Assembly (NCBI GenBank): GCA_965222225.1
Contig: CBDCTK010000002.1
Coordinates: 544,001-608,000, forward strand
DNA length: 64,000 nt
Origin: Candidatus Poribacteria bacterium
GTDB taxonomy: Bacteria; Poribacteria; WGA-4E; JAJDTR01
Direction: 5' to 3'
Both the position numbers and the translations under genes were made by a program. The notes beneath the pieces were generated by a model. The model saw nothing but the letters and a program-made list of their open reading frames with translations, had not been told where the DNA came from and made no database searches. Positions 1 through 64,000 of this stretch are shown one piece after another. Positions within the stretch are counted from its first letter, which is position 1; each line of letters begins with the position of its first letter.

Positions 1-750
1 AGAATGACGCTGTCCAACAACATGGGATCAACTCTCAATATGTTTGCAACAATTGATGCGGTTCCCGGACATCTGTACGTCAAGGTGGGCCAATTCCGCA
101 TCCCGTTTGGGATTAAACAGAAGGACCACAATATGCTCGTGCGCCAAGGATATGATCTCGGATCAAACAAGCGAGATGCCGGCGTTGAAATTGGTGGTTC
201 TGCAGGAAAAGTGTTCTACAGTGCCGCTATCTTCAACGGTGGTCGCGCACTTAGATCTGACACAAATCAACATAAAGCTTGGACCTCAACGATAGGCAGT
301 TCTTTTGGACCGGTACGGGGCGGGGTCTCTTATCTTGTCGACAAACCAAGAGGCGAACGAAACATGGTGGCAGGAGCGTTCTTGACGGCTGTACACAAGA
401 GGTTGTCGATCGAAGCCGAAGTAAATATTGGAAACAGTTTTGCCGATGATGAGAGCCTTCTAGGCGATTTAGGCGCCGCGTCGCTAGGATATTATGCCGG
501 TGCCAGATATCGGGTGATTCCCAAGTTAATTCTATCGGGAAGGTACGAAGCTTTCGACCCCGACCAAGATCGAAACGGTGACGAGTTGCGCCGCCTTTCC
601 GGGAGCGCGCGATATACCGTCACGGACAATGCTACGCTTGAATTGTATTACTGGGGCAATATTGCAAACGAGGATCGGGCACCAGACACGAAAGACCGCC
701 AACTGGCGGGCATCGATCAGATTATTCTAATGTCACACTTCTGGTTCTAA
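1..750 (+). CDS. Outer-membrane beta-barrel/porin-like protein (OprO/P-like), 5' end outside window
   Basis: Frame open from base 1. KVGQFRIPFG and RDAGV motifs, amphipathic beta strands, GRYEAFDPD, C-terminal aromatic HFWF. Confidence 0.6.
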   Translation, partial: RMTLSNNMGSTLNMFATIDAVPGHLYVKVGQFRIPFGIKQKDHNMLVRQGYDLGSNKRDAGVEIGGSAGKVFYSAAIFNGGRALRSDTNQHKAWTSTIGSSFGPVRGGVSYLVDKPRGERNMVAGAFLTAVHKRLSIEAEVNIGNSFADDESLLGDLGAASLGYYAGARYRVIPKLILSGRYEAFDPDQDRNGDELRRLSGSARYTVTDNATLELYYWGNIANEDRAPDTKDRQLAGIDQIILMSHFWF

Positions 751-810
751 GTGATTTAGATTTGACTCGCACTGACATTTCTGGAAACTTGCTGAAAGGT
801 AAGGAATCAC

Positions 811-1011
811 ATGCCTTCCACGATCGACACCGAACTCGTTGAAGTCTTTCGACGCGAGGTTGAGGAACTTTCTCAATCGTCAGACAAGTATAGTTCTCTT
901 GAACCTGCGGACATCAATTCGATTCTCCGCGCATTTAGCCTTGCGATTGACCGGGACGGAGACGGGGTGACGGCTCAAAGGCTCTTGCAAGCGATTAACC
1001 AGCGCCAGTGA
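811..1011 (+). CDS. Small hypothetical protein (66 aa), coupled to the downstream SMC-like ATPase
   Basis: RBS AAGGA upstream of the ATG; stop overlaps the next start (GTGA). Confidence 0.6.
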   Translation: MPSTIDTELVEVFRREVEELSQSSDKYSSLEPADINSILRAFSLAIDRDGDGVTAQRLLQAINQRQ

Positions 1012-2945
1012 ATATGCGGCTAGAAAAAATCCTTCTCAAATCCTTTGGCTGCTTCAATCGGAGAGATTTTGAACTTAGCGAAGGGACAAACCTTATCTTC
1101 GGACCGAATTTCAGCGGCAAAAGTACGCTCGTTAACGCAATTTTTTTTGCGTTGACCGGCAAGTCAATCGTCCCTAGAGTTGCTATGGGGGCACTGACGC
1201 AGGGGGGAACAAACAGTGGAACGGCTGGGGTTGGATTTCGCGAGCAGGGGAAGAGTTATCAGTTGTTTCGGTCTACTCAAGGTGAGGTTGAACTGCGTTG
1301 TATGGAGGGAGGTAACTGGCGGAAAATCTTCAGTGGAAAACGGGCGGCAGACGAGGATTTGAGGAAGATGTTTGATTTCACGTATGACCACTTGGCTGCT
1401 GCGACTTTTTTGCGGGAAGGTGAGATTTTTGAATTCCTCGCTCGGCAGCCATCACATCGGCGCGAAATCTTGTACGTGCTGCTCGGTATCGATCGACTCA
1501 TAGGCGTTCGGGAACGGTTCATTGAAGTAAGGCGCATCGTGAAACGTGAAGAGACGCGGATTCAGGAACATCAACGTAGACTACAACTCGCTACGGCCAA
1601 GACTCATCGGGCGGAAATAGAGCGTATCCAAAACCAAATGGTTGAGTTAGAAAAAGAGTATGAACTCCTATCAAGCTACAACACTGCAAGCGGCAATGAG
1701 GTACTTATCTTTGAATTGACGGAGGAGCGCTCACGTCTGGAAAAGCAGATGAATACTCTCGCAGTAGAGCGAGTTTCAAGCCTCAGCGGCTTTAACGATA
1801 TCTCGCACATTCGACAGACGATTGAAACAGTAGAAGCAGCGATTAGTGATACCAAGCAACTTGAATCGCAGCGCGAGAAGTTGATTCAGGAGATTGGTGG
1901 TCTCCAGAACCAAACTGAAATGTTGGCGGAGACCTGCCAGACTTTGCAACAGTTACTTGAGAGCAATCAAGGGCATTGTCCAACGTGCCATCAACCAGTA
2001 CACCAGATGGTCTTCAAGGGAATTCTTGAGGAAAAACAAGCCGAAAAGGGCAAGTTCGTAGAGCGTTTGGCGACAAAACAGAAACAGCTTGACAAAAACT
2101 CGGTTGACCTATCGACTTTACGAAAACTGAACCAACGGCATCAGGTACTGCAAAGCAAAATTCAAGTTCTAGATCGTATTGAAAGCCAGTATGGGGAAGT
2201 TCAATCCGAATTCAATACAATCAGTGCCAAACTTCGGAGCCTACAGGTAGAGGATGCGACCAAGAGCCATGCCTCGGAAACGACCGCGTCTGGTTACGCT
2301 CGGGTGGTTGAACGTAGACGCCAGATGAGAAACAAGATTGATGGACTGCGTAAACGACTGCTGGCGCTCAACAAGGAAGAAGCCGTCATAACGAATAAAA
2401 TTGAGGAACTTGAACGTGCAGAGGTTGAGGTGAGTCTCGCGCTGCGGACACGACTGAATCTTGAACTTACATGTGATGCCATTGAGCGTACAATTCAGGC
2501 TATTCAGCGCCAAATTCTTCAGCCAGCCGAGAGAGAACTGCAACGTTGGCTTAAACGGATGAATCTTTTTGAATTGGCACAAATTGATTTGAAGAGCCAG
2601 TACCTGCTTCCATCTCTGCAGATTGACGGCAATGACCGAAGTTTGATGCTACTCAGCGGCAGTGAAAAGATAATTCTGTATCTTTCTCTAAAGATAGCGC
2701 TTTCGAGAACGTTGGGCAATCCCGGTTTTTTTGTCTTTGACGATCCGACGCTACATCTGGATTATAGGCGAAAACAGTTGATGATTGAATTCATCCTTAA
2801 ACTTGCCGAGGAGTATCAAGTGATTGTCACCAGTAACGATTCGGATGTTCTCAAAGGGCTAGACGGTGCACACCTGATTGAAACGGGGAATGTGGGTGAC
2901 GACATCCTAACAGAGACACCGACAAATGAGAGCGCAACACAGTAA
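1008..2945 (+). CDS. SbcC/Rad50-like SMC-family ATPase
   Basis: Walker A GPNFSGKST, coiled coils, CPTC zinc hook, LSGSEK signature, Walker B FVFDDPT. Confidence 0.85.
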   Translation: MNMRLEKILLKSFGCFNRRDFELSEGTNLIFGPNFSGKSTLVNAIFFALTGKSIVPRVAMGALTQGGTNSGTAGVGFREQGKSYQLFRSTQGEVELRCMEGGNWRKIFSGKRAADEDLRKMFDFTYDHLAAATFLREGEIFEFLARQPSHRREILYVLLGIDRLIGVRERFIEVRRIVKREETRIQEHQRRLQLATAKTHRAEIERIQNQMVELEKEYELLSSYNTASGNEVLIFELTEERSRLEKQMNTLAVERVSSLSGFNDISHIRQTIETVEAAISDTKQLESQREKLIQEIGGLQNQTEMLAETCQTLQQLLESNQGHCPTCHQPVHQMVFKGILEEKQAEKGKFVERLATKQKQLDKNSVDLSTLRKLNQRHQVLQSKIQVLDRIESQYGEVQSEFNTISAKLRSLQVEDATKSHASETTASGYARVVERRRQMRNKIDGLRKRLLALNKEEAVITNKIEELERAEVEVSLALRTRLNLELTCDAIERTIQAIQRQILQPAERELQRWLKRMNLFELAQIDLKSQYLLPSLQIDGNDRSLMLLSGSEKIILYLSLKIALSRTLGNPGFFVFDDPTLHLDYRRKQLMIEFILKLAEEYQVIVTSNDSDVLKGLDGAHLIETGNVGDDILTETPTNESATQ

Positions 2946-3048
2946 GCGATTTAATCTTACAATCAGTAAGATTTTGGGTTGTCTAGGAGGGTTTTCATCT
3001 TCGCTGTGGACGCAATCCCCTACCACAGCCTGAAAGCGTAAGCAGCGT

Positions 3049-4026
3049 ATGGTGAGTATTGGTAACATAACAACCACGGATTTCCCGCTGTTGCTTGCTC
3101 CAATGGAAGATGTAAGCGATCCGCCATTCCGAGCTGTGTGCAAAGAGAATGGCGCAGATTTAATGTACACTGAATTCATCTCGTCCGAAGGGCTTATCCG
3201 ACATGCAGCCAAGAGCGTAGCCAAGCTAGATATTTTTGAATATGAACGCCCGGTCGGGATTCAAATTTTTGGACATAACATCGACTCAATGAAGGAAGCT
3301 GTCGAGATGGCGGAGCAAGCCCACCCCGATATTATCGACATCAACTACGGCTGTCCGGTAAAAAAGGTGGCATGTCGCGGCGCTGGTGCAGGGATATTGC
3401 TTGATGTTCCGAAAATGGTAAAGATGACGGAAGAGATTGTCAAATCGACTTCTTTACCTGTAACCGTGAAAACCAGACTCGGTTGGGATGATAAGTCCAA
3501 GTACATTAGTGAAGTCTCCGAGAGACTGCAGGATGTCGGCATCCGGGCAATTTCCATTCACGGCCGTACTCGACGACAGATGTACAAAGGTGAGGCAGAC
3601 TGGACTCTGATAGGCGAAATCAAGAACAACCCGCGTATACACATCCCTGTTTTTGGGAACGGAGACGTAGATAGCCCGCAGAAAGCGCTGTTGATGCGTC
3701 AAAAATATGGCGTCGATGGTATTATGATTGGCAGAGCCGCGATTGGTTATCCATGGATCTTTCGGGAGATAAAACACTATTTTTCGACGGGCGAGTTGCT
3801 CCCACGTCCCTCGCTAGACGAGAGAATCCAAGTATTCAAAAAGCACCTCGATTTTTCCACGCACTGGAAGGGGTTACGAGTGGGCATTGCAGAGATGCGA
3901 CGACACTATAGCAACTACTTCAGAGGAATTCCGCATATAAAGATTTATCGTGCCAAGCTGGTGACTTGCGACAGTTATGAAGAGATTCTGAGCACAGTCG
4001 ATGATATTCGTCAAATTGCCGCTTGA
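3049..4026 (+). CDS. dusB: tRNA-dihydrouridine synthase B
   Basis: LAPMED, DINYGCP, HGRT, GNGD and GIMIGR motifs. Confidence 0.92.
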   Translation: MVSIGNITTTDFPLLLAPMEDVSDPPFRAVCKENGADLMYTEFISSEGLIRHAAKSVAKLDIFEYERPVGIQIFGHNIDSMKEAVEMAEQAHPDIIDINYGCPVKKVACRGAGAGILLDVPKMVKMTEEIVKSTSLPVTVKTRLGWDDKSKYISEVSERLQDVGIRAISIHGRTRRQMYKGEADWTLIGEIKNNPRIHIPVFGNGDVDSPQKALLMRQKYGVDGIMIGRAAIGYPWIFREIKHYFSTGELLPRPSLDERIQVFKKHLDFSTHWKGLRVGIAEMRRHYSNYFRGIPHIKIYRAKLVTCDSYEEILSTVDDIRQIAA

Positions 4027-4150
4027 GTTCGATTATTGGACTCTATGGGAAGAGAAAAAGGAGCTGGAGTGCCTCTAACTCTTGATGTGTAAATCTTGGA
4101 GAAACAACGGTATTCATTGTGAGATGCGTATACTCTAAAGGGAAGATATA

Positions 4151-4396
4151 ATGACAGCTGAACAAGCAAGATCCTTGAAAGAGAGTCTTGAATCAATGTT
4201 TGAACACATTGCAGGAAGACACGGAATGTCAGAAGACCTCCAACAGATTGAAAGATTGCAGCGCGAAATTGCTCCAACTGCGCCGTCAATGCTCAATCAT
4301 TATCTTGAGCGTAGGAGCTATACGAAAGCGCTTGACTTTCTTAATCAGGAGATTACCACCGGGGACATAGACCGTCCGAGCTCAACCGATGACTGA
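4151..4396 (+). CDS. Small hypothetical protein (81 aa)
   Basis: RBS-like GGGAAG upstream; helical protein with LNHYLERRSYTKALDFL segment. Confidence 0.65.
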   Translation: MTAEQARSLKESLESMFEHIAGRHGMSEDLQQIERLQREIAPTAPSMLNHYLERRSYTKALDFLNQEITTGDIDRPSSTDD

Positions 4397-4496
4397 TTTG
4401 ACACGCAAGCAGGGGAAACGCATCTAAAATCCTTCAGTCGCCCTCACGCTAAAAATAACCACGGTGGCTGTCTTTTGCTTTATCAGTTTTGCGCTT

Positions 4497-4805
4497 TATA
4501 ACCCCAGCGCGGCGACAGGTCGGTCGTGTCCCGGATGCATCGTCCGAATTAGGAAGAAATATTGGATTCCAGGCTGATTCGAGCATTTCGGAATTTAACC
4601 GAGAGTATTACAATAGCCACCTAACAGGCATTTTCCGATGTTTTTTTTGATTTAGTCACTATCCAAGTGTCGCCCCGTTGGGGACTTTTACGTGCGTGCG
4701 ATTGGCGTTGCTATATACCTGTGGAATCCCTATCGCACTCGTTATCCACTCCCTTGATCCCCGCTGGGGCTTCCGATGTGTGACGAATCGGTGTTGCTAT
4801 TCACT
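4497..4805. repeat. Cluster of degenerate REP-like repeats (tgtcgccccgytgggg family)
   Basis: Reverse copy at ~4501-4521 (ccccagcgcggcgacagg), forward gtgtcgccccgttgggg at ~4668, partial cccgctggggctt at ~4760, and ttgctat flanks at ~4708 and ~4795. Confidence 0.5.
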
Positions 4806-4886
4806 TTGAGAATCTCATCTTCAATTTGATGATAGTTGATCTCTTAGAATCAGATGTGTTTTCCTTGGGCACGCAAGGCATTTGAG

Positions 4887-4915
4887 TTGACATCAATAAA
4901 ATGCAGTGATATAGT
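4887..4915 (+). promoter_or_regulatory. Sigma70 promoter of the rph operon
   Basis: TTGACA-17bp-TATAGT with an extended -10 TG. Confidence 0.75.
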
Positions 4916-4991
4916 AGCTATCAAGGTTGAGGGAATCACGAAATGGATTCATTTGGCGACGACAGTTCAAAACTTGTTGAGGGGAGTGTAG

Positions 4992-5750
4992 ATGGCACGA
5001 GTTGATGGGCGCCGACAAAATCAGATGCGGCCCCTCACGATTAATCGAAATTTCATTAAACATGCCGAGGGTTCCGTGTTGATTGAGATAGGGGACACGA
5101 AGGTGGTGTGCACGGCATCGGTTGATGAGAGACAACCGCGTTTCATGCGCGAGCAACAAATCCGTAACAAAGGCTGGGTAACTGGAGAATATTCAATGTT
5201 GCCACGTTCTACTTCGGATCGGATGCAGCGCGAGGTTACGCGTGGATCGCCTAGTGGGCGAACACAGGAGATTCAACGCCTGATTGGCAGATCGCTCCGA
5301 GCTATCGTAGATTTAAATATGCTTGGCGAACGAACTATCTGGATTGATTGCGACGTTATCCAAGCGGATGGCGGCACACGAACCGCTTCAATAACAGGAG
5401 CTTATGTCGCGCTCTGGGATGCCTGCCAATGGCTCATGAAGCGCAAATTGATTGATGTCCTCCCGATACGCGACAACGTCGCTGCAACAAGTGTTGGAAT
5501 CGTTAACGGTACACCGAGTCTAGATCTTTGTTATAGTGAGGATTCAACCGCGGAAGTAGACATGAACGTTGTCATGACCGGGAAGGGAAAATTTGTAGAG
5601 ATACAGGGAACGGCTGAAGAGAATCCCTTTTCGCGGGAAGAATCCGATCAGCTATTGGATCTTGCCACCGACGGGATTGGTCAACTGATCCGTCTGCAAA
5701 AACGTATGGTTTTGGAAAGATTAGATGAAGCTAGTCTTGGCAACGCGTAA
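4992..5750 (+). CDS. rph: Ribonuclease PH
   Basis: [42 protein letters not shown]. Confidence 0.97.
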
Positions 5751-6333
5751 TATCGGGAAGGTGCGGGAACTCAGTAAAATGTTGAGTGACCAAGGTAATA
5801 TTGAAGTCCTATCTATAAAGGATTTTCCAAACGCGCCGGAGATTGTTGAAGATGGTGAGACCTATCAGGACAACGCAAAGAAAAAAGCTATCCATATCGC
5901 AGAATATTCAGGATTTCTTGCTCTTGCTGATGATTCAGGTCTAGAGGTTGATGCGCTTGACGGGGCGCCTGGTGTACATTCAGCACGCTATGCAGGTTCC
6001 AATGCTTCCGACGCTGATCGAATCGTGAAGTTACTCACCGCTATAATGGATACACCGGACGATGAGCGCACCGCGCGCTTTAAATGTGCAGTAGCTGTTG
6101 CGGAACCTAGCGGTCACGCGGACGTCGTCATTGGCGTATGCAATGGTTCAATTATTCGCGAGCCTCGTGGCACATGGGGATTTGGATATGACCCCATTTT
6201 TGTACCGCAGGGATATGACTTAACCTTCGCGGAGTTGGGCGAGCAGGTCAAGAATTGCATTAGCCATCGAGCAAAAGCGTTGAAGATGGCACTGGAGTTA
6301 ATTGAAAATACTTTGCAACAAACGGTTGATTGA
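5725..6333 (+). CDS. rdgB: XTP/dITP diphosphatase (Ham1/RdgB)
   Basis: [30 protein letters not shown] motifs; follows rph. Confidence 0.95.
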
Positions 6334-6348
6334 GTCAGGGAGAATACT

Positions 6349-6906
6349 ATGGCAGTATTGAATGATTTGCGTAACGGTCTGGTCATCCGGCTTGGTGATG
6401 TAATCTACACCATCGTAGATTGTCAACACGTTAAGCCTGGAAAAGGGGGAGCATTTGCACGTACCAAGCTAAAACGGTTGACCGACGGAGCCGTAATCGA
6501 TCGTACGTTTCGCTCGAGTGAAAGCATTGAAACGGTCAGGGTTGAAGGACGAGACATGCAGTTCATGTACAGTGACGGAAATCTGTTACATTTTATGGAC
6601 AATGAGACGTTTGAACAGCATATGCTGTCGACGGATCTAATCGGAGATGGAATGAAGTTCCTCAAAGAGGGAGAGACCATCACTGTCAAGGTGGATGGAG
6701 ATACTCCCCTTACTGTAGAGCTTCCTACCTTTGTGGCGCTTAAAATTGTCGAGACAGATCCCGGATTGCGTGGCGACACTGTCAGTGGTGGGTCTAAAAC
6801 CGCGAAACTAGAAACGGGCGGAAGCGTCCAAGTGCCGCTTTTTGTTGAAAACGGCACGGTCATCAAGGTAGATACACGCACAGGAACCTACGTTGAAAGG
6901 GTGTAA
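6349..6906 (+). CDS. efp: Elongation factor P
   Basis: HVKPGKGGAF loop; KVDTRTGTYVERV C-terminus. Confidence 0.97.
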   Translation: MAVLNDLRNGLVIRLGDVIYTIVDCQHVKPGKGGAFARTKLKRLTDGAVIDRTFRSSESIETVRVEGRDMQFMYSDGNLLHFMDNETFEQHMLSTDLIGDGMKFLKEGETITVKVDGDTPLTVELPTFVALKIVETDPGLRGDTVSGGSKTAKLETGGSVQVPLFVENGTVIKVDTRTGTYVERV

Positions 6907-6909
6907 CGC

Positions 6910-7359
6910 ATGCCCGAAGATAAATCACCTTCCTTACAATTGCTAAACCAGGTCTGTGACGTTATGGACGATCGCCGGTTGACGGAAGTCTATCTGCGCG
7001 ACGGCGAAGTTACACTTAGGGTACGTAGAGAAGACCCTGCAGTGACAATTCCCACCGGAGTATCTCAACCTGCTGCATCGTCGCCGATATCTATGCCGCT
7101 CCAAACAGATCACGAAGACAGCGAATTCATCAAAGCTCCAATGCCGGGTGTTTTCTATCGGTCTGCGGCGCCAGATGAGCCATTCTTTGTCATTGAGGGC
7201 GATATTGTATCGGGCGAAGATGCAATTTGTTTAATTGAGGCAATGAAAATCTTCAACCCGATTCAGACCGGATTTCCTTGTCAGATTGTTGAAGTCGTTG
7301 TGGAAAATGAGACGGTGGTGGAGTACGATCAACCGCTTTTTCGCATAAAAAGAACCTGA
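6910..7359 (+). CDS. accB: Acetyl-CoA carboxylase biotin carboxyl carrier protein
   Basis: APMPGVFYR and EAMK biotinylation motif; lies between efp and accC. Confidence 0.93.
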   Translation: MPEDKSPSLQLLNQVCDVMDDRRLTEVYLRDGEVTLRVRREDPAVTIPTGVSQPAASSPISMPLQTDHEDSEFIKAPMPGVFYRSAAPDEPFFVIEGDIVSGEDAICLIEAMKIFNPIQTGFPCQIVEVVVENETVVEYDQPLFRIKRT

Positions 7360-7442
7360 GCGTTTCTCGCCTCCTGGTATTCACCATTTCTACCATCTTG
7401 ATAGGCTCTTCTCGTCAGCCCAGATTGATTCACTGAGAATTT

Positions 7443-8813
7443 ATGTTTAGGAAAATCCTTATTGCAAATCGCGGTGAGATTGCGGTTCGAATCATTCGCA
7501 CGTGTCGAGACATGGGGATTAAGACTGTTGCAGTTTATTCGACAGCAGATCGAGATGCCTTGCATGTGAAGTATGCCGATGAGCAGTACTGCATTGGACC
7601 GCCTTCTCCGGCGGAAAGCTATCTCAAACATGCCAACATAATCACTGTAGCGCAGTTGACAAACGCTGACGCCCTCCACCCCGGAGTAGGATTTTTGTCT
7701 GAGGATTCGCAGTTTGCCGAAATCTGCGAAGCGCATCGAATTACGTTTATTGGTCCCTCGGTCGATAACTTGGTGCGGATGGGGGATAAAGCTGAAGCTC
7801 GTGAAACGATGTCCAAGTTGGGACTGAAGCTTGTACCAGGCAGTCGAAGCACTCGGCAGGGTCGTTTGAAAATAGGTCGTAAACGGGGAGTAGTCGAGAC
7901 GGAGGAAGAGGCCGTCGAGGTCGCCGAGCGGATAGGTTATCCTGTAGGGATTAAAGCATCTGCTGGAGGCGGAGGGCGTGGCATCCGAATTGCGAACAAT
8001 CAGATCAGTTTGCTAAGCCTATTCCACACAGCAAAATCCGAAGCGGAGCGCGCGTTTGGTAATGCAGATGTTTACATTGAAAAGTGGATCGAGAATGCGC
8101 GACATATTGAGGTACAGATCCTCGCAGACAAGCATGACAACGTCGTACATCTTGGTGAGCGCGAATGTTCAATCCAACGGAAGCAGCAAAAATTGCTTGA
8201 GGAGGCACCGTCTCCGTCAATCAGTGCGAAGCTACGCGCCGAAATCTGCAAAACCGCAGTGAAAGCGGCAAAGTCAATCAATTATTCAAATGTAGGTACA
8301 ATCGAATTTTTAGTTGACTCAGACAATAATTTCTATTTCCTAGAAATGAATACGCGCCTTCAAGTTGAGCACACTGTTACCGAAATGACAACAGGGATCG
8401 ATCTGGTTAAAGAACAAATTCGCGTGGCGGCGGGGGAGCAACTAGGATACAGTCATTCAGACGTACGAATTGATGGTCATGCCATTGAATGCCGGATTAA
8501 TGCTGAAGATGCCCAGAAAAACTTTATTCCATCGCCCGGTGAAATAACCGCCTACCATCCTCCTGGAGGCATAGGCATTCGAACCGATAGTCATCTCTAT
8601 ACAGGGCACAAGGTTCCACCGTATTACGATTCGCTTATCGCCAAACTTATTGCCCATGGTCGAACTAGAGAAGAGGCAATTGTTCGGATGAGGCGTGCTT
8701 TGGAGGAACTCACCATTGGAGGGGTTAAAACCACAACTTCCTTGCATCAAGAAATACTAAGGGATGAACGTTTTCTAGCCGGGCAGGTGGACACAGGATT
8801 CTTGGAAGCCTAA
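7443..8813 (+). CDS. accC: Acetyl-CoA carboxylase biotin carboxylase
   Basis: ANRGEIA, GGGGRG, ERECSIQR, EMNTRLQVEH, CRINAED, YYDSL. Confidence 0.97.
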   Translation: MFRKILIANRGEIAVRIIRTCRDMGIKTVAVYSTADRDALHVKYADEQYCIGPPSPAESYLKHANIITVAQLTNADALHPGVGFLSEDSQFAEICEAHRITFIGPSVDNLVRMGDKAEARETMSKLGLKLVPGSRSTRQGRLKIGRKRGVVETEEEAVEVAERIGYPVGIKASAGGGGRGIRIANNQISLLSLFHTAKSEAERAFGNADVYIEKWIENARHIEVQILADKHDNVVHLGERECSIQRKQQKLLEEAPSPSISAKLRAEICKTAVKAAKSINYSNVGTIEFLVDSDNNFYFLEMNTRLQVEHTVTEMTTGIDLVKEQIRVAAGEQLGYSHSDVRIDGHAIECRINAEDAQKNFIPSPGEITAYHPPGGIGIRTDSHLYTGHKVPPYYDSLIAKLIAHGRTREEAIVRMRRALEELTIGGVKTTTSLHQEILRDERFLAGQVDTGFLEA

Positions 8814-8886
8814 GTATAGTGTTTGACTGATCTCACGTCTGAGACTACGGTTATTTCGTTTGTTCTCTACTTGCTCCCGTTCAACT

Positions 8887-9615
8887 ATGCCTTCTTCGGT
8901 TGATGTCGTCTTCACACCAAATCTCCTTCCCTTCTCCGACCTTTCCGAAAAAACCGTCGTAGTCACCGATATCCTGCGCGCGACAACTACGATTACGGTC
9001 GCTCTTGCAAATGGCGCCTCCAGCGTTGCTCCTGTTTTGGCCCCCGCCGATGCTTTTCACTTCGCTAATCAAACCCCAAACGCTCTAATCGGAGGTGAGC
9101 GAGAGGGAATCAAGATCGACGGCTTTAATCTCGGGAATTCGCCTCGCGAATATACAAAATCCGTAGTTGTCGGACGACCGATTGTGTTGACCACAACGAA
9201 TGGCACACGCGCCCTGCGTCTGTGTCAATCTGCCAATCGCGTGCTTGTTGGTTGCTTTCTAAACCTTCGAGCAGTGACCAATTACCTCATAAATGTGACA
9301 GGAGAAATTGTGATTGCATGTTCGGGGCGAGAAGGTAGTTTCTGTCTTGAAGATGCAATTTTTTCTGGGGCTTGCGCAGATGCGTTAAAATGTGGTACCG
9401 ATAACGTCAGGCGCGATTTCCGACTGACTGATGCCGCGGAAGCTGCTCGAATTCTCTATCGCGAACATCACCACGATCTCATTGGCATGATGAATAATTG
9501 CTACCATGGCAAGCATCTCGCCAATATTGGGTTGGGAGCAGATCTCGCATTTTGCGCTCAGACAAATATAATTGATATTGTTCCACGCCAAATTGATAGT
9601 CACATTGTTGCGTAA
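8887..9615 (+). CDS. comB: 2-phosphosulfolactate phosphatase family protein
   Basis: DILRATTT, GGER, GNSP, TTTNGT, FCLED; ATG at 8887. Confidence 0.9.
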   Translation: MPSSVDVVFTPNLLPFSDLSEKTVVVTDILRATTTITVALANGASSVAPVLAPADAFHFANQTPNALIGGEREGIKIDGFNLGNSPREYTKSVVVGRPIVLTTTNGTRALRLCQSANRVLVGCFLNLRAVTNYLINVTGEIVIACSGREGSFCLEDAIFSGACADALKCGTDNVRRDFRLTDAAEAARILYREHHHDLIGMMNNCYHGKHLANIGLGADLAFCAQTNIIDIVPRQIDSHIVA

Positions 9616-9622
9616 AGTTGCG
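9611..9622 (+). repeat. attL-like direct repeat CGTAAAGTTGCG overlapping the comB stop
   Basis: Identical to 18011-18022; AAAGTTGCG is tandemly duplicated at 9614-9631. Confidence 0.7.
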
Positions 9623-9766
9623 AAAGTTGCGTTGTCTCGGTAGATACATATATGCCTCTTTTTTTCTTATACGATTTGAGTTATTCTGAGTCGGCTTTTG
9701 AAGTTTTTTTACTGCTAGGATATTCAACAAATCTCCACAAATCATCTTCCACTGTTTTGTAGACCT

Positions 9767-9988
9767 TCACCCATTCACCACCCCGATGGAGACTGCCAAC
9801 CCAAATCTCAGGTTTTTTGAATGCCTGCGAATGAAATGAATGTTGCGCTTGGCAGTCCTACCACCCCCCTTTGACGGCAGTAAAACAGGCTGATTTTTCA
9901 ACCCGATGAATACTAAATCTTCCTCTGCCTGTGTATCTTGCAGAAGTTCTGCGAAGTCTTCAAGTACAGACATTATTTCACCTGCCAA
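9767..9988 (-). CDS. Hypothetical protein (73 aa) at the left end of the element
   Basis: ORF only; no recognisable motif. Confidence 0.3.
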   Translation of the reverse strand: MAGEIMSVLEDFAELLQDTQAEEDLVFIGLKNQPVLLPSKGGGRTAKRNIHFIRRHSKNLRFGLAVSIGVVNG

Positions 9989-10052
9989 TCGAAGTTAATC
10001 AACCTGCATTCTAGCCCTTGGATTTCCATGTGTCAACAGGATTTCTCTTGTT

Positions 10053-10077
10053 CTAACCTTCCCTGTACGCTATCATC
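10053..10077 (+). promoter_or_regulatory. Promoter-like motif, copy 1 (ctaaccttcc..gt..gctatcatc)
   Basis: 21/25 identical to 10823-10847; contains TATCAT -10; both copies precede an AAAGGAGATTC RBS. Confidence 0.55.
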
Positions 10078-10164
10078 TAGCTGAAGAATGCCGCATAGTT
10101 ATGGACCATCGCACTGTCTTGACTGTATTTCGGAATTCTCAACACAAGATTGTAAAGGAGATTC

Positions 10165-10740
10165 ATGATGGATATAAGAAAAAACCTATCCTTTTTCGCA
10201 TTGGGAAGTGTCTGTACATTAGTGGGGATGTTATTCGCTACAATGTCCCCCTTGTTTGCTAGACGTGGAGAGGACGTTGTTTATGATACGATTCAATGTA
10301 AGAAACTTTTCATTATGGAGGGGGAAAATCCAGTTGCTGTTCTGGGTTCAAATCTACTAGGCGCATTCGATATTGGTACTGGTGGCACTTTGATGTTGGG
10401 AAGCAAAGACAAAATTGGGGGTGTTAGTCTAATGCTGTCTAACGAAGGGCTCATTATTACCGATGGGCAGGTTAACGTGAAGACCGTGATATTGAAGTCA
10501 GATAAGGGCAGCGGACAGCTGCGATTGGGTAATGAAAAGACCAGTGCTAATTTACACCGAAATGTAGACGATGGATATGGGCTTGGTTTCTACCAATCTG
10601 GAAGAGACACTGCCCACTGCTTAATTGGACTTGGTGGGAAGACAAATGTGCCACTACTAATATTTTCTGACGGAAACGGGAAACCGAGATTTGGCAGAAG
10701 CCTTGACAGGTGGGGGAATGTTTCAAAATTTGAGGATTAA
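10165..10740 (+). CDS. Secreted or membrane-anchored beta-rich hypothetical protein
   Basis: RBS AGGAG, N-terminal hydrophobic signal segment, Gly-rich beta-strand repeats. Confidence 0.75.
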   Translation: MMDIRKNLSFFALGSVCTLVGMLFATMSPLFARRGEDVVYDTIQCKKLFIMEGENPVAVLGSNLLGAFDIGTGGTLMLGSKDKIGGVSLMLSNEGLIITDGQVNVKTVILKSDKGSGQLRLGNEKTSANLHRNVDDGYGLGFYQSGRDTAHCLIGLGGKTNVPLLIFSDGNGKPRFGRSLDRWGNVSKFED

Positions 10741-10822
10741 TGAGGTGAACAGACTGCTTTCATTGTGATGAATTTTCAGAAAAATAGCGGGGTATTACCC
10801 CACGCATCTTCCCACCAATGTG

Positions 10823-10847
10823 CTAACCTTCCTCGTGTGCTATCATC
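10823..10847 (+). promoter_or_regulatory. Promoter-like motif, copy 2
   Basis: Near-duplicate of 10053-10077. Confidence 0.55.
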
Positions 10848-10888
10848 CCCCGTATCATCAAAGCTGTGTTAATCAAAGGAGATTCCAA

Positions 10889-11829
10889 ATGAGGCTGTTA
10901 GCAGTCGTGCTTGGTGTATTTTCCCTGTCTTTAGGGTGTTCAAATTCTGGAGGGTAGACAATCCAGTAATTGAGTTTGTCAATCAACCTGCGAATACTAC
11001 CGATGAACAAACCACACAGGTTATTGCCGATGTTTCAAATCCGACTCAACCCGATGTGTCAACAGTTCGCATGGCAGGTTGGAATATCCGAATCTACAGT
11101 GATGGGAGTCGGGATGACAATGAATTGCAATGGATCCCCAATGTGTTAATCGACTACGATTTCATCGCTATCGTTGAATTGAGAGACGAGCGGGTGTTAG
11201 AACGTATCGAAAAGATTCTGATTGGAATGGGAAGGGATTATGACTACGTTGTAAGTGAACCTGTTGGAAACAAAGTTACAGAACGCTATGGTTTCCTTTA
11301 CGATAAATCCTTGTTTAATGTTGTCAAAGATGGCGAGTTCTTTGCCGATAATGATGACGCCTTCCTGCGTGAACCTTACTTCGCATCGTTCAGGGTTGGT
11401 CAATTTGATTTCACTGCGATTGCCGTGCATGTGATTTGGGGTGATAGAGTAGCACAACGACGGGAAGAGATACAGGCATTAGCAAATGTGTATAATTTTG
11501 TTCAGGCTTCAAATGGTGCGGAGCAGGATGTATTACTGTTCGGAGACTTCAATCGTAACCCCGATGATTCATCGGCATATCAACGTCTGTTGGACATTCA
11601 ATCAATGACACACCTGTTTAGCCTTCCCGATAAATCACACATCAAAGATTCAAGTCTTTATGACAACATTTTCTTTCAAACGGTGCATGTAACCGAGTTT
11701 GCCAATAACAAGGGTATAGACAGGTTTGATGAAACCGATTTTGCAAACGATGATAAGGCTGCCTCGCTTGCAGTGAGTGACCATCGCCCTGTGTGGGCTG
11801 AATTTAGAATTGGAAGCGATGATGATTAG
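10889..11829 (+). CDS. DNase I-like endonuclease/exonuclease/phosphatase lipoprotein, frameshifted near 10952-10957
   Basis: WNIR, REPY, GDFN, YDNI and SDHRPV motifs. ATG 10889 encodes MRLLAVVLGVFSLSLGC (lipobox); one extra G would join it to the catalytic ORF. Confidence 0.85.
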
Positions 11830-11857
11830 GTAGCAACACACGACAGGAAGGTGTAAC

Positions 11858-11986
11858 TTGCATCCTAAAGCGTTGAAATTAGTGCCAGCGGGCGTATTGA
11901 TTCTTACTGCAAGTCTGTTGTGGATAGGTGATGGCGTTAGTCATATACCATTTACAGATTCTGGGTTTATACTATCCTCAACCTAA
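11858..11986 (+). CDS. Possible small hydrophobic peptide (42 aa)
   Basis: AGGAAGG RBS and TTG start; MHPKALKLVPAGVLILTASLLWIG. Confidence 0.3.
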   Translation: MHPKALKLVPAGVLILTASLLWIGDGVSHIPFTDSGFILSST

Positions 11987-12112
11987 ACCGAGTTCCAAGC
12001 CTAGCTAGTTGGTTGGAAAGCCCAATAAGGAATACATTCCAATATAGGTGGCTCACGTTAAGTTATTTTCACTTTGCACAACTATCTCTGTATCGGTGGG
12101 TGGAAGTCTCAA

Positions 12113-12499
12113 TCATTGCGCCGCAGAGTTGACAGAAACTATCTTAAAAAATCTCTCCTCGTTGTTATCAGGATCCAGTTTCCCTTTTTCGAGGATAATA
12201 GTATAACCCTTAGCTTGCAACCTATGTGCTTTCTTGATAATACTTACGAAATGAGTTTCTATAGCATAGGGAAGGTCATAATGAACCTCGGATAGCACGA
12301 TGTTATATCCTGCATGTAAGCAAATCTCCCCTCTACCTGACCGAATATGAAAAACTTTTCCAGTACCAAACACGTGTCGCCAAAACTCTATAACCCCTTG
12401 AATCATTTCATCTGTTGTATGGAAATTGAGTATTGCTTCGATTAGCTCCGAGAAATCGGTTCGTAACTTCAAACTTTTCATGATTCTTAACTCTTTCAC
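12113..12499 (-). CDS. Hypothetical protein (128 aa)
   Basis: ORF with globular composition inside the element; no motif recognised. Confidence 0.55.
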   Translation of the reverse strand: MKELRIMKSLKLRTDFSELIEAILNFHTTDEMIQGVIEFWRHVFGTGKVFHIRSGRGEICLHAGYNIVLSEVHYDLPYAIETHFVSIIKKAHRLQAKGYTIILEKGKLDPDNNEERFFKIVSVNSAAQ

Positions 12500-12585
12500 G
12501 TTTCCCCGTCGGGTTTTTGTAGTCTACTATTTTCTGGCAATTCCTTTTGATTGTCAATAAAGAATTTGATTCATGATTGACATAC

Positions 12586-12680
12586 TCAAAAAAGCATTTC
12601 AGGCATTCTAAGGGATAGTTCCGCTTCAATGGGTGTTATGCTCTTACCTGAGCGCAAAGAATCGCTTGTGGGCTTACTAA
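12586..12680 (+). repeat. Phased ~100-bp repeat, copy 1
   Basis: aaaaagcatttcaggcattctaagggatagtt...gggtgttatg...aaagaatcgcttgtgggctt; aligns with 13812-13910. Confidence 0.75.
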
Positions 12681-12822
12681 CAAGGGTGGGGGAATGTGCC
12701 TATTTCGTTGGCAAAGGCTAGGGAAATCTACTCCCCGTGTGCGAAGTGTAATCCACCGAAGTAAAGGACGAGTGGCACTATCAATATCTGATACTGTCGA
12801 AAAGAAAGGAGACCTAGGGTAG

Positions 12823-13287
12823 ATGACAAACGACAATGACCAAGCGTTGGCACTAGACAAATTCAAACTTGAGGCATATAAAGATTTGAGCCGATGGAAC
12901 ATTCATGACGAGCAGTCTCTGAGTTCTAGAGATAAGTTCCTTCTTACGGCGTCAGTTGGAGCGTGTGTGGCGTCATTGATGAAATATCGAGAAGTTTACC
13001 ATTTTGTTTATCTTGGCAGTCTAGTTGCCCTTTGTTATTGGATGATTCTATCTATCCGCTATAGGTTAAGAATACAACTGAGAATAGAATCAATGCACGG
13101 GATAGAAGAAGAGCTAGGATATAGTCCGTACTCGACAGTAGGCCGTTCAGTCGGGTCGATACTTTGGCTATTGCCACGGGATCTAACGCTAAGGACTTCG
13201 TTCTTCTTCCTCTTTGTGTTGGTTATGTGTCCACCTATATTGACACAATTGGGCATGTTAATCAATTGTATCAGTAGGTATTTCTAA
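12823..13287 (+). CDS. Small multi-TM membrane protein, paralog A
   Basis: Shares LE.Y.DLS.WN, YW.ILS.RYR.RI, MHGIE..LG and PRD.TLR with the 13353 gene; about 3 hydrophobic helices. Confidence 0.75.
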   Translation: MTNDNDQALALDKFKLEAYKDLSRWNIHDEQSLSSRDKFLLTASVGACVASLMKYREVYHFVYLGSLVALCYWMILSIRYRLRIQLRIESMHGIEEELGYSPYSTVGRSVGSILWLLPRDLTLRTSFFFLFVLVMCPPILTQLGMLINCISRYF

Positions 13288-13352
13288 TCCCAGTCACTCG
13301 GGCGTCCACGTGAGTGTTCGAATTTTTCTAGTCGAGAGGAGTTCAAACGCTC

Positions 13353-13786
13353 ATGGCAAACGACAATGACGTACAATTAGAGGGCTATAGAGATTTGAGC
13401 AAGTGGAATGATAGAGACATTCAAACCGTGATAACTTTCGACAAGATTTTCCTTCCTGCATCAATGGGGGCGTGTCTGCTATCATTAGCCAAAGAACCAC
13501 AAACATATCCATTTGTCTATGGGGGGGCAGCGTTTTGTTCTTATTGTACTGGCTAATTCTATCCCTCCGGTATAGGGCACGGATTTTTAGTCGATTTCAG
13601 GTAATGCACGGTATAGAGTACGGTCTTGGGTTTAGAGCACATTCAGTTCTGCCAAATAGTCTAGGCTACCCAAGAGACCGTACTTTGAGAAAGATATTCT
13701 TTGGCTTCTTTGTGATTGTGATGCTCATTCCAATAATCCTTCATATTATCTGCCCTACATTGTTTTCGCTTTCGTCAAACAACTGA
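13353..13786 (+). CDS. Small multi-TM membrane protein, paralog B, frameshifted in the G7 run at 13521-13527
   Basis: ORFs 13353-13556 and 13472-13786 together align end-to-end with paralog A. Confidence 0.75.
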
Positions 13787-13811
13787 GACAACAACCTCGC
13801 CATGTAACACC

Positions 13812-13910
13812 CCAAAACGCATTTCAGAGCATTCTAAGCAATAGTTCAGCCTTTTGGGTGTTATGGTATGCTTGGAATAAAGAATCGCTGGTGTGCGTCT
13901 GTGGGCTTGC
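13812..13910 (+). repeat. Phased ~100-bp repeat, copy 2
   Basis: aaaacgcatttcagagcattctaagcaatagtt...gggtgttatg...aaagaatcgctggtgtgcgtctg. Confidence 0.75.
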
Positions 13911-14191
13911 CGACGTGGCACTTGGCAAGGCATAAACCTAAACGTGCTTTCAATTCGTCACATTCAGGGGTGATGCGTAGTTTTCACCTTTCTTCTCGCA
14001 TAGAATTTCCTTGCTACTTGACTTCCGACTAATGTATGATATTTGCATGGTCTAATGTAAACACTTTCTACTAGTCACCGAAAAGGGTGTAGTGAGTTCC
14101 CGATACTCACCCACAGGCTTGCCTAGCGAATGATTTTGGTGTGCCATCAAGGGGTGTTTTGCTTGTCTGAAAACCTGTTGAGGAGATACGG

Positions 14192-14503
14192 ATGTTTATC
14201 AAGACCGAATCTGGTATTATCCTAAATTGGGACGTAATAAGTAAAATCACGATGGAATCACACGGCACTCGAGGTCCAGTCGGCACTCGAGGTCAAGTGC
14301 CGCCTACTCCTCTGCCGAATTGCAAAGTTGTAGCATATCTCGCACATTCAAATTCACCCGTTATAATTTCATATTGTGATATACGAACTGCAATAGAAAT
14401 TATGGACGCAATTGAAGAGGCACTAATTAATTCCCGTACACATCCAGACCTAGGTTCAATATTTGCCAAACGTCAATTAGCAAAACAAATAACCAATGAG
14501 TAA
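14192..14503 (+). CDS. Hypothetical protein (103 aa)
   Basis: GAGGAG RBS; internal GTRG duplication (ggcactcgaggtc twice); overlaps the next gene. Confidence 0.65.
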   Translation: MFIKTESGIILNWDVISKITMESHGTRGPVGTRGQVPPTPLPNCKVVAYLAHSNSPVIISYCDIRTAIEIMDAIEEALINSRTHPDLGSIFAKRQLAKQITNE

Positions 14504-14912
14504 TGGAGAGCGCATTTCTCCACTAAGTTTCAGACTAAAGTATCTGAAATCGGACTTAGTAATTTTTTCGATTGCTTTGGGTGTGTATATCTTCATATTA
14601 TGGAGGGAAAAATCTCATACGGGGATAGAACGTATAATATGGATCGTTGATCGTGTTGGTGCGGCTGTTCCTGTTGCCATTGTATTGACGCTATTATTTG
14701 AATTAGGAGGACTGGGCATCGTGTTGTTAACCAATTGGTACAAAGAATCTTACAAAGCCAAGCGCGAAAAAGAACTTGAAGAGGCTAAAGAGCAAGGGCG
14801 TCGTGAAGGACGTGCTGAGGCTGCAGCCGAGTTGGAAGCTGCACAACAGGAGTGGTATGATGAATCTGCCGCCGATACCGGAAGCGAGCCCAGTTCGGAC
14901 GAAAGAGAGTGA
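14496..14912 (+). CDS. Membrane protein with 2 TM helices and a charged C-terminal coil
   Basis: Two hydrophobic segments followed by EEAKEQGRREGRAE. Confidence 0.65.
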   Translation: MSNGERISPLSFRLKYLKSDLVIFSIALGVYIFILWREKSHTGIERIIWIVDRVGAAVPVAIVLTLLFELGGLGIVLLTNWYKESYKAKREKELEEAKEQGRREGRAEAAAELEAAQQEWYDESAADTGSEPSSDERE

Positions 14913-14939
14913 TAGCTCCGCCATAATGCAGTGCAGTTG

Positions 14940-15572
14940 CTAATTTCGTTCCTCAAGTGCTTCCTTCAATGCTTGGATTACTTCCTCTCTCCATTTTTCG
15001 ATAAAGTGAAATGTAAACTTACTCAAGTAAGGATTTTCGGCACTAAATACACCCGTTTCCAACAACATCGCCTTATAAATTTCTTGATGCTTTTCGGATA
15101 GCTTGCCTATGGCAGATTCAAGGATTGATTTTAACTCATTGTGGGTTGCAACGTCGGCAGGGTTCGGCAAGGATTCATCTTTCAGAATGTCTGCATAATC
15201 CATCACACCCTCTTCGGTCTTTATCAATTCATTCAGCGAATCCGCCTCCAACTGCCAAGTGCGCTTATGTCTGCCTAGTCGCCTCAAATGAAAAAGAGAA
15301 AAGTTTCGCATTGAAACGCTGGTGAATGCGTGTAGCTTACCCAAATCTGGGTTCCAAGATGCTATCAATTCTCTAAAAAAATGCTCTGCTGCAAGTTGTC
15401 GCATGTCTTCAATGTCCAGCCCCTCAACCCATTTGTTGTAACTTCCAAAATACTGTTTCACTGCTGCATATATGATTGCTCGGTGTCGTTTCCAAAGGAT
15501 TTCCCCCGCCTCATTATCACCATGTTCGATATACAACGAAATTAGCTCGGCGTCTGTCTTATTGTCTATCAA
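14940..15572 (-). CDS. Sigma-70 family RNA polymerase sigma factor (SigH/ECF-like, divergent region 4)
   Basis: TDAELI...GDNEAGEILWKRH, IEDMRQ, SWNPDLGKLHAF (region 2); LESAIGKLSEKHQEI (start of region 4). Confidence 0.75.
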   Translation of the reverse strand: MIDNKTDAELISLYIEHGDNEAGEILWKRHRAIIYAAVKQYFGSYNKWVEGLDIEDMRQLAAEHFFRELIASWNPDLGKLHAFTSVSMRNFSLFHLRRLGRHKRTWQLEADSLNELIKTEEGVMDYADILKDESLPNPADVATHNELKSILESAIGKLSEKHQEIYKAMLLETGVFSAENPYLSKFTFHFIEKWREEVIQALKEALEERN

Positions 15573-15724
15573 CTTCCATCACCACCTCTCCGAGATAGAC
15601 GTTAAATTTTAGCTTTTCCTGTGGCGGTAGTGTACCCTTGAAAAGGGTGTATTTCAAGATGGGGAATTGATGTAAGGCGAGGGGGTTGGTTCGGATGATG
15701 TTCGGTGGGAAAAATTAACGCACC

Positions 15725-15830
15725 ATTGAGGGTTTTAAGGGGTTTTATTTGGTTTTTAAGTGGGTGTCTTTACCCTATTCCTCAATTAAAACCCCGTCTG
15801 GTGCGCCTGGCGTGCGTTTTGGTGCGTTCT
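15725..15830 (+). repeat. Phased ~100-bp repeat, copy 3 (divergent)
   Basis: ttttaaggggttttatttggtttttaagtgggtgtctttaccc...aaaaccccgtctggtgcgcctgg; same centre and periodic arms. Confidence 0.5.
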
Positions 15831-15841
15831 GTGAGTATCAA

Positions 15842-16048
15842 TCAAACCGATTGTGTCTGATTCAAGTTGCGTGGCTTGTAAAGGTTTTGATTCGTTGAAA
15901 ACATCACGGGTATACACTTGCGGTTCGGGTCAAGTAATCGCTTAAAGCATTGCGTGAAAATTCCCTCGCCTGGCTTCAATCCTGTATGGACGAGGTGTTT
16001 TCTTTGATTCTTGAGATTGTGACGCCATTCATCCAAGTTGATTTTCAT
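15842..16048 (-). CDS. Hypothetical protein (68 aa)
   Basis: GGAG RBS upstream of the ATG; lies in the phage-like minus-strand cluster. Confidence 0.5.
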   Translation of the reverse strand: MKINLDEWRHNLKNQRKHLVHTGLKPGEGIFTQCFKRLLDPNRKCIPVMFSTNQNLYKPRNLNQTQSV

Positions 16049-16175
16049 AATGGTTATACTCCAAAAAGTAAAGAAACGAGTTCACGGAAATAGTAACTTG
16101 AAGAGTAGCTGAAAATCAGCCCGATTTCCAAGATGGCTATGTGTAGATTATTCATGGTTTATGATAGAGATTCCT

Positions 16176-16280
16176 AAAAGTGCATCCAGATCGATTTAAG
16201 GCTATCGTATAGGTTTTCGGGTATGTGTGTTATCCCTTGTTTAGCGCTCAAAACCCGCTGTGGATGTCTGGTGCAATTCC
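16176..16280 (+). repeat. Phased ~100-bp repeat, copy 4 (divergent)
   Basis: aaaagtgcatccagatcgatttaaggctatc...gtgtgttatccc...aaaacccgctgtggatgtctggtgc; resembles copies 2 and 3. Confidence 0.55.
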
Positions 16281-16475
16281 TCAGCCGTTCTGAGAGGTGT
16301 TGATTGACTCATTGATGCAGTCAACTATCATTTGTTTCAGTTCATGCGTTGGTTTGCTCGTATCAAGATTGAAATGCTTGGCAAGAGGTGCAACCCCGAA
16401 ACCTGATTTTAGCACAATGTGTTCGGGTGTCCATTTTCCTGAGATACAAGCGTTGATAATTTGTTCGGCGTTCAT
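16281..16475 (-). CDS. Hypothetical protein (64 aa)
   Basis: GAGGTG RBS; directly downstream of the TerS-like gene. Confidence 0.6.
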   Translation of the reverse strand: MNAEQIINACISGKWTPEHIVLKSGFGVAPLAKHFNLDTSKPTHELKQMIVDCINESINTSQNG

Positions 16476-16479
16476 GTAT

Positions 16480-17183
16480 TCAAATCACCTCATTTTGAGT
16501 TTCGGGTTCGTCCAATTTCTCATATTCTGATTTTCCAAGTGCTTCGCTACGTTCAGCTAAGGAATTGAAAAGTCTATCAAGTTCTGATTTTAACTCCTCA
16601 TGGATTATTAAATCATCATCCAGAGATGCCCAACGGGTTGAAAATTTGTCGGGGATTGTGTACAAGTTGATTTTTAGCGCATTTAGGGATTCATTCCATT
16701 CTCTCACTGCATCAGCCAACAGGATATATTCTTTTCTTTCCCTTGCAAACTGCAAGCGCAGGTGTTCGGATCTATGTCTTGCGGTCTCAGTTTCAACCCT
16801 ACGAGTCTCCGCAAGTGCTCTTTCCTTGTCGGCACGTGCGAGTTTGAAACGCCTGTCGATTGACGCCAATGATTCATCTTCACTGGACGCCTCTTTTGAT
16901 TTAGATTTAGATTGAGTGTTGGTTTTTTGGTGCTAGGAGTGCTTTTTGAGTTCGGCTGTTTTTTGAAATAATACCCACAGGTTTTGCCATTTCTTTTTGT
17001 TCGGCTGTTTCCGCATTGCTGCCAACCCAAATCCTGGAGTTCGACAGAAATCCGCCTGGTTGAGTAGGCAGAATCAAGCAAAATGTTGACGTGTTTTGTG
17101 ATTTCTTTCGGCGTGCTGAAATCACCTCTTTTGCTTGAGGTTACTAGATCTCTCTGAAGGATTTCGGATATATGCTCAGACAC
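16480..17183 (-). CDS. Terminase small subunit-like protein (winged-helix N-terminus plus lambda Nu1-like C-terminus), split in the A6 run at 16923-16928
   Basis: C-terminal part LRLQFARERKEYILLADAVREWNESLNALKINLYTIPDKF...IHEELKSELDRLFNSLA fits the Nu1-type pattern. One extra A fuses it to ORF 16704-17183 (~234 aa). Confidence 0.6.
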
Positions 17184-17242
17184 TTACAAAAACCTAAACA
17201 CAACCAAGAGCGATATGAGTAGGATTTCATAGGCATCTGCTT

Positions 17243-17935
17243 TTACTGGCTGATGACTGATAGCGCATTTGGCTTTACTAGGGCTGCATCTGCCATCACG
17301 GACATGGTCAAAACAACCTTGTTGTTGATTGATCTCGTGAATCCATCAATAATCAAATCGAAAACGGTGCTATCGTGCCATAATCCTACAACTACGAATG
17401 AGGGGTTCATAAGCCAACAGTCCGCATCCTCTAGGTTCTCAGTGATTAAGGCGTCATATCCTAGCACTTTGCCGTCGTCCATGAAAATAGGGGTAAAGAA
17501 ACTGGGTAATCGGATGCTCCGTAACCTTTTTCGAGTGTTTGAGTTCATTATGAAAAAGTACGGTAAGGGAGTTTTGCCCGTCCCTAGATTGCCTTCTGCG
17601 TCCCGCACCGATTCGTGAGCCGTTCCGCCCTGAAGGGCTGGAAGCGGAGTCCACGTAGCCGACGAAATTCCTGAAGTGTTCACAATACCCGATATTTCGT
17701 TTTGGGTGCTGTTACCTTTGAGAATTTGCCTGTCGAGTTCCTCAGTCAATGCCGAGCGCATGTCGTTCAGAATCAAATCGTTGATGTCACGGCTTGATTG
17801 CTCTATCAGTGTTCTTGAGATTTCTATGCTCACCCGAACGTGTTTTGGAATGAGTTTTATATTTGACCATGCAGGTTCGGTGCTAAAAACATTCGCATCC
17901 GTTGTTGTTTCTGTCACGGCTTTGGCAGTCAACAC
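17243..17935 (-). pseudogene. HK97-fold phage major capsid protein, C-terminal ~230 aa only
   Basis: ISRTLIEQSSRDINDLILNDMRSALTEELDRQILKGNSTQNEISGI, FIMNS..R..LR, VLGY, DAALVKPNAL. An in-frame stop lies just upstream, close to the element end. Confidence 0.8.
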
Positions 17936-18010
17936 TGCGGGAGTGTTTTTTTTATTTACGTTACTTAACCCCTATAAACCCGTACTATGACTTAGTTTCT
18001 CTCTGTGTAA

Positions 18011-18022
18011 CGTAAAGTTGCG
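18011..18022 (+). repeat. attR-like direct repeat CGTAAAGTTGCG
   Basis: Identical to 9611-9622; overlaps a 10-bp inverted repeat pair (17955-17964 and 18007-18016). Confidence 0.7.
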
Positions 18023-18055
18023 TTAACGTTCTTTTACGCCAAGACTACTAGGACA

Positions 18056-19825
18056 ATGCAGAAGTTAAGCAAAAAATCAAATTCAGTCAATTTTGTTAGG
18101 TCCATGGCCGTGTTGTGCTGGCGGCTAGTTTGTGCAGCTTTGATTCATGGCGTTTTCAGCGGCGGAGAAATGACGGCGAAGGCGTCTGATTCAAGCCCCC
18201 ATGTTCAATTCAAAGATGTTACACTTGCGGCGGGGATTGACTTTGTCCACTCTCACGGCTCTCGTTCCTCGCTGTTGCCGGAGGATATGGGTTCAGGGGC
18301 AGGATTTGCAGACTACGACAACGATGGAGATTTGGATTTATACGTTGTGAACAACCCCGGTCCGTTGAAAATCGAGATATCTTCGCAATCGCCGGGCAAC
18401 ATTTTGTATCGCAATAACGGAGATGGCACTTTTACCAATGTCACCGAGAAGGCGGGAGTGGGCGATCGAGGTCACGGCATGGGTTGTGTATTCGGAGACT
18501 ACGATAATGATGGAGATGTGGACCTATATGTCACTAACTTTGGGCCCAATGTCTTTTATTGCAACAATGGGGACGGCAGCTTCAGTGATGTCACGGAGGT
18601 GGCTGGCGTAGGCGATGAACGATGGGGCACAGGCGCCGTCTTCGGCGATTATGACAGAGATGGCAGCCTAGATCTCTACGTATGCAACTACGTTGAATAC
18701 AATCTCATCTCAATAGAGAAGATGAAGAGAGAGTCGAAACAGGCGGGAAAATCAGTTCCTAGCGCATTAAATCCCATTGCGTTTGAAGCCCAAGATAACA
18801 TGCTGTTTCGAAATAACGGGGACGGCACATTTAGTGATGTTACCGCTGTATTGCGCGTAGCAGCTAACGGCGGAAGAAGCATGCAGTCTATTTTCACGGA
18901 TTTTGACTTAGATGGCGATCTTGATCTCTATGTGGCAAACGATCTAACTCCCAACTTTCTGTATGAAAATAATGGTGATGGCACATTCGCCGATGTGAGT
19001 AGCGAGTCATGGGCGGCGGATATTAGGGGCTCAATGGGGCTCGCTACCGGTGACTACGATAGCGATGGTGATTTAGACCTCTTCATTAGTCATTGGATTG
19101 ACCAAGAGAACACGCTATACAGGAACTTGTGCAAGGAGGGGAGTGAAATCGCTAAAACAAAATCTAACGAAGCGGAGCCCATTCGTCTCATCGATGAGTC
19201 GTATGGCAGTTTACTTGCTGAAATCAGCATGAAAGACATTGGTTGGGGAACCGATTTTTTCGACTACGATAACGATGCAGATCTTGACATATTTGTCGCC
19301 AACGGCAGCACCTTTCAGTATCTTGAGATGCCAAAGTACCTCATTCGCCAGAAAGACCGTCTATTTCGCAACGAGGGAAATGGAACTTTCATCGAAATTA
19401 CGGATGATGCTGGTGTCAATGCGTCGCCGTCTCGGGTTGGGAGAGGTGTTGCTTGCGGCGACTATGACAACGATGGTGATGTCGATGTCTTTGTCGTCAA
19501 TAATCATGATCGAGCGGTGTTGTTGAAGAATGATGGTGGCAACCGGAACACGTGGCTCCATGTCAAATTAGTTGGGACGGTGGATAATCGTGATGGCATA
19601 GGAAGCAAGATTCGAGTGGTGGCTGGCGAACTGACGCAAATTCGGGAAATCAATGCCGGGGCAAGCTACATGTCTTTCAACAGCTTGACCGCAGAGTTCG
19701 GCTTGGGTCATAAATCAATGGTGGACTTACTGGAGGTTGTATGGCCGAACGGGGCAACCGAGCGATTCTCTAATGTCCGCGTGAATCAGAGGTTGATAGT
19801 TGCACAAGGTAACGGGATTCGCTAG
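18056..19825 (+). CDS. CRTAC1-family FG-GAP repeat / ASPIC-UnbV protein
   Basis: Multiple DYDNDGDxDLYV repeats, LYRNNGDGTF, NRDGIG, C-terminal FGLG...WPNG. Confidence 0.9.
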   Translation: MQKLSKKSNSVNFVRSMAVLCWRLVCAALIHGVFSGGEMTAKASDSSPHVQFKDVTLAAGIDFVHSHGSRSSLLPEDMGSGAGFADYDNDGDLDLYVVNNPGPLKIEISSQSPGNILYRNNGDGTFTNVTEKAGVGDRGHGMGCVFGDYDNDGDVDLYVTNFGPNVFYCNNGDGSFSDVTEVAGVGDERWGTGAVFGDYDRDGSLDLYVCNYVEYNLISIEKMKRESKQAGKSVPSALNPIAFEAQDNMLFRNNGDGTFSDVTAVLRVAANGGRSMQSIFTDFDLDGDLDLYVANDLTPNFLYENNGDGTFADVSSESWAADIRGSMGLATGDYDSDGDLDLFISHWIDQENTLYRNLCKEGSEIAKTKSNEAEPIRLIDESYGSLLAEISMKDIGWGTDFFDYDNDADLDIFVANGSTFQYLEMPKYLIRQKDRLFRNEGNGTFIEITDDAGVNASPSRVGRGVACGDYDNDGDVDVFVVNNHDRAVLLKNDGGNRNTWLHVKLVGTVDNRDGIGSKIRVVAGELTQIREINAGASYMSFNSLTAEFGLGHKSMVDLLEVVWPNGATERFSNVRVNQRLIVAQGNGIR

Positions 19826-20069
19826 CGGGCAGGTTGACAAGCGTTATGATGGGAGTTTTTCGCAGAAGAAACTCGGTGTCTCTTTTGCGGTTCATGATCT
19901 CAGATCGTGTGCGATGAAGAGTTGGGATTCACTCAAATTTCGACTTTTCGGGCTAAATGAATCCTCGAAAGCCTTCATTCTGTGTGCGATTTCCATGGGT
20001 TTCCGTTCAACTCAACCTACGTACTAAGTTAAGGGAAGTTGTTCTCGTCTTCTCATAGATTCGCATGTT

Positions 20070-20717
20070 ATGGGACACCAAAGATTAAATCTCGCTGTTG
20101 CCATTTGTGTGTTGCTATTTGTAGCTTGTACTGAGCAGAGGGAGACGCAGCAAATCCTTCCCCCAAGCACGATTGAAGGTTCAATCCGTGGAAATATCTC
20201 ACCCATCTCTGTCTATGATGCGAAGGTTGAGGTATTGCAGGAGGGCAAGGATATCGCTACAGTCGGTGTTCAGGATGGTGTCTTCCACATTAAGAATCTA
20301 CCTCCCGGGCACTACAATCTCCGTGTTTCCGCGTTTGCTTACGTGACCAATGATGCCATCAGAGGAATAGAGGTTATTGCGGGGCAGATTACCGAAGTCG
20401 GCCGTGCCGTGATTTTTCCTCAAGATACAGGCGAGTATATTCCCACGCGTATCATGGGCACAGTATACGATGCGGTGACCAGTGCGCCGATTGCGGGAGC
20501 GGTTATAAAGGTCAAATGTAACGAGGGCATCTGCAATACGCTCGAAAGCACCTCCGATTCCGAAGGGCGGTTTGAAATTGCCGTCTGGGCAAACCTCGCC
20601 TCAATTATTACCGTTACAAAGCAGGGCTACCAATCTAGTCATGCCGAAGTTATCGGTCTTTCGACGGGAGAATCGGCTGCCGTCGCACTCAAGTTGAAGA
20701 AGTTGGACAATCAGTAG
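20070..20717 (+). CDS. Lipoprotein with two carboxypeptidase-regulatory-like (transthyretin-fold) domains
   Basis: Lipobox FVAC; NLPPGHYNLRVS; GTVYDAVTSAPIAGA. Confidence 0.75.
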   Translation: MGHQRLNLAVAICVLLFVACTEQRETQQILPPSTIEGSIRGNISPISVYDAKVEVLQEGKDIATVGVQDGVFHIKNLPPGHYNLRVSAFAYVTNDAIRGIEVIAGQITEVGRAVIFPQDTGEYIPTRIMGTVYDAVTSAPIAGAVIKVKCNEGICNTLESTSDSEGRFEIAVWANLASIITVTKQGYQSSHAEVIGLSTGESAAVALKLKKLDNQ

Positions 20718-20801
20718 GTCAAGAGGAATCTTCTAATGTAGGGCGCTATTCGTCGTGGTTTCCACGCCTGTGGGTAGCAACGTTGGAAGCTCAATGCAGA
20801 T

Positions 20802-23027
20802 TCAAACCACCTCAAGCTGGAATTGACGGTAGATTGCGCGCGCTTTTTCTTCTACTGTCGCAAGATAGGCGTCGCTGATGGCACTTTTGTAACTTGCTGT
20901 GAGCTGTCCTCCGTATTTGCCAAACGCTTCCGAAAATTGTCGACAGTTCTCCTTATCGTTACCTGAGGCATAAGCCTTGGTCTTCGCATCTGTACCAGAC
21001 TTGCGAATCTCTACAAACTTGTCACGGAATTTAAAATACGTCCCATCTCCCACAAACCGCACATCTTCAAGATTGGAGAAATCAAGCGACGGGAATGCCT
21101 CCTCAAGGATTGCACGCACTTGTTTCAAAGCTATCCGCTTCTCGTGCAAGGCAATTGCAAGTCCAAGGAAAAAGAGGTCGTTCTTGTCTCGCTGCGCCTC
21201 TCCCTCTTGCTTTGCCACTTTGAGCCTTACGGGATCGGGTTCAGATTCGTTGTAGTAGACTACATCTTCGCGGATGTCATATTTCCCAATAATTGAATTC
21301 TCGGCAAAGAGCGTCTCTAGATAATCGGACAGATGAAGGCTGTTCGCTTTACAATGTGCAGCTAACGCCGCAACGAGAACCATCGACTCTCCCGCGCTCT
21401 TTTCACGCATGGCGATTGCAGTGCGCCCGTTCTTGCTCTGAATCAATTCCTCAGGTCCCGTAATCATTCCTCCACTCTCTTCACCTGCGAAAAGAAGACG
21501 AGGTTGAACTCCAAGATTAATCGGTTCAGCGTAAACATCCTTCACGACGACCGGTGCATCAGGCGAATTAGACAGCTGTTTTTCGACCTTTTTCAAAATC
21601 GCGGCAATTTCCTTGAATCCGACCGGGACGTTGATGACCTTAACATCATTCTTACGCGCCCATTCGTCCCATGTAATTGCGGAGGCAGTTGTCTTGATGA
21701 TAAAGCGCGGGTGAGTGTCCCATGCCCCCACGGTTTTCAACTGGTTTGCATAGAAATCCATATTCATCAAGAAAGATTGGTTGGGTGTATAAATGCTCAG
21801 AATCCTGCCATTGCCAAGATTCAAGGATTCGATTCCGATTCTCTCCAATTTGCATTTGCGATATACACTCTCAATTTCGCACACAATCAGTCGGTCACCA
21901 TCCGGGTCCGTTACTTCAATGATTGTTCCTATAGGCTCATTCTTCAATTTTGTTCTGTAGTCTGCCGTCTTCACGACTTCAAGGATACTAAATTCGCAGC
22001 CCAGATCGAAATACTCCTTCTCTCCCGATTTCGGGTTGTAATCAAGTTTTCCGATATTATAGTAAAGCGGATCTGCATCAACATGGAGCCACTTCAATGA
22101 ATCCGCAACTTTTAGCCGTTGAAATATCTTGCGCATTGTCTGGAACATGCACCCACCCACGCAATCAATGACAATTGAGGGCTTGACCTCACGGATCAGA
22201 TCAAGATTGGCATCCTTTGCGACTCCGTTGCGCAGGTAATCAACGTAAAGGCGTGTGCCATCATCAGATTCGTCAAGGAAGCTGAAGTCAATATTTTCAT
22301 CATTTGAAGCACTAAACTGTATCAAATATCCTTTTGATTCTGCCGTCTTTAGGATCTCCTCAATCTTATTGACAAACTGCAGGGATTCCTCAGACAGATA
22401 TTGGCTTCCTTGGTTGTTCAAGTCTTTGGTTGCGATTTTGGTGCTTACCGAATGGCTTGAGGTTACGTGTTCGCCTCCATCCAGATCCAGTACAAAAATC
22501 AGAAACGACACCATCCAAATGGGAATTGGCGCGAAATCCTTTGGTATCAGAGTCTGAATGCCCTGGGCGGCTTGGATGCGGGAAATCAATTCAACATATT
22601 TCTGCGAGTTATATCGGACTTCGCAGCCGGCAATCTTTCTAAGTTGTCTACCTTGGGAGTGTTCTTTTACAACCAAGCTCTTTCCGAGCGTTGCCAATAT
22701 TACTCCGACTTGGTTGATTGGGAATCGCATGTCCCATGGATACAACACATTTTGTGGTCCCCGAATACCGCCGGTTGACGCCTGGGATTCTCTTTTATAG
22801 TTGCGGAACCATTCCCACAGATTTAGCCGATTAATCCATCCTGCATCCAGATAAAAGGTGAATTCTCCAGTCTCGTCCTGTGGGAACAACGGTGTTCTCC
22901 AAGTGTCAGGTGTATTGGCTTTGACAGCAGAAAGAAGCTCCCTTTCTGTTTGATTGCGTAGTTGGATGAAAGATTCGTCAATCGGAATAATCATGCAATT
23001 CTCCGTTTCGTTATGGTGGTGTGTCAT
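20802..23027 (-). CDS. Phosphoglucomutase/phosphomannomutase superfamily protein (atypical, long)
   Basis: STGGIRG, TSSHS (phosphoserine loop variant), DPDGDR, VGFK, GEESGG, IRKSGTD. Confidence 0.8.
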   Translation of the reverse strand: MTHHHNETENCMIIPIDESFIQLRNQTERELLSAVKANTPDTWRTPLFPQDETGEFTFYLDAGWINRLNLWEWFRNYKRESQASTGGIRGPQNVLYPWDMRFPINQVGVILATLGKSLVVKEHSQGRQLRKIAGCEVRYNSQKYVELISRIQAAQGIQTLIPKDFAPIPIWMVSFLIFVLDLDGGEHVTSSHSVSTKIATKDLNNQGSQYLSEESLQFVNKIEEILKTAESKGYLIQFSASNDENIDFSFLDESDDGTRLYVDYLRNGVAKDANLDLIREVKPSIVIDCVGGCMFQTMRKIFQRLKVADSLKWLHVDADPLYYNIGKLDYNPKSGEKEYFDLGCEFSILEVVKTADYRTKLKNEPIGTIIEVTDPDGDRLIVCEIESVYRKCKLERIGIESLNLGNGRILSIYTPNQSFLMNMDFYANQLKTVGAWDTHPRFIIKTTASAITWDEWARKNDVKVINVPVGFKEIAAILKKVEKQLSNSPDAPVVVKDVYAEPINLGVQPRLLFAGEESGGMITGPEELIQSKNGRTAIAMREKSAGESMVLVAALAAHCKANSLHLSDYLETLFAENSIIGKYDIREDVVYYNESEPDPVRLKVAKQEGEAQRDKNDLFFLGLAIALHEKRIALKQVRAILEEAFPSLDFSNLEDVRFVGDGTYFKFRDKFVEIRKSGTDAKTKAYASGNDKENCRQFSEAFGKYGGQLTASYKSAISDAYLATVEEKARAIYRQFQLEVV

Positions 23028-23133
23028 GGTGTTCGTCTGTTCTTTCTATCCGTTGTCCAAGTGCCGATTTAATCAAGATTATCAGTTCTTCGCGTTTTTC
23101 GTCGGCATCTACGACTTCCAGTCTTATAAACTC

Positions 23134-24947
23134 TTAGGGGCAACTACGTGTTGTGACGGCAGATTCAATGTATCGTTTTCGCTCTTTATTTTGATGTTGT
23201 TGCAAGGGTAAAGCGAAGTGAAACACCGATCCTTCCCCAAGAACACTCTCTGCCCAGATTCGTCCATCGTGTTGCAGTAGAATATGTTTTGCAATCGCCA
23301 GTCCCAAACCTGTTCCACGTACCTCAGATGACCGCGCCTTATCCACTCTGTAAAATCGTTCAAATATCCGTGGTAACATGTCGGACGATATTCCAATGCC
23401 TGTGTCTCGAATATGTATTACAACCTCGGATTCACTTATACTGGCAGAGACAGTAATTTTGCCGCCCGGAGAAGTGTATTTAATTGCATTATCAATCAGG
23501 TTAGCGAAAGTTTGTTCTATGAGCCGCTTATCCACCAGTACCCGCGGCGAGTCGTCGGGAACTTCCCAATCAAATGTGAGTTTGGTGTCATCGAACACTG
23601 GGCCGAATAGATTCAAAAGGGGCGCCCGAAATACTCCAAGTTCACAAGATTCGAGGGTAAGGGTAGCCATTCCAGATTCCAGACGAGAGAGATCGAGGAG
23701 GTCTGTCACAAGTTGTGACAGCGCGGACGATTGTTGAAATATCTTCTCGACAAAACGCCGATTTGTACTCGAGTCGTCCAAAGCACCGGTCAGCAGTGTC
23801 TCGGCGAATCCTTGAATTGAGGTGAGCGGTGTCCGTATCTCGTGGGAGACATTGGTGACGAAATCCACTCTACGCGCTCTAAATTTCTCAATGTACTCAC
23901 GTCGTGAATCACAACCAGATATTCGTCTACAATAGGAACAGACGTGATTTCTGTTTCGCGTTCTGCAGTTCCCACTAACTTGAGTTCGGCAAACGCGGAT
24001 TCTTTTGTATCCCGACTTTTCGTCAGGAGTTCCTGTAATCTTGGATCTCGGATTGTTTCAATAAGGGGATGTCCGCGATAGTTGGCAGAAAGATTTAACA
24101 TCAAAACCGCGGCCGGGTTTGCATAGACAATAGCAAACTTCTCATCTATCAGTAGCACGCCTTCAACCATGTTCGCCAAGATTGCTTCCAATCGATCCCG
24201 TTCCTGAGAGACTTCATGGATTTGGTGTTTGACGCGATCCGCCATTTGACTGAAATGTTGGGTCAATCGCCCAAGCTCGTCCGAAGAGTTATTTGAAACT
24301 TGTATTGAAATCCGTCCATCGGCAATCAATTTTGCGGTCCGGAGAAACCTGCGAATTGGACTTGTGACTATCTTCGCGGCAACTAGACCGAGCATCAGAG
24401 TCGAAGCCAAGCCAATGACAATCGCGGGAATAAAGGCTGATTTAAAGCGCTCAACAAGCTCTTGCATGCGTAGCGAAGGTAATACAACTCGACATACGCC
24501 GATTAACCGATCCTCTCGCAACACGGGGATTGCAAAATAACGCATGTCGGTTCCTTGGATGTCACTGTATCGGGTTACATCGCCTCTACCTTTCGCCAAG
24601 GCGGCTTGTATCTCTAGGCGGTTTTGGAGGTTATCCATTTCCCTCAAAGCATCTGCATCGTATGCGGTATCGCCCCAAACGGTGCCATCCGGATCAACAA
24701 ATGTTAAGCGCACGAAATTTTCCGTGTCAAGTTTGTCAACGAGCGCATCTACTGTGCCATAGCTGAAATTCGTTGGAAGCGTGTTGCTCAGATGTTCACA
24801 AATCATGCGCGCTTTCATTTCTAGTTCGGGCACAGTCTGTTCAGCGAACATCTGCTTTAGTGAGTGATGTAAGTAGACGAATATCACAAGCAATGTTGCC
24901 AGCGAAATTAGGACGTAGCTCAAAATCAATCGGGCGCGCATTCTCAC
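23134..24947 (-). pseudogene. phoR: PhoR-like sensor histidine kinase (HAMP, PAS, HisKA, HATPase), frameshift at ~23870
   Basis: N-part has 2 TM, HAMP and PAS. C-part has DFVTNVSHEIRTPLT, NLIDNAIKY, FERFYRVDKARS, GTGLGLAI. The two frames differ by 1 nt. Confidence 0.85.
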
Positions 24948-25022
24948 AACCTTTTTCCTGTTTGTGTGAACCGATCATCATCCTATCACACCTGCCTTCT
25001 TCATCGCCATTCAAAAACGATA

Positions 25023-25077
25023 AGTCATTAAAAAGCCAATGAAATGTAATACAACTGTAACATTTCTAGCTTATATT
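25023..25077 (+). promoter_or_regulatory. Pho-box array and -10 box of phoB1 (probably a leaderless mRNA)
   Basis: Hexamers agtcat/agccaa/tgtaat/tgtaac at an 11-bp period, then TGTAACA-N9-TATATT ending 7 bp before the ATG. Confidence 0.75.
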
Positions 25078-25084
25078 TACACTT

Positions 25085-25771
25085 ATGATGTCAAAGATTC
25101 TAATCGTTGAAGACGAGCCCGATATAGTCGAACTGTTGGCGTATAACCTACATCAGGCAGGTTTTGAGACGACAACGGCATTTAATGGGGAAGACGCCCT
25201 CCGACATGTGAACACTCGACCTCCAGACCTGATTCTCTTAGATCTGTTACTTCCCGGTGTGGATGGGCTAGAAATTTGCCGCATGTTGAAAAGGAATCCT
25301 ACGACTGAGGACATTCCTGTAATCATCTTGACTGCAAAAGGGGAGAAAACTGACAGGATTGTAGGCCTGGAATTAGGTGCAGATGATTATATTACCAAGC
25401 CTTTTAGCCCCAGAGAGGTAGTGCTGAGGATTCGTGCTGTCCAGCGTCGTATGGAAGAAGCTCGGACTAGCACAGCAGCGAAGCAGTTAAGGATTCACGA
25501 CTTGGTGATAAATTTGGACAATCATCAAGTGTTAAACAGGAGGCAGGAAGTGGATTTGACCGCCACGGAGTTCAAACTCCTTACGCTCTTGGTAGGGACG
25601 CCTAGACGCGTTTTTACACGCGATCTTCTGATGAATAAACTTTGGGGTGACAATTATTTCGCCGTGGATCGCACCGTGGACACTCACATCAGTCGTCTGA
25701 GGCGTAAATTACACCAACTAAGCGATGCTATAGAAACTGTACGCGGAGTCGGTTACCGCTTCAAAGAATAG
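25085..25771 (+). CDS. phoB: PhoB-like OmpR-family response regulator (copy 1)
   Basis: Receiver domain (ED, D, GADDYITKPF) and winged helix (RTVDTHISRLRRKL, VRGVGYRF); divergent from phoR. Confidence 0.85.
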   Translation: MMSKILIVEDEPDIVELLAYNLHQAGFETTTAFNGEDALRHVNTRPPDLILLDLLLPGVDGLEICRMLKRNPTTEDIPVIILTAKGEKTDRIVGLELGADDYITKPFSPREVVLRIRAVQRRMEEARTSTAAKQLRIHDLVINLDNHQVLNRRQEVDLTATEFKLLTLLVGTPRRVFTRDLLMNKLWGDNYFAVDRTVDTHISRLRRKLHQLSDAIETVRGVGYRFKE

Positions 25772-26079
25772 CCCAACTGTTTTACTTGATTGACTTCGTT
25801 GGCTTGTTTTAACAAACCATGATGCGGCTAGATTGTATGCGACTTTTTCTAGCAGCGCATCCAAATCACACTTCTTGGTTCTGCACAACCTTCAATCCAT
25901 TAGGGACCATCGGACGTTACTTTATCACCAACCTTCCTAATTGACTTTCCCAAAGATAACTGAAAAGAGCAGAATGTATCTAGGTTCTGTTGACATTTCA
26001 TCGTCACCAGATTATTGAGGGGGCATGAATAGGTGCGCTCATATAACCAAATTGGGTAAGGCAACCTAGTTTGTGTTAA

Positions 26080-26184
26080 GTGAGGACGGGGAAACCCCGC
26101 CCCTACGATTGAGGCAGAGTCGGCACTCAATGAAATCGTGGCATGCACCGGCATCCGTAGGGGTTGGGTTTCCCAACCCGTTGA
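26080..26184. repeat. Inverted pair of GTAG-type REP sequences (REPIN-like)
   Basis: ggacggggaaaccccgcccctacg followed ~50 bp later by cgtaggggttgggtttcccaacccg. Confidence 0.65.
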
Positions 26185-26311
26185 GCGCCTCCCTCGATTT
26201 ACGCGCCCGCCTAATATAAACGTCAACAGAAGCTAGTCATATCGGAAAAAATGACGAGATGTAAACATGGCGTTAACGTTTCACTCGGTTGAGTAGGTAT
26301 AGCCCTGTTTA

Positions 26312-26439
26312 GAGCCTGTTTGAAAAGTCCGAATCCGTCTTCGAGAGAGGCTATTTTGGGGAAAATGCCTTGAAATCCAATGACTTTTTCCCTCAAATGA
26401 CCAAACAATAGCTTTGCCATCTACTTCACAAACAGGCTC
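26312..26439. mobile_element. MITE (IS5-like terminal inverted repeats, TTA target duplication)
   Basis: gagcctgtttgaaaagt and acttcacaaacaggctc inverted ends, flanked by TTA on both sides; no transposase. Confidence 0.7.
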
Positions 26440-26638
26440 TTAAGGACACTTTTCGGGGTTAGGCTTTTTGTTTCTTTATCATGTCCAAAGTGGTATAATA
26501 TCCTTCGCGCAATGCCACCGCTTCCACCGCCGACCTCGTGATAATCGTGGTTTCTTTCTTTTCTGCGGATGAATCAACCAGGCCGAATCAAGATTAAATC
26601 AACCCGAAAACCAGGAAAGGTCTAATCCTATAAATTAA

Positions 26639-27923
26639 ATGGAAACCTCACGAGACCGGGACGATATTCTCATCTCCACGGTAATCAGACTCATTAAACG
26701 CAGAGCGATCTCCAACTTGAAAAAAGTCGTCAGTAAAACACATTCTGCGGATATTGCACACTGGTTTCCTTATCTTCGTCCCAACGAAAAGTCCATCTTG
26801 TTTAATCTCCTCATCGAGCAGGGACAAATGGGTGAGGTGATGAGTGAACTGAATGGTGAGGACAGGAATTTCTTTATTCAGGAGTCTGATGCTGGCGTTT
26901 TGGCGGACATTTTTCATAACATGCCAGCCGATGATTTGGGAGATATTCTGGCAGATTTACCCGAAGAGAAAACTCAACAATTTCTCAAACTCATAAAGGG
27001 CAAGGCCTCGGAAGACGTGGAGCAACTGTTGCAGGTTGAGAAAAAAACGGCGGGCTATATAATGACTCCCAACTTTCTCGCTTTGACAGAAGAAACGACA
27101 GCAGCGGCAGCGACGGATCGGATTCGAGAACTAGCCGATATTGAGATGGTTTTCTACGTTTATGTCATTGATGACGAGAATCAACTCAAAGGTGTCATAT
27201 CCCTTAGACAGCTTGTGGCTACCAAACCTGACACGCCATTGAAAGATTTGATGACTACCCGGGTTGTTTTCGGTTCATCCAAGCACGCCGCAAGAGGAGG
27301 TCGCGCATGTTGTTGCTCGTTACAACCTTCTCGCAGTTCCAGTTATTGATGACAGCGTAAAGTTAATTGGAATTGTAACGATTGATGATGTGATTGACGT
27401 TATTCGTGAGGAAAACACAGAGGATATGTTAAAAATGGCGGGTACAGGTGATGTTAATATCGCCTCAAAGTCTATCTTCAAGAATACACGCGCACGCTTG
27501 CCATGGTTGTTAGCGAGTTTTGTCGGTGGATTGATCGCTGTTTACGTCATCGACAATCATCGTTTGTGGGCTTGCGACAGGGGAGATTGACCTCAAGGAG
27601 ACGTGGAAAGTTCTGTGGAGAGAGATTGCAACCGGTGCTTCACTCGGGTGTGTTTACGGAATTTTGCTTGGCACCTTTGCTAAATTTCGGTTTTCGAAAG
27701 TAGAGATTGGCGGACTACAATTGGCTTGGGAATTCCCTGTTGTTGTTGCGTTAGCAATTTGTGTCAATATGTTAATTGCTGCCACGATCGGTACACTTAT
27801 CCCAATGTTTTTAAACGAATTCAGGTTGATCCGGCTATTGCGACTGGTCCATTTGTTACTACCGCAATTGACGTATTTGGCATTCTGACTTACTTTACAA
27901 TTGCACAGTTACTGCTCTTTTGA
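26639..27923 (+). pseudogene. mgtE: Magnesium transporter MgtE with two frameshifts and an internal deletion
   Basis: MgtE_N, CBS pair, RARLPWL and DPAIATGPFVTTAID are spread over several frames; the GGN segment is missing at ~27555. Confidence 0.88.
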
Positions 27924-27981
27924 TTAAGGTGCAACAGGTGGGATGGTATAGAGAGGATTTCCGATAAAGTAAACGCAAGAA

Positions 27982-29529
27982 ATGAACATGAGCTTACCAG
28001 ACGGACGCGATGGACGGACAATCATCAGCGACCTAGCGAACTACTATTTGCTAAGACAGGAACAGCCTACGGCCAAGAACGTCGGGATATACGATACCTT
28101 TGATTGGCGATTGTTTGAAAAATCTCTTGTGTTGTATAGTTCCGAGGGTGAACTGATTTTGTACAGGTTGTCCGATTATAAGATTGTCCAGCACACCAAA
28201 GTGAGCTCACTTCCTAATTTTGTGTGGGATTTTCCGGATGGTGATTTGAAAACATTGCTTGCGCCCATTCTTGAAGTGCGCAGACTGCTGAAACTTACCA
28301 CAATACATTCTCAATCCACTATCTACCGCATTTTGAATAAAGAGCAGAAAACTGTGGTTAGACTGAACTATGAAGAAATCCGTCGAACTGCTCAAGCACA
28401 AAGATCGACGTTATGCGTCCATCTTCACGTTGAATCGGTTAGGGGCTATCCGAGATATTATCGGGCAACGGTAGAACGGCTGGGGAAAATGGGGTTTATG
28501 CAAATCAAGCCAGAGACAATGTACTTCGAGGTTTTGAAAGAGAGCAATAAAACTCCCGGCGAATATTCTTCCAAATTGAAGCTACAGCTCGAGCCTGACA
28601 TGCGTTCAGATGAAGCCGCAAAGTTTATCTTGCGTTCTCTATTTAAATCCATGAAAGTCAATGAAAATCATATCGGTGAAGATCCTGACACAGAATTCTT
28701 GCACGATTTTCGGGTCGCCATTCGACGCACTCGCGTCGCGTTAAATCAAATCAAAGGGGTTTTCCCGGTAGACACCATCAAGAAATTTCAGAGAGATTTT
28801 GCTATTCTGGGTAAACTTTCGAATGAACTGCGGGATTTGGACGTTTATCTCCTCAAAGAGGATACCTACAAGAAAATGCTGCCCGAAAGCTTGCGCGATG
28901 AAATCAATCCCTTGTTCGTGTTCTTAAAGAACAAGAGATCGAAAGTATTAGAGGATGTCAAGAATGGTTTGTCCTCCCGCGAGTCTGCCAAAGTTCTTCG
29001 GACGTGGGAGAACTTCCTGGATGAACCCTCGGAAGGTTCGCTGACCGCACCGAATGCAACAGTTCCAGTCTTTGAGCTAGCCCGCAACAGAATTCATAAG
29101 AGGTACACCGAGATTCTAGAAACGGGCGCCCAAATTCTTGAGACAGCTAACGATGAGCGGTTACATGCCTTGAGGATTGAATGTAAGAAACTTCGGTATT
29201 TAATGGAGTTCTTTTCCAGTCTATTTCCTAGCAAAAAAATCTCGCTCTTGATTAAAGAACTTAAGAGTTTGCAAGATAATTTAGGTAACCTCAACGATTT
29301 GAGTATTCAACGGGCGTATCTTCGGAACACGGTCGATGAGTTACCGATTACCGACCATCAAGCTAAAAAGACAACATTGGCAATTGGAAGTTTGATTGGA
29401 AACCTAGAAGAACAGACTCAAGCCGTTAAAGGGTCGTTTTCTAAGAAATTCACTAGATTCGCGTCGCCTACACATAGAAGGTTATACCATGAGTTGTTCG
29501 TTGCAACAAAGAGTAAGGCGAGTGCATGA
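27982..29529 (+). CDS. CHAD-domain (polyphosphate-binding) protein with a CYTH-like N-terminus
   Basis: YDTFDWRL, EFLHDFRVAIRRTR, LRDLDV, LHALRIECKKLRY, LQDNLGNLND. Confidence 0.9.
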   Translation: MNMSLPDGRDGRTIISDLANYYLLRQEQPTAKNVGIYDTFDWRLFEKSLVLYSSEGELILYRLSDYKIVQHTKVSSLPNFVWDFPDGDLKTLLAPILEVRRLLKLTTIHSQSTIYRILNKEQKTVVRLNYEEIRRTAQAQRSTLCVHLHVESVRGYPRYYRATVERLGKMGFMQIKPETMYFEVLKESNKTPGEYSSKLKLQLEPDMRSDEAAKFILRSLFKSMKVNENHIGEDPDTEFLHDFRVAIRRTRVALNQIKGVFPVDTIKKFQRDFAILGKLSNELRDLDVYLLKEDTYKKMLPESLRDEINPLFVFLKNKRSKVLEDVKNGLSSRESAKVLRTWENFLDEPSEGSLTAPNATVPVFELARNRIHKRYTEILETGAQILETANDERLHALRIECKKLRYLMEFFSSLFPSKKISLLIKELKSLQDNLGNLNDLSIQRAYLRNTVDELPITDHQAKKTTLAIGSLIGNLEEQTQAVKGSFSKKFTRFASPTHRRLYHELFVATKSKASA

Positions 29530-30272
29530 AGATTTTGGCTATCTACAGTAATAAAGGGGGAGTCGGAAAGACGACAACAGCCGTCAATCTGTCTTTCTTA
29601 GCGGCAGAATCAGGGCTAAAAACCCTCGTCTGCGATCTTGACCCACAAAGTTCGGCGAGCTATTACTTTCGGGTCAAGCCCAAGTTGAGGGCAAACGCGA
29701 AGGGATTTCGTAAGGGAGGAAAAAACATTGAAAAAAGCATAAAAGGCACGGATTATAAAAACCTAGATATACTACCAGCGGATTTTACACATAGAAATCT
29801 TGCCTCAACTTTTAATAAATTAAAACGATCGAAACGAAGATTAAATCGAATTTTGGATCCACTCCGCGCCGAATACAACTTGATTGTGCTGGATTGCCCA
29901 CCAGCAATCAACCTTTTGGCGGAGAACATCTTCAATGTTGCCGATTACCTTCTTGTGCCCGTGATTCCGACAACACTGTCTGTTCGGACGCATGTGCAAT
30001 TGCTATCGTTTCTAAAAAAGAAGAAATACGACACAGACAAAATTTACGCTTTTTTTTCGCTGGTTGACAAGCGCAAGAAAATGCACAAGGAAATCATAGC
30101 GATTATTTCGCGAGAATTCAAAGGCGTTTTACACAATTCAATACCTTCGCTATCAAACATCGAAAGAATGGGGATTGAAAGAGAACCGGTCCCGGCTTTC
30201 GCGCCAACTTCACAGGCGGCAAAATCTTACCGAGAATTGTGGCAGGAAGTAAAAGCAACCCTGTTGGATTAG
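29526..30272 (+). CDS. ParA/MinD-family ATPase, translationally coupled to the CHAD gene
   Basis: Deviant Walker A KGGVGKTT, DLDPQ, LDCPP; ATGA overlap with the CHAD stop. Confidence 0.9.
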   Translation: MKILAIYSNKGGVGKTTTAVNLSFLAAESGLKTLVCDLDPQSSASYYFRVKPKLRANAKGFRKGGKNIEKSIKGTDYKNLDILPADFTHRNLASTFNKLKRSKRRLNRILDPLRAEYNLIVLDCPPAINLLAENIFNVADYLLVPVIPTTLSVRTHVQLLSFLKKKKYDTDKIYAFFSLVDKRKKMHKEIIAIISREFKGVLHNSIPSLSNIERMGIEREPVPAFAPTSQAAKSYRELWQEVKATLLD

Positions 30273-30322
30273 CGAGATACTCGTGTCGGCTTCACGCGCA
30301 AATGGTTACTATCGAATCATCT

Positions 30323-31498
30323 TTACTTGAAGAGAGCTTGCCGAATCTGTCTCACAGATTGACGAAGGCGATTTTCATTTTCAACGAGTGCAATTCGAAC
30401 ATAACCTTCGCCATTGTGCCCAAATCCCGCCCCGGGCGACACGCAAACTTCCGCTTTGTCAAGTAACTTCATTGCGAACTCCATTGAACTCAGATGACGA
30501 TAGGGTTCAGGAATCGGCGCCCAAACGAACATGGTTCCTTTCGGCTTTTGTACTTTCCAGCCAATCCGATTTAATCCATCAACCAGTATGTCTCGACGAC
30601 GCCGATAAATCTCAGCATTTTCCGCGACTACATCAGATGGAGTCCTCAGAGCCATAATGGAGGCTACTTGAATTGGGGTGAAAATTCCGTAGTCGTAATA
30701 CCCTTTGATGCGCGCTAGTGCCTCAATGATATCACGGTTGCCGACCGCAAATCCACACCGCCAACCCGCCATATTGTATGATTTCGATAAGGAGAAAAAC
30801 TCCACGCCGATTTCCTTTGCTCCCTTCGCTTGCAGTAAGCTTGGTGCTTTGTAACCATCAAAGACGATGTCAGCATAGGCAAAATCGTGTACTACGGCAA
30901 TTTCGTGTTTTTTGGCAAAGTGGACAATCTCCTGAAAGAACGACAAGTCTACCACTGCACCAGTAGGATTGTGAGGGAAGCTAAGGATGAGTATTTTGGG
31001 GCGCGGCCAAATGTCTCTTGCAATCTCGGCAAGGCTGGGAACAAACTCATTTTCTTCACGTAATGGGATACTGACCACACTCCCACCGGCAAGAGCGATA
31101 CTGTAAATGTGGATTGGAAAGGTCGGGTTTGGAACAAGGGCAAGGTCACCTTGGTCAATCAATGCCAGAGCCAAGTGGGAGAGACCTTCTTTTGTGCCAA
31201 TTACGGCAATTGCCTCGTGTTCAGGATCGATTTCCACACCAAATCGTCGTTCGTAGTGCCAAGCAACTTCCCGCCGCAGATTGAAGATTCCCCGTGATAC
31301 CGAATAACGATGGTGTCGTGGCTCTCGTGCGGCCTCACATAGTTTGTCTATGATGTGTTTTGGGGTTGGTTCGCTCGGATTTCCCATACCCAGATCGATG
31401 ACATCAATGCCTTGGCGTCGTCTTTCATGCGTTAGCTGCTTGAGTCTGCCAAACATGTAAGGCGGCAATCGATGTAGTCGTTTGGATAAGAAATTCAT
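30323..31498 (-). CDS. Class I/II PLP aminotransferase (AlaC / LL-DAP aminotransferase-like)
   Basis: DLGMGNP, FPHNPTG, HDFAY, SLSKSYNMAGWR. Confidence 0.88.
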   Translation of the reverse strand: MNFLSKRLHRLPPYMFGRLKQLTHERRRQGIDVIDLGMGNPSEPTPKHIIDKLCEAAREPRHHRYSVSRGIFNLRREVAWHYERRFGVEIDPEHEAIAVIGTKEGLSHLALALIDQGDLALVPNPTFPIHIYSIALAGGSVVSIPLREENEFVPSLAEIARDIWPRPKILILSFPHNPTGAVVDLSFFQEIVHFAKKHEIAVVHDFAYADIVFDGYKAPSLLQAKGAKEIGVEFFSLSKSYNMAGWRCGFAVGNRDIIEALARIKGYYDYGIFTPIQVASIMALRTPSDVVAENAEIYRRRRDILVDGLNRIGWKVQKPKGTMFVWAPIPEPYRHLSSMEFAMKLLDKAEVCVSPGAGFGHNGEGYVRIALVENENRLRQSVRQIRQALFK

Positions 31499-31537
31499 GG
31501 ACTATATCCGACTGGTCAATGTGAGGCGTTCCTTTGC

Positions 31538-32215
31538 TCAATTACGTTTCGGCATTGCTATTGTTCCTGCCGCCGCTTTGTGCGCATATCGTGTTGTTTC
31601 AGGAAGTCGAAAGGTTTTGCAGCATCTCAGCGTCAGTCCGATAGCCGAATCCAGTGAAATCCGATGACCAATTGAGACGTATACGACGCTGGTATCACGT
31701 CTCGTGCGGACCGCCGCTCCAATCACCTCGCCTGTGTCGCACAGATATTCATAGGAACCTTTGTCTCTATCGGGCTCTCTGTGTTTACCCCATAAGCGTG
31801 ATTTTGCGCAGCCTATTGCAGGTTTGTCCAAGATTAGTCCCAAATGACAGGCAAGCCCCAATCGCCTCGGATGAGCAAGCCCTTGACCATCGGCAATAAT
31901 GAGATCCGGTTCTGTCTTTAACTGGTCAAAAGCTTTAAGAAGTGGGGGAGTTTCGCGGAATGACAACAGACCTGGAATATATGGGAACCGAACAGAACTT
32001 TCTACAATAACTCCATCAATGAGCTCTAATCCAGGAAATTCTAGCACAACCACTGAGGCACGGGCGAGATCTTTTTTGAAACCAAGGTCGGCGCCCGCAA
32101 CCGTTCGGACATCGCCCAACTCGTCGGTGCGTATTACTAACTGGCGGAGCCTGTTTTGAATGTTACGTGCTTCTTCTGGCGAAACATCCCATGAGTGAAG
32201 TTGGCGGTACTGCAT
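31538..32215 (-). CDS. nfi: Endonuclease V
   Basis: FPYIPGLLSFRE, DGQGLAHPRRLGLACH, GCAKSRL, RLPETTR.AH. Confidence 0.96.
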   Translation of the reverse strand: MQYRQLHSWDVSPEEARNIQNRLRQLVIRTDELGDVRTVAGADLGFKKDLARASVVVLEFPGLELIDGVIVESSVRFPYIPGLLSFRETPPLLKAFDQLKTEPDLIIADGQGLAHPRRLGLACHLGLILDKPAIGCAKSRLWGKHREPDRDKGSYEYLCDTGEVIGAAVRTRRDTSVVYVSIGHRISLDSAIGLTLRCCKTFRLPETTRYAHKAAAGTIAMPKRN

Positions 32216-32317
32216 TTAGGGGTTATGATTACGCTTCGGCAGTCAGTCTCCTCTCCATTTTGGGGAATGTCTATCGAGTGGTTTAAGCGACGAAACGGTA
32301 GGAAATAATCTCCAACA

Positions 32318-32470
32318 CTAGGTATGAAGAGTCTTCGCTACCTTCTGTTTCAGCCGACTCTTCGACATTAACTGCAGCCCTGCGAAAATTGATGTCAAGA
32401 ATACATAACCGCCGGCAATCCCCATAAGTGAGCAAGCAACTCCGAGAACAAATTCGATTCCATTAAACAT
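32318..32470 (-). CDS. Small single-TM protein (50 aa), absent from the ORF track
   Basis: AGGAG RBS; MFNGIEFVLGVACSLMGIAGGYVFLTSIFAGLQLMSKSRLKQKVAKTLHT. Confidence 0.6.
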   Translation of the reverse strand: MFNGIEFVLGVACSLMGIAGGYVFLTSIFAGLQLMSKSRLKQKVAKTLHT

Positions 32471-32495
32471 TGGATATCTCTCCTACATTAAAATA

Positions 32496-33744
32496 GGGAC
32501 TTAGTAGTTAACTGCTTTTTGGTCGATTTGCTTGCTTTTCTCTTCTTAATGTACAATAACTTTAGACAGTGTTCGGAATCTTGATTCACACTAAAATACA
32601 TCTCTATAAGAGAGAAATGGAGGCATATCATGTTGACCAAGCGTTTGTACATGCTCGCGGGAGCATTGCGGGTTATCTGCGGGATTTTAATTTCCAACAC
32701 TATGGGATTTTCAGCACACCATGATGTTGTCGTTGACAGAATATACCGATAGCCAAACAATTCATGTGGCTCAGGTGAAGCATTCATCAAAAAATCTTAT
32801 GAAAATCTCATCATCTTTTCTGCGATTATATTTCCAGCAAGACTCCATGATATACAGTGGCAGCCACTTCTTGCTGTAGTGATGATGCGTTCCGTAGAAT
32901 GACCTCTTGACACAAGCCCAAAACGACTCGATGGTGTTGGTGTGAGTTACGCCGTCCTCAGAAACATATCTCTCTTGGTGATGGATAACATGTCTTTCGA
33001 TATCTTCGTCCAGACTATTGTAAGAGCGAAATTCATCAGTCATAAGAATAGACTCATCGGGTGAGACATTGCTAAGGATGAATTCTCTGATATTTTCACC
33101 AGATAGAACCTTCATGAATTTAGCAACCACCCGACCGCCTCTCTCGACTACGCCGATGACGGGAGATTTATTTGTGCCTCTACCTCTCTTAGATTTTGCT
33201 CTGGGTTTGCCGCCGACATAGGTTTCGTCCGCTTCAACTATCCCTTTCAGCAATTCATCACTATCACTCATTTTCTCACGGAGGCGCATTGCCATATACC
33301 AAGCGGACTTTTGATTCATGTCCAAGTCACGAGCAAGCTGACAACTCGATATGCTTTTCTTGGCATTGGAAAGAATTGAGATAGCCAAAAACCATTTCTG
33401 GAGAGGTATCTTGGTACCATGGAAGATGGTTCCTGCTGTAGCCGAAAAGCTAGATTCACAATCGTAGCAATTCCAACCAGTAGTAATGTCGTTTTTGTTC
33501 TTGCGTCCAACTTTTTCACTGCCACAGTGGATACAGCAAACACCGTCCTTCCAACGTTTTTCCTCTATAAATCTGAGACAAGATTCTTGATTTGGAAACT
33601 CTTTCATAAGATTCAAAATGTCCATAGCAAACTCCTACGAGAAGAATAGTCACTATGGACATCTACGTGTGACGAAAAGATTTACGACAGGGTACCAAGT
33701 TTTATGTTTGTCGTCAGTCTAAAAGCTACAAGCTACTAATTCCG
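32496..33744 (-). mobile_element. IS1595-family insertion sequence, copy 1 (1249 bp)
   Basis: Imperfect IRs gggacttagtagtt and cggaattagtagct; perfect 8-bp target duplication TTAAAATA at 32488-32495 and 33745-33752. Confidence 0.92.
32771..33625 (-). CDS. IS1595-family transposase
   Basis: CxxC...CxxC zinc ribbon, GTIFHGT, VEADETYVGG, TDE, HTNTIESFW. Confidence 0.95.
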   Translation of the reverse strand: MDILNLMKEFPNQESCLRFIEEKRWKDGVCCIHCGSEKVGRKNKNDITTGWNCYDCESSFSATAGTIFHGTKIPLQKWFLAISILSNAKKSISSCQLARDLDMNQKSAWYMAMRLREKMSDSDELLKGIVEADETYVGGKPRAKSKRGRGTNKSPVIGVVERGGRVVAKFMKVLSGENIREFILSNVSPDESILMTDEFRSYNSLDEDIERHVIHHQERYVSEDGVTHTNTIESFWACVKRSFYGTHHHYSKKWLPLYIMESCWKYNRRKDDEIFIRFFDECFT

Positions 33745-34044
33745 TTAAAATATAAGAATATTTCTAAAACTTGTCGGTGTAACTACATCGTGAATAGATA
33801 TACGATAAATCATTAACTAGGTTTCAGCAGAAACAGGCGCGATTGAATTATTGATTTGCGCAAGATGAATGCCAAATCACTCGTGCCTTACAAATTCACG
33901 ATATAATTGGAATGGGAGGGAAATCCTGGTTGGAATTTGCTGCGGGAGTGTGTTGTCTAAGCCGCACTCTTGGGTCTCCGGGAGTGGTAGTGTCTTGGCT
34001 GTTACACACTTCATGTGGGCAGGACAGCCGGGAGAGTTGCGTTT

Positions 34045-34479
34045 CTAGCCGATTTCTACTAATTCGAGAGTGATTCCATCAGGATCCAGGAAATAAACAC
34101 ATTTCACAATTGTGCCAGGATCGGTTCCAGTGATTTTCGGTTTCGACTTGAACTGCACACCTTTGCGCCGAAAATCTTGGTACGCGGCATCCATATTATC
34201 GACAACAAAAGCGATGTGAGCACTTCCCGTGTCGCAGGTGCGTGTTCTCAGTGGTTCTCCGATTGGTGAAAGGTACTGAATAAGTTCGATTAGGGAACCG
34301 TGTGCACTCAGAAAGGCAATCCGCAGCCTCGCATCAGAGATACGTGTTACACTGTGTTTGTGAGATTCCTGAATAACCACATCGGAGAGGACATGCCCGT
34401 TGAGAATTTCTGTGTAAAAGTTTAGTGACCTGTCCATGTCACTGACAGTGAGACTGAAATGATGGATGTCTTTAATCAT
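34045..34479 (-). CDS. VOC/glyoxalase family protein
   Basis: HFSLTVSD, IELIQY, HIAFVV, YFLDPDGITLELVE. Confidence 0.88.
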   Translation of the reverse strand: MIKDIHHFSLTVSDMDRSLNFYTEILNGHVLSDVVIQESHKHSVTRISDARLRIAFLSAHGSLIELIQYLSPIGEPLRTRTCDTGSAHIAFVVDNMDAAYQDFRRKGVQFKSKPKITGTDPGTIVKCVYFLDPDGITLELVEIG

Positions 34480-34503
34480 TGCACTCTTGGTCGTGATTCC
34501 GCG

Positions 34504-35265
34504 TCAGTTTTCGTCAGGAGAGCTTACCTTTGCCGTTTCAATGAACTCGTAAATTGAGTCCGGCACCAGACTATCGATTGGAGCTCTACGCTGGAGGTGT
34601 TCACGGATAGCAGTTGAGGAAATTTCGGCATAAGCATTGGGCAGTTCGATTACCTTGATGTTGCATGCGTAGCGCCTGACCCCCGGTTTCGAAAGAAATT
34701 GCCGAATCGCGTCTGCGTTGTATTCTTTGCGGTTGGCTGTGATGAAACGACATTGATCGAAGAGGGATTTTAATTCAGCGTGCATGTCGATGTAATATTT
34801 GGAATCGAAAAGTCGAATCAAAGTATCAAAACCGACTATGAAAAGACACAAAGTTCGCGACGGATAGAGCGTTTTAATGGCTTTAATCTTATCGACGAAA
34901 CGTCCATGACTGCTAACCGCTACTGAGAAATCGCTCCGTTGCATCGCATATCTCTTGAGCATGAGAAGGCGATCTTCTAAAGAAAAGCCGAACAAACCTT
35001 TGTCCACGTTCGATTTGGCGAGGCACAGGAGAATCTCTTCAAGACCGAATTTTACTTGCGATTCCTCTATCATTTTCACGTGCGCGACGGTAAGAGGATT
35101 GAAGGATCCTGAGAAAATACCCAGCCGTTTCCCTTCGCTTTTTATATACTCTGATGCCCGATGTACCCACGCGATTTCCGGGCCGCCATCGGAATCGAGC
35201 CGATCGATTATAGCGCTGAGGTCGTGGTATTCATCGGTGTGCTGAAGTTCCTGGGCGAAATTCAC
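34504..35265 (-). CDS. Nicotinamide/nicotinate-nucleotide adenylyltransferase-like protein
   Basis: GSFNPLTVAH (HIGH variant), VGFDTLIRLFD.KYY, ISSTAIR. Confidence 0.8.
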   Translation of the reverse strand: MNFAQELQHTDEYHDLSAIIDRLDSDGGPEIAWVHRASEYIKSEGKRLGIFSGSFNPLTVAHVKMIEESQVKFGLEEILLCLAKSNVDKGLFGFSLEDRLLMLKRYAMQRSDFSVAVSSHGRFVDKIKAIKTLYPSRTLCLFIVGFDTLIRLFDSKYYIDMHAELKSLFDQCRFITANRKEYNADAIRQFLSKPGVRRYACNIKVIELPNAYAEISSTAIREHLQRRAPIDSLVPDSIYEFIETAKVSSPDEN

Positions 35266-35410
35266 GCATCAATTCCTTTGAAGGATAGGCGTAACAACAT
35301 TTCCGTACTATAACACAGAGGACAATTTATTGCCAAAAGGTGACCAATAGGGACTCTAATATTTCAGCATTCTAGCAAGGGTGTAGGATGGTGTCAACGA
35401 AAAATGGAGC

Positions 35411-35440
35411 TTGACATTTTTTACGAAACATTGCGATAAT
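35411..35440 (+). promoter_or_regulatory. Sigma70-type promoter upstream of phoB2
   Basis: TTGACA-18bp-GATAAT. Confidence 0.5.
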
Positions 35441-35602
35441 AAAAGGGAGGGATTGCACGAATCTCCGACCAAGTTATGTAGCATTCCCAGTGTCAAACTC
35501 CCTTCACGCATGGGTCGTGACAGCTCGCCGAGTTGTTGGCTCACACACCGTTTTAGAAATACTTGAGTATAGCACGACATGAAATTCTAACGTGAAAAAT
35601 CT

Positions 35603-36286
35603 ATGTTCTCCAGGATTCTTATCGTAGAAGATGATCGTAACATTGTAGAGTTGTTGACGTATAACTTGGAACAAGCGGGTTTTGACGTACACGCAGTCTT
35701 TGATGGTGCCGATGCCCTTCAACGTGCGGCAGCAGATGTGCCCGACCTCATCATCTTGGATTTATTGCTTCCAGAGATAGGTGGGCTTGAGGTTTGTCGT
35801 TTGCTCAAGCGCGATCAACGAACAGCAGGGATTCCGGTGATCATGTTAACGGCAAAAGGCGAGGAAGTAGATCGCATTGTCGGGCTAGAGTTGGGGGCTG
35901 ACGATTACATCACGAAACCGATTAGCCCACGAGAGGTTGTGTTGCGGGTGCGTGCAGTGTTGCGACGTATCGCCTCCCGAACCAATGAATCTTCAAATCA
36001 GATTGAAGTGCACGGTTTAACAATTAATCTAGATAAACATTTGGTGTGCAGTGCGGAGGGTGAAATAGATCTTACAGCTACCGAATTCAAAATGCTGACA
36101 CTGTTTGCGCAGGCGCCTGGCCGTGTCTTTACGAGAAGTGTGCTAATGGATGTGATCTGGGGGCAAGAATATTATGGAGTTGACCGGACCGTGGATACAC
36201 ATGTCAGTCGCTTGCGGAGAAAGTTAGGACACTTTGGAGAGCATATCGAAACAGTTCACGGAGTGGGATACAGATTTATGGGGTGA
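35603..36286 (+). CDS. phoB: PhoB-like response regulator (copy 2)
   Basis: Close paralog of 25085-25771; convergent with phoU. Confidence 0.8.
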   Translation: MFSRILIVEDDRNIVELLTYNLEQAGFDVHAVFDGADALQRAAADVPDLIILDLLLPEIGGLEVCRLLKRDQRTAGIPVIMLTAKGEEVDRIVGLELGADDYITKPISPREVVLRVRAVLRRIASRTNESSNQIEVHGLTINLDKHLVCSAEGEIDLTATEFKMLTLFAQAPGRVFTRSVLMDVIWGQEYYGVDRTVDTHVSRLRRKLGHFGEHIETVHGVGYRFMG

Positions 36287-36509
36287 GGGAGGACATGGCA
36301 GAAGACTTCGTTCGTCTTAATGGTTAAAGGTTATAACGGAACCTGTGTACGGTGCATTCTTGGTGGCAGATACGATTTATCCGTCTCTAAAAAGTAGCCA
36401 ATCGTCTCGCGACACCTGCTTGAATAAGCACAATAGCGAAAAAAATAGTTCAGTTCATTTAAGTGGTTTAACTCAAGGCGATTCGGAGGGGAGTGAGTCA
36501 ACCCGTCAT

Positions 36510-37160
36510 TTACGTGTGCCGGAGGACGTCGCCTTTCACCAAGTAATAAACTTCCTCGCTGATGTTAGCTGCCAAGTCACCGATTCGTTCCAGATGGCGA
36601 AAGAGCAACAAAGTACTAATCCCCGGTCGTAGAATTGTGGAATCGTCTGAAAGGCGAAGCAGGAGTTCTTCAACTGTTTGATTATAGATTTTATCTACCT
36701 GATAGTCCCGTTCTCGTACTGCTTCTGCCAAGTCCGCATCCCGATTCACGAAGGCATCAAGTGCATCTTTTGCCATTTCCTGAACGATGCCCGCAATCCG
36801 AGGTAAGTCGATAAAGGGTTTGACGGGCGGATGTTCAATTAACTCAAGGCTACGTTGAGCAATATTGACCGCTTTGTCTGCCATTCGCTCGACATCATGG
36901 TTAATGGTAAGCACCATGCTCAACAAACGTAGATCCGATGCCGTAGGCTGATGACGAGCAATGAATCGAATACAAGATTCTTCAATCTCATTCTCAAGTG
37001 CGTCAACCTGTCCATCGCTCTGAATCACAACCGATGCCAACTCGCCATCTCGGTTTAAAACGGAATTTACGGCATCTTGCAGCATGCTTTCTGCCATTCC
37101 ACCCATTCTGAGTAATTCCTGTTGAATTTCTTTCAGTTCTACCTCGAAATGACGTCGCAT
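36510..37160 (-). CDS. phoU: Phosphate signalling protein PhoU
   Basis: QPTASDLR, ERMADKAVNIA, LERIGD.A.NI.E. Confidence 0.95.
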   Translation of the reverse strand: MRRHFEVELKEIQQELLRMGGMAESMLQDAVNSVLNRDGELASVVIQSDGQVDALENEIEESCIRFIARHQPTASDLRLLSMVLTINHDVERMADKAVNIAQRSLELIEHPPVKPFIDLPRIAGIVQEMAKDALDAFVNRDADLAEAVRERDYQVDKIYNQTVEELLLRLSDDSTILRPGISTLLLFRHLERIGDLAANISEEVYYLVKGDVLRHT

Positions 37161-37264
37161 TTATATTCCCTTCCTCTTAGAATCTGGGTAAGTTGCCGTG
37201 TAGTTCATCTACATTGCCAAGCGTACAAGGTCAACCAAGAATCTATTGGGTGTTCTCCAATCTG

Positions 37265-38044
37265 TTAACCAAACTTCCCAGATACATAGGCTTCGGTACG
37301 ATGATCGCCAGGATTTGTGAAAATCTTATCGGTTAATCCGAACTCAATTAATTCCCCAAGGTAGAGAAACGCGGTATAGTATGAAACTCGCGCGGCTTGT
37401 TGCATGTTGTGTGTTACGATTAGAACAGTGTAACTATCTTTTAACTCTAGAATTAATTCTTCAATCTTCGCAGTGGCGATTGGGTCGAGTGCTGAACATG
37501 GCTCGTCAAGTAGGAGGACTTCAGGCTCAATTGCCAATGTTCTCGCGATGCAGAGTCGCTGTTGCTGCCCGCCCGAAAGAGCATAAGCGCTATCTCTCAA
37601 CTTATCCTTGACTTCGTCCCACAGTGCGGCTTTCTGAAGACTGTCCTCGACAATCGAGTCAAGTTGGTCTCGGTTACGTATGCCTGATATCTTCGGACCA
37701 TATGCGATGTTATCGTATATTGATTTAGGGAACGGGTTCTGTTTCTGGAAGACCATGCCGAGCCGTAAGCGCACTTCCACCGGATCGATAGCGGTAGAAT
37801 AGAGATCTTGCCCTTCAAGAAGAATCTTTCCTGTTAACTTGAAAGTGGGGACAAAGTCGTTCATGCGGTTAAAACAGCGGATTAGTGTGCTCTTACCACA
37901 ACCGGAGGGGCCAATCAGAGCAGTCACTTTGTTCCGCTCAACGTCAAACGATATGTTTCTTAAAGCCTGCGCCTCACCGTACCAAGCGTTGAGATCATGA
38001 ACACTCAGAACCACGTCGAATTTACTGTTTGTCTGCTGCTTCAT
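37265..38044 (-). CDS. pstB: Phosphate ABC transporter ATP-binding protein
   Basis: [41 protein letters not shown] end. Confidence 0.97.
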
Positions 38045-38051
38045 ACTGACC

Positions 38052-38930
38052 TCATTGATACTGTTTTTGGTAACGGTTTCGCAAGAAGATTGCGAGTGCG
38101 TTCAAAAGAAGCGTTACCACCAAGAGAACAACAATACCTGCGGCCGCATTAATGTGAAACCCCGCTTGCGGACGAGACACCCAATTAAAAATCTGAATCG
38201 GCAATGCTGTAAACGGAGAAAGCAGTCCATCAGGTACAAATGCGACGTACGTCAATGCACCAATTGCGATCAATGGGGCAGTTTCTCCGATGGCGCGAGA
38301 AACTGCCAGTATTATGCCCGTCAGAATCCCGGGAAACGCCAATGGCAACACATGGTCCTTTGTCGTTTGCCACTGTGTGGCGCCGAGTGCATAGGCTGCC
38401 TCCCGGATCGTGCCCGGAACCGCTCGGATTGCCTCCCGAGAAGCGATGATAACGATTGGGAGTACAAGTAGAGCTAATGTCAACGCGCCTGCTAAAAGGC
38501 TTCTATCCAAACGCATCCCACGAACGAACAGTTCCAATCCCAAAAGCCCGTAAATAATCGACGGAACGCCCGCTAGATTCGCAACGTTTACCTCAATGAT
38601 GCGACTCAACCGGCTCGACTGATTTGTATATTCTTCAAGGTACACTGCAGCCGCAACTCCTATCGGTACGGCGACCACTGCAGTCAAGGTAATCAAGTAT
38701 ACACTACCTATGAGAGCAGAGAAGATGCCGGCTTCCGCCGGCTTCCGAGAGGGAAAACTCGTTAGGAATTCCCAGTCAATTCGCGGCAGGCCATCAACTA
38801 GGGCATCAGCAATCAACGCTCCCAGTGTAGCAAGCGCGAGTACAATGCCGACCACCGCAATTATCCGGAAAAGACCGTCGCCCAATTTTTGTCGCTTTAG
38901 CAGTTTTCGGGTGTGTACTGTCGAAATCAT
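38052..38930 (-). CDS. pstA: Phosphate ABC transporter permease PstA
   Basis: [24 protein letters not shown]. Confidence 0.95.
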
Positions 38931-39832
38931 TCGTACTTCTCCCGGAATCGTTGACGCAAAAAGTCGCCAACGAGGTTGAGTGCAAAAGTTGATAAAAATA
39001 AGACCATCCCAACCGCAAAAATCGTCTGGAATTCTAGCGTTCCGGTCGGTGTATCTCCCAAGCTGATTTGAACAATGTAAGTCGTCATTGTTTCAATCGG
39101 CACTAAGGGGTTGAAGGTTAAGTTTGGCATTTGCCCCGCCGCGATTGCCACGAGCATAGTTTCGCCAATTGCACGCGAAATAGCGATGACAAAGGACGCA
39201 GTAATCCCGGAGAACGCCGCCGGTACAACGACCTGCCATGCCGTCTGAAGACGTGAAGAGCCCAGTGCATACGCCGCTTCACGTAAACCGCGTGGGACGG
39301 CATACATCGCGTCTTCGCTTAATGACGAAACTAACGGTATAATCATGATTCCCATCACGATTCCCGGAGAGAGTGCGTTGAATCCACCAAGGCTGGGAAT
39401 TAGTTTTTGTAGCAACGGTGTCACTAATAGAAGAGCAAAATAGCCGTAGACAATGCTCGGAACGCCAGCTAGAATTTCTAGTATCGGTTTTAGTATTTGA
39501 CGGAGGCGCGCAGGAGCATATTCGCTTAAGAAGATTGCAGTCAGTATTCCCAAGGGACCGGCGATCGAAATAGCAATCGCAGACGTAAGCGCGGTCCCCG
39601 CTACAAGCGGAAGTATGCCAAAGTGCTTCTTCACGAAAAGAGGAGTCCACTCGGTGTCGGTGAAAAACTCAATGACAGAGACCTCCTTAAAAAAGCCGAT
39701 TGTCTCAAACAAAAGCACGCCAATAATGCCTACGGTAGTAAAGATTGAGAGCATTCCGCAGGCCAACAAGGCGGTTTCGATGAACTTTTCTCCTGTTCTG
39801 GATTTTCTTGGATGACTCATTATAGAAATCAT
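38927..39832 (-). CDS. pstC: Phosphate ABC transporter permease PstC
   Basis: [21 protein letters not shown]. Confidence 0.95.
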
Positions 39833-39886
39833 TGGAAGTAGAACATGCGTGTCCAGAGTTAGCAGATTGATCGTGTCACATCGAAT

Positions 39887-40894
39887 TTATTCCGAACCTT
39901 GGCCAAGGAGTTCCTCAACCGAAACCCCCATCTTGGCACCCTTTCCACCAAACACAGAACCCGTGACACGTTTTTGGAAGCGTTCCAAGGCGAGTCGATA
40001 AGCCTCATCAGGTAGTGGAATGTAGCCTACCTCTTTCGTCAAGGCATTTGCGTGCTTGAGATAAAACTCGACAAATCTTTCAACCTCGGGCCGTTCCGCC
40101 GACTTCTTACTCACATAGATAAATATTGGGCGGGAAAGGGGCTGGTAGGTGGAGTTCTTAACCGTTTCGAGCGATGGAAAAATCGGTCCGTCACCGTTTT
40201 CCACCTTGCCATCGTCGATGGGTACTAACTTCAATGAATCCTTATTTTCCTCATAGTATGCTAATCCAAAGAATCCTAGCCCATGCATATTATTGGAGAC
40301 CGCCTGAACGAGAACGTTGTCATCTTCGCTCGCCACAAAATCTCCACGACTCGCACCTTCTGCCCCGTTAATTGCTTTCGTGAAGTAGTCATAGGTACCA
40401 GAATCAACTCCGGGGCCTGCTAACGCAAATTTCTTGTCTGGCCAATCAGGTCGAATTTGATTCCAATGAGTAATCTTGCCTTGTGCCTCCGGTTCCCACA
40501 ACGTTCCAAGTTCGTCAACGGTAAAAAAATCTACCCAGTCGTTTTGAGGATGCACGACGACGGCTAACCCATCGTACGCCACAGGCAACTCTATGTACTC
40601 AATCCCGTTCTTCTCGCACAATTCGACTTCCGTTGGCTTGATAGGTCGCGAGGCGTCAGACATGTCGGTTTCGCCGCGGCCAAATTTTTTGAATCCACCA
40701 CCGGTGCCGGAGATTCCAACAGTAACTCTAAATTTGCGGTTCTCCTTCTGGTATTCTTCGGCAACCGCTTCTGTAATTGGATACACCGTACTTGAGCCAT
40801 CCACTTTAATTAACTTGGCGCCATATGCTGAACTAACTACAAATGCGCAGATGATAAGCACCACTAGCCTAACTTGGCTGAATCGGCAAAGCAT
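39887..40894 (-). CDS. pstS: Phosphate-binding protein PstS
   Basis: [36 protein letters not shown]. Confidence 0.95.
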
Positions 40895-41050
40895 TTTAAA
40901 CTCCTTATGGATTTAGTGTTGCATGGAATGCCGCACGTGATTTGCCTCAATTAAAGATTCCATCTTCGATACATCCAGATAGATTGCAAATCTCAGATAG
41001 TTATCTTTTGGGGTTTCGCGTCGGCAATCTCCACAAAACGGTCTTTATTA

Positions 41051-42022
41051 ACCAATGGTGCTAGTTTGAAATTTGGAGGTTAATAAGCATAACATTCCCT
41101 TTTGGCTTTGCTTTAATGCGAAAGGTATCAGGGCATGAGACGATTTCCTCGATTCTACCGTTAATTTGAGTATCGGTAGCTATCAAATAACGGGAGGAAA
41201 TCTAGACTCATGACCATAGTAGATTTTATCACAGAACTGTTTTGTTGTGTTGATGATAAACTCTCACAGCACGGTAAAAACCATAAGCATAGCCAAGCCA
41301 AACTTTATCCGTCTGAAGTGGTTACCACTGCCATGCTCTTTGCGCTCAAGGGTGTGGGTAATCGAGCCTCCTATCGCTGGATAGCGAACAATTTCAAATC
41401 CTTATTTCCGAAGTTACCCGAGCGTACCCGATTGTTCCGCTTATTCGACGGGCATCAACATCTCATTGACGTTTTTATGGCGAATCCTTCGCTTATCGGT
41501 GGAATTGACACGTACGGTATTGAATTGATTCACCCGCGCCGAGAAGGGCGCTCTAAACGTCAAATCGGACGCAAAGGCATTTCCAACCAACGATGGATTG
41601 TAGGTGGAAAACTTTGCTTGCTACACAATCATCTCGGACTGATTGTCAACTGGGACTGCGACACTGCCAATGTACATGATGGGAGTGCCTTCCAACATCT
41701 CGTTGATGGGGTCAGTGACCAGATGGTTGTTTTTGCCGATGTAAATTTCGCCAAAGCGGATTGGTTCCCTTCCAACTTGCGTCTGTGCCGACGTGGCGAG
41801 TGGAATTCTCGGATGCTGGTAGAAACGATTTTGTCCATGTTGACGCTAGTGTGCCATTTTAAGAAAGTCATGCACCGTCGTTGGAGTTACTTCAAAACGC
41901 GAGTCGGCTTTACAATGGCTTTGTTCAATCTCTTGGTACAGTGGAATGGATTGTCGATTGACGACGATGGCTTTGTGCCTCTGTCAATAGCTCAATTCAG
42001 TCTCTAAACTAGCACCAAAGGT
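41051..42022 (+). mobile_element. IS982-family insertion sequence (972 bp)
   Basis: IRs accaatggtgctagttt and aaactagcaccaaaggt; TATTA duplicated on both flanks. Confidence 0.85.
41210..42007 (+). CDS. IS982-family DDE transposase
   Basis: FITELFCCVDD, LYPSEV, FPKLPERTRL, TANVHD, RMLVET. Confidence 0.85.
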   Translation: MTIVDFITELFCCVDDKLSQHGKNHKHSQAKLYPSEVVTTAMLFALKGVGNRASYRWIANNFKSLFPKLPERTRLFRLFDGHQHLIDVFMANPSLIGGIDTYGIELIHPRREGRSKRQIGRKGISNQRWIVGGKLCLLHNHLGLIVNWDCDTANVHDGSAFQHLVDGVSDQMVVFADVNFAKADWFPSNLRLCRRGEWNSRMLVETILSMLTLVCHFKKVMHRRWSYFKTRVGFTMALFNLLVQWNGLSIDDDGFVPLSIAQFSL

Positions 42023-42040
42023 TATTATATCACAAGAGTG

Positions 42041-42751
42041 TCACGGATTTATCGAAAAACGTGTTCGGTAGACTGTTCTGAAAACAAGAACTGCCAGAAC
42101 TGCACCAATAACCTGCATCAAAATGAACACCATTCCGTCTATAGGTTTCACGCCAGCTGCCGAGTACGTGAACATTCGTGCAAGTGTGACCTGCGGGTTA
42201 GCAAACATTGTGCTTGACGTGGCAATCAACTGGCCTCCGACCAATAGTCCCACAACTATTGATATCTTCTTGGACCGGCGCTGAACTAGCAAAAGAATCG
42301 TGAGAATGAGAATAAAGGTGCAAAGAATCTCAGCGAAATAACTCCCGCCCACACGGGTAACCTCAGAGACAGCAACCAAACGCGGTATTTCATGATAGAA
42401 CATCAAATGGGAAAAAATCATCCCTGTCAATCCGCCGCCGATTTGCATTAGAATGTAAAGAGCCGCTCGTCTCCAACTCATCGCACCGCAGATAACCGTG
42501 GCTAAGGTAACTGCCGGATTGAAATGTGCGCCGCTCACAGGCCCAAACATTTCAATTAGAGCAAAAAGGATGGTACCTACGCCGAGGGCGTCAGCCAATA
42601 CCGCGAGAGCAATCCCAGCGTTCAAAACCCGATTAAAGAGTATAATTGGTGAAATTGCAGCCATCACGAGAAAGAGCGAGCCAAGATATTCACTTAGAAG
42701 TTGCGCCGTAACTGAATATTCGGCTCGTTTTCCCGACATTGTGATACGCAC
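42041..42751 (-). CDS. MIP/aquaporin family channel (arsenic-associated AqpS-like subgroup)
   Basis: SGAHFNPAVT; second loop STMFANPQVTLAR; six TM helices. Confidence 0.85.
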   Translation of the reverse strand: MRITMSGKRAEYSVTAQLLSEYLGSLFLVMAAISPIILFNRVLNAGIALAVLADALGVGTILFALIEMFGPVSGAHFNPAVTLATVICGAMSWRRAALYILMQIGGGLTGMIFSHLMFYHEIPRLVAVSEVTRVGGSYFAEILCTFILILTILLLVQRRSKKISIVVGLLVGGQLIATSSTMFANPQVTLARMFTYSAAGVKPIDGMVFILMQVIGAVLAVLVFRTVYRTRFSINP

Positions 42752-42869
42752 TCCATAATTGAATATCTATTCAGAAAATCAAGTAGGTTTGGATGCAACG
42801 AAGGAGTGTGCTCTAGCCAATGTCATAATGCCCGCTGTTGAATTAAGAATCTTGCTACTCGACCATATT

Positions 42870-43841
42870 TCAATTCATCCGGAGCTGAAATACGATAGGA
42901 AGTTCTAAACGGAGCATCGAACCGCTCTGATCTTCGGGAAATGGTGGAAACGGAATGGCGTTTCGTACTGCGGCTAAAGCAGCATTGTCGAGTGATTTGG
43001 AGCCGGAAGACGCCACAACCTTGGCGTGTTGAATCGTACCGTCGCGAAGAAGTGTAAAACGCACCTTCGTGGTTGCACCGTCCTCCGCATTCCCCACGGA
43101 TGGTGGGTGGCGCTGTGCTCGTTTTATCTGTTCTCTGACCTGTTTTAAGAACTCTACGAAAGATTGCCTAGTATTGCCTAGATCTGCCGAAAAAGTATCG
43201 ATCGTGTCTGGGCTAAACGCTATTTCCGAGAACGATTGCGAATCGTTAAATTTGCTAATTATAGGCGCGGTGTCAAACTTCGGCGGTTCAAATTTAGGAG
43301 TGACCGTAGCCACACTAGCCTTGCGTCTCTCAAATATTAAACCTCTGTCCAAGCCTACATGGCTGGGCCCCGCCGTAGTTGCCACCAAAAGATTTCCTGC
43401 CGGAAGAGTAACCCGTTCGTTTCCCATTGACAGCCGCACACTTGTAGCAATTGGCTGAACCCTCGGGGCAGCAAGAGGGCGCAATTTCGGGGCTTCGGAT
43501 TGACGTTGCTTTGGTTCGCGTTTGATGACTCGTTTGTCAGGAATCGCTTCCATCATATCCGCCACCATAGAGTCGTCTTGCACGGCAATTTCTCGCACAA
43601 CGTAAATCCCTGCTACGAATATTGCTACACCATGTAGCGCTAGTGATACCAGTGCGGCAACGCGTCGTTTTGATGCATTTTTTCCTTTTGCACCTGCGAG
43701 TGGCGGTGCATTCCGGATTTGTATAACCGCTTCCTTGTACTCTGTTGAATTTGCCGTGGATGATGGTTTCTTGCTTGCCACGTCAGAAATCGGTAAACCT
43801 GCAGCCTCCCGCTTCGCACGCAGCATCTTCTTATACTGCAT
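42870..43841 (-). CDS. Energy transducer TonB family protein
   Basis: SLALH TM anchor, Pro-rich linker, C-terminal VRF...DG...SSG..LD.AAL.AV....PFPPFP. Confidence 0.82.
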   Translation of the reverse strand: MQYKKMLRAKREAAGLPISDVASKKPSSTANSTEYKEAVIQIRNAPPLAGAKGKNASKRRVAALVSLALHGVAIFVAGIYVVREIAVQDDSMVADMMEAIPDKRVIKREPKQRQSEAPKLRPLAAPRVQPIATSVRLSMGNERVTLPAGNLLVATTAGPSHVGLDRGLIFERRKASVATVTPKFEPPKFDTAPIISKFNDSQSFSEIAFSPDTIDTFSADLGNTRQSFVEFLKQVREQIKRAQRHPPSVGNAEDGATTKVRFTLLRDGTIQHAKVVASSGSKSLDNAALAAVRNAIPFPPFPEDQSGSMLRLELPIVFQLRMN

Positions 43842-43887
43842 TCTTTGTCTGAATGCCTAATATTTCGATGCACCAGATGCCATGTTG

Positions 43888-44379
43888 TCACTCCTTATAA
43901 CTGAGTAGTTTGTAACGACCATCTTTCTCGACAACCGAGCCGAGAATCTTTAGCGTTTTCTGTTGGCCGCTGTCGTTCTTTACGGTTAATACCGTACCCC
44001 GTAACAGTTGAAAATCCTTGTACTTTTCGGTTTTCTGCTCAAAGCCGAGTTTGACGAATGAAAGATTATTTTCTCCATGTCTCTTAATCAATCGCTGAAC
44101 AGCTCGGGAGCATTTTGTATCCAAATTTGACCACGCAAATTCTTCCGGGTAATTATATGGCGGTCCGCTCGCCGGAAAAGCGGGCCACATCCATGAGAGA
44201 TATTCTTTACGAGTCACCCTCAATTGATGTAACCCGCGGAAATCGCCTTGATTTAACGCTTCTACAACCGCTTGACCAATTTCGGACGGTGAGTTGAAAC
44301 CATTTTTCCACTCTCTATGTTCGCAGCCAAGCAGAATGCTTGTCAGTAGCAAGAAGAAAAAAGAAATCCGCCATACCAT
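43888..44379 (-). CDS. Hypothetical lipoprotein
   Basis: Lipobox LLGC; lies within the Pho cluster. Confidence 0.7.
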   Translation of the reverse strand: MVWRISFFFLLLTSILLGCEHREWKNGFNSPSEIGQAVVEALNQGDFRGLHQLRVTRKEYLSWMWPAFPASGPPYNYPEEFAWSNLDTKCSRAVQRLIKRHGENNLSFVKLGFEQKTEKYKDFQLLRGTVLTVKNDSGQQKTLKILGSVVEKDGRYKLLSYKE

Positions 44380-44420
44380 AGCTATACCAACTTACGCGTA
44401 ATGATTGACGGGACACGTGA

Positions 44421-44473
44421 GAAAAGAAAGTATCGGGGCCGAAGTGCGCTGCCGTCAGGCCCCGGATACTTTC
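44421..44473 (-). terminator. Stem-loop / intrinsic terminator after the lipoprotein gene
   Basis: gaaagtatcggggcc...ggccccggatactttc stem followed by a T-rich tract on the minus strand. Confidence 0.6.
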
Positions 44474-44497
44474 ACGAGTCACCGTTTCAGTGCAAGT

Positions 44498-45820
44498 TTA
44501 ATTCTGCGCTGTAGTTGTCCAACCAGCAGTCCAGTTGTCGTTGGGATCCACGCCACCGATGAAGTTCACAGACGTAAAGAATCCATCGGAAGGCGGTCTC
44601 GCTACGGATACCGAACCGTTCGTTGCGGGTGAACCACTACGTGGTCGGAAATCGGGGTTATTCAAGCTGAACGGATTGGTCAACATGGGGTCGACTTCGG
44701 CATTATTGAAGGCGGCATTCGATGCCCATGCGGCATCATCAAAACCATCTTTCTCTCCCGCAAAACTGCCAGGGTTGTTGCCAAAGAATATGTTGTTGCG
44801 CACCGAGAGTTTACCGCTATTGGCTTGGGCGTAGGTTACGGCATGGTTGATGTCGAGACCCGATTTATTAAATCCGGTTACGATGAAATTGCGATACGTA
44901 CCTGTCACTCCTTCGCGGATAAGCATACCGATGTCACTTTCAGGGCCGTTCGGGTCTCCAACAAGCGTTGCGTTGTAAATGGTGGCGCTAGAGCGTGGCA
45001 ACGCTTCGTTGTCCTTGCTGCTGTTATCGTTCTCGAAGCCGTTGTCTGCAGCGTCTCCACGTTGTTGAACAACCCAAAACTGTCCCTTCCCGGTCCAACC
45101 ATCTGTCCAGTCAAATGAATCGTCACGCGCACCTGTGACGAGCGCATATTTGATGTTCACAGTCCCACCGAACATCTCAATGCCGTCATCTTGATTGAAG
45201 TGGACTTGAACGTGATCGACCACCGTGCCGGTACCAACTCCTTGGAACGCGATTCCGTTTAACTCATTGTCCGGACTAAACTCAATGCCAGCCCATTCAA
45301 CTCGTATATAACGGAGAACTCCGCTGCTGTCATTAGGATTATTTCCGCCGAATGCACCCGTGTTTCCCTCACCCTGTGTTATTCCTTGGTTCGTGGGAGC
45401 CCGTCCATTGATGATTAAACCACCCCACTGTCCACGCTGGTGTTGTCCCGGTAGAGCGTCACTCGTAAAAACTATCGGATTGTCGGCGGTTCCTTCCGCC
45501 ATCAACTTCCCACCTTGCGCAACGACAAGTGCCCCGGTTGATGCACCTTCGCCATAAATGGTTGTACCGGCTTCAATTCTCAAGATTGCGCCATCTTGCA
45601 CAAATACAGCTCCGCGAAGCAGATAGTCATTGTCTGCCATCAGTGTACGTTCACCTGTGATATTGCCTTCAAGAATGGCAACTTTGCGACCATCGGAGGT
45701 GGTGATGAACGTTTCTTGGATAACGTCCATCATCTCCTCTTCGTCGCCGCAACCAAAAATGGTAAAACTAATTCCTATCACAACTGCAAGTGCAACATGC
45801 CGTAACGTACTTCTATTCAT
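44498..45820 (-). CDS. Beta-helix-like surface lipoprotein partnered with the TonB-dependent receptor
   Basis: Lipobox IFGC; GQWGGL, DSSGVLRYIRVE, ELNG, DDGIEMFGG, DDSFDW; C-terminal WTAGWT. Confidence 0.8.
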   Translation of the reverse strand: MNRSTLRHVALAVVIGISFTIFGCGDEEEMMDVIQETFITTSDGRKVAILEGNITGERTLMADNDYLLRGAVFVQDGAILRIEAGTTIYGEGASTGALVVAQGGKLMAEGTADNPIVFTSDALPGQHQRGQWGGLIINGRAPTNQGITQGEGNTGAFGGNNPNDSSGVLRYIRVEWAGIEFSPDNELNGIAFQGVGTGTVVDHVQVHFNQDDGIEMFGGTVNIKYALVTGARDDSFDWTDGWTGKGQFWVVQQRGDAADNGFENDNSSKDNEALPRSSATIYNATLVGDPNGPESDIGMLIREGVTGTYRNFIVTGFNKSGLDINHAVTYAQANSGKLSVRNNIFFGNNPGSFAGEKDGFDDAAWASNAAFNNAEVDPMLTNPFSLNNPDFRPRSGSPATNGSVSVARPPSDGFFTSVNFIGGVDPNDNWTAGWTTTAQN

Positions 45821-45850
45821 TTTGCTGAAACTCCTTTATTTTTCATTGAT

Positions 45851-48649
45851 TTAAAGACTATAACTCACACCGAACGAGAAAGATCGCCCAGTGCGGTATC
45901 GAATATAGGTTTTGTCACCTTGTTTAAAGATGACATCAGGATCGAGCAGATTCTTGGCGGAGAGACTCAACCGAAAATAGTCGGCAATGACTCTACTGAT
46001 AGTGGCGTCTAGTTGAGAACGCGGCTGCTCGAAGACATCGGGAATACCGTGATTCCCTACCTCAGCAATTCGACGCCCGAAAACGTGATATGCAATCGTA
46101 CCGGAAATGCCCAGGTCGGAATTGTTGTAACCCAATGTTGCGTTGACGATGTAGGGCGACTGGCCCTGCAATGCTCGTTCGGAAGATGTCTGAATGCCAA
46201 CATCGGGCAATTCAACTCGTGAAGAAATAAAAGCAGCGCAGGTGCTAATCGAGAAATCGCGTAGTCCTGAATAGAGCACGCTAAGATTTTGTCGTAATTC
46301 CATTTCGAGCCCGTAATTGTTTGCACCTAACGCATTGTCGTAAGTGATGCGAACTTCTGCCTGTGGCTCGACAATTTGTTCAATCGGCTTGTGAAATCTC
46401 TTTTAGAAAGCGCTAATGGCAATTACGCCTCCCAACTCGGGGAAGACCTCCCACCGAATATCGTAGTTTTGTATCTGGGTGCGCTCGAGGTCAGGATTGC
46501 CAAATTCCGTCCTTCCGCCTACAAAATCCGTGAATTCAAAAGGTGCCAATTCACGGAGGTCGGGTCGCGTAATGGTGCGGGATCCAGCGAATCGGAAATT
46601 CATCCGTTCGGTTATACGGTAAGCCAAATTCACACTTGGTAGGAGGTCAAATGTTTCCAAATCGGCAAGGATTGGTGGTGAACTAGCGAAGAAAGGATTA
46701 AATGTCGTGACGTTCTGGTCGGAGACTTCTAAACGTAATCCGGTCGCTAAACGCCATTTTGCAGACACCGGCAAGTCAACCATCACATAGTTAGCCATTA
46801 CACGGTCAGAGGCGAGATAGTTGTCATTTGCCCGCGTTGATTCGGTAAGCTCGAATCTCCGGGGAGCAATGTTTTCTAGCTTGAAGAGTTCTTCGGCTGG
46901 AGCAGAGAGGTCGACAAATTGGTCAATGTTGTCAGACGGCAGAATTCGAAATCTTCGTGCATCGAAAGTACGGTTTCGATCTCGCCACAGCACACCAAAT
47001 TTGAACAACCCCTCGGAACGAAACGGCACCTTCCAATCGACGCGACCACTATACTGATCGTCAACCAGATCAAAGAAGAACCGACTGCCACTATGTGTTA
47101 CATCGCGAAAAACAAAGGTTCCGTCGCCACGATCCTCGTAAATCATTTCACGATTATCGGGCTCGCTACGTGCCGCGCGGGCATACGTTAGTCGCCAATC
47201 CATTGATATGTCAAGTTTGTCGTCGCCTTCAAGATCGACTTCTCCCAGGTCAAAGTCGTGTTGACCGCCGAGTTGACTAGAGAAAAGTTGTCGCTCTACA
47301 TACCGAAGACGACCACTCCGCATGTCCGTATTTCGATCGTCGTTGAAACCTTCCCATATCCGCGTTTCGTCGTCGCCGATATGAGTAAAGAGTGTCTGTA
47401 AACTCACTTTCTGGGTTGGTGAAAAGCGCATGCTCGCATTGAGAACACTCCCCCAGTTCACTTCACGAGAACTTTTTTCGGCTTGGTAGGTTACTACGGG
47501 GGATAGTTCGTCGTTCAATCCTATCCGAAATGCGTTCCGCTCCTCGGTGCGATGACTGTGTTTGTTACCATATGAAAGGACACCAATATATCCGAACTCC
47601 TTACCAAAAAGTTCGGTGCTGTTGCCGACACTGAATTTGTAGCTTTGATTGACTGGCACCGTATCCCTTTCAGGGGTCCATACGTTGTTGAAGGAGCGTC
47701 CAAACGTCTGAATCTCCTCGGGAGTAAACCCTGAATCAGTGAAGTGACCACGCTCTCGAATTGGAACATCTGCCGCTTTTTCCACTATTAGCTTGGGTAG
47801 GTCACGCCCTCCATCATGAAAGCCAAGAAAATCCAGTCCTCCCCCTGCATAAGTCAAACCCCCTTCGCCAGTAGTTTGGGTGTTCATACTCGTTGACATT
47901 GATACGGACATTGTCGACGCTTCCGGAAAATCTTTGGTGAAAACCTGAACCGAGCCTCCAGCGAATCCACCGGGTTGGTCAGGCGAGAAGGTTTTAACGG
48001 TTTGAAGGCTAGACAGGAGGCTAGCGGGGAAGATGTCCATGGGAACTATGCGGCGGTTTGGCTCGGGGCTTGGGATTTCGACATTGTTCAGGAGCGTATT
48101 GCTATAACGTTCCCCAAGACCACGGACAAACACATACCGTCCGCCCACAATGCTAACCCCAGTCACACGCTTGATCGCTTGGCCAGCGTCGGAGGCAGGT
48201 AGCCGACTAATCTCTTCTGTGCTGATGCTGTCCTCAATTCTGGAACTTTGGAACCGTTTTTCAAGGAGTCCACGCTCCGTTGATTGGCTTAACCGAACCG
48301 GAAGTTTAATGGGATTTAACTGAACAACTTGAGGGGCGAGGGCTACACGAAATTCTTGTGTCGGTTGTTCCTGCGTGATTAAGATTTCAGCTAACACCTG
48401 TGGACTGTAGAAGGGCGCGGTCACCTTGATGTTGTACGCTCCTACCGCGAGCTTGAATGAGAATTTACCATCTTCATCGGTAGTTGTTTTTTCCGCCTTT
48501 CCAACAACTTTCACAACTACTTCAGGTATAGGCGCGTCTGTGTCAGCGTCTACCACAATACCTTCAACATTCGCATCTCCTTGGGCGAAAGAATACTGAA
48601 TTGATAATAACAGCGAAAGCCAAACCAGCCATATACTAAACCGCTTCAT
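45851..48649 (-). pseudogene. TonB-dependent receptor interrupted by an in-frame TAA at 46403-46405
   Basis: Signal peptide, carboxypeptidase-like domain, plug VRGLGERYS, beta-barrel. SAF*KRFHKPIE continues in frame into 45851-46303, ending GVSYSL. Confidence 0.88.
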
Positions 48650-48745
48650 CAGCGTACAAGTCCTTTGTCGTTCCGTCTTTGATAATTTTCTCATCCCAAT
48701 CAACACAATATCATGGCGTTAACATCTTATTTCCTACGCATACAT

Positions 48746-48800
48746 AGTATATTTCAGAGATGTTACAAAATCGTGGCATTGATTTGACTTTTTTGTGGCG
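48746..48800 (-). promoter_or_regulatory. Pho-box array and -10 box of the TonB receptor operon
   Basis: Minus strand cgccac/agtcaa/tgccac/tgtaac at an 11-bp period, then N9-TATACT. Confidence 0.78.
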
Positions 48801-49304
48801 TTTTAATCTACTTGTCGTTCTTGCTCAAGGGCTTTAGTCAAGTCCATTAATCGCAGCGTAATCTGGCTTCAAGACAAATTCATCACGCTTGGCGGCAATT
48901 CGCTAACCGTGACAACTGACTTTATTGCCCCTTCAAGGAAAAGTAATTTGATTTTAAATCTTGTGTGGCACGTCATTGGACAGTTATTGATGGCAATCCC
49001 ATTTCTCGTTGTGCGGATTTCGTCAATGTCATAATTCATCAAAGAGTTTGTTTGAATAACAGGTGGTAAAATCAATCTTGGTCTTTTGAGGAGGGTGCTT
49101 TTTCGTGTTTGGTTTGTTCCTGTTATATTCCTTTCGCCCTGCTAGGGCTTGGATACGTATTATTTCGGCGTTCCTATACACCTTTCGCCCCTCTCGGCGC
49201 TTTTGTCCCAAACTCAAGAAGATTACAACACCTTGATTGGATGACCGGAATTAGTTTCAGCGCTACAAGGCTACTCCGAATAGATTCTCAAACGCACTCA
49301 AGAG

Positions 49305-49349
49305 AATATAAATTAGACATGTTACAAAATTGTGACAACTTTTTGACTT
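49305..49349 (-). promoter_or_regulatory. Pho-box array and -10 box with no clear gene downstream
   Basis: Minus strand agtcaa/tgtcac/tgtaac at an 11-bp period, then N9-TATATT. Confidence 0.72.
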
Positions 49350-49784
49350 TTTTATGTCTTAGGATTCGTGGTAGTGATCGGTGGCTGGATGCCTAGGAGA
49401 GCACAACTCACTCTCATAGGTAGGAGGTAACTATCTCAAATTTAACCCGAATTGCCATCTTCATTCGAATAGGGGACAGAAACCGAGTTTTTTCCGCCGT
49501 GGAAACAGAAGTTCGACGAAATCCTAATCAATTTGCCTATTATTTAGCAAAAGTGACCCAAAAACTCGGTTTCTATGTTATAGATAGCAACTTGAGTAGT
49601 TTACTTAGTGGTGGGAGATTCCAACTACGAACCGGTCTCCAGTGGAATCGCAATGGAGGTTTGAGTTGGGTGTACGGCGTGGATAACGGATTTGGAGAGG
49701 ATGGAAAATAGGAAGGGAAATCGACGATTTGACAATCGCTAATAAATCTCGGTCGCTGCAACTACAAAAGTAATCAAACTGGAG

Positions 49785-51244
49785 TCATGCGTCCAGGTTA
49801 CTACCGCCCTGTTTAATTTCGGATCCAACTGTGCGCCAAGGACCGGTTATGGCAAGTGTGATTCCCGGTTTTTGAATGTTGACAAATAAGGTACTACCAT
49901 CCGGGGAGAAGGTAGAGCCTGCAAATTCAAAGATGTTCTTGGCGTTCCGAGCAAAGCGGTACAATCTTCCCTCCGGCGTTATACCGATTAGGAACTGTTC
50001 TGTCGAGCCATCTTCACACACGATTAGATCGCCCCATGGTGTAACGGTTAGGTTATCTGCGTTTTCCAGCAAGTCACTACTTTTTGATTCAATAAACAAC
50101 TCGAGTATTCCCGGATCTTTTTCCTCACCCGATGTGCCCTCGAAAGGACTCGGAGTGTATCGCCAAATCTGACCTTTCTTTCGCTCTCCACCGTTTGTGC
50201 AGGCAAAGAAAATGACTCTGTCGCTGTACCACATTCCTTCACCACGTGCAAACCTTGCCGCGCCCTTATCATGATATCCCTGTTTGCGAAGATCGTCCTT
50301 GGGGGATTCAACATTTTCAATGTCAACCCACTCCACGTTGAGCCTTTCTTCGACTGGTATAACGTCATGCGTCCAAGGCAAGAGGGTTTCAAGAGGACTT
50401 CTCCAATTTCGAGTGTCGGCACTCTTCAGATTTCGAATCTTCAAAGCTTGCAGACGCCCTCCTTCCGTCATTTTACCCGGGTGGTGGGGAATGAAACGGT
50501 AAACGAGTCCGTCGCCGCGATCCTCGGTCTGGTAAACAATACCTGTCCTAGTGTCCACGGCGACAGCTTCACGGTAAAATCGTCCCATAGCCTTCAAGGG
50601 TATTGGCGCAGCAAGCCCGGTAGCCAAAGCCGGCACCTCGAAGTTGTATCCGTGGTCTGTTTCAAATGTGTCTTCAACCTTTTGAACACATTCCTCACAG
50701 CTAATCCAAGCATTCCATGGGGTTGGCCCACCTGCACAATTACGCATGGTGCCAGCCAGACTAAGAAACTGTTTTTCCAATTCCTTTGTTCTGGTATTGT
50801 AAATAAGAGTTGTCGTACCACCGAGGGCAGGTTTTGTTCCTTGACCGAGATCGTGGAATCTCTCACTGTTAATCCTGCCAACTAATTCGTTGACTTGACC
50901 GTAAGCTCCGGTGCGCGCGTCGGTTTCCAGTTCGTGGTTTCGGACGAGAATGGTTCTGCCATTTGAACCCGGGAAAGCAGCCATACCGTCGCGACCTCCC
51001 GGCACCAAGAACCCATCATCCATCGTTTCCCGGTTTTGGAAAACGTATGGTATTTGAAGCCTAGGGGTAGATCAAGAACCCCGGCCGGATCGGAGCGAAA
51101 ACCGCCGTATGGCTCAATAAGGGATTCAACCGACGGGTTAGTCATGAGTTGACTGCATCCGAGGAATCCAAGAGTAAAGGCGGCAGATCCGGCCGTTAAA
51201 CCTGTACGCAAAAATTGCCGTCTTGAAATGTTATCGATCGACAT
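49785..51244 (-). pseudogene. phoX: PhoX-family (DUF839) alkaline phosphatase, Tat-exported, frameshift at ~51030
   Basis: SRRQFL Tat motif; LVRNHE, NCAGG.TPW..WISCEE, MGRF.REA, EFAG..FSPDG.TLFVNIQ.PG. Confidence 0.88.
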
Positions 51245-51312
51245 TTTGATTCTTCCATAGTACTGAAGGTCACATGAGATTTCAGATTCAATCCACGTTT
51301 CTACTTAATTTC

Positions 51313-54300
51313 CTACTTTAAGACTAGCATTCGGCGAATGGCATTATACACACCGACTTGGATTTGGTAGAAATAGACGCCCGAAGCAACTTGCTCGTTA
51401 CGGGTATTCCGTCCGTCCCAGTAGGCAGCACGGGAGCGGTCAAGGTGAAAACCGGCTTCCCGATAACCTATTTCCAGTGTACGGACGAGTCTGCCGTGCG
51501 TGTCGTAGATGTTAATATCCACCTGCCCGCCTTCATTGAGTTGGTAAGGTATCCAAGTCTCAGGATTGAGGGGATTTGGATAGTTCTGCAGCAGTGCGGA
51601 GATGCTCGGCAACCTTCTTGTATTCAATGTTACAGACAGAAACGCCTGGTTTATTTGCTCTACGGTCACAGTGTGGACAGCTGGATTGGAAACTAGATTT
51701 CCCACGTCATCGTACCCACTAATCTCAATTAAATCACCGACCTCAACGACGTTACTCCGACTCAGATCGGCAAACGTGGCTGCAAAATAACCATTTCGCA
51801 CGTAGTCAGTTGCTGTGGCATCCGTTCGTGTGTTCCGGACGGATACAAGGTAGTTGCCCTCTTCAAAATTTCCGCTGACAACAAATCCCCATGCACCTGA
51901 CAATTGAGGACTAACAGGGGCAGACGGTGCAGTGGAAGGTAGGTTTGCCAAGGAGCTCCAACGAATACTGCCTCTTTATACTGGGTAACGTTGACAATGT
52001 ATCCCTTACCGCCGTCAATAGAAAATCCATCATCGGGTGCGTCTGCCGTATATCCTACGAATTGCTGGGTGTCGGAGTCAAGATGGATAACTGTGGTTGC
52101 GCCGAGTTCTGCCATTAACGAGCGGGCCGAATATGGAATCACCGGCATCAGGGGTAAGGAGTTCATATTTAGCCCCGGTTTCAGTGTGGTGAAGAAAACA
52201 TGACTGAAATCCTCTTCTGATGGAGAATCAATCTGATAGATAGTGGTAGTTCCACTGACTTCGTTGCCTACAACCAACAGAGGCTGGTGAGTTGGGCTGT
52301 GCTGTGCATTGATGAACAGCAGCCCCTCGGGACCAATGTCGCCAGCAGTACCCGCTTCGGCAGCCCCCGCAAAGTTGCGGGTGTAGAGATACTGTACGAA
52401 TTCCGGCGCATATGGCGCAGTTACATCGTAGACGATTATTCCACCAACACGCTCGAATCCGATGAATGCGTACATACGTCCGTTAATCTGACCAACAGTG
52501 ACACCTTCGGGCTCGGGGCCCTTGTCATCGCTGCGGTTGTCGAAAGACTCGATTTCATCGTTTGTCGAGTTGAAATCTTCCGGCAGCAGTTGTGCCGTAA
52601 TTTGTTCAAAATCATCGCCGCTATCAAACACTAGCTCGCCATCGGCGGTCCAGATTGAAAACGAACGAGCACCGTAGTTGAAGATGATGTCGTGCTGTCC
52701 GTCACCGTCGGTGTCGCCGCTGGTGGTTGTAGTTTTTAGGCGGCCAAGATTTTCGTCGGCCTGTAGGAGGTCCGGGTTTAGAAATACCTCGGAATTAAGC
52801 GACAAGTCTGCGACGCGAGTTTCTTCACTAAAACATTCGTAGTCTCTTGCGTCTCCTTCATTTGCGGTTATCAAGAACGTCTGACCCGTGCTCTGAAAGT
52901 GTGCAATGGCATCTGGTTGATACAGTCCGCGAACGGGCCAATGAGCGATATTGATTCCGCCATCTTGATTGCTCGCGTCAAGACCGTTCGATCGCAGTCA
53001 AATTAGTCCAAGGATGGGCGATTGGGCGTTAGGGTTGTCATTTAACAATCCTGTGGCAGGATCAAAGCCGCCTTCAAGACCGAAATCGTTGTCGTTCAAA
53101 ACGACAAGTGTATTTTCATCAATCAGAGCCAGTCCCTCCGGTTTGTCGGCGAAATCGTATCCAGATTCTGCCAGATCGACTACGAGGGTTTTCGCCACGG
53201 GCACAACGCCAATGTCTGCAAGTTCGGTTTCCGTCAAGGATTCAAGCGCGGTATCGCCAGCCAGTCCGTGAACATTGGTGGCTCCCGTCATGTTGATTTG
53301 GAAAATCTTCTTTTGAGAGCCGGGACCTATTGCCGAATCGCGTTCAATAACTAGAATATTGTTCTCGTTCAGCGCGACTGCATCCCCAATTTTGTCACTT
53401 CCGTTGCCCTCTAACATGTAAAGATATTGACCTACGCTCTCTACGCGCGCCGTGTCGAAGGCAAGAATACGAATGCTCTGCCCAGCTTTCGAATTGGCGT
53501 CGGTAGGAATGTCGGGGTTGTCAATTGGACTCTGGATAAAGGCGTAGAGCATCCCATCCCAATAAGCAACGGCTTCAAAGCCGCGGTTCGCTCGACGCTG
53601 TGCAAAAATGGCTGGAATTGCTTCTACACCGACAATGACCTCCGTGGCATTCGATCCCTCCGGAACGTACCGATTAATCAGGACGCCGTTTGGGTCGAAG
53701 TGGTATATTGCCGGGCGATATTCATCTACTATCCAATAGGTCCCATCATTCGCACGCACGATTCCTTCCATATCGGCGCCATAGGCATCTCGCCTCATTG
53801 CGTTTCCGAACAGATCTATGGGGACTTCGTCAGCATGGGCTAGTCCCTCTGCTCCGTCAAGATTTGGCAAACCGCTGATTGGTGTTCCATCAGATTGAAC
53901 TAGACCTACCCGGTCCGTAATAGCAACCTGACCCGTATGAACCGAAAGTTCAAATCGCAGCCACTGGGCTTGGTAGTCCGGCAGCGGAAAGGGACGTTCC
54001 TTCATGCCATCGTCATCGGTGTCAATCGGATCTGCATTAGGACCTCGGTCCGGATGGGTAATGAATTGCAGATTTCCGTTTTGTGGGTTGACTCCTTCAA
54101 AGAAGAGGCCAGAAAACCCACCTATGCGAATCTCTTGTCCTGCGTCAGTAACGCCTAGGATTGGCAGATTTTCAAAGGCAAAGGTGCGAAGTTGAGCTAT
54201 GTCTAGCGCATAATTCTTTGATCCGAGTGGAAGGATTTCGGTAATTGATGCAGTGAAAATATCTAAAACAGCAACAGCGTTGTTTTCCTGAAGGGTTATC

Positions 54301-55015
54301 CATGCCGTGAGGGAATTATCTGCAACCGTGATATACTCCGGTTCTAAGTCCTGCGCGACAGTTGCGTCGGGGCCATAAATCCTGATGTCCGGGTGGAGCG
54401 AATCTCGCGTAAACGCGGAAAATCCGCCGTGCGAACATCGGATTGGGTGAGGTTCGCTACACCACGCGAGATGTCAATCACGCTAACAGAGCCTTCCGGA
54501 TCATTTGAATCACCGGGAAGGCAGTAGCCGCTGGGTTCGCCTTCATTTGCCACTAGCACATATCGACCGTTCGGCGTGAACGTCACCATATCTGGTAATG
54601 CGCCGACCGTGACAATGTTCAGGAAACTGCCATCGGTGTTGAAGAATGCAACGGATCCGGGTGTCTGCTTTGGATCTGCCTCAACCGCAATCGCTAAAAT
54701 CTCTTCATGGACTGCAACGCTATTCGCGGCGGCTCCGTAAGAACTAACATCAATCTGAAATAGGCGCGCTGGATTTGCAGGATTTTGGATATCAAGGACG
54801 TCAATCTGACCGATAGCGGCATTGACAACAAATAAACGCTGTGTCCGCCGGTCATGCGCGATAATCTCGGCCGCACTATCGTCGAAAATTCCTGAGTCAT
54901 AGGTGCCGATTGCTTTTAATTTAATCTGGCAAAGTGCCGGTAATTCCATGCAAATCAGTGTAACGATTGCCATGGCTATGATAAGTGGGAATTGAGTTTT
55001 ACGTAATAAAATCAT
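51313..55015 (-). pseudogene. Secreted choice-of-anchor-I alkaline-phosphatase-like protein with an inserted phytase-like esterase domain and a C-terminal FlgD-Ig-like sorting domain; two frameshifts plus an in-frame TGA
   Basis: VGALPDM, ANEGEP, EPEYI, TLQENN; RRANRGFE, DKPEG, NDNDFG; ANEGDAR, RSDDKGPEPEG, GPEG, GNEVSG; NYPNP.NPETWIPY. Lesions at ~54415, 52998-53000 and ~51950. Confidence 0.85.
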
Positions 55016-55215
55016 GAGGTTGACTACTGTTTGTCTAGGGCTTTATTTCACATGCCTCCGATGTAATTGCTATTGGACGTCAAAACCGAGGTCTTATATC
55101 CAGTGTCTATTGGCTCAGTCCCCTTGGTCTGTCAATGTCGACACCAAACGACATCAGTTAGAACATCTGAGAGTCTCCGTCCCGATAAAAGACGGAGGAA
55201 CTCCCACATGGCAAT

Positions 55216-55270
55216 AATATACCGTCCAAATGTTACAAAGGTTTGAAGATTGCATGGCAAATTGATGACA
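55216..55270 (-). promoter_or_regulatory. Pho-box array and -10 box of the phosphatase operon
   Basis: Minus strand tgtcat/tgccat/cttcaa/tgtaac at an 11-bp period, then N9-TATATT. Confidence 0.78.
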
Positions 55271-55904
55271 TCTTCATGCAGGTTTGTTGAAGACCAACGC
55301 CCGACATACAGGGTCAATAGGTTTTCGGTTGGTTCAAATAGGAAGAACGAGGAGCGTGAGAAGATTTCATGTATGTGCAGTCCATTTTGCATTAAAAAAA
55401 GAGATGAAGTATGTGGCGGGGCGCCCCGTTTCTGAAACTAGGCGAAACAGAAAGTTTTCACCTTCAATCGGAGTGCACACTGCGGGTTTAACTGCAACCA
55501 AAGGAACCATCGCATACAAATCGGAGCGATGAAGGATGTTTCGCAAAACTCGAGGATCGTGTAATTTTCACAGTGGTTACAACCCTTGAGCATGAATGCA
55601 CACAGATAGTACACATTCGATATATTCTCCAGCCTTGTGGCTGAGTAAATCAAGGCGAGCCTTCGCTGTCTGATGGATACCGGTTTAAGAAAAATGCGTA
55701 TATCTAAATCAGTTTACGAAATTAAGGGCAACTGAGATCGAGTGGAAGATTATTGGAGGGATTGCCATATACGACAACAGATTTTTAAAATGGCGAATAT
55801 ATTTTCAGGTACATTGCGGACAATGCAGTCAAGCAATTTATGGCGAGCACCTGACCGAGGTTGCGATTACTCAGTAGTCGGAGAAGTTAATGAGGTCCTT
55901 TTCC

Positions 55905-57017
55905 CTAACTAGATGTGGAATCAAACTCCAATCCAACTCGAATAGCGCTGCCCTCGCTGGCAAACTCAAAGGCTTCGTTAATCTGGTTGAAGGGGAAAGT
56001 GTGGGAAATAATCTTATGGTAAGGATATTTATCTTTGGTGCGACTTAGGAAGTCAAGTGCGCGGCGGATAACCCATGGCTCGTAGACGATAATTCCCTGA
56101 ATTGCTTTGCTGCAGCGAACTACATTGCCCGGATCGATTTCCGTGGGTTGCTCCAGATTTATGTTTCCAATCCATAGGTAGCGTCCACCCCACCTTAGCA
56201 TTTCGATGCCTTCAGACAGCACCTTGGGGGAACCAACAAATTCGGCAATAACATCTGCGCCAGTTCCTCGTGTGTGATCGAGTACATACGCCACTCGGTC
56301 CGCGACAGAGAGCTCGTCAACATTGAGCAGATGGTCGGCGCCAAACTCACGGGCAAGTTCCAGACGCGCCGGAAAGCGATCCAAAACAACCACCTGACCT
56401 GCTCCCATTTCCTTTGCGACTGCGACTGCGTATAGCCCCAGACCTCCCGCCCCCTGGATTACCACAGTGTCACCAAGCGTAATTTCGATCTGGTTTAGTC
56501 CGTAAATGACTTGCGACAAAGCGCAGTTGACCGGTGACACCAAAGCATCGGGAAGTTCCGCCGGAACTTTGAAAATCCAGTGTCCAGGCTTCATGTAGTA
56601 GTAGTCCCCATAAGCGCCGTGAAAGTGTGGATGTTGATCGCTTGATACGCCGATCCAGTCTCGATAGCGCTCGGGACATCCCGGTTTTCCGCTTAAACAC
56701 ATCCAACACTGATTGCATGGTTTGAAGTAGGAATAGGCGATGCGATCCCCTTCCTCAAATCGCTCTCCCGTACTGTCGACTTTCACGTTTTTCCCCAATT
56801 GTTCAATGTTACCTACCATTTCATGGCCTAACACTTGCGGAATGCCTTGCGGAATTTTGGAACCGTGACCTCGCCAGATATGCAAATCGGAACCGCAGAT
56901 ATTCGCCATGCGAATCTTCACAAGAAGATCGTCATCCGCGACGGACGGAACTGGATACTCACGGAATTCCAGCGGTACATTAGGTTGGGTAAAAACAGAG
57001 ACATTCCCGGTTTTCAT
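55905..57017 (-). CDS. Zinc-binding alcohol dehydrogenase (MDR family)
   Basis: ICGSDLH, LGHE, CxxCxxC..C structural Zn site, GAGGLG. Confidence 0.9.
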   Translation of the reverse strand: MKTGNVSVFTQPNVPLEFREYPVPSVADDDLLVKIRMANICGSDLHIWRGHGSKIPQGIPQVLGHEMVGNIEQLGKNVKVDSTGERFEEGDRIAYSYFKPCNQCWMCLSGKPGCPERYRDWIGVSSDQHPHFHGAYGDYYYMKPGHWIFKVPAELPDALVSPVNCALSQVIYGLNQIEITLGDTVVIQGAGGLGLYAVAVAKEMGAGQVVVLDRFPARLELAREFGADHLLNVDELSVADRVAYVLDHTRGTGADVIAEFVGSPKVLSEGIEMLRWGGRYLWIGNINLEQPTEIDPGNVVRCSKAIQGIIVYEPWVIRRALDFLSRTKDKYPYHKIISHTFPFNQINEAFEFASEGSAIRVGLEFDSTSS

Positions 57018-57081
57018 TGCACAATTCTCCTAAAAGGTTTAATGATTGATTAGTATAGATGTTTTCGTATGGACGAGCATA

Positions 57082-57489
57082 CTATTCGGCATATTCGTCG
57101 AAATTAACGACCTTCCATCGTCCATCAATTAATTCGGTGAAAATGATAACATTTCGGACCGGACTTGATGATGCGGTGTTCTTGATAGTCAATCGGTAAT
57201 TAAAAAAGACCATGTTTTCGTCATCGTTTTTCTGAGCGAGCTTCTCAAAGATGATTTCCGGCATCTCGGCCGGAAGTTCGCCCTGACGGCGTGCGCCTCG
57301 CACAAGTGCAATTTCGTCCTTCAGTTTTTCCGCGGCGAGCGAGTAACTCAGGCGCAACGCAGCTTCCTGATTAGCGCGCTGATAGTAGTTGTGAATAAAA
57401 TCTCCAGCAACGTTCTCTGGCGCGTTTCGATCCGAGCACGCCGAAACGAAGAAAAAGAGGCATAATGCAATGGTTCGCTGCTTTCTCAC
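57082..57489 (-). CDS. Hypothetical lipoprotein (possibly NTF2-like)
   Basis: Lipobox VSAC; C-terminal DGRWKV. Confidence 0.7.
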   Translation of the reverse strand: MRKQRTIALCLFFFVSACSDRNAPENVAGDFIHNYYQRANQEAALRLSYSLAAEKLKDEIALVRGARRQGELPAEMPEIIFEKLAQKNDDENMVFFNYRLTIKNTASSSPVRNVIIFTELIDGRWKVVNFDEYAE

Positions 57490-57548
57490 GAAGATGCCTT
57501 TCTACTATTTTGACGAATACTTTAGTGCCTTGCGGTTCGTCATTACGC

Positions 57549-57598
57549 TTGACTCAATTTCGGGACATAAGTATAATGCCAAGATTGAATTGTGTCAA
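57549..57598. promoter_or_regulatory. Overlapping divergent sigma70 promoters
   Basis: Plus strand TTGACT-17-TATAAT; minus strand TTGACA-17-TATACT; the -10 regions overlap. Confidence 0.7.
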
Positions 57599-57783
57599 TA
57601 ACTGATTATAATGCGCCAAGTGCCCTCTGAAAAGACAAATCCGTGAACCTAGTTTCTAACTTCTCGCTGACCAATATGTCGTTAAGCCCTGCCAATCGAG
57701 ACATCAGTACCGATTCCCCAATGAATTCATTATCTGTTCGCCAAAATCCCTAGGGCATCTAGACTGTTGGGAAAGGAGCATTT

Positions 57784-57906
57784 ATGTCTACCAACCAGTA
57801 GTTGCGGAAGTATGCATGGCTTGGGTTAATGTTGATAGCATGGATTTTGGGATGTGACGACTGTGGCAATGAACGAACTCCAGAAATGGATCGTACAGCT
57901 ACCTAA
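57784..57906 (+). pseudogene. Remnant of a lipoprotein gene (in-frame TAG at codon 6, truncated)
   Basis: AAGGAG RBS; MSTNQ*LRKYAWLGLMLIAWILGCDD with lipobox ILGC. Confidence 0.5.
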
Positions 57907-58524
57907 TCTAGTCAAACTTCCGAAGTCAAACGTGCCTTCAGATCGCTGCGTGAGCCCCAAGAGGTTCTTGCCGAAGGACGGGTGGGATCGATTCAGAGGG
58001 ACGTTTATTTCTAGGAAGGCAACCCTAGGTGTCGGAAATACCAGTTATTCTAGACAAGCATATTTGCGGTAAAACAAGCGGAATATTTTGTAAGTTCCGA
58101 CCAAGACCGAATCCAAAAAACCCTCATTTCACTGTTGAGAATACTCAAAGAGTTGCCGGCAGTGGTCGTTCAAACAATCGAATTGTACCACAGACTCAGA
58201 AGCAGCTCACGCGAAATTCCTACGGTATGAAAACTAGGCTGCACAGTAAAAATTTCTTTGACAAGAAGCTGAAAAAGGATACAGATTGTATTGCTTTCTT
58301 CTAAAGATAATGTCTTTCTATACGCATAAGCGGTGGATATAAACCGAGAGCACTGGTTAGATAGATCTCTGTATTGAGGGTACGGTGTTGGAAAAGCGGC
58401 TGTTCAAAGGGCAAGATATGCCTCGAAAGCTGTCCGTATCTGGACTCAAATGTTTGAGTTCATTGCACGCCATCGGGAATCAGCCGTAATCGCAAAAATT
58501 TAGTCCGAAGGATTGAAAAAAGTC

Positions 58525-58553
58525 TTGATTGAATTCCAGTATTTTGATAAACT
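58525..58553 (+). promoter_or_regulatory. Sigma70-type promoter of the DnaA paralog
   Basis: TTGATT-17-TAAACT with an extended -10 TG. Confidence 0.5.
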
Positions 58554-58639
58554 AAGTGCCCCATTCCGAAGAAGAGAGAAGCGCGTCAGTGAAGAAATCC
58601 CAGTGGCGTTAATGACCATAATTTTCAAGGAAAGCAAGT

Positions 58640-59803
58640 ATGAATCACTCGGATGCGGCTAGTAATAAAGTTTCGTCCCAATCTGAGCCTAACGAAGGAT
58701 TCCGAGATCCCCAATCGGTTCAACTATCACAAGGCGTTGCGACTTCGGCAACGCGTGCGGTGTCAAGTTCAGGATTGAATCCCGCCCTAACGTTAAGGCG
58801 ATTTGTTGTTGGCGAAAGTAATCGGACCGCTTACGAAATAGCAATGGATACCATTAACGGAACGGGTGATTTGGAAGGACCAATGCTTGTTTTTGGTGGA
58901 GTGGGACTCGGAAAAACTCATCTTCTGCATGCCATCGGGAATCAATTCCGCGAGAAACATCCGAATAAAACAGTATTTTGTGTGCCATCCGAGCGATTTG
59001 CCCGCGAATGTATTCAATCAATAGATTACCCGCACAAATATTCTGCATTGCGGCGACGGTATTACAATATTGACCTCCTGTTAATAGATGATCTTCATTT
59101 CTTAACCCAGGAGCAAAGAGTTCAGGAGGAATTTGTCGATTTATTAAGTCATTTAACATCACAGAATCGTAGGCTCGTATGTACCTGCGACCGCCCCCCC
59201 GGTTTCTTGACATCTTATCTGGCGATTGATAATGATTTTCACGAGAGCCCCCATGTCGAAATCCACCCACCCGAATTCGATTTGCGTGTTTCTATTCTTA
59301 AACAGAAGCTTAAGGAGCGAAATTGGGGGCCGGCACCTCCACGAGTGATACGTTACATTGCAAAACACCTGACTGGACATGTCCGAGAACTTGAGGGTTG
59401 CCTGAACCGCCTAATGGCAGAGGCACGACTCGGTTCCGACCTTAACTTGGAAGTTGCCAGCCGTGTTATAGAAGGGGGACATCCAAGTTCAAATCCGCCA
59501 CTCCATATCAGCCTTGAAAGGATTCAAGAGGCTGTTTCACGCTATTTTCATATTACTTCGTCCGAGTTATGTTCGAGAAGGCGAGGTAAGCGGTATGTGC
59601 TTCCTCGGCAGATAGCAATGTATCTCGCGCGCCAATTAACAACCCTCTCTCAAAAACAGATAAGCCAAGGTTTCGGGTATAGCCATCATACAACAGTTGT
59701 TCATAGTTTCCAACGCATTGAATCGCTTCTTGGCGAGGATTTCTTGCTCAGCCAGTCTATTGCTGCAATAAAAGCCGAATTGACCCGCAGTGCTCCAAGT
59801 TGA
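58640..59803 (+). CDS. DnaA paralog (AAA+ domain III plus DNA-binding domain IV, no domain I)
   Basis: FVVGESN, GGVGLGKTHL, LLLIDD, QEEF, VRELEG, PRQIAMYLAR, HTTV. Confidence 0.88.
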   Translation: MNHSDAASNKVSSQSEPNEGFRDPQSVQLSQGVATSATRAVSSSGLNPALTLRRFVVGESNRTAYEIAMDTINGTGDLEGPMLVFGGVGLGKTHLLHAIGNQFREKHPNKTVFCVPSERFARECIQSIDYPHKYSALRRRYYNIDLLLIDDLHFLTQEQRVQEEFVDLLSHLTSQNRRLVCTCDRPPGFLTSYLAIDNDFHESPHVEIHPPEFDLRVSILKQKLKERNWGPAPPRVIRYIAKHLTGHVRELEGCLNRLMAEARLGSDLNLEVASRVIEGGHPSSNPPLHISLERIQEAVSRYFHITSSELCSRRRGKRYVLPRQIAMYLARQLTTLSQKQISQGFGYSHHTTVVHSFQRIESLLGEDFLLSQSIAAIKAELTRSAPS

Positions 59804-60066
59804 ACTGAAGGGAAGCATTCAAACGAATGCTGTTTTTCGCTTCGATTATTCATTTCTTGCGAGTCACCCCACCCCACATTGGCACGGCAATCTTCACCCC
59901 AAGACGTGTTCGCCATCTTCGAATCCCACATCAGGAATTCATACCAATTCTCACGTAGGAACTAGCCTCGTCTAGATGCCCGTGAGTAAATAGATAAATG
60001 GACAGTTAACAGGAAATCGGGCATACTAGGCTGGAAACAAACCACAAAGATTATAGGAGATAGGAT

Positions 60067-61476
60067 ATGAAACCGAAGACGATGTTTGAAAAAATATGGA
60101 ACGATCACGTTGTTCGGGAGATGCCAAATGAGGCAACTGTGCTATATATTGACGCTCACCTCATCCATGAGGTCACCACACCTCAGGCATTTGAAGGACT
60201 GCGGCTCGCGGAACGAACGTTACGGCATCCGGAATTCACGGTCGCAACCATGGATCATAATGTCCCAACAACGGATAGAACTCTTCCCATTAAAGATCAA
60301 ATAGCTGTAAAACAGATGGAGACACTGGCTAAGAACTGCGAAGAATTTGGCATTACATTGTACGATATTGATAGTCCCGAACAGGGCATCGTTCACGTTA
60401 TTGGGCCTGAACTTGGCATCACCCAGCCGGGAAAGACAATATGTTGTGGTGACAGCCATACTTCAACGCATGGTGCTATGGGCGCCTTTGCCCTCGGAAT
60501 AGGCACAAGCGAAGTTGAACATGTGCTCGCCACTCAGTGTCTCTTGTACTACAAACCGGAGACTTTCGAGATTCGAGTTGATGGCGAACTGCCGCGCGGT
60601 GTGAGCGCTAAGGATATCATACTATCAATTATCCGTCGAATTGGTACGGATGGTGGTACCGGCACAGTGATTGAGTACACCGGTTCGACAATATCAGGTC
60701 TAAGTATTGAGGAGCGGATGACCGTATGCAATATGTCCATTGAGGCTGGTGCGCGAGCGGGGCTAATTGCCCCGGACGACGAGACCTATGAATATCTGGC
60801 AAATCGCCAGTTTAGCCCGAAGGGACAGGATTTTGACAGAGCTGTGAAAAAATGGCGAGAACTACCAACGGATAAAGGCGCGATCTACGAAAAGTCGCTC
60901 CAGATTGACGCACAATCGCTGGCACCACAGGTAACGTGGGGTACGAATCCCGCCATGGGGGCTGATGTGACAGATGTTATTCCGGCCCCGGAGGAGATAC
61001 CGACCGACGATGCCAAAAGGGCAACGGAGCGTGCGCTGGAGTACATGGGACTCACTCCAGGAACTAAGATTACCGATGTTGAGATAGATAAGGTATTCAT
61101 CGGAAGTTGCACGAACTCCCGCATCAGTGACCTTCGTGCAGCCGCGGAGATTGCAAAGGGGCGTAAGGTCGCGGAAACGGTGAATGCCCTAGTTGTTCCT
61201 GGATCCGCAAGCGTTAAGCGTCAAGCCGAAGCGGAAGGATTAGACGAAATCTTTCGCGCGGCCGGGTTTGAGTGGCGCGAGGCAGGCTGTAGCATGTGTC
61301 TAGGAATGAATCCAGATATCCTACTGCCGGGTCAGCGGTGCGCTAGCACTTCTAACCGAAATTTTGAGGGTAGGCAAGGAAAAGGCGGACGCACACATCT
61401 CGTAAGCCCACAGATGGCGGCAGCAGCGGCGATTGCCGGGCATTTTGTTGACATTCGAGAGTGGGAATCAAACTGA
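60067..61476 (+). CDS. leuC: 3-isopropylmalate dehydratase large subunit
   Basis: [46 protein letters not shown]. Confidence 0.97.
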
Positions 61477-61569
61477 ATGTTTGACGTGTGATGACTATTT
61501 CGCACCAAAGAGAAGAATCCACAGAAGTCTCCGAAAGAGGTTTCTTGGATATTGAGGAGAGAACTTGGA

Positions 61570-62190
61570 ATGGAAGCATTCAAGAAACATACTGGTCTTG
61601 CTGCACCACTGAATCGGATTAACGTAGACACCGATCAGGTTATTCCAAAACAATTTCTCAAAGGCATTGAGAGAACCGGTTTTGAAAATTTCCTCTTTTA
61701 CGATTGGCGTTTCCTTGACAACGGAGCCCCCAATCCAGAGTTTGTCCTAAATGCTCCGCGTTATCAATCAGCGAGCATCCTCGTTGCCGGAGCTAATTTC
61801 GGTTGTGGCAGTTCTCGGGAGCATGCGCCTTGGGCGCTACAGCAGTATGGTTTCAAAGTAATTATCGCGCCCTCATTTGCGGATATTTTCCGCGGGAATT
61901 CCTTTAAGAATGGACTTCTGCCCCTGACCTTGCCGACGGATATTGTCGCAGACATAATCGCGCAAATCGAAGCTCAAGAAGGTTATACGCTGACTATCGA
62001 TTTGGAATCACAGACAGTGACCCAACCCAATGGAGCCTCTCATGCGTTCGAGATTGGTGAGTTTCAAAAGCAGTGTCTATTGAACGGGTTGGATGAAATC
62101 GGTTGGACGTTACAGTTTGAAGCGGAAATTTCGGCTTACGAGAGCAATAGAGAGATTCGACGGTTGCTAACAAGCAATCAACAATTGTAA
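61570..62190 (+). CDS. leuD: 3-isopropylmalate dehydratase small subunit
   Basis: [28 protein letters not shown]; ATG at 61570. Confidence 0.97.
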
Positions 62191-62200
62191 TGGTAAATAG

Positions 62201-62250
62201 AGGCGTTTGTTTGGGGGTGAAATGTCCCCGAACGGACGCCTTTATTATTT
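62201..62250 (+). terminator. Intrinsic terminator after leuD
   Basis: aggcgtttgtttgggg...ccccgaacggacgcct hairpin followed by a T-rich tract. Confidence 0.7.
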
Positions 62251-62301
62251 CAGAAATAATCCTATCGTACAGAATCCTAGATTGAAACTAACCGAAAAAG
62301 C

Positions 62302-63483
62302 ATGAGTACAGAAAAGAAAATTGCCACTTGCGACTGGTTCAGGAAAGCTAACTTCTACCAAATCTATTCGAGAGTTCACAAGTGCCACGATAAAAATGGG
62401 GATGGGCAAATTACGGCGGGTGAGTTTAGTACATTTGTTGACATCAGGGCAGACTTGGAGCGCATAAAGGATTTGAACATCAACGCAATCTGGTTGATGC
62501 CGATACACCCCATTGGGAAAATCAACAGAAAAGGACAGTACGGAAGTCCGTACGCGGTAAGAGACTACCTTGGCATTGACATCAACTTTATCGAAAGACC
62601 AAGAGGACGGAATTACACGGATGATGAGTTGCGACGACTAGGAAAACAGCAGCTTAAAGACCTGATTGCAACTACGCATGAAATGGGTATGAGGATTATC
62701 CTCAGCTTTGTCGGGAGTCACTGTGCGCCGGATAACCTACTGCTAGATCCCCGCAATACGACTGAAAAGGGCGGTTATCACCCCGAGTGGTTTTTCATGG
62801 ATGAGACAGGCATTCCTACATCTCCCTGTCCCGACTGGTCAGATACGGCAGACCTCAAATATGGTGAAGGCGTTGATGAGATGGATAAACCCAAATACGA
62901 GAATGATGCGGATCGGCAAGCGATGTGGAATTTCATGACCTCGGTGCTTAAGTATTGGGTAGAGGAATTTGACGTGGATGGATTCAGGTGTGACTTCGCT
63001 CACTGGATGCCCTTATCCTTCTGGAAGCAGGCAATTGAATCTGTGAAAACAATCAAGCCGTCAACTGTTTTTATTGGAGAGGTCTACGAGCGATTGCGAG
63101 CCCACTTTGATGTTGGGTTTGACGCACTCTATCACTTTGAACTCTACAATCAACTCAAGAGTCTGTATCATGAAATCCGGCACGAGGATCCATATTTCGA
63201 AATTCCGTACATTCAACACAGAATTGAATACGAAAATGCAACTTATCCCGCAGGCTACCGGATGTTTCGTTATACCGAGAATCACGATGAGATACGCGCC
63301 GCGGAGATGTATGATAGCCCGGAGGCTGCGAAAGCACCGACACTGCTTTGTTTCACCTTGCCCGGCACGCCATTCATTTACGCCGGTCAGGAATCTGGGG
63401 AGACGGTAAGACCACCACTGTTTGATGGAGATCGCGGTGTTGCGTCTTTTCTAGAAATTGACTTCGGAATTAGTAGCTTGTAG
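62302..63483 (+). pseudogene. GH13 alpha-amylase family glycosidase, C-terminally truncated by IS1595
   Basis: IWLMPIHP, GSPYAVRDY, DGFRCD, GE, ENHDE, PGTPFIYAGQE; the last codons (GISSL*) derive from the IS end. Confidence 0.85.
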
Positions 63484-64000
63484 CTTTTAGACTGACGACA
63501 AACATAAAACTTGGTACCCTGTCGTAAATCTTTTCGTCACACGTAGATGTCCATAGTGACTATTCTTCTCGTAGGAGTTTGCTATGGACATTTTGAATCT
63601 TATGAAAGAGTTTCCAAATCAAGAATCTTGTCTCAGATTTATAGAGGAAAAACGTTGGAAGGACGGTGTTTGCTGTATCCACTGTGGCAGTGAAAAAGTT
63701 GGACGCAAGAACAAAAACGACATTACTACTGGTTGGAATTGCTACGATTGTGAATCTAGCTTTTCGGCTACAGCAGGAACCATCTTCCATGGTACCAAGA
63801 TACCTCTCCAGAAATGGTTTTTGGCTATCTCAATTCTTTCCAATGCCAAGAAAAGCATATCGAGTTGTCAGCTTGCTCGTGACTTGGACATGAATCAAAA
63901 GTCCGCTTGGTATATGGCAATGCGCCTCCGTGAGAAAATGAGTGATAGTGATGAATTGCTGAAAGGGATAGTTGAAGCGGACGAAACCTATGTCGGCGGC
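63465..64000 (+). mobile_element. IS1595-family insertion sequence, copy 2 (runs off the window)
   Basis: Sequence from cggaattagtag matches the reverse complement of copy 1, starting at 33744. Confidence 0.93.
63584..64000 (+). CDS. IS1595-family transposase, partial
   Basis: MDILNLMKEFPNQESCL..., as in 32771-33625. Confidence 0.93.
   Translation, partial: MDILNLMKEFPNQESCLRFIEEKRWKDGVCCIHCGSEKVGRKNKNDITTGWNCYDCESSFSATAGTIFHGTKIPLQKWFLAISILSNAKKSISSCQLARDLDMNQKSAWYMAMRLREKMSDSDELLKGIVEADETYVGG

Follow-up and report, generated by a model that had tools for sequence, protein, structure and literature searches.

What is the 8.4-kb block behind comB in this Candidatus Poribacteria genome: a phage satellite that hijacks the packaging of a helper, as proposed in the initial annotation of the locus, or what is left of a mobile element? 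In the 64,000-nucleotide stretch analysed here (the window), the most likely answer is the second: a mobile element that is worn down and non-autonomous, and not an active phage satellite.

Borders of the island and its empty sites

The island is a low-GC block of 8,388 bp (window positions 9623-18010) inserted at the comB stop codon, with a GC content of 0.41-0.44 against 0.47-0.49 in the flanks. The exact 12-bp direct repeats that had been reported to delimit it were recovered, cgtaaagttgcg being identical at both ends of the block. Its borders are marked by the following features.

8860..9615, plus strand: comB (2-phosphosulfolactate phosphatase; PF04029, 6.2e-74), left flank, syntenic in nine of nine congeners
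9611..9622, unstranded: left copy of the 12-bp repeat (attL-like), where synteny with relatives stops
9623..9631, unstranded: extra tandem copy (aaagttgcg) of the last 9 bases of the repeat, read from the sequence
18011..18022, unstranded: right copy of the 12-bp repeat, reading R-N-F-T on the minus strand in the capsid frame
18056..19825, plus strand: FG-GAP/ASPIC (CRTAC1-like) repeat protein (PF13517, 3e-51; PF07593, 7.2e-18), right flank, syntenic in congeners

By our own arithmetic chance alone would give about 3-4 exact 12-mers per 11-kb stretch, and the repeat was absent from the 20 largest families ranked in the repeat search, so that the repeat alone carries little weight. What counts is its position, because both copies coincide with a synteny break that is defined independently by the relatives. 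In the alignment with one of these (G002), the comB part ends at query position 763 (window 9622) and the downstream gene starts at query position 9152 (window 18011), the two alignments overlapping by 12 bp. The comB stop codon TAA (9613-9615) falls inside the left repeat. If the tandem copy at 9623..9631 is discounted, the identity between element and target would be 14 bp (cgtaaagttgcgtt).

The island was found to be absent from all nine same-genus genomes. It is a genuine insertion, confined to some strains, and its site is a protein gene's 3' end. The empty site, comB followed by the CRTAC1-like gene, has the two genes adjacent as expected in seven congeners; G003 and G008 have about 170-270 bp of other sequence between them. 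Contigs from all four public runs searched, belonging to four studies, contain the same island with the same junctions at ~99.8% identity, and in three of the four a joint skipping 8,399 bases (9617 to 18017) represents the empty allele beside the occupied one. In run X4 this joint has a depth of 20.9, the island one of 23-25 and the flanks one of 36-38. The block is not fixed, and occupied and empty alleles coexist. The host is a sponge-symbiont bacterium, some strains of which carry the island. The empty allele in the natural samples appears to be one base away from what clean excision would produce, which would count against a working satellite. The circular junction was not seen in the contigs of the four runs, which would drop rare forms.

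Phage-derived genes and missing functions

The minus strand carries the genes on which the proposal of a packaging satellite was based.

17243..18022, minus strand: 5'-truncated HK97-type major capsid gene (ORF 17243-17935, 230 aa, plus upstream homology)
16704..17183, minus strand: 159-aa ORF located upstream of the TerS-like ORF and overlapping it, frame unstable, no family match
16480..16869, minus strand: TerS-like ORF, 129 aa (150 aa stop-to-stop); phrog_57, 5e-10; phrog_141, 2.7e-5
16281..16475, minus strand: 64-aa ORF without assigned function, with copies at least 90% identical in other assemblies
15842..16048, minus strand: 68-aa ORF, of all markers of the island family the best conserved; its counterpart in the sibling island is L018:9995-10219 (78% identity)
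14940..15572, minus strand: divergent sigma-70/ECF-like sigma factor, 210 aa (phrog_1740, phrog_351, TIGR02937, structure model)

The capsid call survived profile searches, with matches to PF05065 (7.5e-15, profile positions 52-278 of 280), phrog_617 (1.2e-20) and TIGR01554 (6.5e-10). The ORF is without about 100 N-terminal codons, its closest full-length relatives (322-340 aa) aligning from their residue ~110, and tblastn extends the homology upstream past an in-frame TAG (17972-17974) to 18019-18022, within the right repeat. The repeat had been assigned an att role; it does flank an insertion at the comB 3' end, but it also forms part of the capsid coding sequence, at the point where this is truncated. 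No N-terminal capsid piece was found elsewhere in the genome, a simulated circle junction did not restore the gene, and no obvious ribosome-binding site was seen by eye ahead of the GTG. The 230-aa ORF is kept at 99% identity or more in at least two other assemblies, and no full-length version at 90% identity or above is on record; as the truncated ORF is conserved in this way, it could be a retained functional short form. Capsid relatives were found in two of 121 genomes of the order and three of 176 representative genomes of the phylum.

A capsid gene cut flush with the repeat is what a deletion ending at an attachment core would leave. Together with the phage origin of the capsid and TerS genes and the matches of the sigma factor to phage sigma PHROGs, it suits the integration of a full-size temperate phage at comB and the later deletion of most of the phage genome. 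We regard such a remnant as improbable, since profile searches found no tail, lysis, portal, protease or TerL remnant in the island, no prophage occupies the comB site in the nine relatives, capsid relatives are rare in the phylum and the sibling island described below, with integrase and primase, is equally small. In addition, phage head modules do not run in the order capsid, TerS, sigma, cargo that is seen here.

The call of a Nu1-like TerS stood in part: the match to phrog_57 covers positions 82-189 of 199 only, which is the C-terminal half of this terminase small-subunit profile, and the ORF has no match in Pfam, PDB or phage records. Its nearest ESM Atlas clusters are viral proteins of 111-150 aa, some of them Phage_Nu1/DUF1441, and because these are of like short length the ORF may be complete. 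Among the 176 phylum genomes it occurs in the host genome (G000) alone. The region upstream varies by homopolymer indels among assemblies; in four of four public runs the T-run at 16954-16959 lacks one base, and in these runs the 159-aa ORF, DUF3874-like by language-model features only, stops after 91 aa. The 68-aa ORF looks intact and conserved, and among the phylum genomes it was found at two loci of G000 and as a broken copy in G002, with three weak matches only besides.

The sigma factor call also held, by phrog_1740 (5.8e-6) and by TIGR02937 (1.7e-8, under its cut-off), with no Pfam match. The AF2 model is moderate (pLDDT 66), and its top Foldseek matches are all sigma factors, region 2 reaching a TM of 0.73-0.80 depending on the target. 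Homologues in other assemblies are intact (208-222 aa, 71-88% identity), and the gene here looks intact and conserved as well.

No island ORF has a family match to an integrase, primase, regulator, TerL or portal, in agreement with the reported lack of large terminase, portal and integrase. Genes of a helper phage, searched for as TerL (PF03354, PF03237), portal (PF04860) and a further PF05065 capsid, were not found in the 94.9%-complete genome. These absences bear on the possibility that the island is a functional satellite mobilised wholly in trans, for which a helper would give integrase, replication and virions. The shortened capsid homologue would then redirect or poison capsid assembly of the helper, packaging would be steered to the ~8.4-kb genome by the short TerS-like protein, and the sigma factor would drive the cargo. 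A capsid homologue and TerS-like gene without TerL or portal resemble the PICI-type set as modelled in PMC10085698, and a helper-interfering satellite capsid homologue has been described, Ccm of SaPIbov5 (PMC5052747). The conserved 230-aa capsid form, the short viral neighbours of the TerS-like ORF, the existence of two islands of ~8.4 kb and the coexisting alleles also fit. Nevertheless we consider it unlikely, because the island has no integrase, regulator or replication gene, most of which the models in PMC10085698 need, and its capsid homology runs into the repeat and is broken by the TAG upstream of an ORF with no obvious ribosome-binding site. The lack of helper genes by these four Pfam families, the one-base departure from clean excision and the unseen circle point the same way.

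Cargo genes and a sibling island

The remainder of the island is occupied mainly by plus-strand genes and by repeated intergenic modules.

9767..9988, minus strand: terminal 73-aa ORF on the cargo side, kept by related islands at their ends, no family match
10007..10077, unstranded: common promoter-like intergenic module (blastn to sibling island L018 and to L019/L020; alignment)
10819-10893, 11888-11982, 12595-12673, 12685-12762 and 13815-13904: related copies of the module
10165..10740, plus strand: 191-aa cargo ORF with a hydrophobic N-terminal segment
10936..11829, plus strand: endonuclease/exonuclease/phosphatase-fold nuclease, 297 aa, MnuA-like (partial match; NF045851, 1.4e-11, below cut-off)
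12113..12499, minus strand: 128-aa ORF, no family match
12823..13287, plus strand: putative membrane protein, 154 aa, paralogue of 13353..13786
13353..13786, plus strand: paralogue of 12823-13287 broken by a frameshift into 13353-13556 and 13472-13786
14192..14912, plus strand: pair of conserved genes (103 aa and 138 aa) that converge on the sigma gene

The module at 10007..10077 holds a near-consensus TTGACA-17-TAGAAT on the minus strand (10036-10008); the overall promoter count of the scan was not higher than in shuffles. The 191-aa ORF, in which run X13 has a 1-bp deletion variant at 10417, has no family in Pfam, PHROGs, PADLOC or NCBIfam. The nuclease matches PF03372 and PF22669 weakly, and many genomes of the order have paralogues of it at ~70% identity. 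Both halves of the frameshifted gene share 46-48% identity (blastp) with 12823-13287. The 138-aa protein of the gene pair is hydrophobic with a charged tail, and the pair is 61-78% identical in G005, beside a sigma fragment, and in G009, where it stands alone. The 73-aa ORF is 65% identical over 57 aa to L020:9907-10200 (G009) and has a weaker match at the coxS site of G002.

A sibling island of 8,468 bp was found in the same genome (L018, 6349-14816), with a 9-bp repeat, at the 5' end of coxS, a junction that is empty in six of nine congeners. It shares the intergenic modules, has an SNase nuclease, a 74-aa ORF with 78% identity to the 68-aa ORF and a sigma factor with 25% identity to that of the comB island. 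It also carries a primase and an integrase. The primase matches phrog_1829 (4e-33). The integrase is truncated at the right repeat, like the capsid gene at comB, its homology to the XerC-like 4a8e beginning at residue 145 of 292, 1-2 codons past the repeat. Such family membership was beyond the view of the initial annotation. Remnants of the family modules are present in G002, G005 and G009.

The two islands differ in content and yet are nearly equal in size (8,388+12 bp and 8,468+9 bp). Such a match would be expected under a packaging size limit but not from random decay, and the observation counts against a reading by decay.

Cargo modules, the 73-aa end ORF and the common promoters occur in related genomes without phage genes (L017, L019, L020), and capsid and TerS genes are unique to the host species among the genomes searched. 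In one other assembly the capsid is 99.6% identical compared with 88% for the sigma factor and 86% for the small ORF, unequal values that suggest a mosaic, the genes presumably lying together there, as contigs of equal length suggest. This would suit a non-viral cargo island that gained a phage fragment (the 3' part of the capsid gene and the TerS-like ORF) by illegitimate recombination, its phage-like genes being passengers that were never part of its life cycle. Such an origin seems very unlikely to us: in the sibling the equivalent position is taken by an integrase and primase, the relatives of the sigma factor are of phage type, and a junction inside a phage-derived gene in both islands would be left unexplained.

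Relation to known elements and a probable decayed island family

Cryptic (defective) prophage and satellite remnants typically show truncated and frameshifted genes, loss of the recombinase, retention of accessory genes and presence/absence variation between strains, all of which the comB island shares. It differs from them in that its repeats are still exact and its borders precise, and in that the truncation point is the repeat in two separate islands of near-equal size.

The island was also compared with PICIs, cfPICIs and tycheposons and was placed outside all three. Like PICIs, for which the models of de Sousa et al. (2023; SatelliteFinder, PMC10085698) give a median size of 9.5 kb and accept 4-5 of 5 core components, it is a small chromosomal insertion with short flanking repeats and accessory cargo, and it has a capsid-related gene and one resembling that of the small terminase, while TerL, portal and tail are missing. 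Unlike them it has no integrase, AlpA-type regulator or primase-replicase, which leaves two of five components, both incomplete; it has a sigma factor, which is no component of that PICI model, and it lies at a protein-gene end in an uncultured phylum. The cfPICIs, as described in PMC10085698 and bioRxiv 10.1101/2022.09.08.507074, have their own HK97 capsid protein and TerS, gene types that also stand together here; 9-11 core components are needed in the former source, including TerL, portal, protease, head-tail adaptor and connector, all of them absent from the island.

Tycheposons of Prochlorococcus, in the account of Hackl et al. (bioRxiv 10.1101/2020.12.28.424599), have as their defining features a specific tyrosine or small serine recombinase and a replication module, and integrate at seven tRNA/tmRNA genes; the PICI-like ones among them never carry extra cargo. 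The likeness to these PICI-like tycheposons lies in a marine bacterial island family carrying a capsid gene or terS, in degenerated fragments (broken integrases) that pile up at insertion sites and in copies polymorphic within populations. The comB island differs in carrying cargo, in having no recombinase or replication gene and in that the 64-kb window contains no tRNA. Ccm of SaPIbov5 (Carpena et al. 2016, PMC5052747) is likewise an HK97-fold capsid homologue whose N-terminal part is shortened; it is carried by a satellite and acts on the capsid protein of its helper. The protein characterised there is complete (355 aa), and has a delta-like domain and a proven function, whereas the capsid ORF here has 230 aa, is ~100 residues short of its 322-340-aa relatives and has an in-frame stop ahead.

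We therefore read the island, with a probability of roughly 0.55, as belonging to an undescribed family of Poribacteria islands, integrative and satellite-like, of which it would be a decayed, non-autonomous copy that now segregates as an insertion. Between mobilisation in trans and decay, the two outcomes initially offered, decay is favoured because of the capsid fragment with its TAG, the half-profile TerS, the frameshifted paralogue, the missing genes and the failure to find a helper in the genome with the four Pfam families. The packaging-hijacking proposal held for the insertion, the gene calls and the absent TerL, portal and integrase, but not for a working satellite; the proposed satellite family stood as a local family with a sibling island, and the satellite reading in part.

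The family would consist of small, phage-derived, satellite-like integrative islands local to one genus of Candidatus Poribacteria. Each would combine three modules. The first, on the minus strand, has integrase and primase genes in the sibling and capsid and TerS remnants in the window copy, with a conserved 68-74-aa ORF and a divergent sigma factor after them. The second is an array of plus-strand cargo genes, set behind common promoter-like modules, for small membrane proteins and for nucleases that are secreted or membrane-bound. The third is an outward-facing promoter at the cargo end. A complete ancestral element, which was not recovered in scans of viral, metagenome and genome contigs, would have preceded them. 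The window copy may have entered, or been trimmed, by recombination at 12-14 bp of identity between the comB terminus and the interior of its own capsid gene, through an integrase acting on a secondary site or through a microhomology-mediated route. Such an event would have left the island without recombinase, replication or complete packaging genes. In natural populations it now acts as a stable insertion polymorphism, plausibly still expressing its sigma factor and its nuclease and membrane cargo.

Borders of the island and its alleles in natural populations

The direct repeats that the initial annotation had placed at the ends of the island are exact. Both copies of the 12-mer cgtaaagttgcg (9611-9622 and 18011-18022) lie at the synteny break, as the flank alignments with the same-genus genome G002 stop at 9622 and resume at 18011 with a 12-bp overlap. 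A few repeated 12-mers per 11 kb are expected by chance (calculated) and the 12-bp repeat falls outside the 20 largest repeat families; it is its position, and not its mere repetition, that makes it meaningful.

The region 8860-19825 was compared with 40 related genomes to find empty sites. The 8.4-kb block is absent from all nine same-genus genomes (congeners), where comB neighbours the downstream FG-GAP/ASPIC (CRTAC1-like) gene, which is the empty arrangement that the initial annotation had anticipated. The spacing of the empty site was as expected in seven of the nine, and about 170-270 bp of unrelated sequence separates comB from the FG-GAP/ASPIC gene in G003 and G008. At the six empty sites aligned over both junctions, the comB stop codon is followed by a spacer of ~50 bp and then by the next start codon. 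The GC content is 0.41-0.44 within the island and 0.47-0.49 in the flanks, and the genome (5.7 Mb, two contigs) is 94.9% complete. Its assignment to Candidatus Poribacteria agrees with the name given in a public MAG to an AccC of at least 90% identity and with the name of a capsid relative. An additional 9-bp tandem copy of the repeat end occurs at the left junction (9623-9631), without which the identity between element and target, read from the sequences, would amount to 14 bp. A precisely bordered insertion missing from relatives is one of the marks of a defective remnant and is found here.

Within the FG-GAP/ASPIC gene, seven diverged repeats of ~41 nt (18311-19500) represent the coding repeats of the FG-GAP blades and draw many cross-matches and false joints in metagenome contigs.

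A 9.6-kb stretch was found, at half or more of its words, in 17 of the 24 sequencing runs listed, from nine studies. Logan contigs of four runs (four studies) were placed on 8800-18900. The island occurs with identical junctions in all four runs and with few differences, for example four in 2,218 bases. A joint from 9617 to 18017 that skips 8,399 bases was found in three of them (X4, X7 and the RNA library X16, not in X13), and the depths in X4 are 20.9 for the joint, 22.9-25.5 for island contigs and 36-38 for flank contigs. Since the island and the skipping joint occur in the same runs, occupied and empty alleles coexist; together with the nine empty congeners, this argues against a block that is fixed in relatives. 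The common contigs stop at 9617 and restart at 18017, so that 8,399 rather than 8,400 bases are skipped and the empty allele would have an additional G in the region of the repeat. Clean excision of this island would not have produced such an allele, which is more readily explained by co-occurring strains than by active excision. The contigs of the four runs showed no circular go-back joint (18010 to 9623), though contigs drop rare forms and could miss it. Contigs of the RNA library X16 cover parts of the island, but as DNA carry-over is possible and the data consist of contigs, this is not a sign of transcription.

Gene content and the capsid gene cut at the repeat

The ORFs cover about 73% of the island (summed) and are as follows.

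Genes of the island
17243-17935, minus strand: capsid fragment (PF05065, 7.5e-15, profile 52-278 of 280; phrog_617, 1.2e-20; TIGR01554, 6.5e-10)
16704-17183, minus strand: ORF with an unstable frame, no family match
16480-16869, minus strand: TerS-like ORF of 129 aa (phrog_57, 5e-10, profile 82-189 of 199 only)
Between the TerS-like ORF and the sigma gene, minus strand: two small ORFs of 64 aa and 68 aa
14940-15572, minus strand: sigma-like protein of 210 aa (phrog_1740, 5.8e-6; TIGR02937, 1.7e-8, below cut-off)
Plus strand: 191-aa protein with a hydrophobic N-terminus
Plus strand: 297-aa predicted EEP-fold nuclease (MnuA-like, 1.4e-11, partial match)
Plus strand: 154-aa membrane-like protein and a frameshifted paralogue
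Plus strand: conserved pair of 103 aa and 138 aa
Minus strand: 128-aa ORF

None of these ORFs matches an integrase, primase, regulator, TerL, portal, tail or lysis family in Pfam, PHROGs, PADLOC or NCBIfam, and PADLOC gave no match of any kind for them. An Rfam scan of 8500-19000 returned nothing at E<=0.1, and a scan for sigma-70 promoters and terminators gave counts no higher than in shuffled sequences.

For the capsid gene, an exhaustive HMMER search found 922 relatives at E<=1e-3. Among the best ten (E<=1e-30), six are 322-340 aa long with 40-54% identity, and their alignment to window residues 2-230 begins at their own residue ~110; the window protein thus corresponds to residues ~110-338 of its relatives and is a 5'-truncated HK97 capsid. 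In tblastn searches with full-length relatives, the homology extends upstream of the GTG start and across an in-frame TAG (17972-17974), and ends at 18019-18022, within the right repeat. Read on the minus strand, this repeat encodes R-N-F-T, which lines up with an N-F-Y motif conserved around residue 77-80. As the homology reaches into the right repeat, the supposed attachment repeat is capsid coding sequence at the exact point of truncation. The HK97-type capsid fragment of the initial annotation survives profile searches (PF05065, phrog_617 and TIGR01554), as a gene truncated at the repeat and carrying an in-frame stop. These lesions, the frameshifted paralogue and the absence of an integrase are further marks of a defective remnant.

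The missing N-terminal part is absent from the other end of the island, where the simulated circle junction reads into a stop with no homology, and it was not found elsewhere in the genome, in which a profile of the full-length relatives matches a single place (model positions 100-338). A gene split by integration, of the SSV type, was rejected, since in the simulated circle junction a stop separates the left end from the capsid ORF. The 230-aa form occurs at 99% identity or more in at least two other assemblies, and no full-length capsid at 90% identity or more is present among the homologues in the larger protein collection. No relative was confirmed in viral, metagenome or genome contigs, whether the search started from the capsid fragment, from the full-length relative P0011 or from an alignment of five sequences.

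The evidence on the Nu1-like TerS assignment is mixed. The ORF has the phrog_57 match and in the ESM Atlas it neighbours viral proteins 111-150 aa in length, of which a minority have Phage_Nu1 or DUF1441, but the terminase profile is matched in its C-terminal half only and no DNA-binding N-domain was recognised. Because a half-profile match is combined with short viral neighbours, it can be read either as a broken TerS or as a naturally short form. Neither this ORF nor the one upstream, which lies in another frame, gave a match to PDB sequences or 50,697 phage records, and the sole lead for the upstream ORF is a DUF3874-like score from language-model features. The T-run at 16954-16959 is one T shorter in contigs of all four runs, so the extra T may be a homopolymer error of the assembly or a strain variant. 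The shorter variant stops the upstream ORF after 91 aa and two ORFs still result; another assembly has a 178-aa version in which the added N-terminal stretch is of low complexity.

The sigma factor of the initial annotation likewise received mixed evidence, as the assignment is weak by sequence and consistent by structure. The ORF matches phrog_1740 but scores 34.3 bits against TIGR02937 (cut-off 42.9) and has no match in Pfam even at E<=1. An AlphaFold model built on a 9-sequence alignment (pLDDT 66) gave Foldseek matches that are all sigma factors; its region 2 superimposes on sigmaE domains with a TM of 0.73-0.80 by target and an rmsd of 2.2-3.1 A, with a best E-value of only 5.4e-3. Region 4.2 looks degenerate by eye. 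Intact homologues of 208-222 aa with 71-88% identity are present in the larger protein collection, and searches of viral contigs with the sigma alignment and with the primase of the sibling island gave no confirmed relatives.

Promoter-like intergenic modules of 70-95 bp, with 72-80% identity, recur in several islands and genomes, where they precede unrelated cargo genes. They were observed at 10007-10077, 10819-10893, 11888-11982, 12595-12762 and 13815-13904 in the window, at 6783-8434 in the sibling locus L018 and also in the related loci L019 and L020. Inside one module (13840-13862), 4 and 17 bases are missing in runs X4 and X7, and a go-back joint from 13847 to 12645 in run X13 links two modules, which suggests rearrangement among the repeats. 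An integron-like cassette array was considered and dropped; judged by eye, the intergenic repeats lack hairpin symmetry and lie ahead of ORFs that have ribosome-binding sites.

A sibling island and scattered remnants in the genus

Parts of the island match other loci in the genus, the most informative being a sibling island that the same genome carries at a distance of 80 kb (L018 6349-14816, G000:C2:636948-645415; 8,468 bp) with a 9-bp repeat, tctgctttt. Its borders were set by empty sites in G005, G001, G006 and G007, and the junction itself is empty in G003 and G008 too. The sibling is inserted in the first codons of coxS, to which it gives a replacement ATG and N-terminus, and it places an outward TTGACA-17-TAGAAT module upstream of this gene. 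The same module occurs at 10036-10008 in the window island.

Genes of the sibling island
SNase nuclease (PADLOC candidate-model match, 1.4e-38)
DUF4145 protein, a 181-aa ORF, a 218-aa ORF and two ORFs without assignment
Sigma-like protein with 25% identity to its counterpart in the window island
74-aa ORF, 78% identical to the 68-aa ORF of the window island
Primase (phrog_1829, 4.3e-33)
Tyrosine-recombinase fragment, frame open through the right border

The alignment of the recombinase with a XerC-like structure covers the latter from residue 145 of 292 onwards and starts one or two codons past the repeat; at the circle junction, a stop lies nine codons upstream. An SSV-type split was therefore rejected for this integrase as well. 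As capsid and recombinase are both cut there, the right end of each island is formed by a mobile-element gene that has lost its 5' part exactly at the repeat. Each island measures about 8.4 kb, and their internal layouts are not collinear. Of the intact relatives with an integrase or primase that the initial annotation had suggested looking for, none was confirmed in the scans of contigs; the sibling has a primase and a truncated integrase.

Smaller remnants are scattered among the congeners. The 103/138-aa pair adjoins a sigma fragment in G005 and is solitary in G009, the SNase cargo and the 73-aa ORF that lies at the cargo end of the window island (9767-9988, minus strand) occur in G005 and G009, and G002 has a homologue of the 73-aa ORF at the coxS site and a broken copy of the 74-aa ORF. 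The borders of a third member, in G005 (locus L016), are blurred by the mosaic structure of the region and its multicopy repeats. The marker genes are uncommon among representative genomes: capsid matches were found in 2 of 121 (order) and 3 of 176 (phylum), TerS-like matches in 1 of 176, sigma matches in 2 of 121 and primase matches in 13 of 176 (within the genus only in the window's genome), and the 74-aa ORF in 5 of 176 at E<=0.01, three of these being weak. Primase-plus-sigma islands elsewhere are a lead, as the longest-contig sizes of both protein clusters coincide in at least seven cases.

Two sequences of ~180 bp in L016 (16530-16710 and 17598-17781), with 78-88% identity, occur in dozens of places in every genus genome searched and look like a MITE-like or REP-like multicopy repeat family. 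The 5' site of coxS holds other inserts of ~1.8-2 kb in three of the nine congeners (G002, G004 and G009; loci L050, L054 and L051) and looks like a recurrent target.

Relation to known satellites and origin of the island

The gene content was compared with known satellite families. In the accessible part of the SatelliteFinder paper (PMC10085698), the PICI model has five core components, of which the island has two, both incomplete. Its ORFs gave no PF00589, integrase PHROG or NCBIfam match for the PICI integrase and no HTH/AlpA match at E<=1 for an AlpA/Stl-type regulator, a search that very divergent small regulators could escape; a primase-replicase is present only in the sibling (phrog_1829) and not in the island. 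Judged by the same part of that paper, the island lacks the TerL, portal, protease, head-tail adaptor and connector of cfPICI and has none of the cfPICI-specific components. The P4-like set (psu-delta-sid, alpA, epsilon, alpha and integrase) gave no match on island ORFs in PHROGs and Pfam, which is an indirect test. Compared to tycheposons, as far as the available text of their description goes (bioRxiv 10.1101/2020.12.28.424599), the island has no family-specific tyrosine or small serine recombinase and no replication module. Tycheposons target a tRNA or tmRNA gene and are bordered by partial tRNA repeats, whereas the island lies at the comB stop codon in a window without either, and the same text reports PICI-like tycheposons as cargo-free whereas the island carries cargo. 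The island is not a member of the PICI, cfPICI or tycheposon families; it probably descends from, and works like, something PICI-like. We file it as a defective satellite- or phage-derived genomic island whose family is undescribed in the literature searched. The possibly undescribed Poribacteria satellite family of the initial annotation is best read as a local family of satellite-like islands, represented by the sibling and the remnants.

A helper phage was sought in the whole genome. PF05065 matches only the window capsid fragment, and the TerL and portal families PF03354, PF03237 and PF04860 have no match, against matches of each control family in 3-5 of 14 control genomes. All twelve matches to the tyrosine recombinase family PF00589 lie outside the island.

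The initial annotation had left a choice between an element mobilised in trans and a decayed one. The simplest account is decay. On this account the island is non-autonomous and belongs to a local family of small integrative elements whose parts come from phages or satellites. That the truncation point falls on the repeat in both islands suggests that each element recombined within one of its own genes, at a short stretch of identity. An integrase could have used a secondary site, and would then have deleted the DNA in situ up to the attachment core or excised the element aberrantly and integrated it again; alternatively, a circular fragment could have recombined through microhomology. The tailored coxS start of the sibling and the different remnant at the coxS site of G002 are in favour of site-specific targeting by the family.

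Three observations stand against pure decay and would fit a functional satellite mobilised in trans: the nearly equal sizes of the two islands, the conserved 230-aa capsid form and the intact sigma and 68-aa ORFs. Such a satellite would also have a precedent in SaPIbov5, whose Ccm protein is a capsid homologue of HK97 fold and remodels the capsids of the helper according to the part of the source available (PMC5052747). Set beside the truncated capsid with its in-frame stop and the absence of an integrase, we consider such a satellite unlikely. A bolder form, which we regard as quite improbable, is an undescribed Poribacteria family of ~8.4-kb sigma-bearing satellites of a size set by small capsids; the window copy would be a working minimalist, integrated and replicated by its helper, whose short capsid and TerS would hijack or sabotage that helper while the sigma factor would switch on the nuclease cargo. 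Decay remains the account that we prefer.

The literature searches found no work joining Poribacteria with phage satellites, and the accessible portions of papers on prophages, or on genomic islands and integrases, of Poribacteria hold no treatment of such islands. The mobile elements of this uncultured sponge-symbiont phylum are almost undescribed, and the window island and its sibling allow a local island family to be sketched for the first time. Its members shuttle predicted secreted or membrane nucleases together with a sigma factor of their own and vary between co-occurring wild strains. If its members were working satellites of ~8.4 kb, phage satellites would reach a new phylum and gain a sigma factor in their toolkit; the likelier reading is a well-delimited case of such elements decaying into fixed cargo islands.

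Follow-up and report, generated by a model that had tools for sequence, protein, structure and literature searches.

A conserved gene pair encoding a CHAD-domain adaptor and a ParA-type ATPase is a strong candidate for machinery placing polyphosphate granules

The placement and inheritance of polyphosphate (polyP) granules in bacteria has been a standing question since at least 2013. A ParA-like mechanism binding both polyP and nonspecific DNA is one of three models in the available part of Henry and Crosson 2013 (PMC3806658), and the mechanism of polyP localisation is still termed undefined in the available text of a 2026 paper (PMC13081873). The same question is raised by a locus of a Candidatus Poribacteria bacterium in which the gene for a CHAD-domain protein overlaps that of a ParA-type ATPase: could these two proteins position polyP granules? 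This had been proposed from the letters alone (the sequence-only reading), and we examined the proposal using the window, meaning the whole analysed stretch of 64,000 nucleotides, and related loci in other genomes. The two-gene unit is a strong candidate for machinery placing polyP granules, and it puts forward identified genes, particular residues at a predicted interface, and hosts already in culture.

The adaptor gene (27982..29529, forward strand) encodes a protein of 515 amino acids (P0001) with a TTM-like N-terminal domain followed by a CHAD domain, whose predicted structure had a pLDDT of 90.4. The ParA-type ATPase gene (29526..30272, forward strand) encodes 248 amino acids (P0002). Both genes were intact, as had been claimed, each being an uninterrupted ORF, and bases 29526 to 29529 of the forward strand read ATGA, so that the described overlap of adaptor stop and parA start was present, an arrangement suggestive of translational coupling. 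The absence of parB was also borne out: ParABS partition systems have a ParB or other centromere-binding protein beside ParA, together with parS, and no ParB-like domain or protein was found among the scanned ORFs of the window.

A survey of CHAD-ParA linkage across genomes, as the sequence-only reading had advised, was run from the ParA side over genome_contigs; the adaptor-to-ParA direction covered the plasmid collection only. Linkage was found to be conserved. The adaptor adjoined ParA in 47 of 51 species loci with a ParA 41 to 90% identical to P0002, lying directly upstream on the same strand in 46 of them and downstream in one, but was beside none of the 29 other ParAs (26 to 35% identical) from the same scan. 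Among the 46 loci with an upstream adaptor, a 4-nt overlap was present in 23 and the spacing ranged from a 29-nt overlap to a 58-nt gap. Four subfamily loci (L017, L039, L046 and L050) had no adaptor. About nine phyla were represented (Poribacteria, Thermodesulfobacteriota, Chloroflexota, Tectimicrobiota, Calditrichota, KSB1, Lentisphaerota, Kiritimatiellota and alpha-, beta- and gamma-Pseudomonadota), and cultured carriers included Nitrosomonas europaea, Paracoccus (P. marcusii, for instance), Tritonibacter (T. scottomollicae, for instance), Desulfobacter latus and Pontiella. The pairing of CHAD and ParA was far beyond chance.

Fusions of the partners were also detected: of 28 long proteins matching P0002 (E ≤ 1e-40), 5 carried CHAD, in both orders, and 2 carried CYTH. 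Where CHAD precedes ParA, a frameshift between overlapping genes could have produced the fusion artefactually; this is less likely for P0125, in which ParA comes first. Distances between ParAs and between adaptors were correlated (r = 0.87, 0 of 2000 permutations, 42 loci), which is evidence of shared inheritance and of nothing further. In the plasmid collection, 3 of 9 records with a ParA of the P0002 kind had no adaptor, a Thiodictyon plasmid encoded a protein resembling P0001 (34% identity, the N-domain being present) that had no ParA beside it, and a ParA of the P0002 kind was present in only 6 of 84 plasmid records with YgiF-like or other CHAD genes.

Co-occurrence with polyP genes, also named in the sequence-only reading as a point to be measured, was evident in a neighbourhood rich in them. 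At 30 of 51 loci, versus 0 of 29 controls, at least one gene for PPK1, PPK2, PPX or stand-alone CYTH lay within 6 kb. Individually, the counts within 6 kb at the 51 loci were 21 for CYTH, 11 for His-phosphatase, 9 for PPK1, 8 for PPK2, 5 each for NUDIX and metallophosphoesterase, and 3 for PPX; an intact CYTH gene was often directly 3' of parA. None of PPK1, PPK2, PPX or CYTH was present within 6 kb at 21 of 51 loci, the Poribacteria window included.

In this window the pair did lie between phoBR and phoU-pst, as had been reported, with the qualifications of a split phoR, a decayed mgtE and several intervening genes. Upstream, phoR (23134..24947, reverse strand; Pfam, NCBIfam) consisted of overlapping ORFs at 23134-23868 and 23790-24947, which form a single ORF of 635 amino acids in a related genome (L001), and was followed by phoB (25085..25771, forward strand; Pfam, NCBIfam). 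The mgtE remnant (26639..27922, forward strand) was spread over several frames, with MgtE_N/CBS and TIGR00400 matches on two ORFs; it ended 59 nt before the adaptor start and was decayed in L001 too. Downstream, a second phoB (35603..36286, forward strand; Pfam, NCBIfam PhoB) preceded phoU (36510..37160, reverse strand; Pfam) and pstB-pstA-pstC-pstS (37265..40894, reverse strand; Pfam), the two permeases being named from gene order only. An aminotransferase gene, nfi, an IS1595 transposase gene and genes for a VOC protein and a NadD-like protein lay between the pair and phoU. Adjacency to Pho genes was rejected as a general feature, with PhoU within 6 kb at 1 of 51 loci and PstS at 0 of 51, and because PhoU was near the pair so rarely, the phoBR/pst setting is assigned to the Poribacteria lineage; a setting of this type recurs on a Paracoccus plasmid. 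A consensus scan upstream of the pair for a promoter or Pho box returned 5 promoter-like sites versus 4.5 expected, and in an alignment of the upstream region with L001 only the end of the mgtE remnant was conserved.

The CHAD domain of the adaptor (about residues 207-515; 28600..29526, forward strand) is predicted to form two four-helix bundles and, by homology, to bind polyP. Pfam CHAD (PF05235) matched residues 216-448 of P0001 with an E value of 1.9e-49 (169.1 bits versus a cut-off of 25.6). The profile of the adaptor alignment (A2) matched CtCHAD (3E0S, 6QV7 and 6QVA) over positions 200-510 at an E value of about 1e-101, and comparison of the CHAD fold with CtCHAD gave TM values of 0.92 to 0.94. 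Residues H241, R244, R248, R284 and R405-Y406 were invariant in 31 of 31 rows and aligned with H253, R256, R260, R296, R418 and Y419 of CtCHAD, given the offset that we infer between PDB and paper numbering. In the study of CtCHAD, residues contacting polyP were mutated and a crystal of the domain with polyP was obtained; CHAD is reported there to bind polyP and not to bind nucleic acids (PMC6537752). Judged from the alignment, the adaptor CHAD domain keeps the residues that bind polyP in this crystallised relative.

The N-terminal domain (residues 1-205; 27982..28596, forward strand) was predicted, with a pLDDT of 90.7, to adopt a TTM/CYTH-like beta fold without ExExK. Its top fold matches were TTM/CYTH enzymes (E ~1e-5, TM 0.45 to 0.6, rmsd 5 to 9 Å), and Mediator Med18/20 scored about equally in this search. 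Assignment to CYTH by sequence was rejected: there was no Pfam CYTH match on P0001, and comparison with the stand-alone CYTH neighbours gave an hhalign probability of 0.1%. The label "CYTH-like" in the sequence-only reading would therefore hold only at the level of the fold, not at that of the sequence. The first strand had the consensus Y-x-L-P in place of ExExK, whereas the stand-alone CYTH neighbours do have EIERK (16 of 18 N-termini among those shown). Besides the start Met, the invariant residues of the domain were D38, L51, R100, K123, G155 and Y156, and the family comprised 2182 clusters at E ≤ 1e-10. The domain may be a TTM-like fold that has lost its catalytic motif and whose role would be the docking of the ParA-type ATPase.

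Prediction of the complex structure, another of the suggested checks, gave a result that passed its controls: the score, a model's confidence computed with alignments built by us, was 0.64, versus 0.00 for the best of three controls. Among solved complexes, 116 of 157 reached 0.64, as did 2 of 215 mismatched pairs. Contact agreement among three runs was 100%, with a partner pLDDT of 86. The site of contact differed from the one previously assumed, with ParA predicted to bind not the CHAD domain but the N-terminal TTM-like domain. Predicted interface residues were 116, 121-124 and 153-156 on the adaptor and 49-51, 72-76 and 81 on ParA. Three of the six invariant N-domain residues (K123, G155 and Y156) fell within this interface, and the ParA residues R49 (47/48 linked rows), D76 (46/48) and D81 (48/48) were subfamily specific, position 49 being G in 25 of 29 rows of other ParAs. 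The predicted interface thus uses residues that define each subfamily, and because the alignments were author built, conserved residues may attract predicted contacts.

Because of the linkage, the polyP neighbourhood, the controlled complex prediction and the conserved polyP-contact residues, the role of the CHAD protein as cargo adaptor of a dedicated ParA, which the sequence-only reading had put forward, is well supported. In the mechanism that we envisage, the CHAD domain would bind the polyP of the granule, while the ATPase would dimerise on ATP and, in its ATP-bound form, bind to a matrix of polyanions, which would most probably be the nucleoid. With numerous adaptors on each granule, ATP hydrolysis and ParA release would be stimulated locally, and the granule would move up the ParA gradient so formed. 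In this way, granules would take up spaced positions on the nucleoid and be split between daughter cells, as carboxysomes are by McdAB. Positioning on the nucleoid would be the best reading, and on balance the pair is probably a dedicated two-part system organising polyP granules on the nucleoid. In S. elongatus, the only ParA-family ATPase is not required for polyP spacing (PMC13081873), so such a ParA-adaptor system cannot be universal.

P0002 matched Pfam AAA_31 (E 3.1e-37; 128.7 bits versus a cut-off of 27) and CbiA/ParA/MinD (58.9 versus 25.4), and its deviant Walker A motif with signature lysine, NKGGVGKT, fitted KGGxxGK[T/S]. K10 and K15 were invariant in 28 of 28 rows of a smaller alignment. 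Together with D37, D39 and D123, the Walker A' and Walker B aspartates, they were invariant in all 77 ParA rows examined (48 CHAD linked, 29 other). On profile match and motifs, P0002 is assigned to the ParA/MinD (deviant Walker A) ATPases. The ParAs of the subfamily formed one clade (support 98, stem length 1.37) with subfamily-specific motifs at 49-51, at 72-77 and, as IERMGIxREP, at 212-221. MinD has an amphipathic, membrane-targeting helix at its C terminus and minC/minE as neighbours; P0002 ended at residue 248 with no extension (amphipathicity being judged by eye), no min genes were found nearby, and the NCBIfam minD_bact score was 52.2 versus a cut-off of 212.9.

The description of this ParA as rich in Lys and Arg was correct for its composition (pI 9.9, net charge +19). 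Subfamily medians were a pI of 9.7 and a net charge of +13 (n = 52), versus 5.8 and -3 for other ParAs (n = 29), and the sole acidic member (L017, pI 5.1) coincided with a missing adaptor. Some relatives of P0002 had Lys-rich tails at the C terminus. In Soj of B. subtilis, the DNA-binding arginine is Arg189; in the chromosomal ParA 8RAY, the residue presumed to correspond to it aligned with N211 of P0002, and most subfamily members have D, E or Q in this column. On this alignment, the position of the Soj arginine would not be basic in most of the subfamily, and a charge so strongly positive would be as compatible with binding to polyP as with binding to DNA. These properties, with the polyP enzymes encoded alongside the pair, would favour a mechanism in which polyP itself is the matrix. 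ATP-bound ParA dimers, which the adaptor would recruit and turn over, would coat or patrol the surface of the granule and govern how many granules there are, how large they are, whether they fuse or whether PPK and TTM enzymes reach them, rather than moving granules on DNA. Such a mechanism is possible but rather unlikely: positive charge is equally good for DNA binding, a ParA sticking by charge would not need its adaptor, itself a polyP binder, to have a conserved domain dedicated to docking, and to our knowledge all characterised ParA/MinD ATPases use DNA or membrane as matrix. A more specific form, in which the basic ATP-bound dimer would bind polyP in place of DNA or membrane, the CHAD adaptor would be a turnover factor like MinE or ParB, and a self-organising pattern on or between granules would determine their number and size and link the phosphate store to the ATP level, is unlikely; if true, it would make this the first ParA/MinD ATPase working on an inorganic polymer.

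The polyP-turnover enzymes in the same clusters, with intact CYTH genes so often right after parA, and the existence of ParA-CYTH fusions could also point to the ATPase being a regulatory switch whose ATP/ADP state reports energy charge and gates PPK, PPX or CYTH via the adaptor. The family does include regulators or assembly factors, such as FlhG, MipZ and BcsQ. We consider this role quite doubtful, as the pair is kept at the 21 loci without any of these genes within 6 kb and the constant unit is adaptor plus ATPase, the layout of cargo positioning.

PHB granules are anchored to the nucleoid by PhaM, and on this model ParA and adaptor might form a static tether holding polyP granules on the nucleoid without ATP-driven gradients. 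An adaptor with a basic ParA could bridge polyP and DNA, and the granules of several species are located on the nucleoid (PMC13081873, PMC3806658), but 77 of 77 rows keep every ATPase motif unchanged, the signature lysine among them, which argues for a working ATP cycle and makes a tether very unlikely.

That P0002 is an ordinary DNA-partition ParA merely beside a CHAD gene, as the database name "chromosome partitioning protein" of its relatives and its best PDB matches, to chromosomal ParA/Soj proteins, would suggest, is contradicted by the linkage counts and scarcely credible, given also the lack of a ParB among the scanned ORFs of the window, an NCBIfam ParA_partition score of 91.5 versus a cut-off of 180, the ParA-CHAD fusions and the report, in the available text, that CHAD does not bind nucleic acids (PMC6537752).

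If positioning on the nucleoid by the CHAD-ParA pair is correct, the range of ParA/MinD cargos would extend to an inorganic granule. A function would be gained for the domain at the N terminus of a large CHAD subfamily (the 2182 clusters at E ≤ 1e-10), and a cellular role for the "phosins", whose function has been reported as unknown. The module occurs in sponge symbionts and sulfate reducers, in both of which polyP storage is ecologically important. A ParA/MinD review made no mention of polyP or CHAD. The claim that no such system had been described held in that no positioning idea was found, but not for the adjacency: literature searches gave, in the text available, only an undiscussed ppk-parA-CHAD arrangement in Acidithiobacillus, drawn in PMC6416229 and PMC10892726.

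The pair was compared with several known systems. The Acidithiobacillus cluster shows the same adjacency and is called highly conserved in the genus (PMC6416229, Fig. 3; PMC10892726, Fig. 1). In the available portions of these papers, ParA is a partition protein and the CHAD protein an adenylyl cyclase, with no interaction or positioning role proposed. Chromosomal ParA/Soj proteins (8RAY, 6IUB and 1WCV) share the fold family and nucleotide-binding motifs of P0002 (E 8.5e-19 to 3.5e-14), but the pair has no ParB, and its ParA has subfamily-specific motifs and falls below every NCBIfam cut-off. YgiF of E. coli, a TTM-CHAD inorganic triphosphatase (5A60), has the same two-domain order by fold (E 5e-9); its TTM domain is catalytic, whereas the P0001 N-domain has neither ExExK nor a CYTH sequence match. 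CtCHAD of Chlorobium tepidum (UniProt Q8KE09) and the "phosin" CHAD proteins belong to the same CHAD subfamily, with the polyP-contact residues conserved. The CtCHAD crystal comprises residues 207-522 of a longer protein, matching the layout of P0001, and CtCHAD was studied as an isolated domain, the N-terminal part and a ParA partner not being addressed in the available text (PMC6537752).

The McdA-McdB, PpfA/TlpT and ParC/ParP systems resemble the pair in having a ParA beside a non-DNA-cargo protein and no ParB/parS, and the McdAB-like layout of an ATPase gene conserved beside that of a cargo-binding adaptor fits the linkage data (47/51 versus 0/29), the fusions and the predicted complex. 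McdB is small and largely disordered, unlike the adaptor of the pair, a large folded protein of two domains (TTM-like and CHAD), and the ATPase of the pair is far more basic than other ParAs. The available text on S. elongatus describes polyP spacing as independent of McdAB (PMC13081873). The likeness to McdAB and its kin lies in the proposed logic, an adaptor that sits on the cargo and acts upon an ATPase bound to the matrix, with the difference that the cargo of the CHAD-ParA pair would be a granule of inorganic polymer.

The CHAD and ParA genes described in the sequence-only reading, with their ATGA overlap and the absence of parB, were recovered in full. The adaptor gene, at positions 27982-29529 (+ strand), was a complete ORF encoding 515 amino acids (P0001), and the ATPase gene, at 29526-30272 (+ strand), was a complete ORF encoding 248 amino acids (P0002), the stop codon of the first overlapping the start codon of the second at 29526-29529. 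Residues 216-448 of P0001 matched the Pfam CHAD model (E, 1.9e-49), and no match to NCBIfam models was detected. P0002 matched the Pfam AAA_31 and CbiA/ParA/MinD models and scored below all NCBIfam cut-offs (ParA_partition, 91.5 versus 180; MinD, 52.2 versus 212.9). No ParB, ppk or ppx was detected among the scanned ORFs of the window.

Linkage of the two genes was examined across genomes. The P0002 family was very tight, with 64 to 99% identity in all 120 database clusters among the matches listed, whose names came from different phyla. An alignment of 28 of the listed clusters was the query against 185,579 species genomes; of the 594 matching stretches, 569 were confirmed, and the top 80 of these 569 were retained. 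The 80 loci split into a subfamily (L001 to L051; n = 51) at 41 to 90% identity and a set at 26 to 35% (L052 to L080; n = 29), which was used as a built-in control. When all ORFs of ≥50 amino acids were searched with P0001 (phmmer), a homologue adjoined ParA in 47 of the 51 subfamily loci, the exceptions being L017, L039, L046 and L050, versus 0 of 29 control loci. In 46 of the linked loci, the adaptor gene immediately preceded parA on the same strand; in an Entotheonella locus (L008), it was directly downstream and fused to a histidine-phosphatase domain. Half of the upstream cases (23/46) overlapped by exactly 4 nt and five by 1 nt, and spacing in all 46 ranged from a 29-nt overlap to a 58-nt gap. 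Linked loci came from Poribacteria, Thermodesulfobacteriota, Chloroflexota, Tectimicrobiota, Calditrichota, KSB1, Lentisphaerota, Kiritimatiellota and alpha-, beta- and gamma-Pseudomonadota. In a 79-row ParA tree, from which the incomplete sequences L045 and L065 were left out, the subfamily formed one clade (support, 98; stem, 1.37 changes per column), and adaptor adjacency required 4 changes versus a shuffled mean of 25. These results indicated a conserved and translationally coupled pair.

The pair was also occasionally fused. Among 28 longer proteins matching P0002 at an E value of ≤1e-40, five also carried CHAD and two carried CYTH. CHAD preceded ParA in P0124, P0141 and P0147 and, behind the N-domain, in P0126 (852 aa; 6 member sequences), and ParA was followed by a spacer and CHAD in P0125 (771 aa). 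A frameshift between overlapping genes could account for fusions in gene order, but less easily for the ParA-first fusion. In P0129 to P0131, P0133 and P0135, a ParA ∼43% identical to P0002 was fused to a solute-binding (SBP_bac_3) domain; these proteins point to a possible sister group of ParAs that has another partner or cargo. On Marinobacter plasmid pMAQU02 (L084, 4001-6509), a BMP-family binding protein follows a 40%-identical ParA.

Reverse linkage, from adaptor to ParA, was examined by tblastn in a plasmid collection. P0001 matched 84 records and P0002 (E ≤ 1e-40) matched 9, with both genes side by side in 6, all from Paracoccus. No ParA of the P0002 kind was detected in the other 78 CHAD records, which included YgiF-like “inorganic triphosphatase,” “CYTH and CHAD” and stand-alone CHAD genes; hence, the ATPase goes with one CHAD subfamily and not with CHAD proteins at large. 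Counterexamples were Thiodictyon pTs417, whose gene near pstS was the best plasmid match to P0001 (34% identical, including the N-domain) and had no ParA beside it, and Marinobacter, Pontibacter and Halomonas plasmid ParAs of 40 to 43% identity with no CHAD gene nearby. In a Paracoccus liaowanqingii plasmid (L083, 5406-6172), the ParA of a CHAD-ParA-CYTH-NUDIX cluster appears disrupted, with a match in two pieces, annotated genes of 669 and 138 nt and an IS256 transposase just downstream.

The subfamily loci lay in a polyphosphate (polyP) gene neighbourhood. Within 6 kb of ParA (phmmer, E ≤ 1e-5), stand-alone CYTH was detected in 21 of the 51 loci, histidine phosphatase in 11, PPK1 in 9, PPK2 in 8, NUDIX and metallophosphoesterase in 5 each and PPX in 3; at least one of PPK1, PPK2, PPX and CYTH was present in 30/51 loci versus 0/29 controls. 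The CYTH gene often directly followed parA; of 18 N-termini inspected, 16 carried a canonical EIERK start, the residues of which were invariant in an alignment of 12. The recurrent histidine phosphatase was SixA-like (L002, L003, L005 to L007, L026, L033, L038, L048, L051 and, as the N-terminus of the fused adaptor at 6884-9067, L008). PhoU was detected within 6 kb in only 1 of the 51 loci and PstS in none, and the Pho setting of the window's pair is therefore a lineage feature. A Paracoccus marcusii plasmid repeats this setting, with pstA-pstB-phoU-phoB and then CHAD-ParA-CYTH-NUDIX-CYTH.

The pair had been placed between phoBR and phoU-pst, a gene order that stood with qualifications. Upstream, phoB (25085-25771) was accompanied by a phoR (23134-24947, − strand) present as two overlapping pieces, an ORF for sensor, HAMP and PAS (23790-24947) and an ORF for HisKA and HATPase (23134-23868), through either pseudogene formation by frameshift or an error in assembly; the counterpart in a related Poribacteria genome is a single 635-aa ORF (L001, 1-1905). 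A decayed magnesium transporter gene, mgtE (26639-27922, + strand), broken over several frames, lay directly upstream of the pair. Its remnant in L001 is still shorter (3718-4457), with good alignment limited to the last ∼120 nt, and an insertion of ∼190 nt between remnant and adaptor gene (4249-4438), with 17-nt terminal inverted repeats (94% complementary) and no counterpart in the window, looks like a miniature transposable element. Downstream, five genes (aminotransferase, nfi, IS1595 transposase, VOC protein and NadD-like) preceded a second phoB (35603-36286), followed by phoU and pstBACS (36510-40894). The phosphate-gene region was broken up by the IS1595-family transposase (32771-33625, − strand) and a second, DDE transposase (41210-42007, + strand). 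A phosphorus-scavenging set at 42870-55015 comprised TonB, a TonB-dependent receptor (46403-48706), a PhoX alkaline phosphatase (49785-51023), a phytase-like esterase (52998-54005) and choice-of-anchor I pieces at 51762-52874 and 54344-55015, possibly parts of a single broken gene. Elsewhere, a possible prophage remnant at positions 12000-18000 combined a lower GC content (0.42 to 0.43) with an ORF of a phage-capsid family (17243-17935) and several ORFs that matched no family, and a short 387-aa protein (58640-59803, + strand) carried DnaA ATPase and DnaA C-terminal domains. The nearest relatives carried the name Candidatus Poribacteria.

A full-length model of P0001 (pLDDT, 90.4; pTM, 0.85) superposed through its CHAD half on C. 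tepidum CtCHAD (TM, 0.92 to 0.94), and the adaptor family profile matched 3E0S, 6QV7 and 6QVA over positions 200-510 (E, ∼1e-101). According to the available sections of the CtCHAD study, polyP is bound across a central pore, binding is weakened by mutation of H253, R256, R260, R296 or R418/Y419, dimers and tetramers shift to higher oligomers with polyP, and CHAD domains do not bind nucleic acids (PMC6537752). In a profile alignment with an inferred numbering offset, these residues corresponded to H241, R244, R248, R284 and R405/Y406 of P0001, which were invariant in 31/31 ParA-partner adaptors. As the crystallised part comprised residues 207-522 (PMC6537752) and the conserved polyP residues aligned, CtCHAD probably forms the C-terminal half of a longer protein with the layout of P0001.

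Residues 1-205 of P0001 had no Pfam match. Assignment of this N-domain to CYTH by sequence was rejected, with a profile probability of 0.1% versus the stand-alone CYTH neighbours and no ExExK motif; its first strand had the consensus Y-x-L-P. When the domain was folded alone (pLDDT, 90.7), the best structural matches were nearly all TTM/CYTH proteins (thiamine triphosphatase, SaTTM, YgiF and AtTTM3), at E values of ∼1e-5 and modest TM values of 0.45 to 0.6, with Mediator Med18/20 close behind. We read the model as a putative TTM-derived fold with catalysis lost. Among 1.84 billion representatives, the N-domain profile matched 2,770 clusters at E ≤ 0.001, 2,182 at ≤1e-10 and 392 at ≤1e-30, and 106 of the best 150 matches were 480 to 560 aa long.

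Prediction of the ParA-adaptor complex, with both chains supplied as alignments, gave a score of 0.64 versus 0.00 for the best of three controls; this score is reached by 116/157 solved complexes and 2/215 mismatched pairs, counts that are only rough for a user's own alignments. Three runs showed 100% contact agreement, with a partner pLDDT of 86. ParA residues 49-51, 72-76 and 81 were predicted to contact adaptor residues 116, 121-124 and 153-156, including three (K123, G155 and Y156) of the six invariant N-domain residues, the start Met aside. The ParA side was subfamily specific: R49 was present in 47/48 linked rows, D76 in 46/48 and D81 in 48/48, versus G at position 49 in 25/29 other ParAs, and three of the four unlinked members carried substitutions (L017, Q49, M73 and E81; L046, K49, E74 and E76; L050, K49, N76 and H81). 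The predicted contact was thus on the TTM-like domain instead of on CHAD itself, which would explain the retention of a catalytically dead domain. As conserved residues can draw predicted contacts, the interface is support, not proof.

ATPase residues K10, K15, D37, D39 and D123 showed no variation across the 77 ParA rows examined, and the subfamily carried motifs [FL]R[VI]KP (48-52), I[KR][GA][ST]D[YF] (72-77) and IERMGIxREP (212-221). The nearest solved relatives of P0002 were chromosomal ParA/Soj proteins (E, 8.5e-19 or weaker). The subfamily was strikingly basic (median pI, 9.7; net charge, +13; n = 52) compared to the 29 other ParAs (5.8 and −3), with values of 9.9 and +19 for P0002 and an acidic ParA (pI 5.1) at L017, one of the loci without an adaptor.

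Localisation to granules (cited in PMC9239181 and PMC13081873) and polyP binding (PMC6537752) are established for CHAD relatives. From a joint reading of the coupled pair, its polyP neighbourhood, the intact ATPase motifs, the conserved polyP-binding residues and the controlled predicted interface, we infer with moderate confidence that an ATP-bound ParA dimer would sit on the nucleoid, that granule-bound adaptors would stimulate its ATP hydrolysis and that the resulting ParA gradient would space and segregate polyP granules; the earlier proposal is partly supported, with a strong adaptor-ATPase pairing and a putative positioning mechanism. The main rival, in which polyP itself would be the ParA matrix, is consistent with the extreme basic charge of the subfamily and with a non-basic residue at the putative equivalent of the Soj DNA-binding arginine, and we consider it unlikely. 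A purely regulatory switch is improbable, and a static tether is less probable still. That P0002 is an ordinary partition ParA is very improbable.

No description of a ParA-CHAD system was found in full-text literature searches, and polyphosphate and CHAD are absent from the text of a 2024 ParA/MinD review. A conserved folD-ppk-parA-CHAD cluster of Acidithiobacillus is drawn in two papers, in the available sections of which the ParA is only a partition protein and the CHAD protein is read as an adenylyl cyclase (PMC6416229 and PMC10892726). According to the available part of a 2026 study, how polyP is localised in E. coli and Caulobacter is undefined, and localisation in S. elongatus is independent of McdA, which is the sole ParA-family ATPase of that species (PMC13081873). 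The interest of the ParA-CHAD pair is high because it turns the long-standing question of granule placement into a direct experiment, and we regard the pair as a candidate novel form of cargo positioning by ParA/MinD ATPases.
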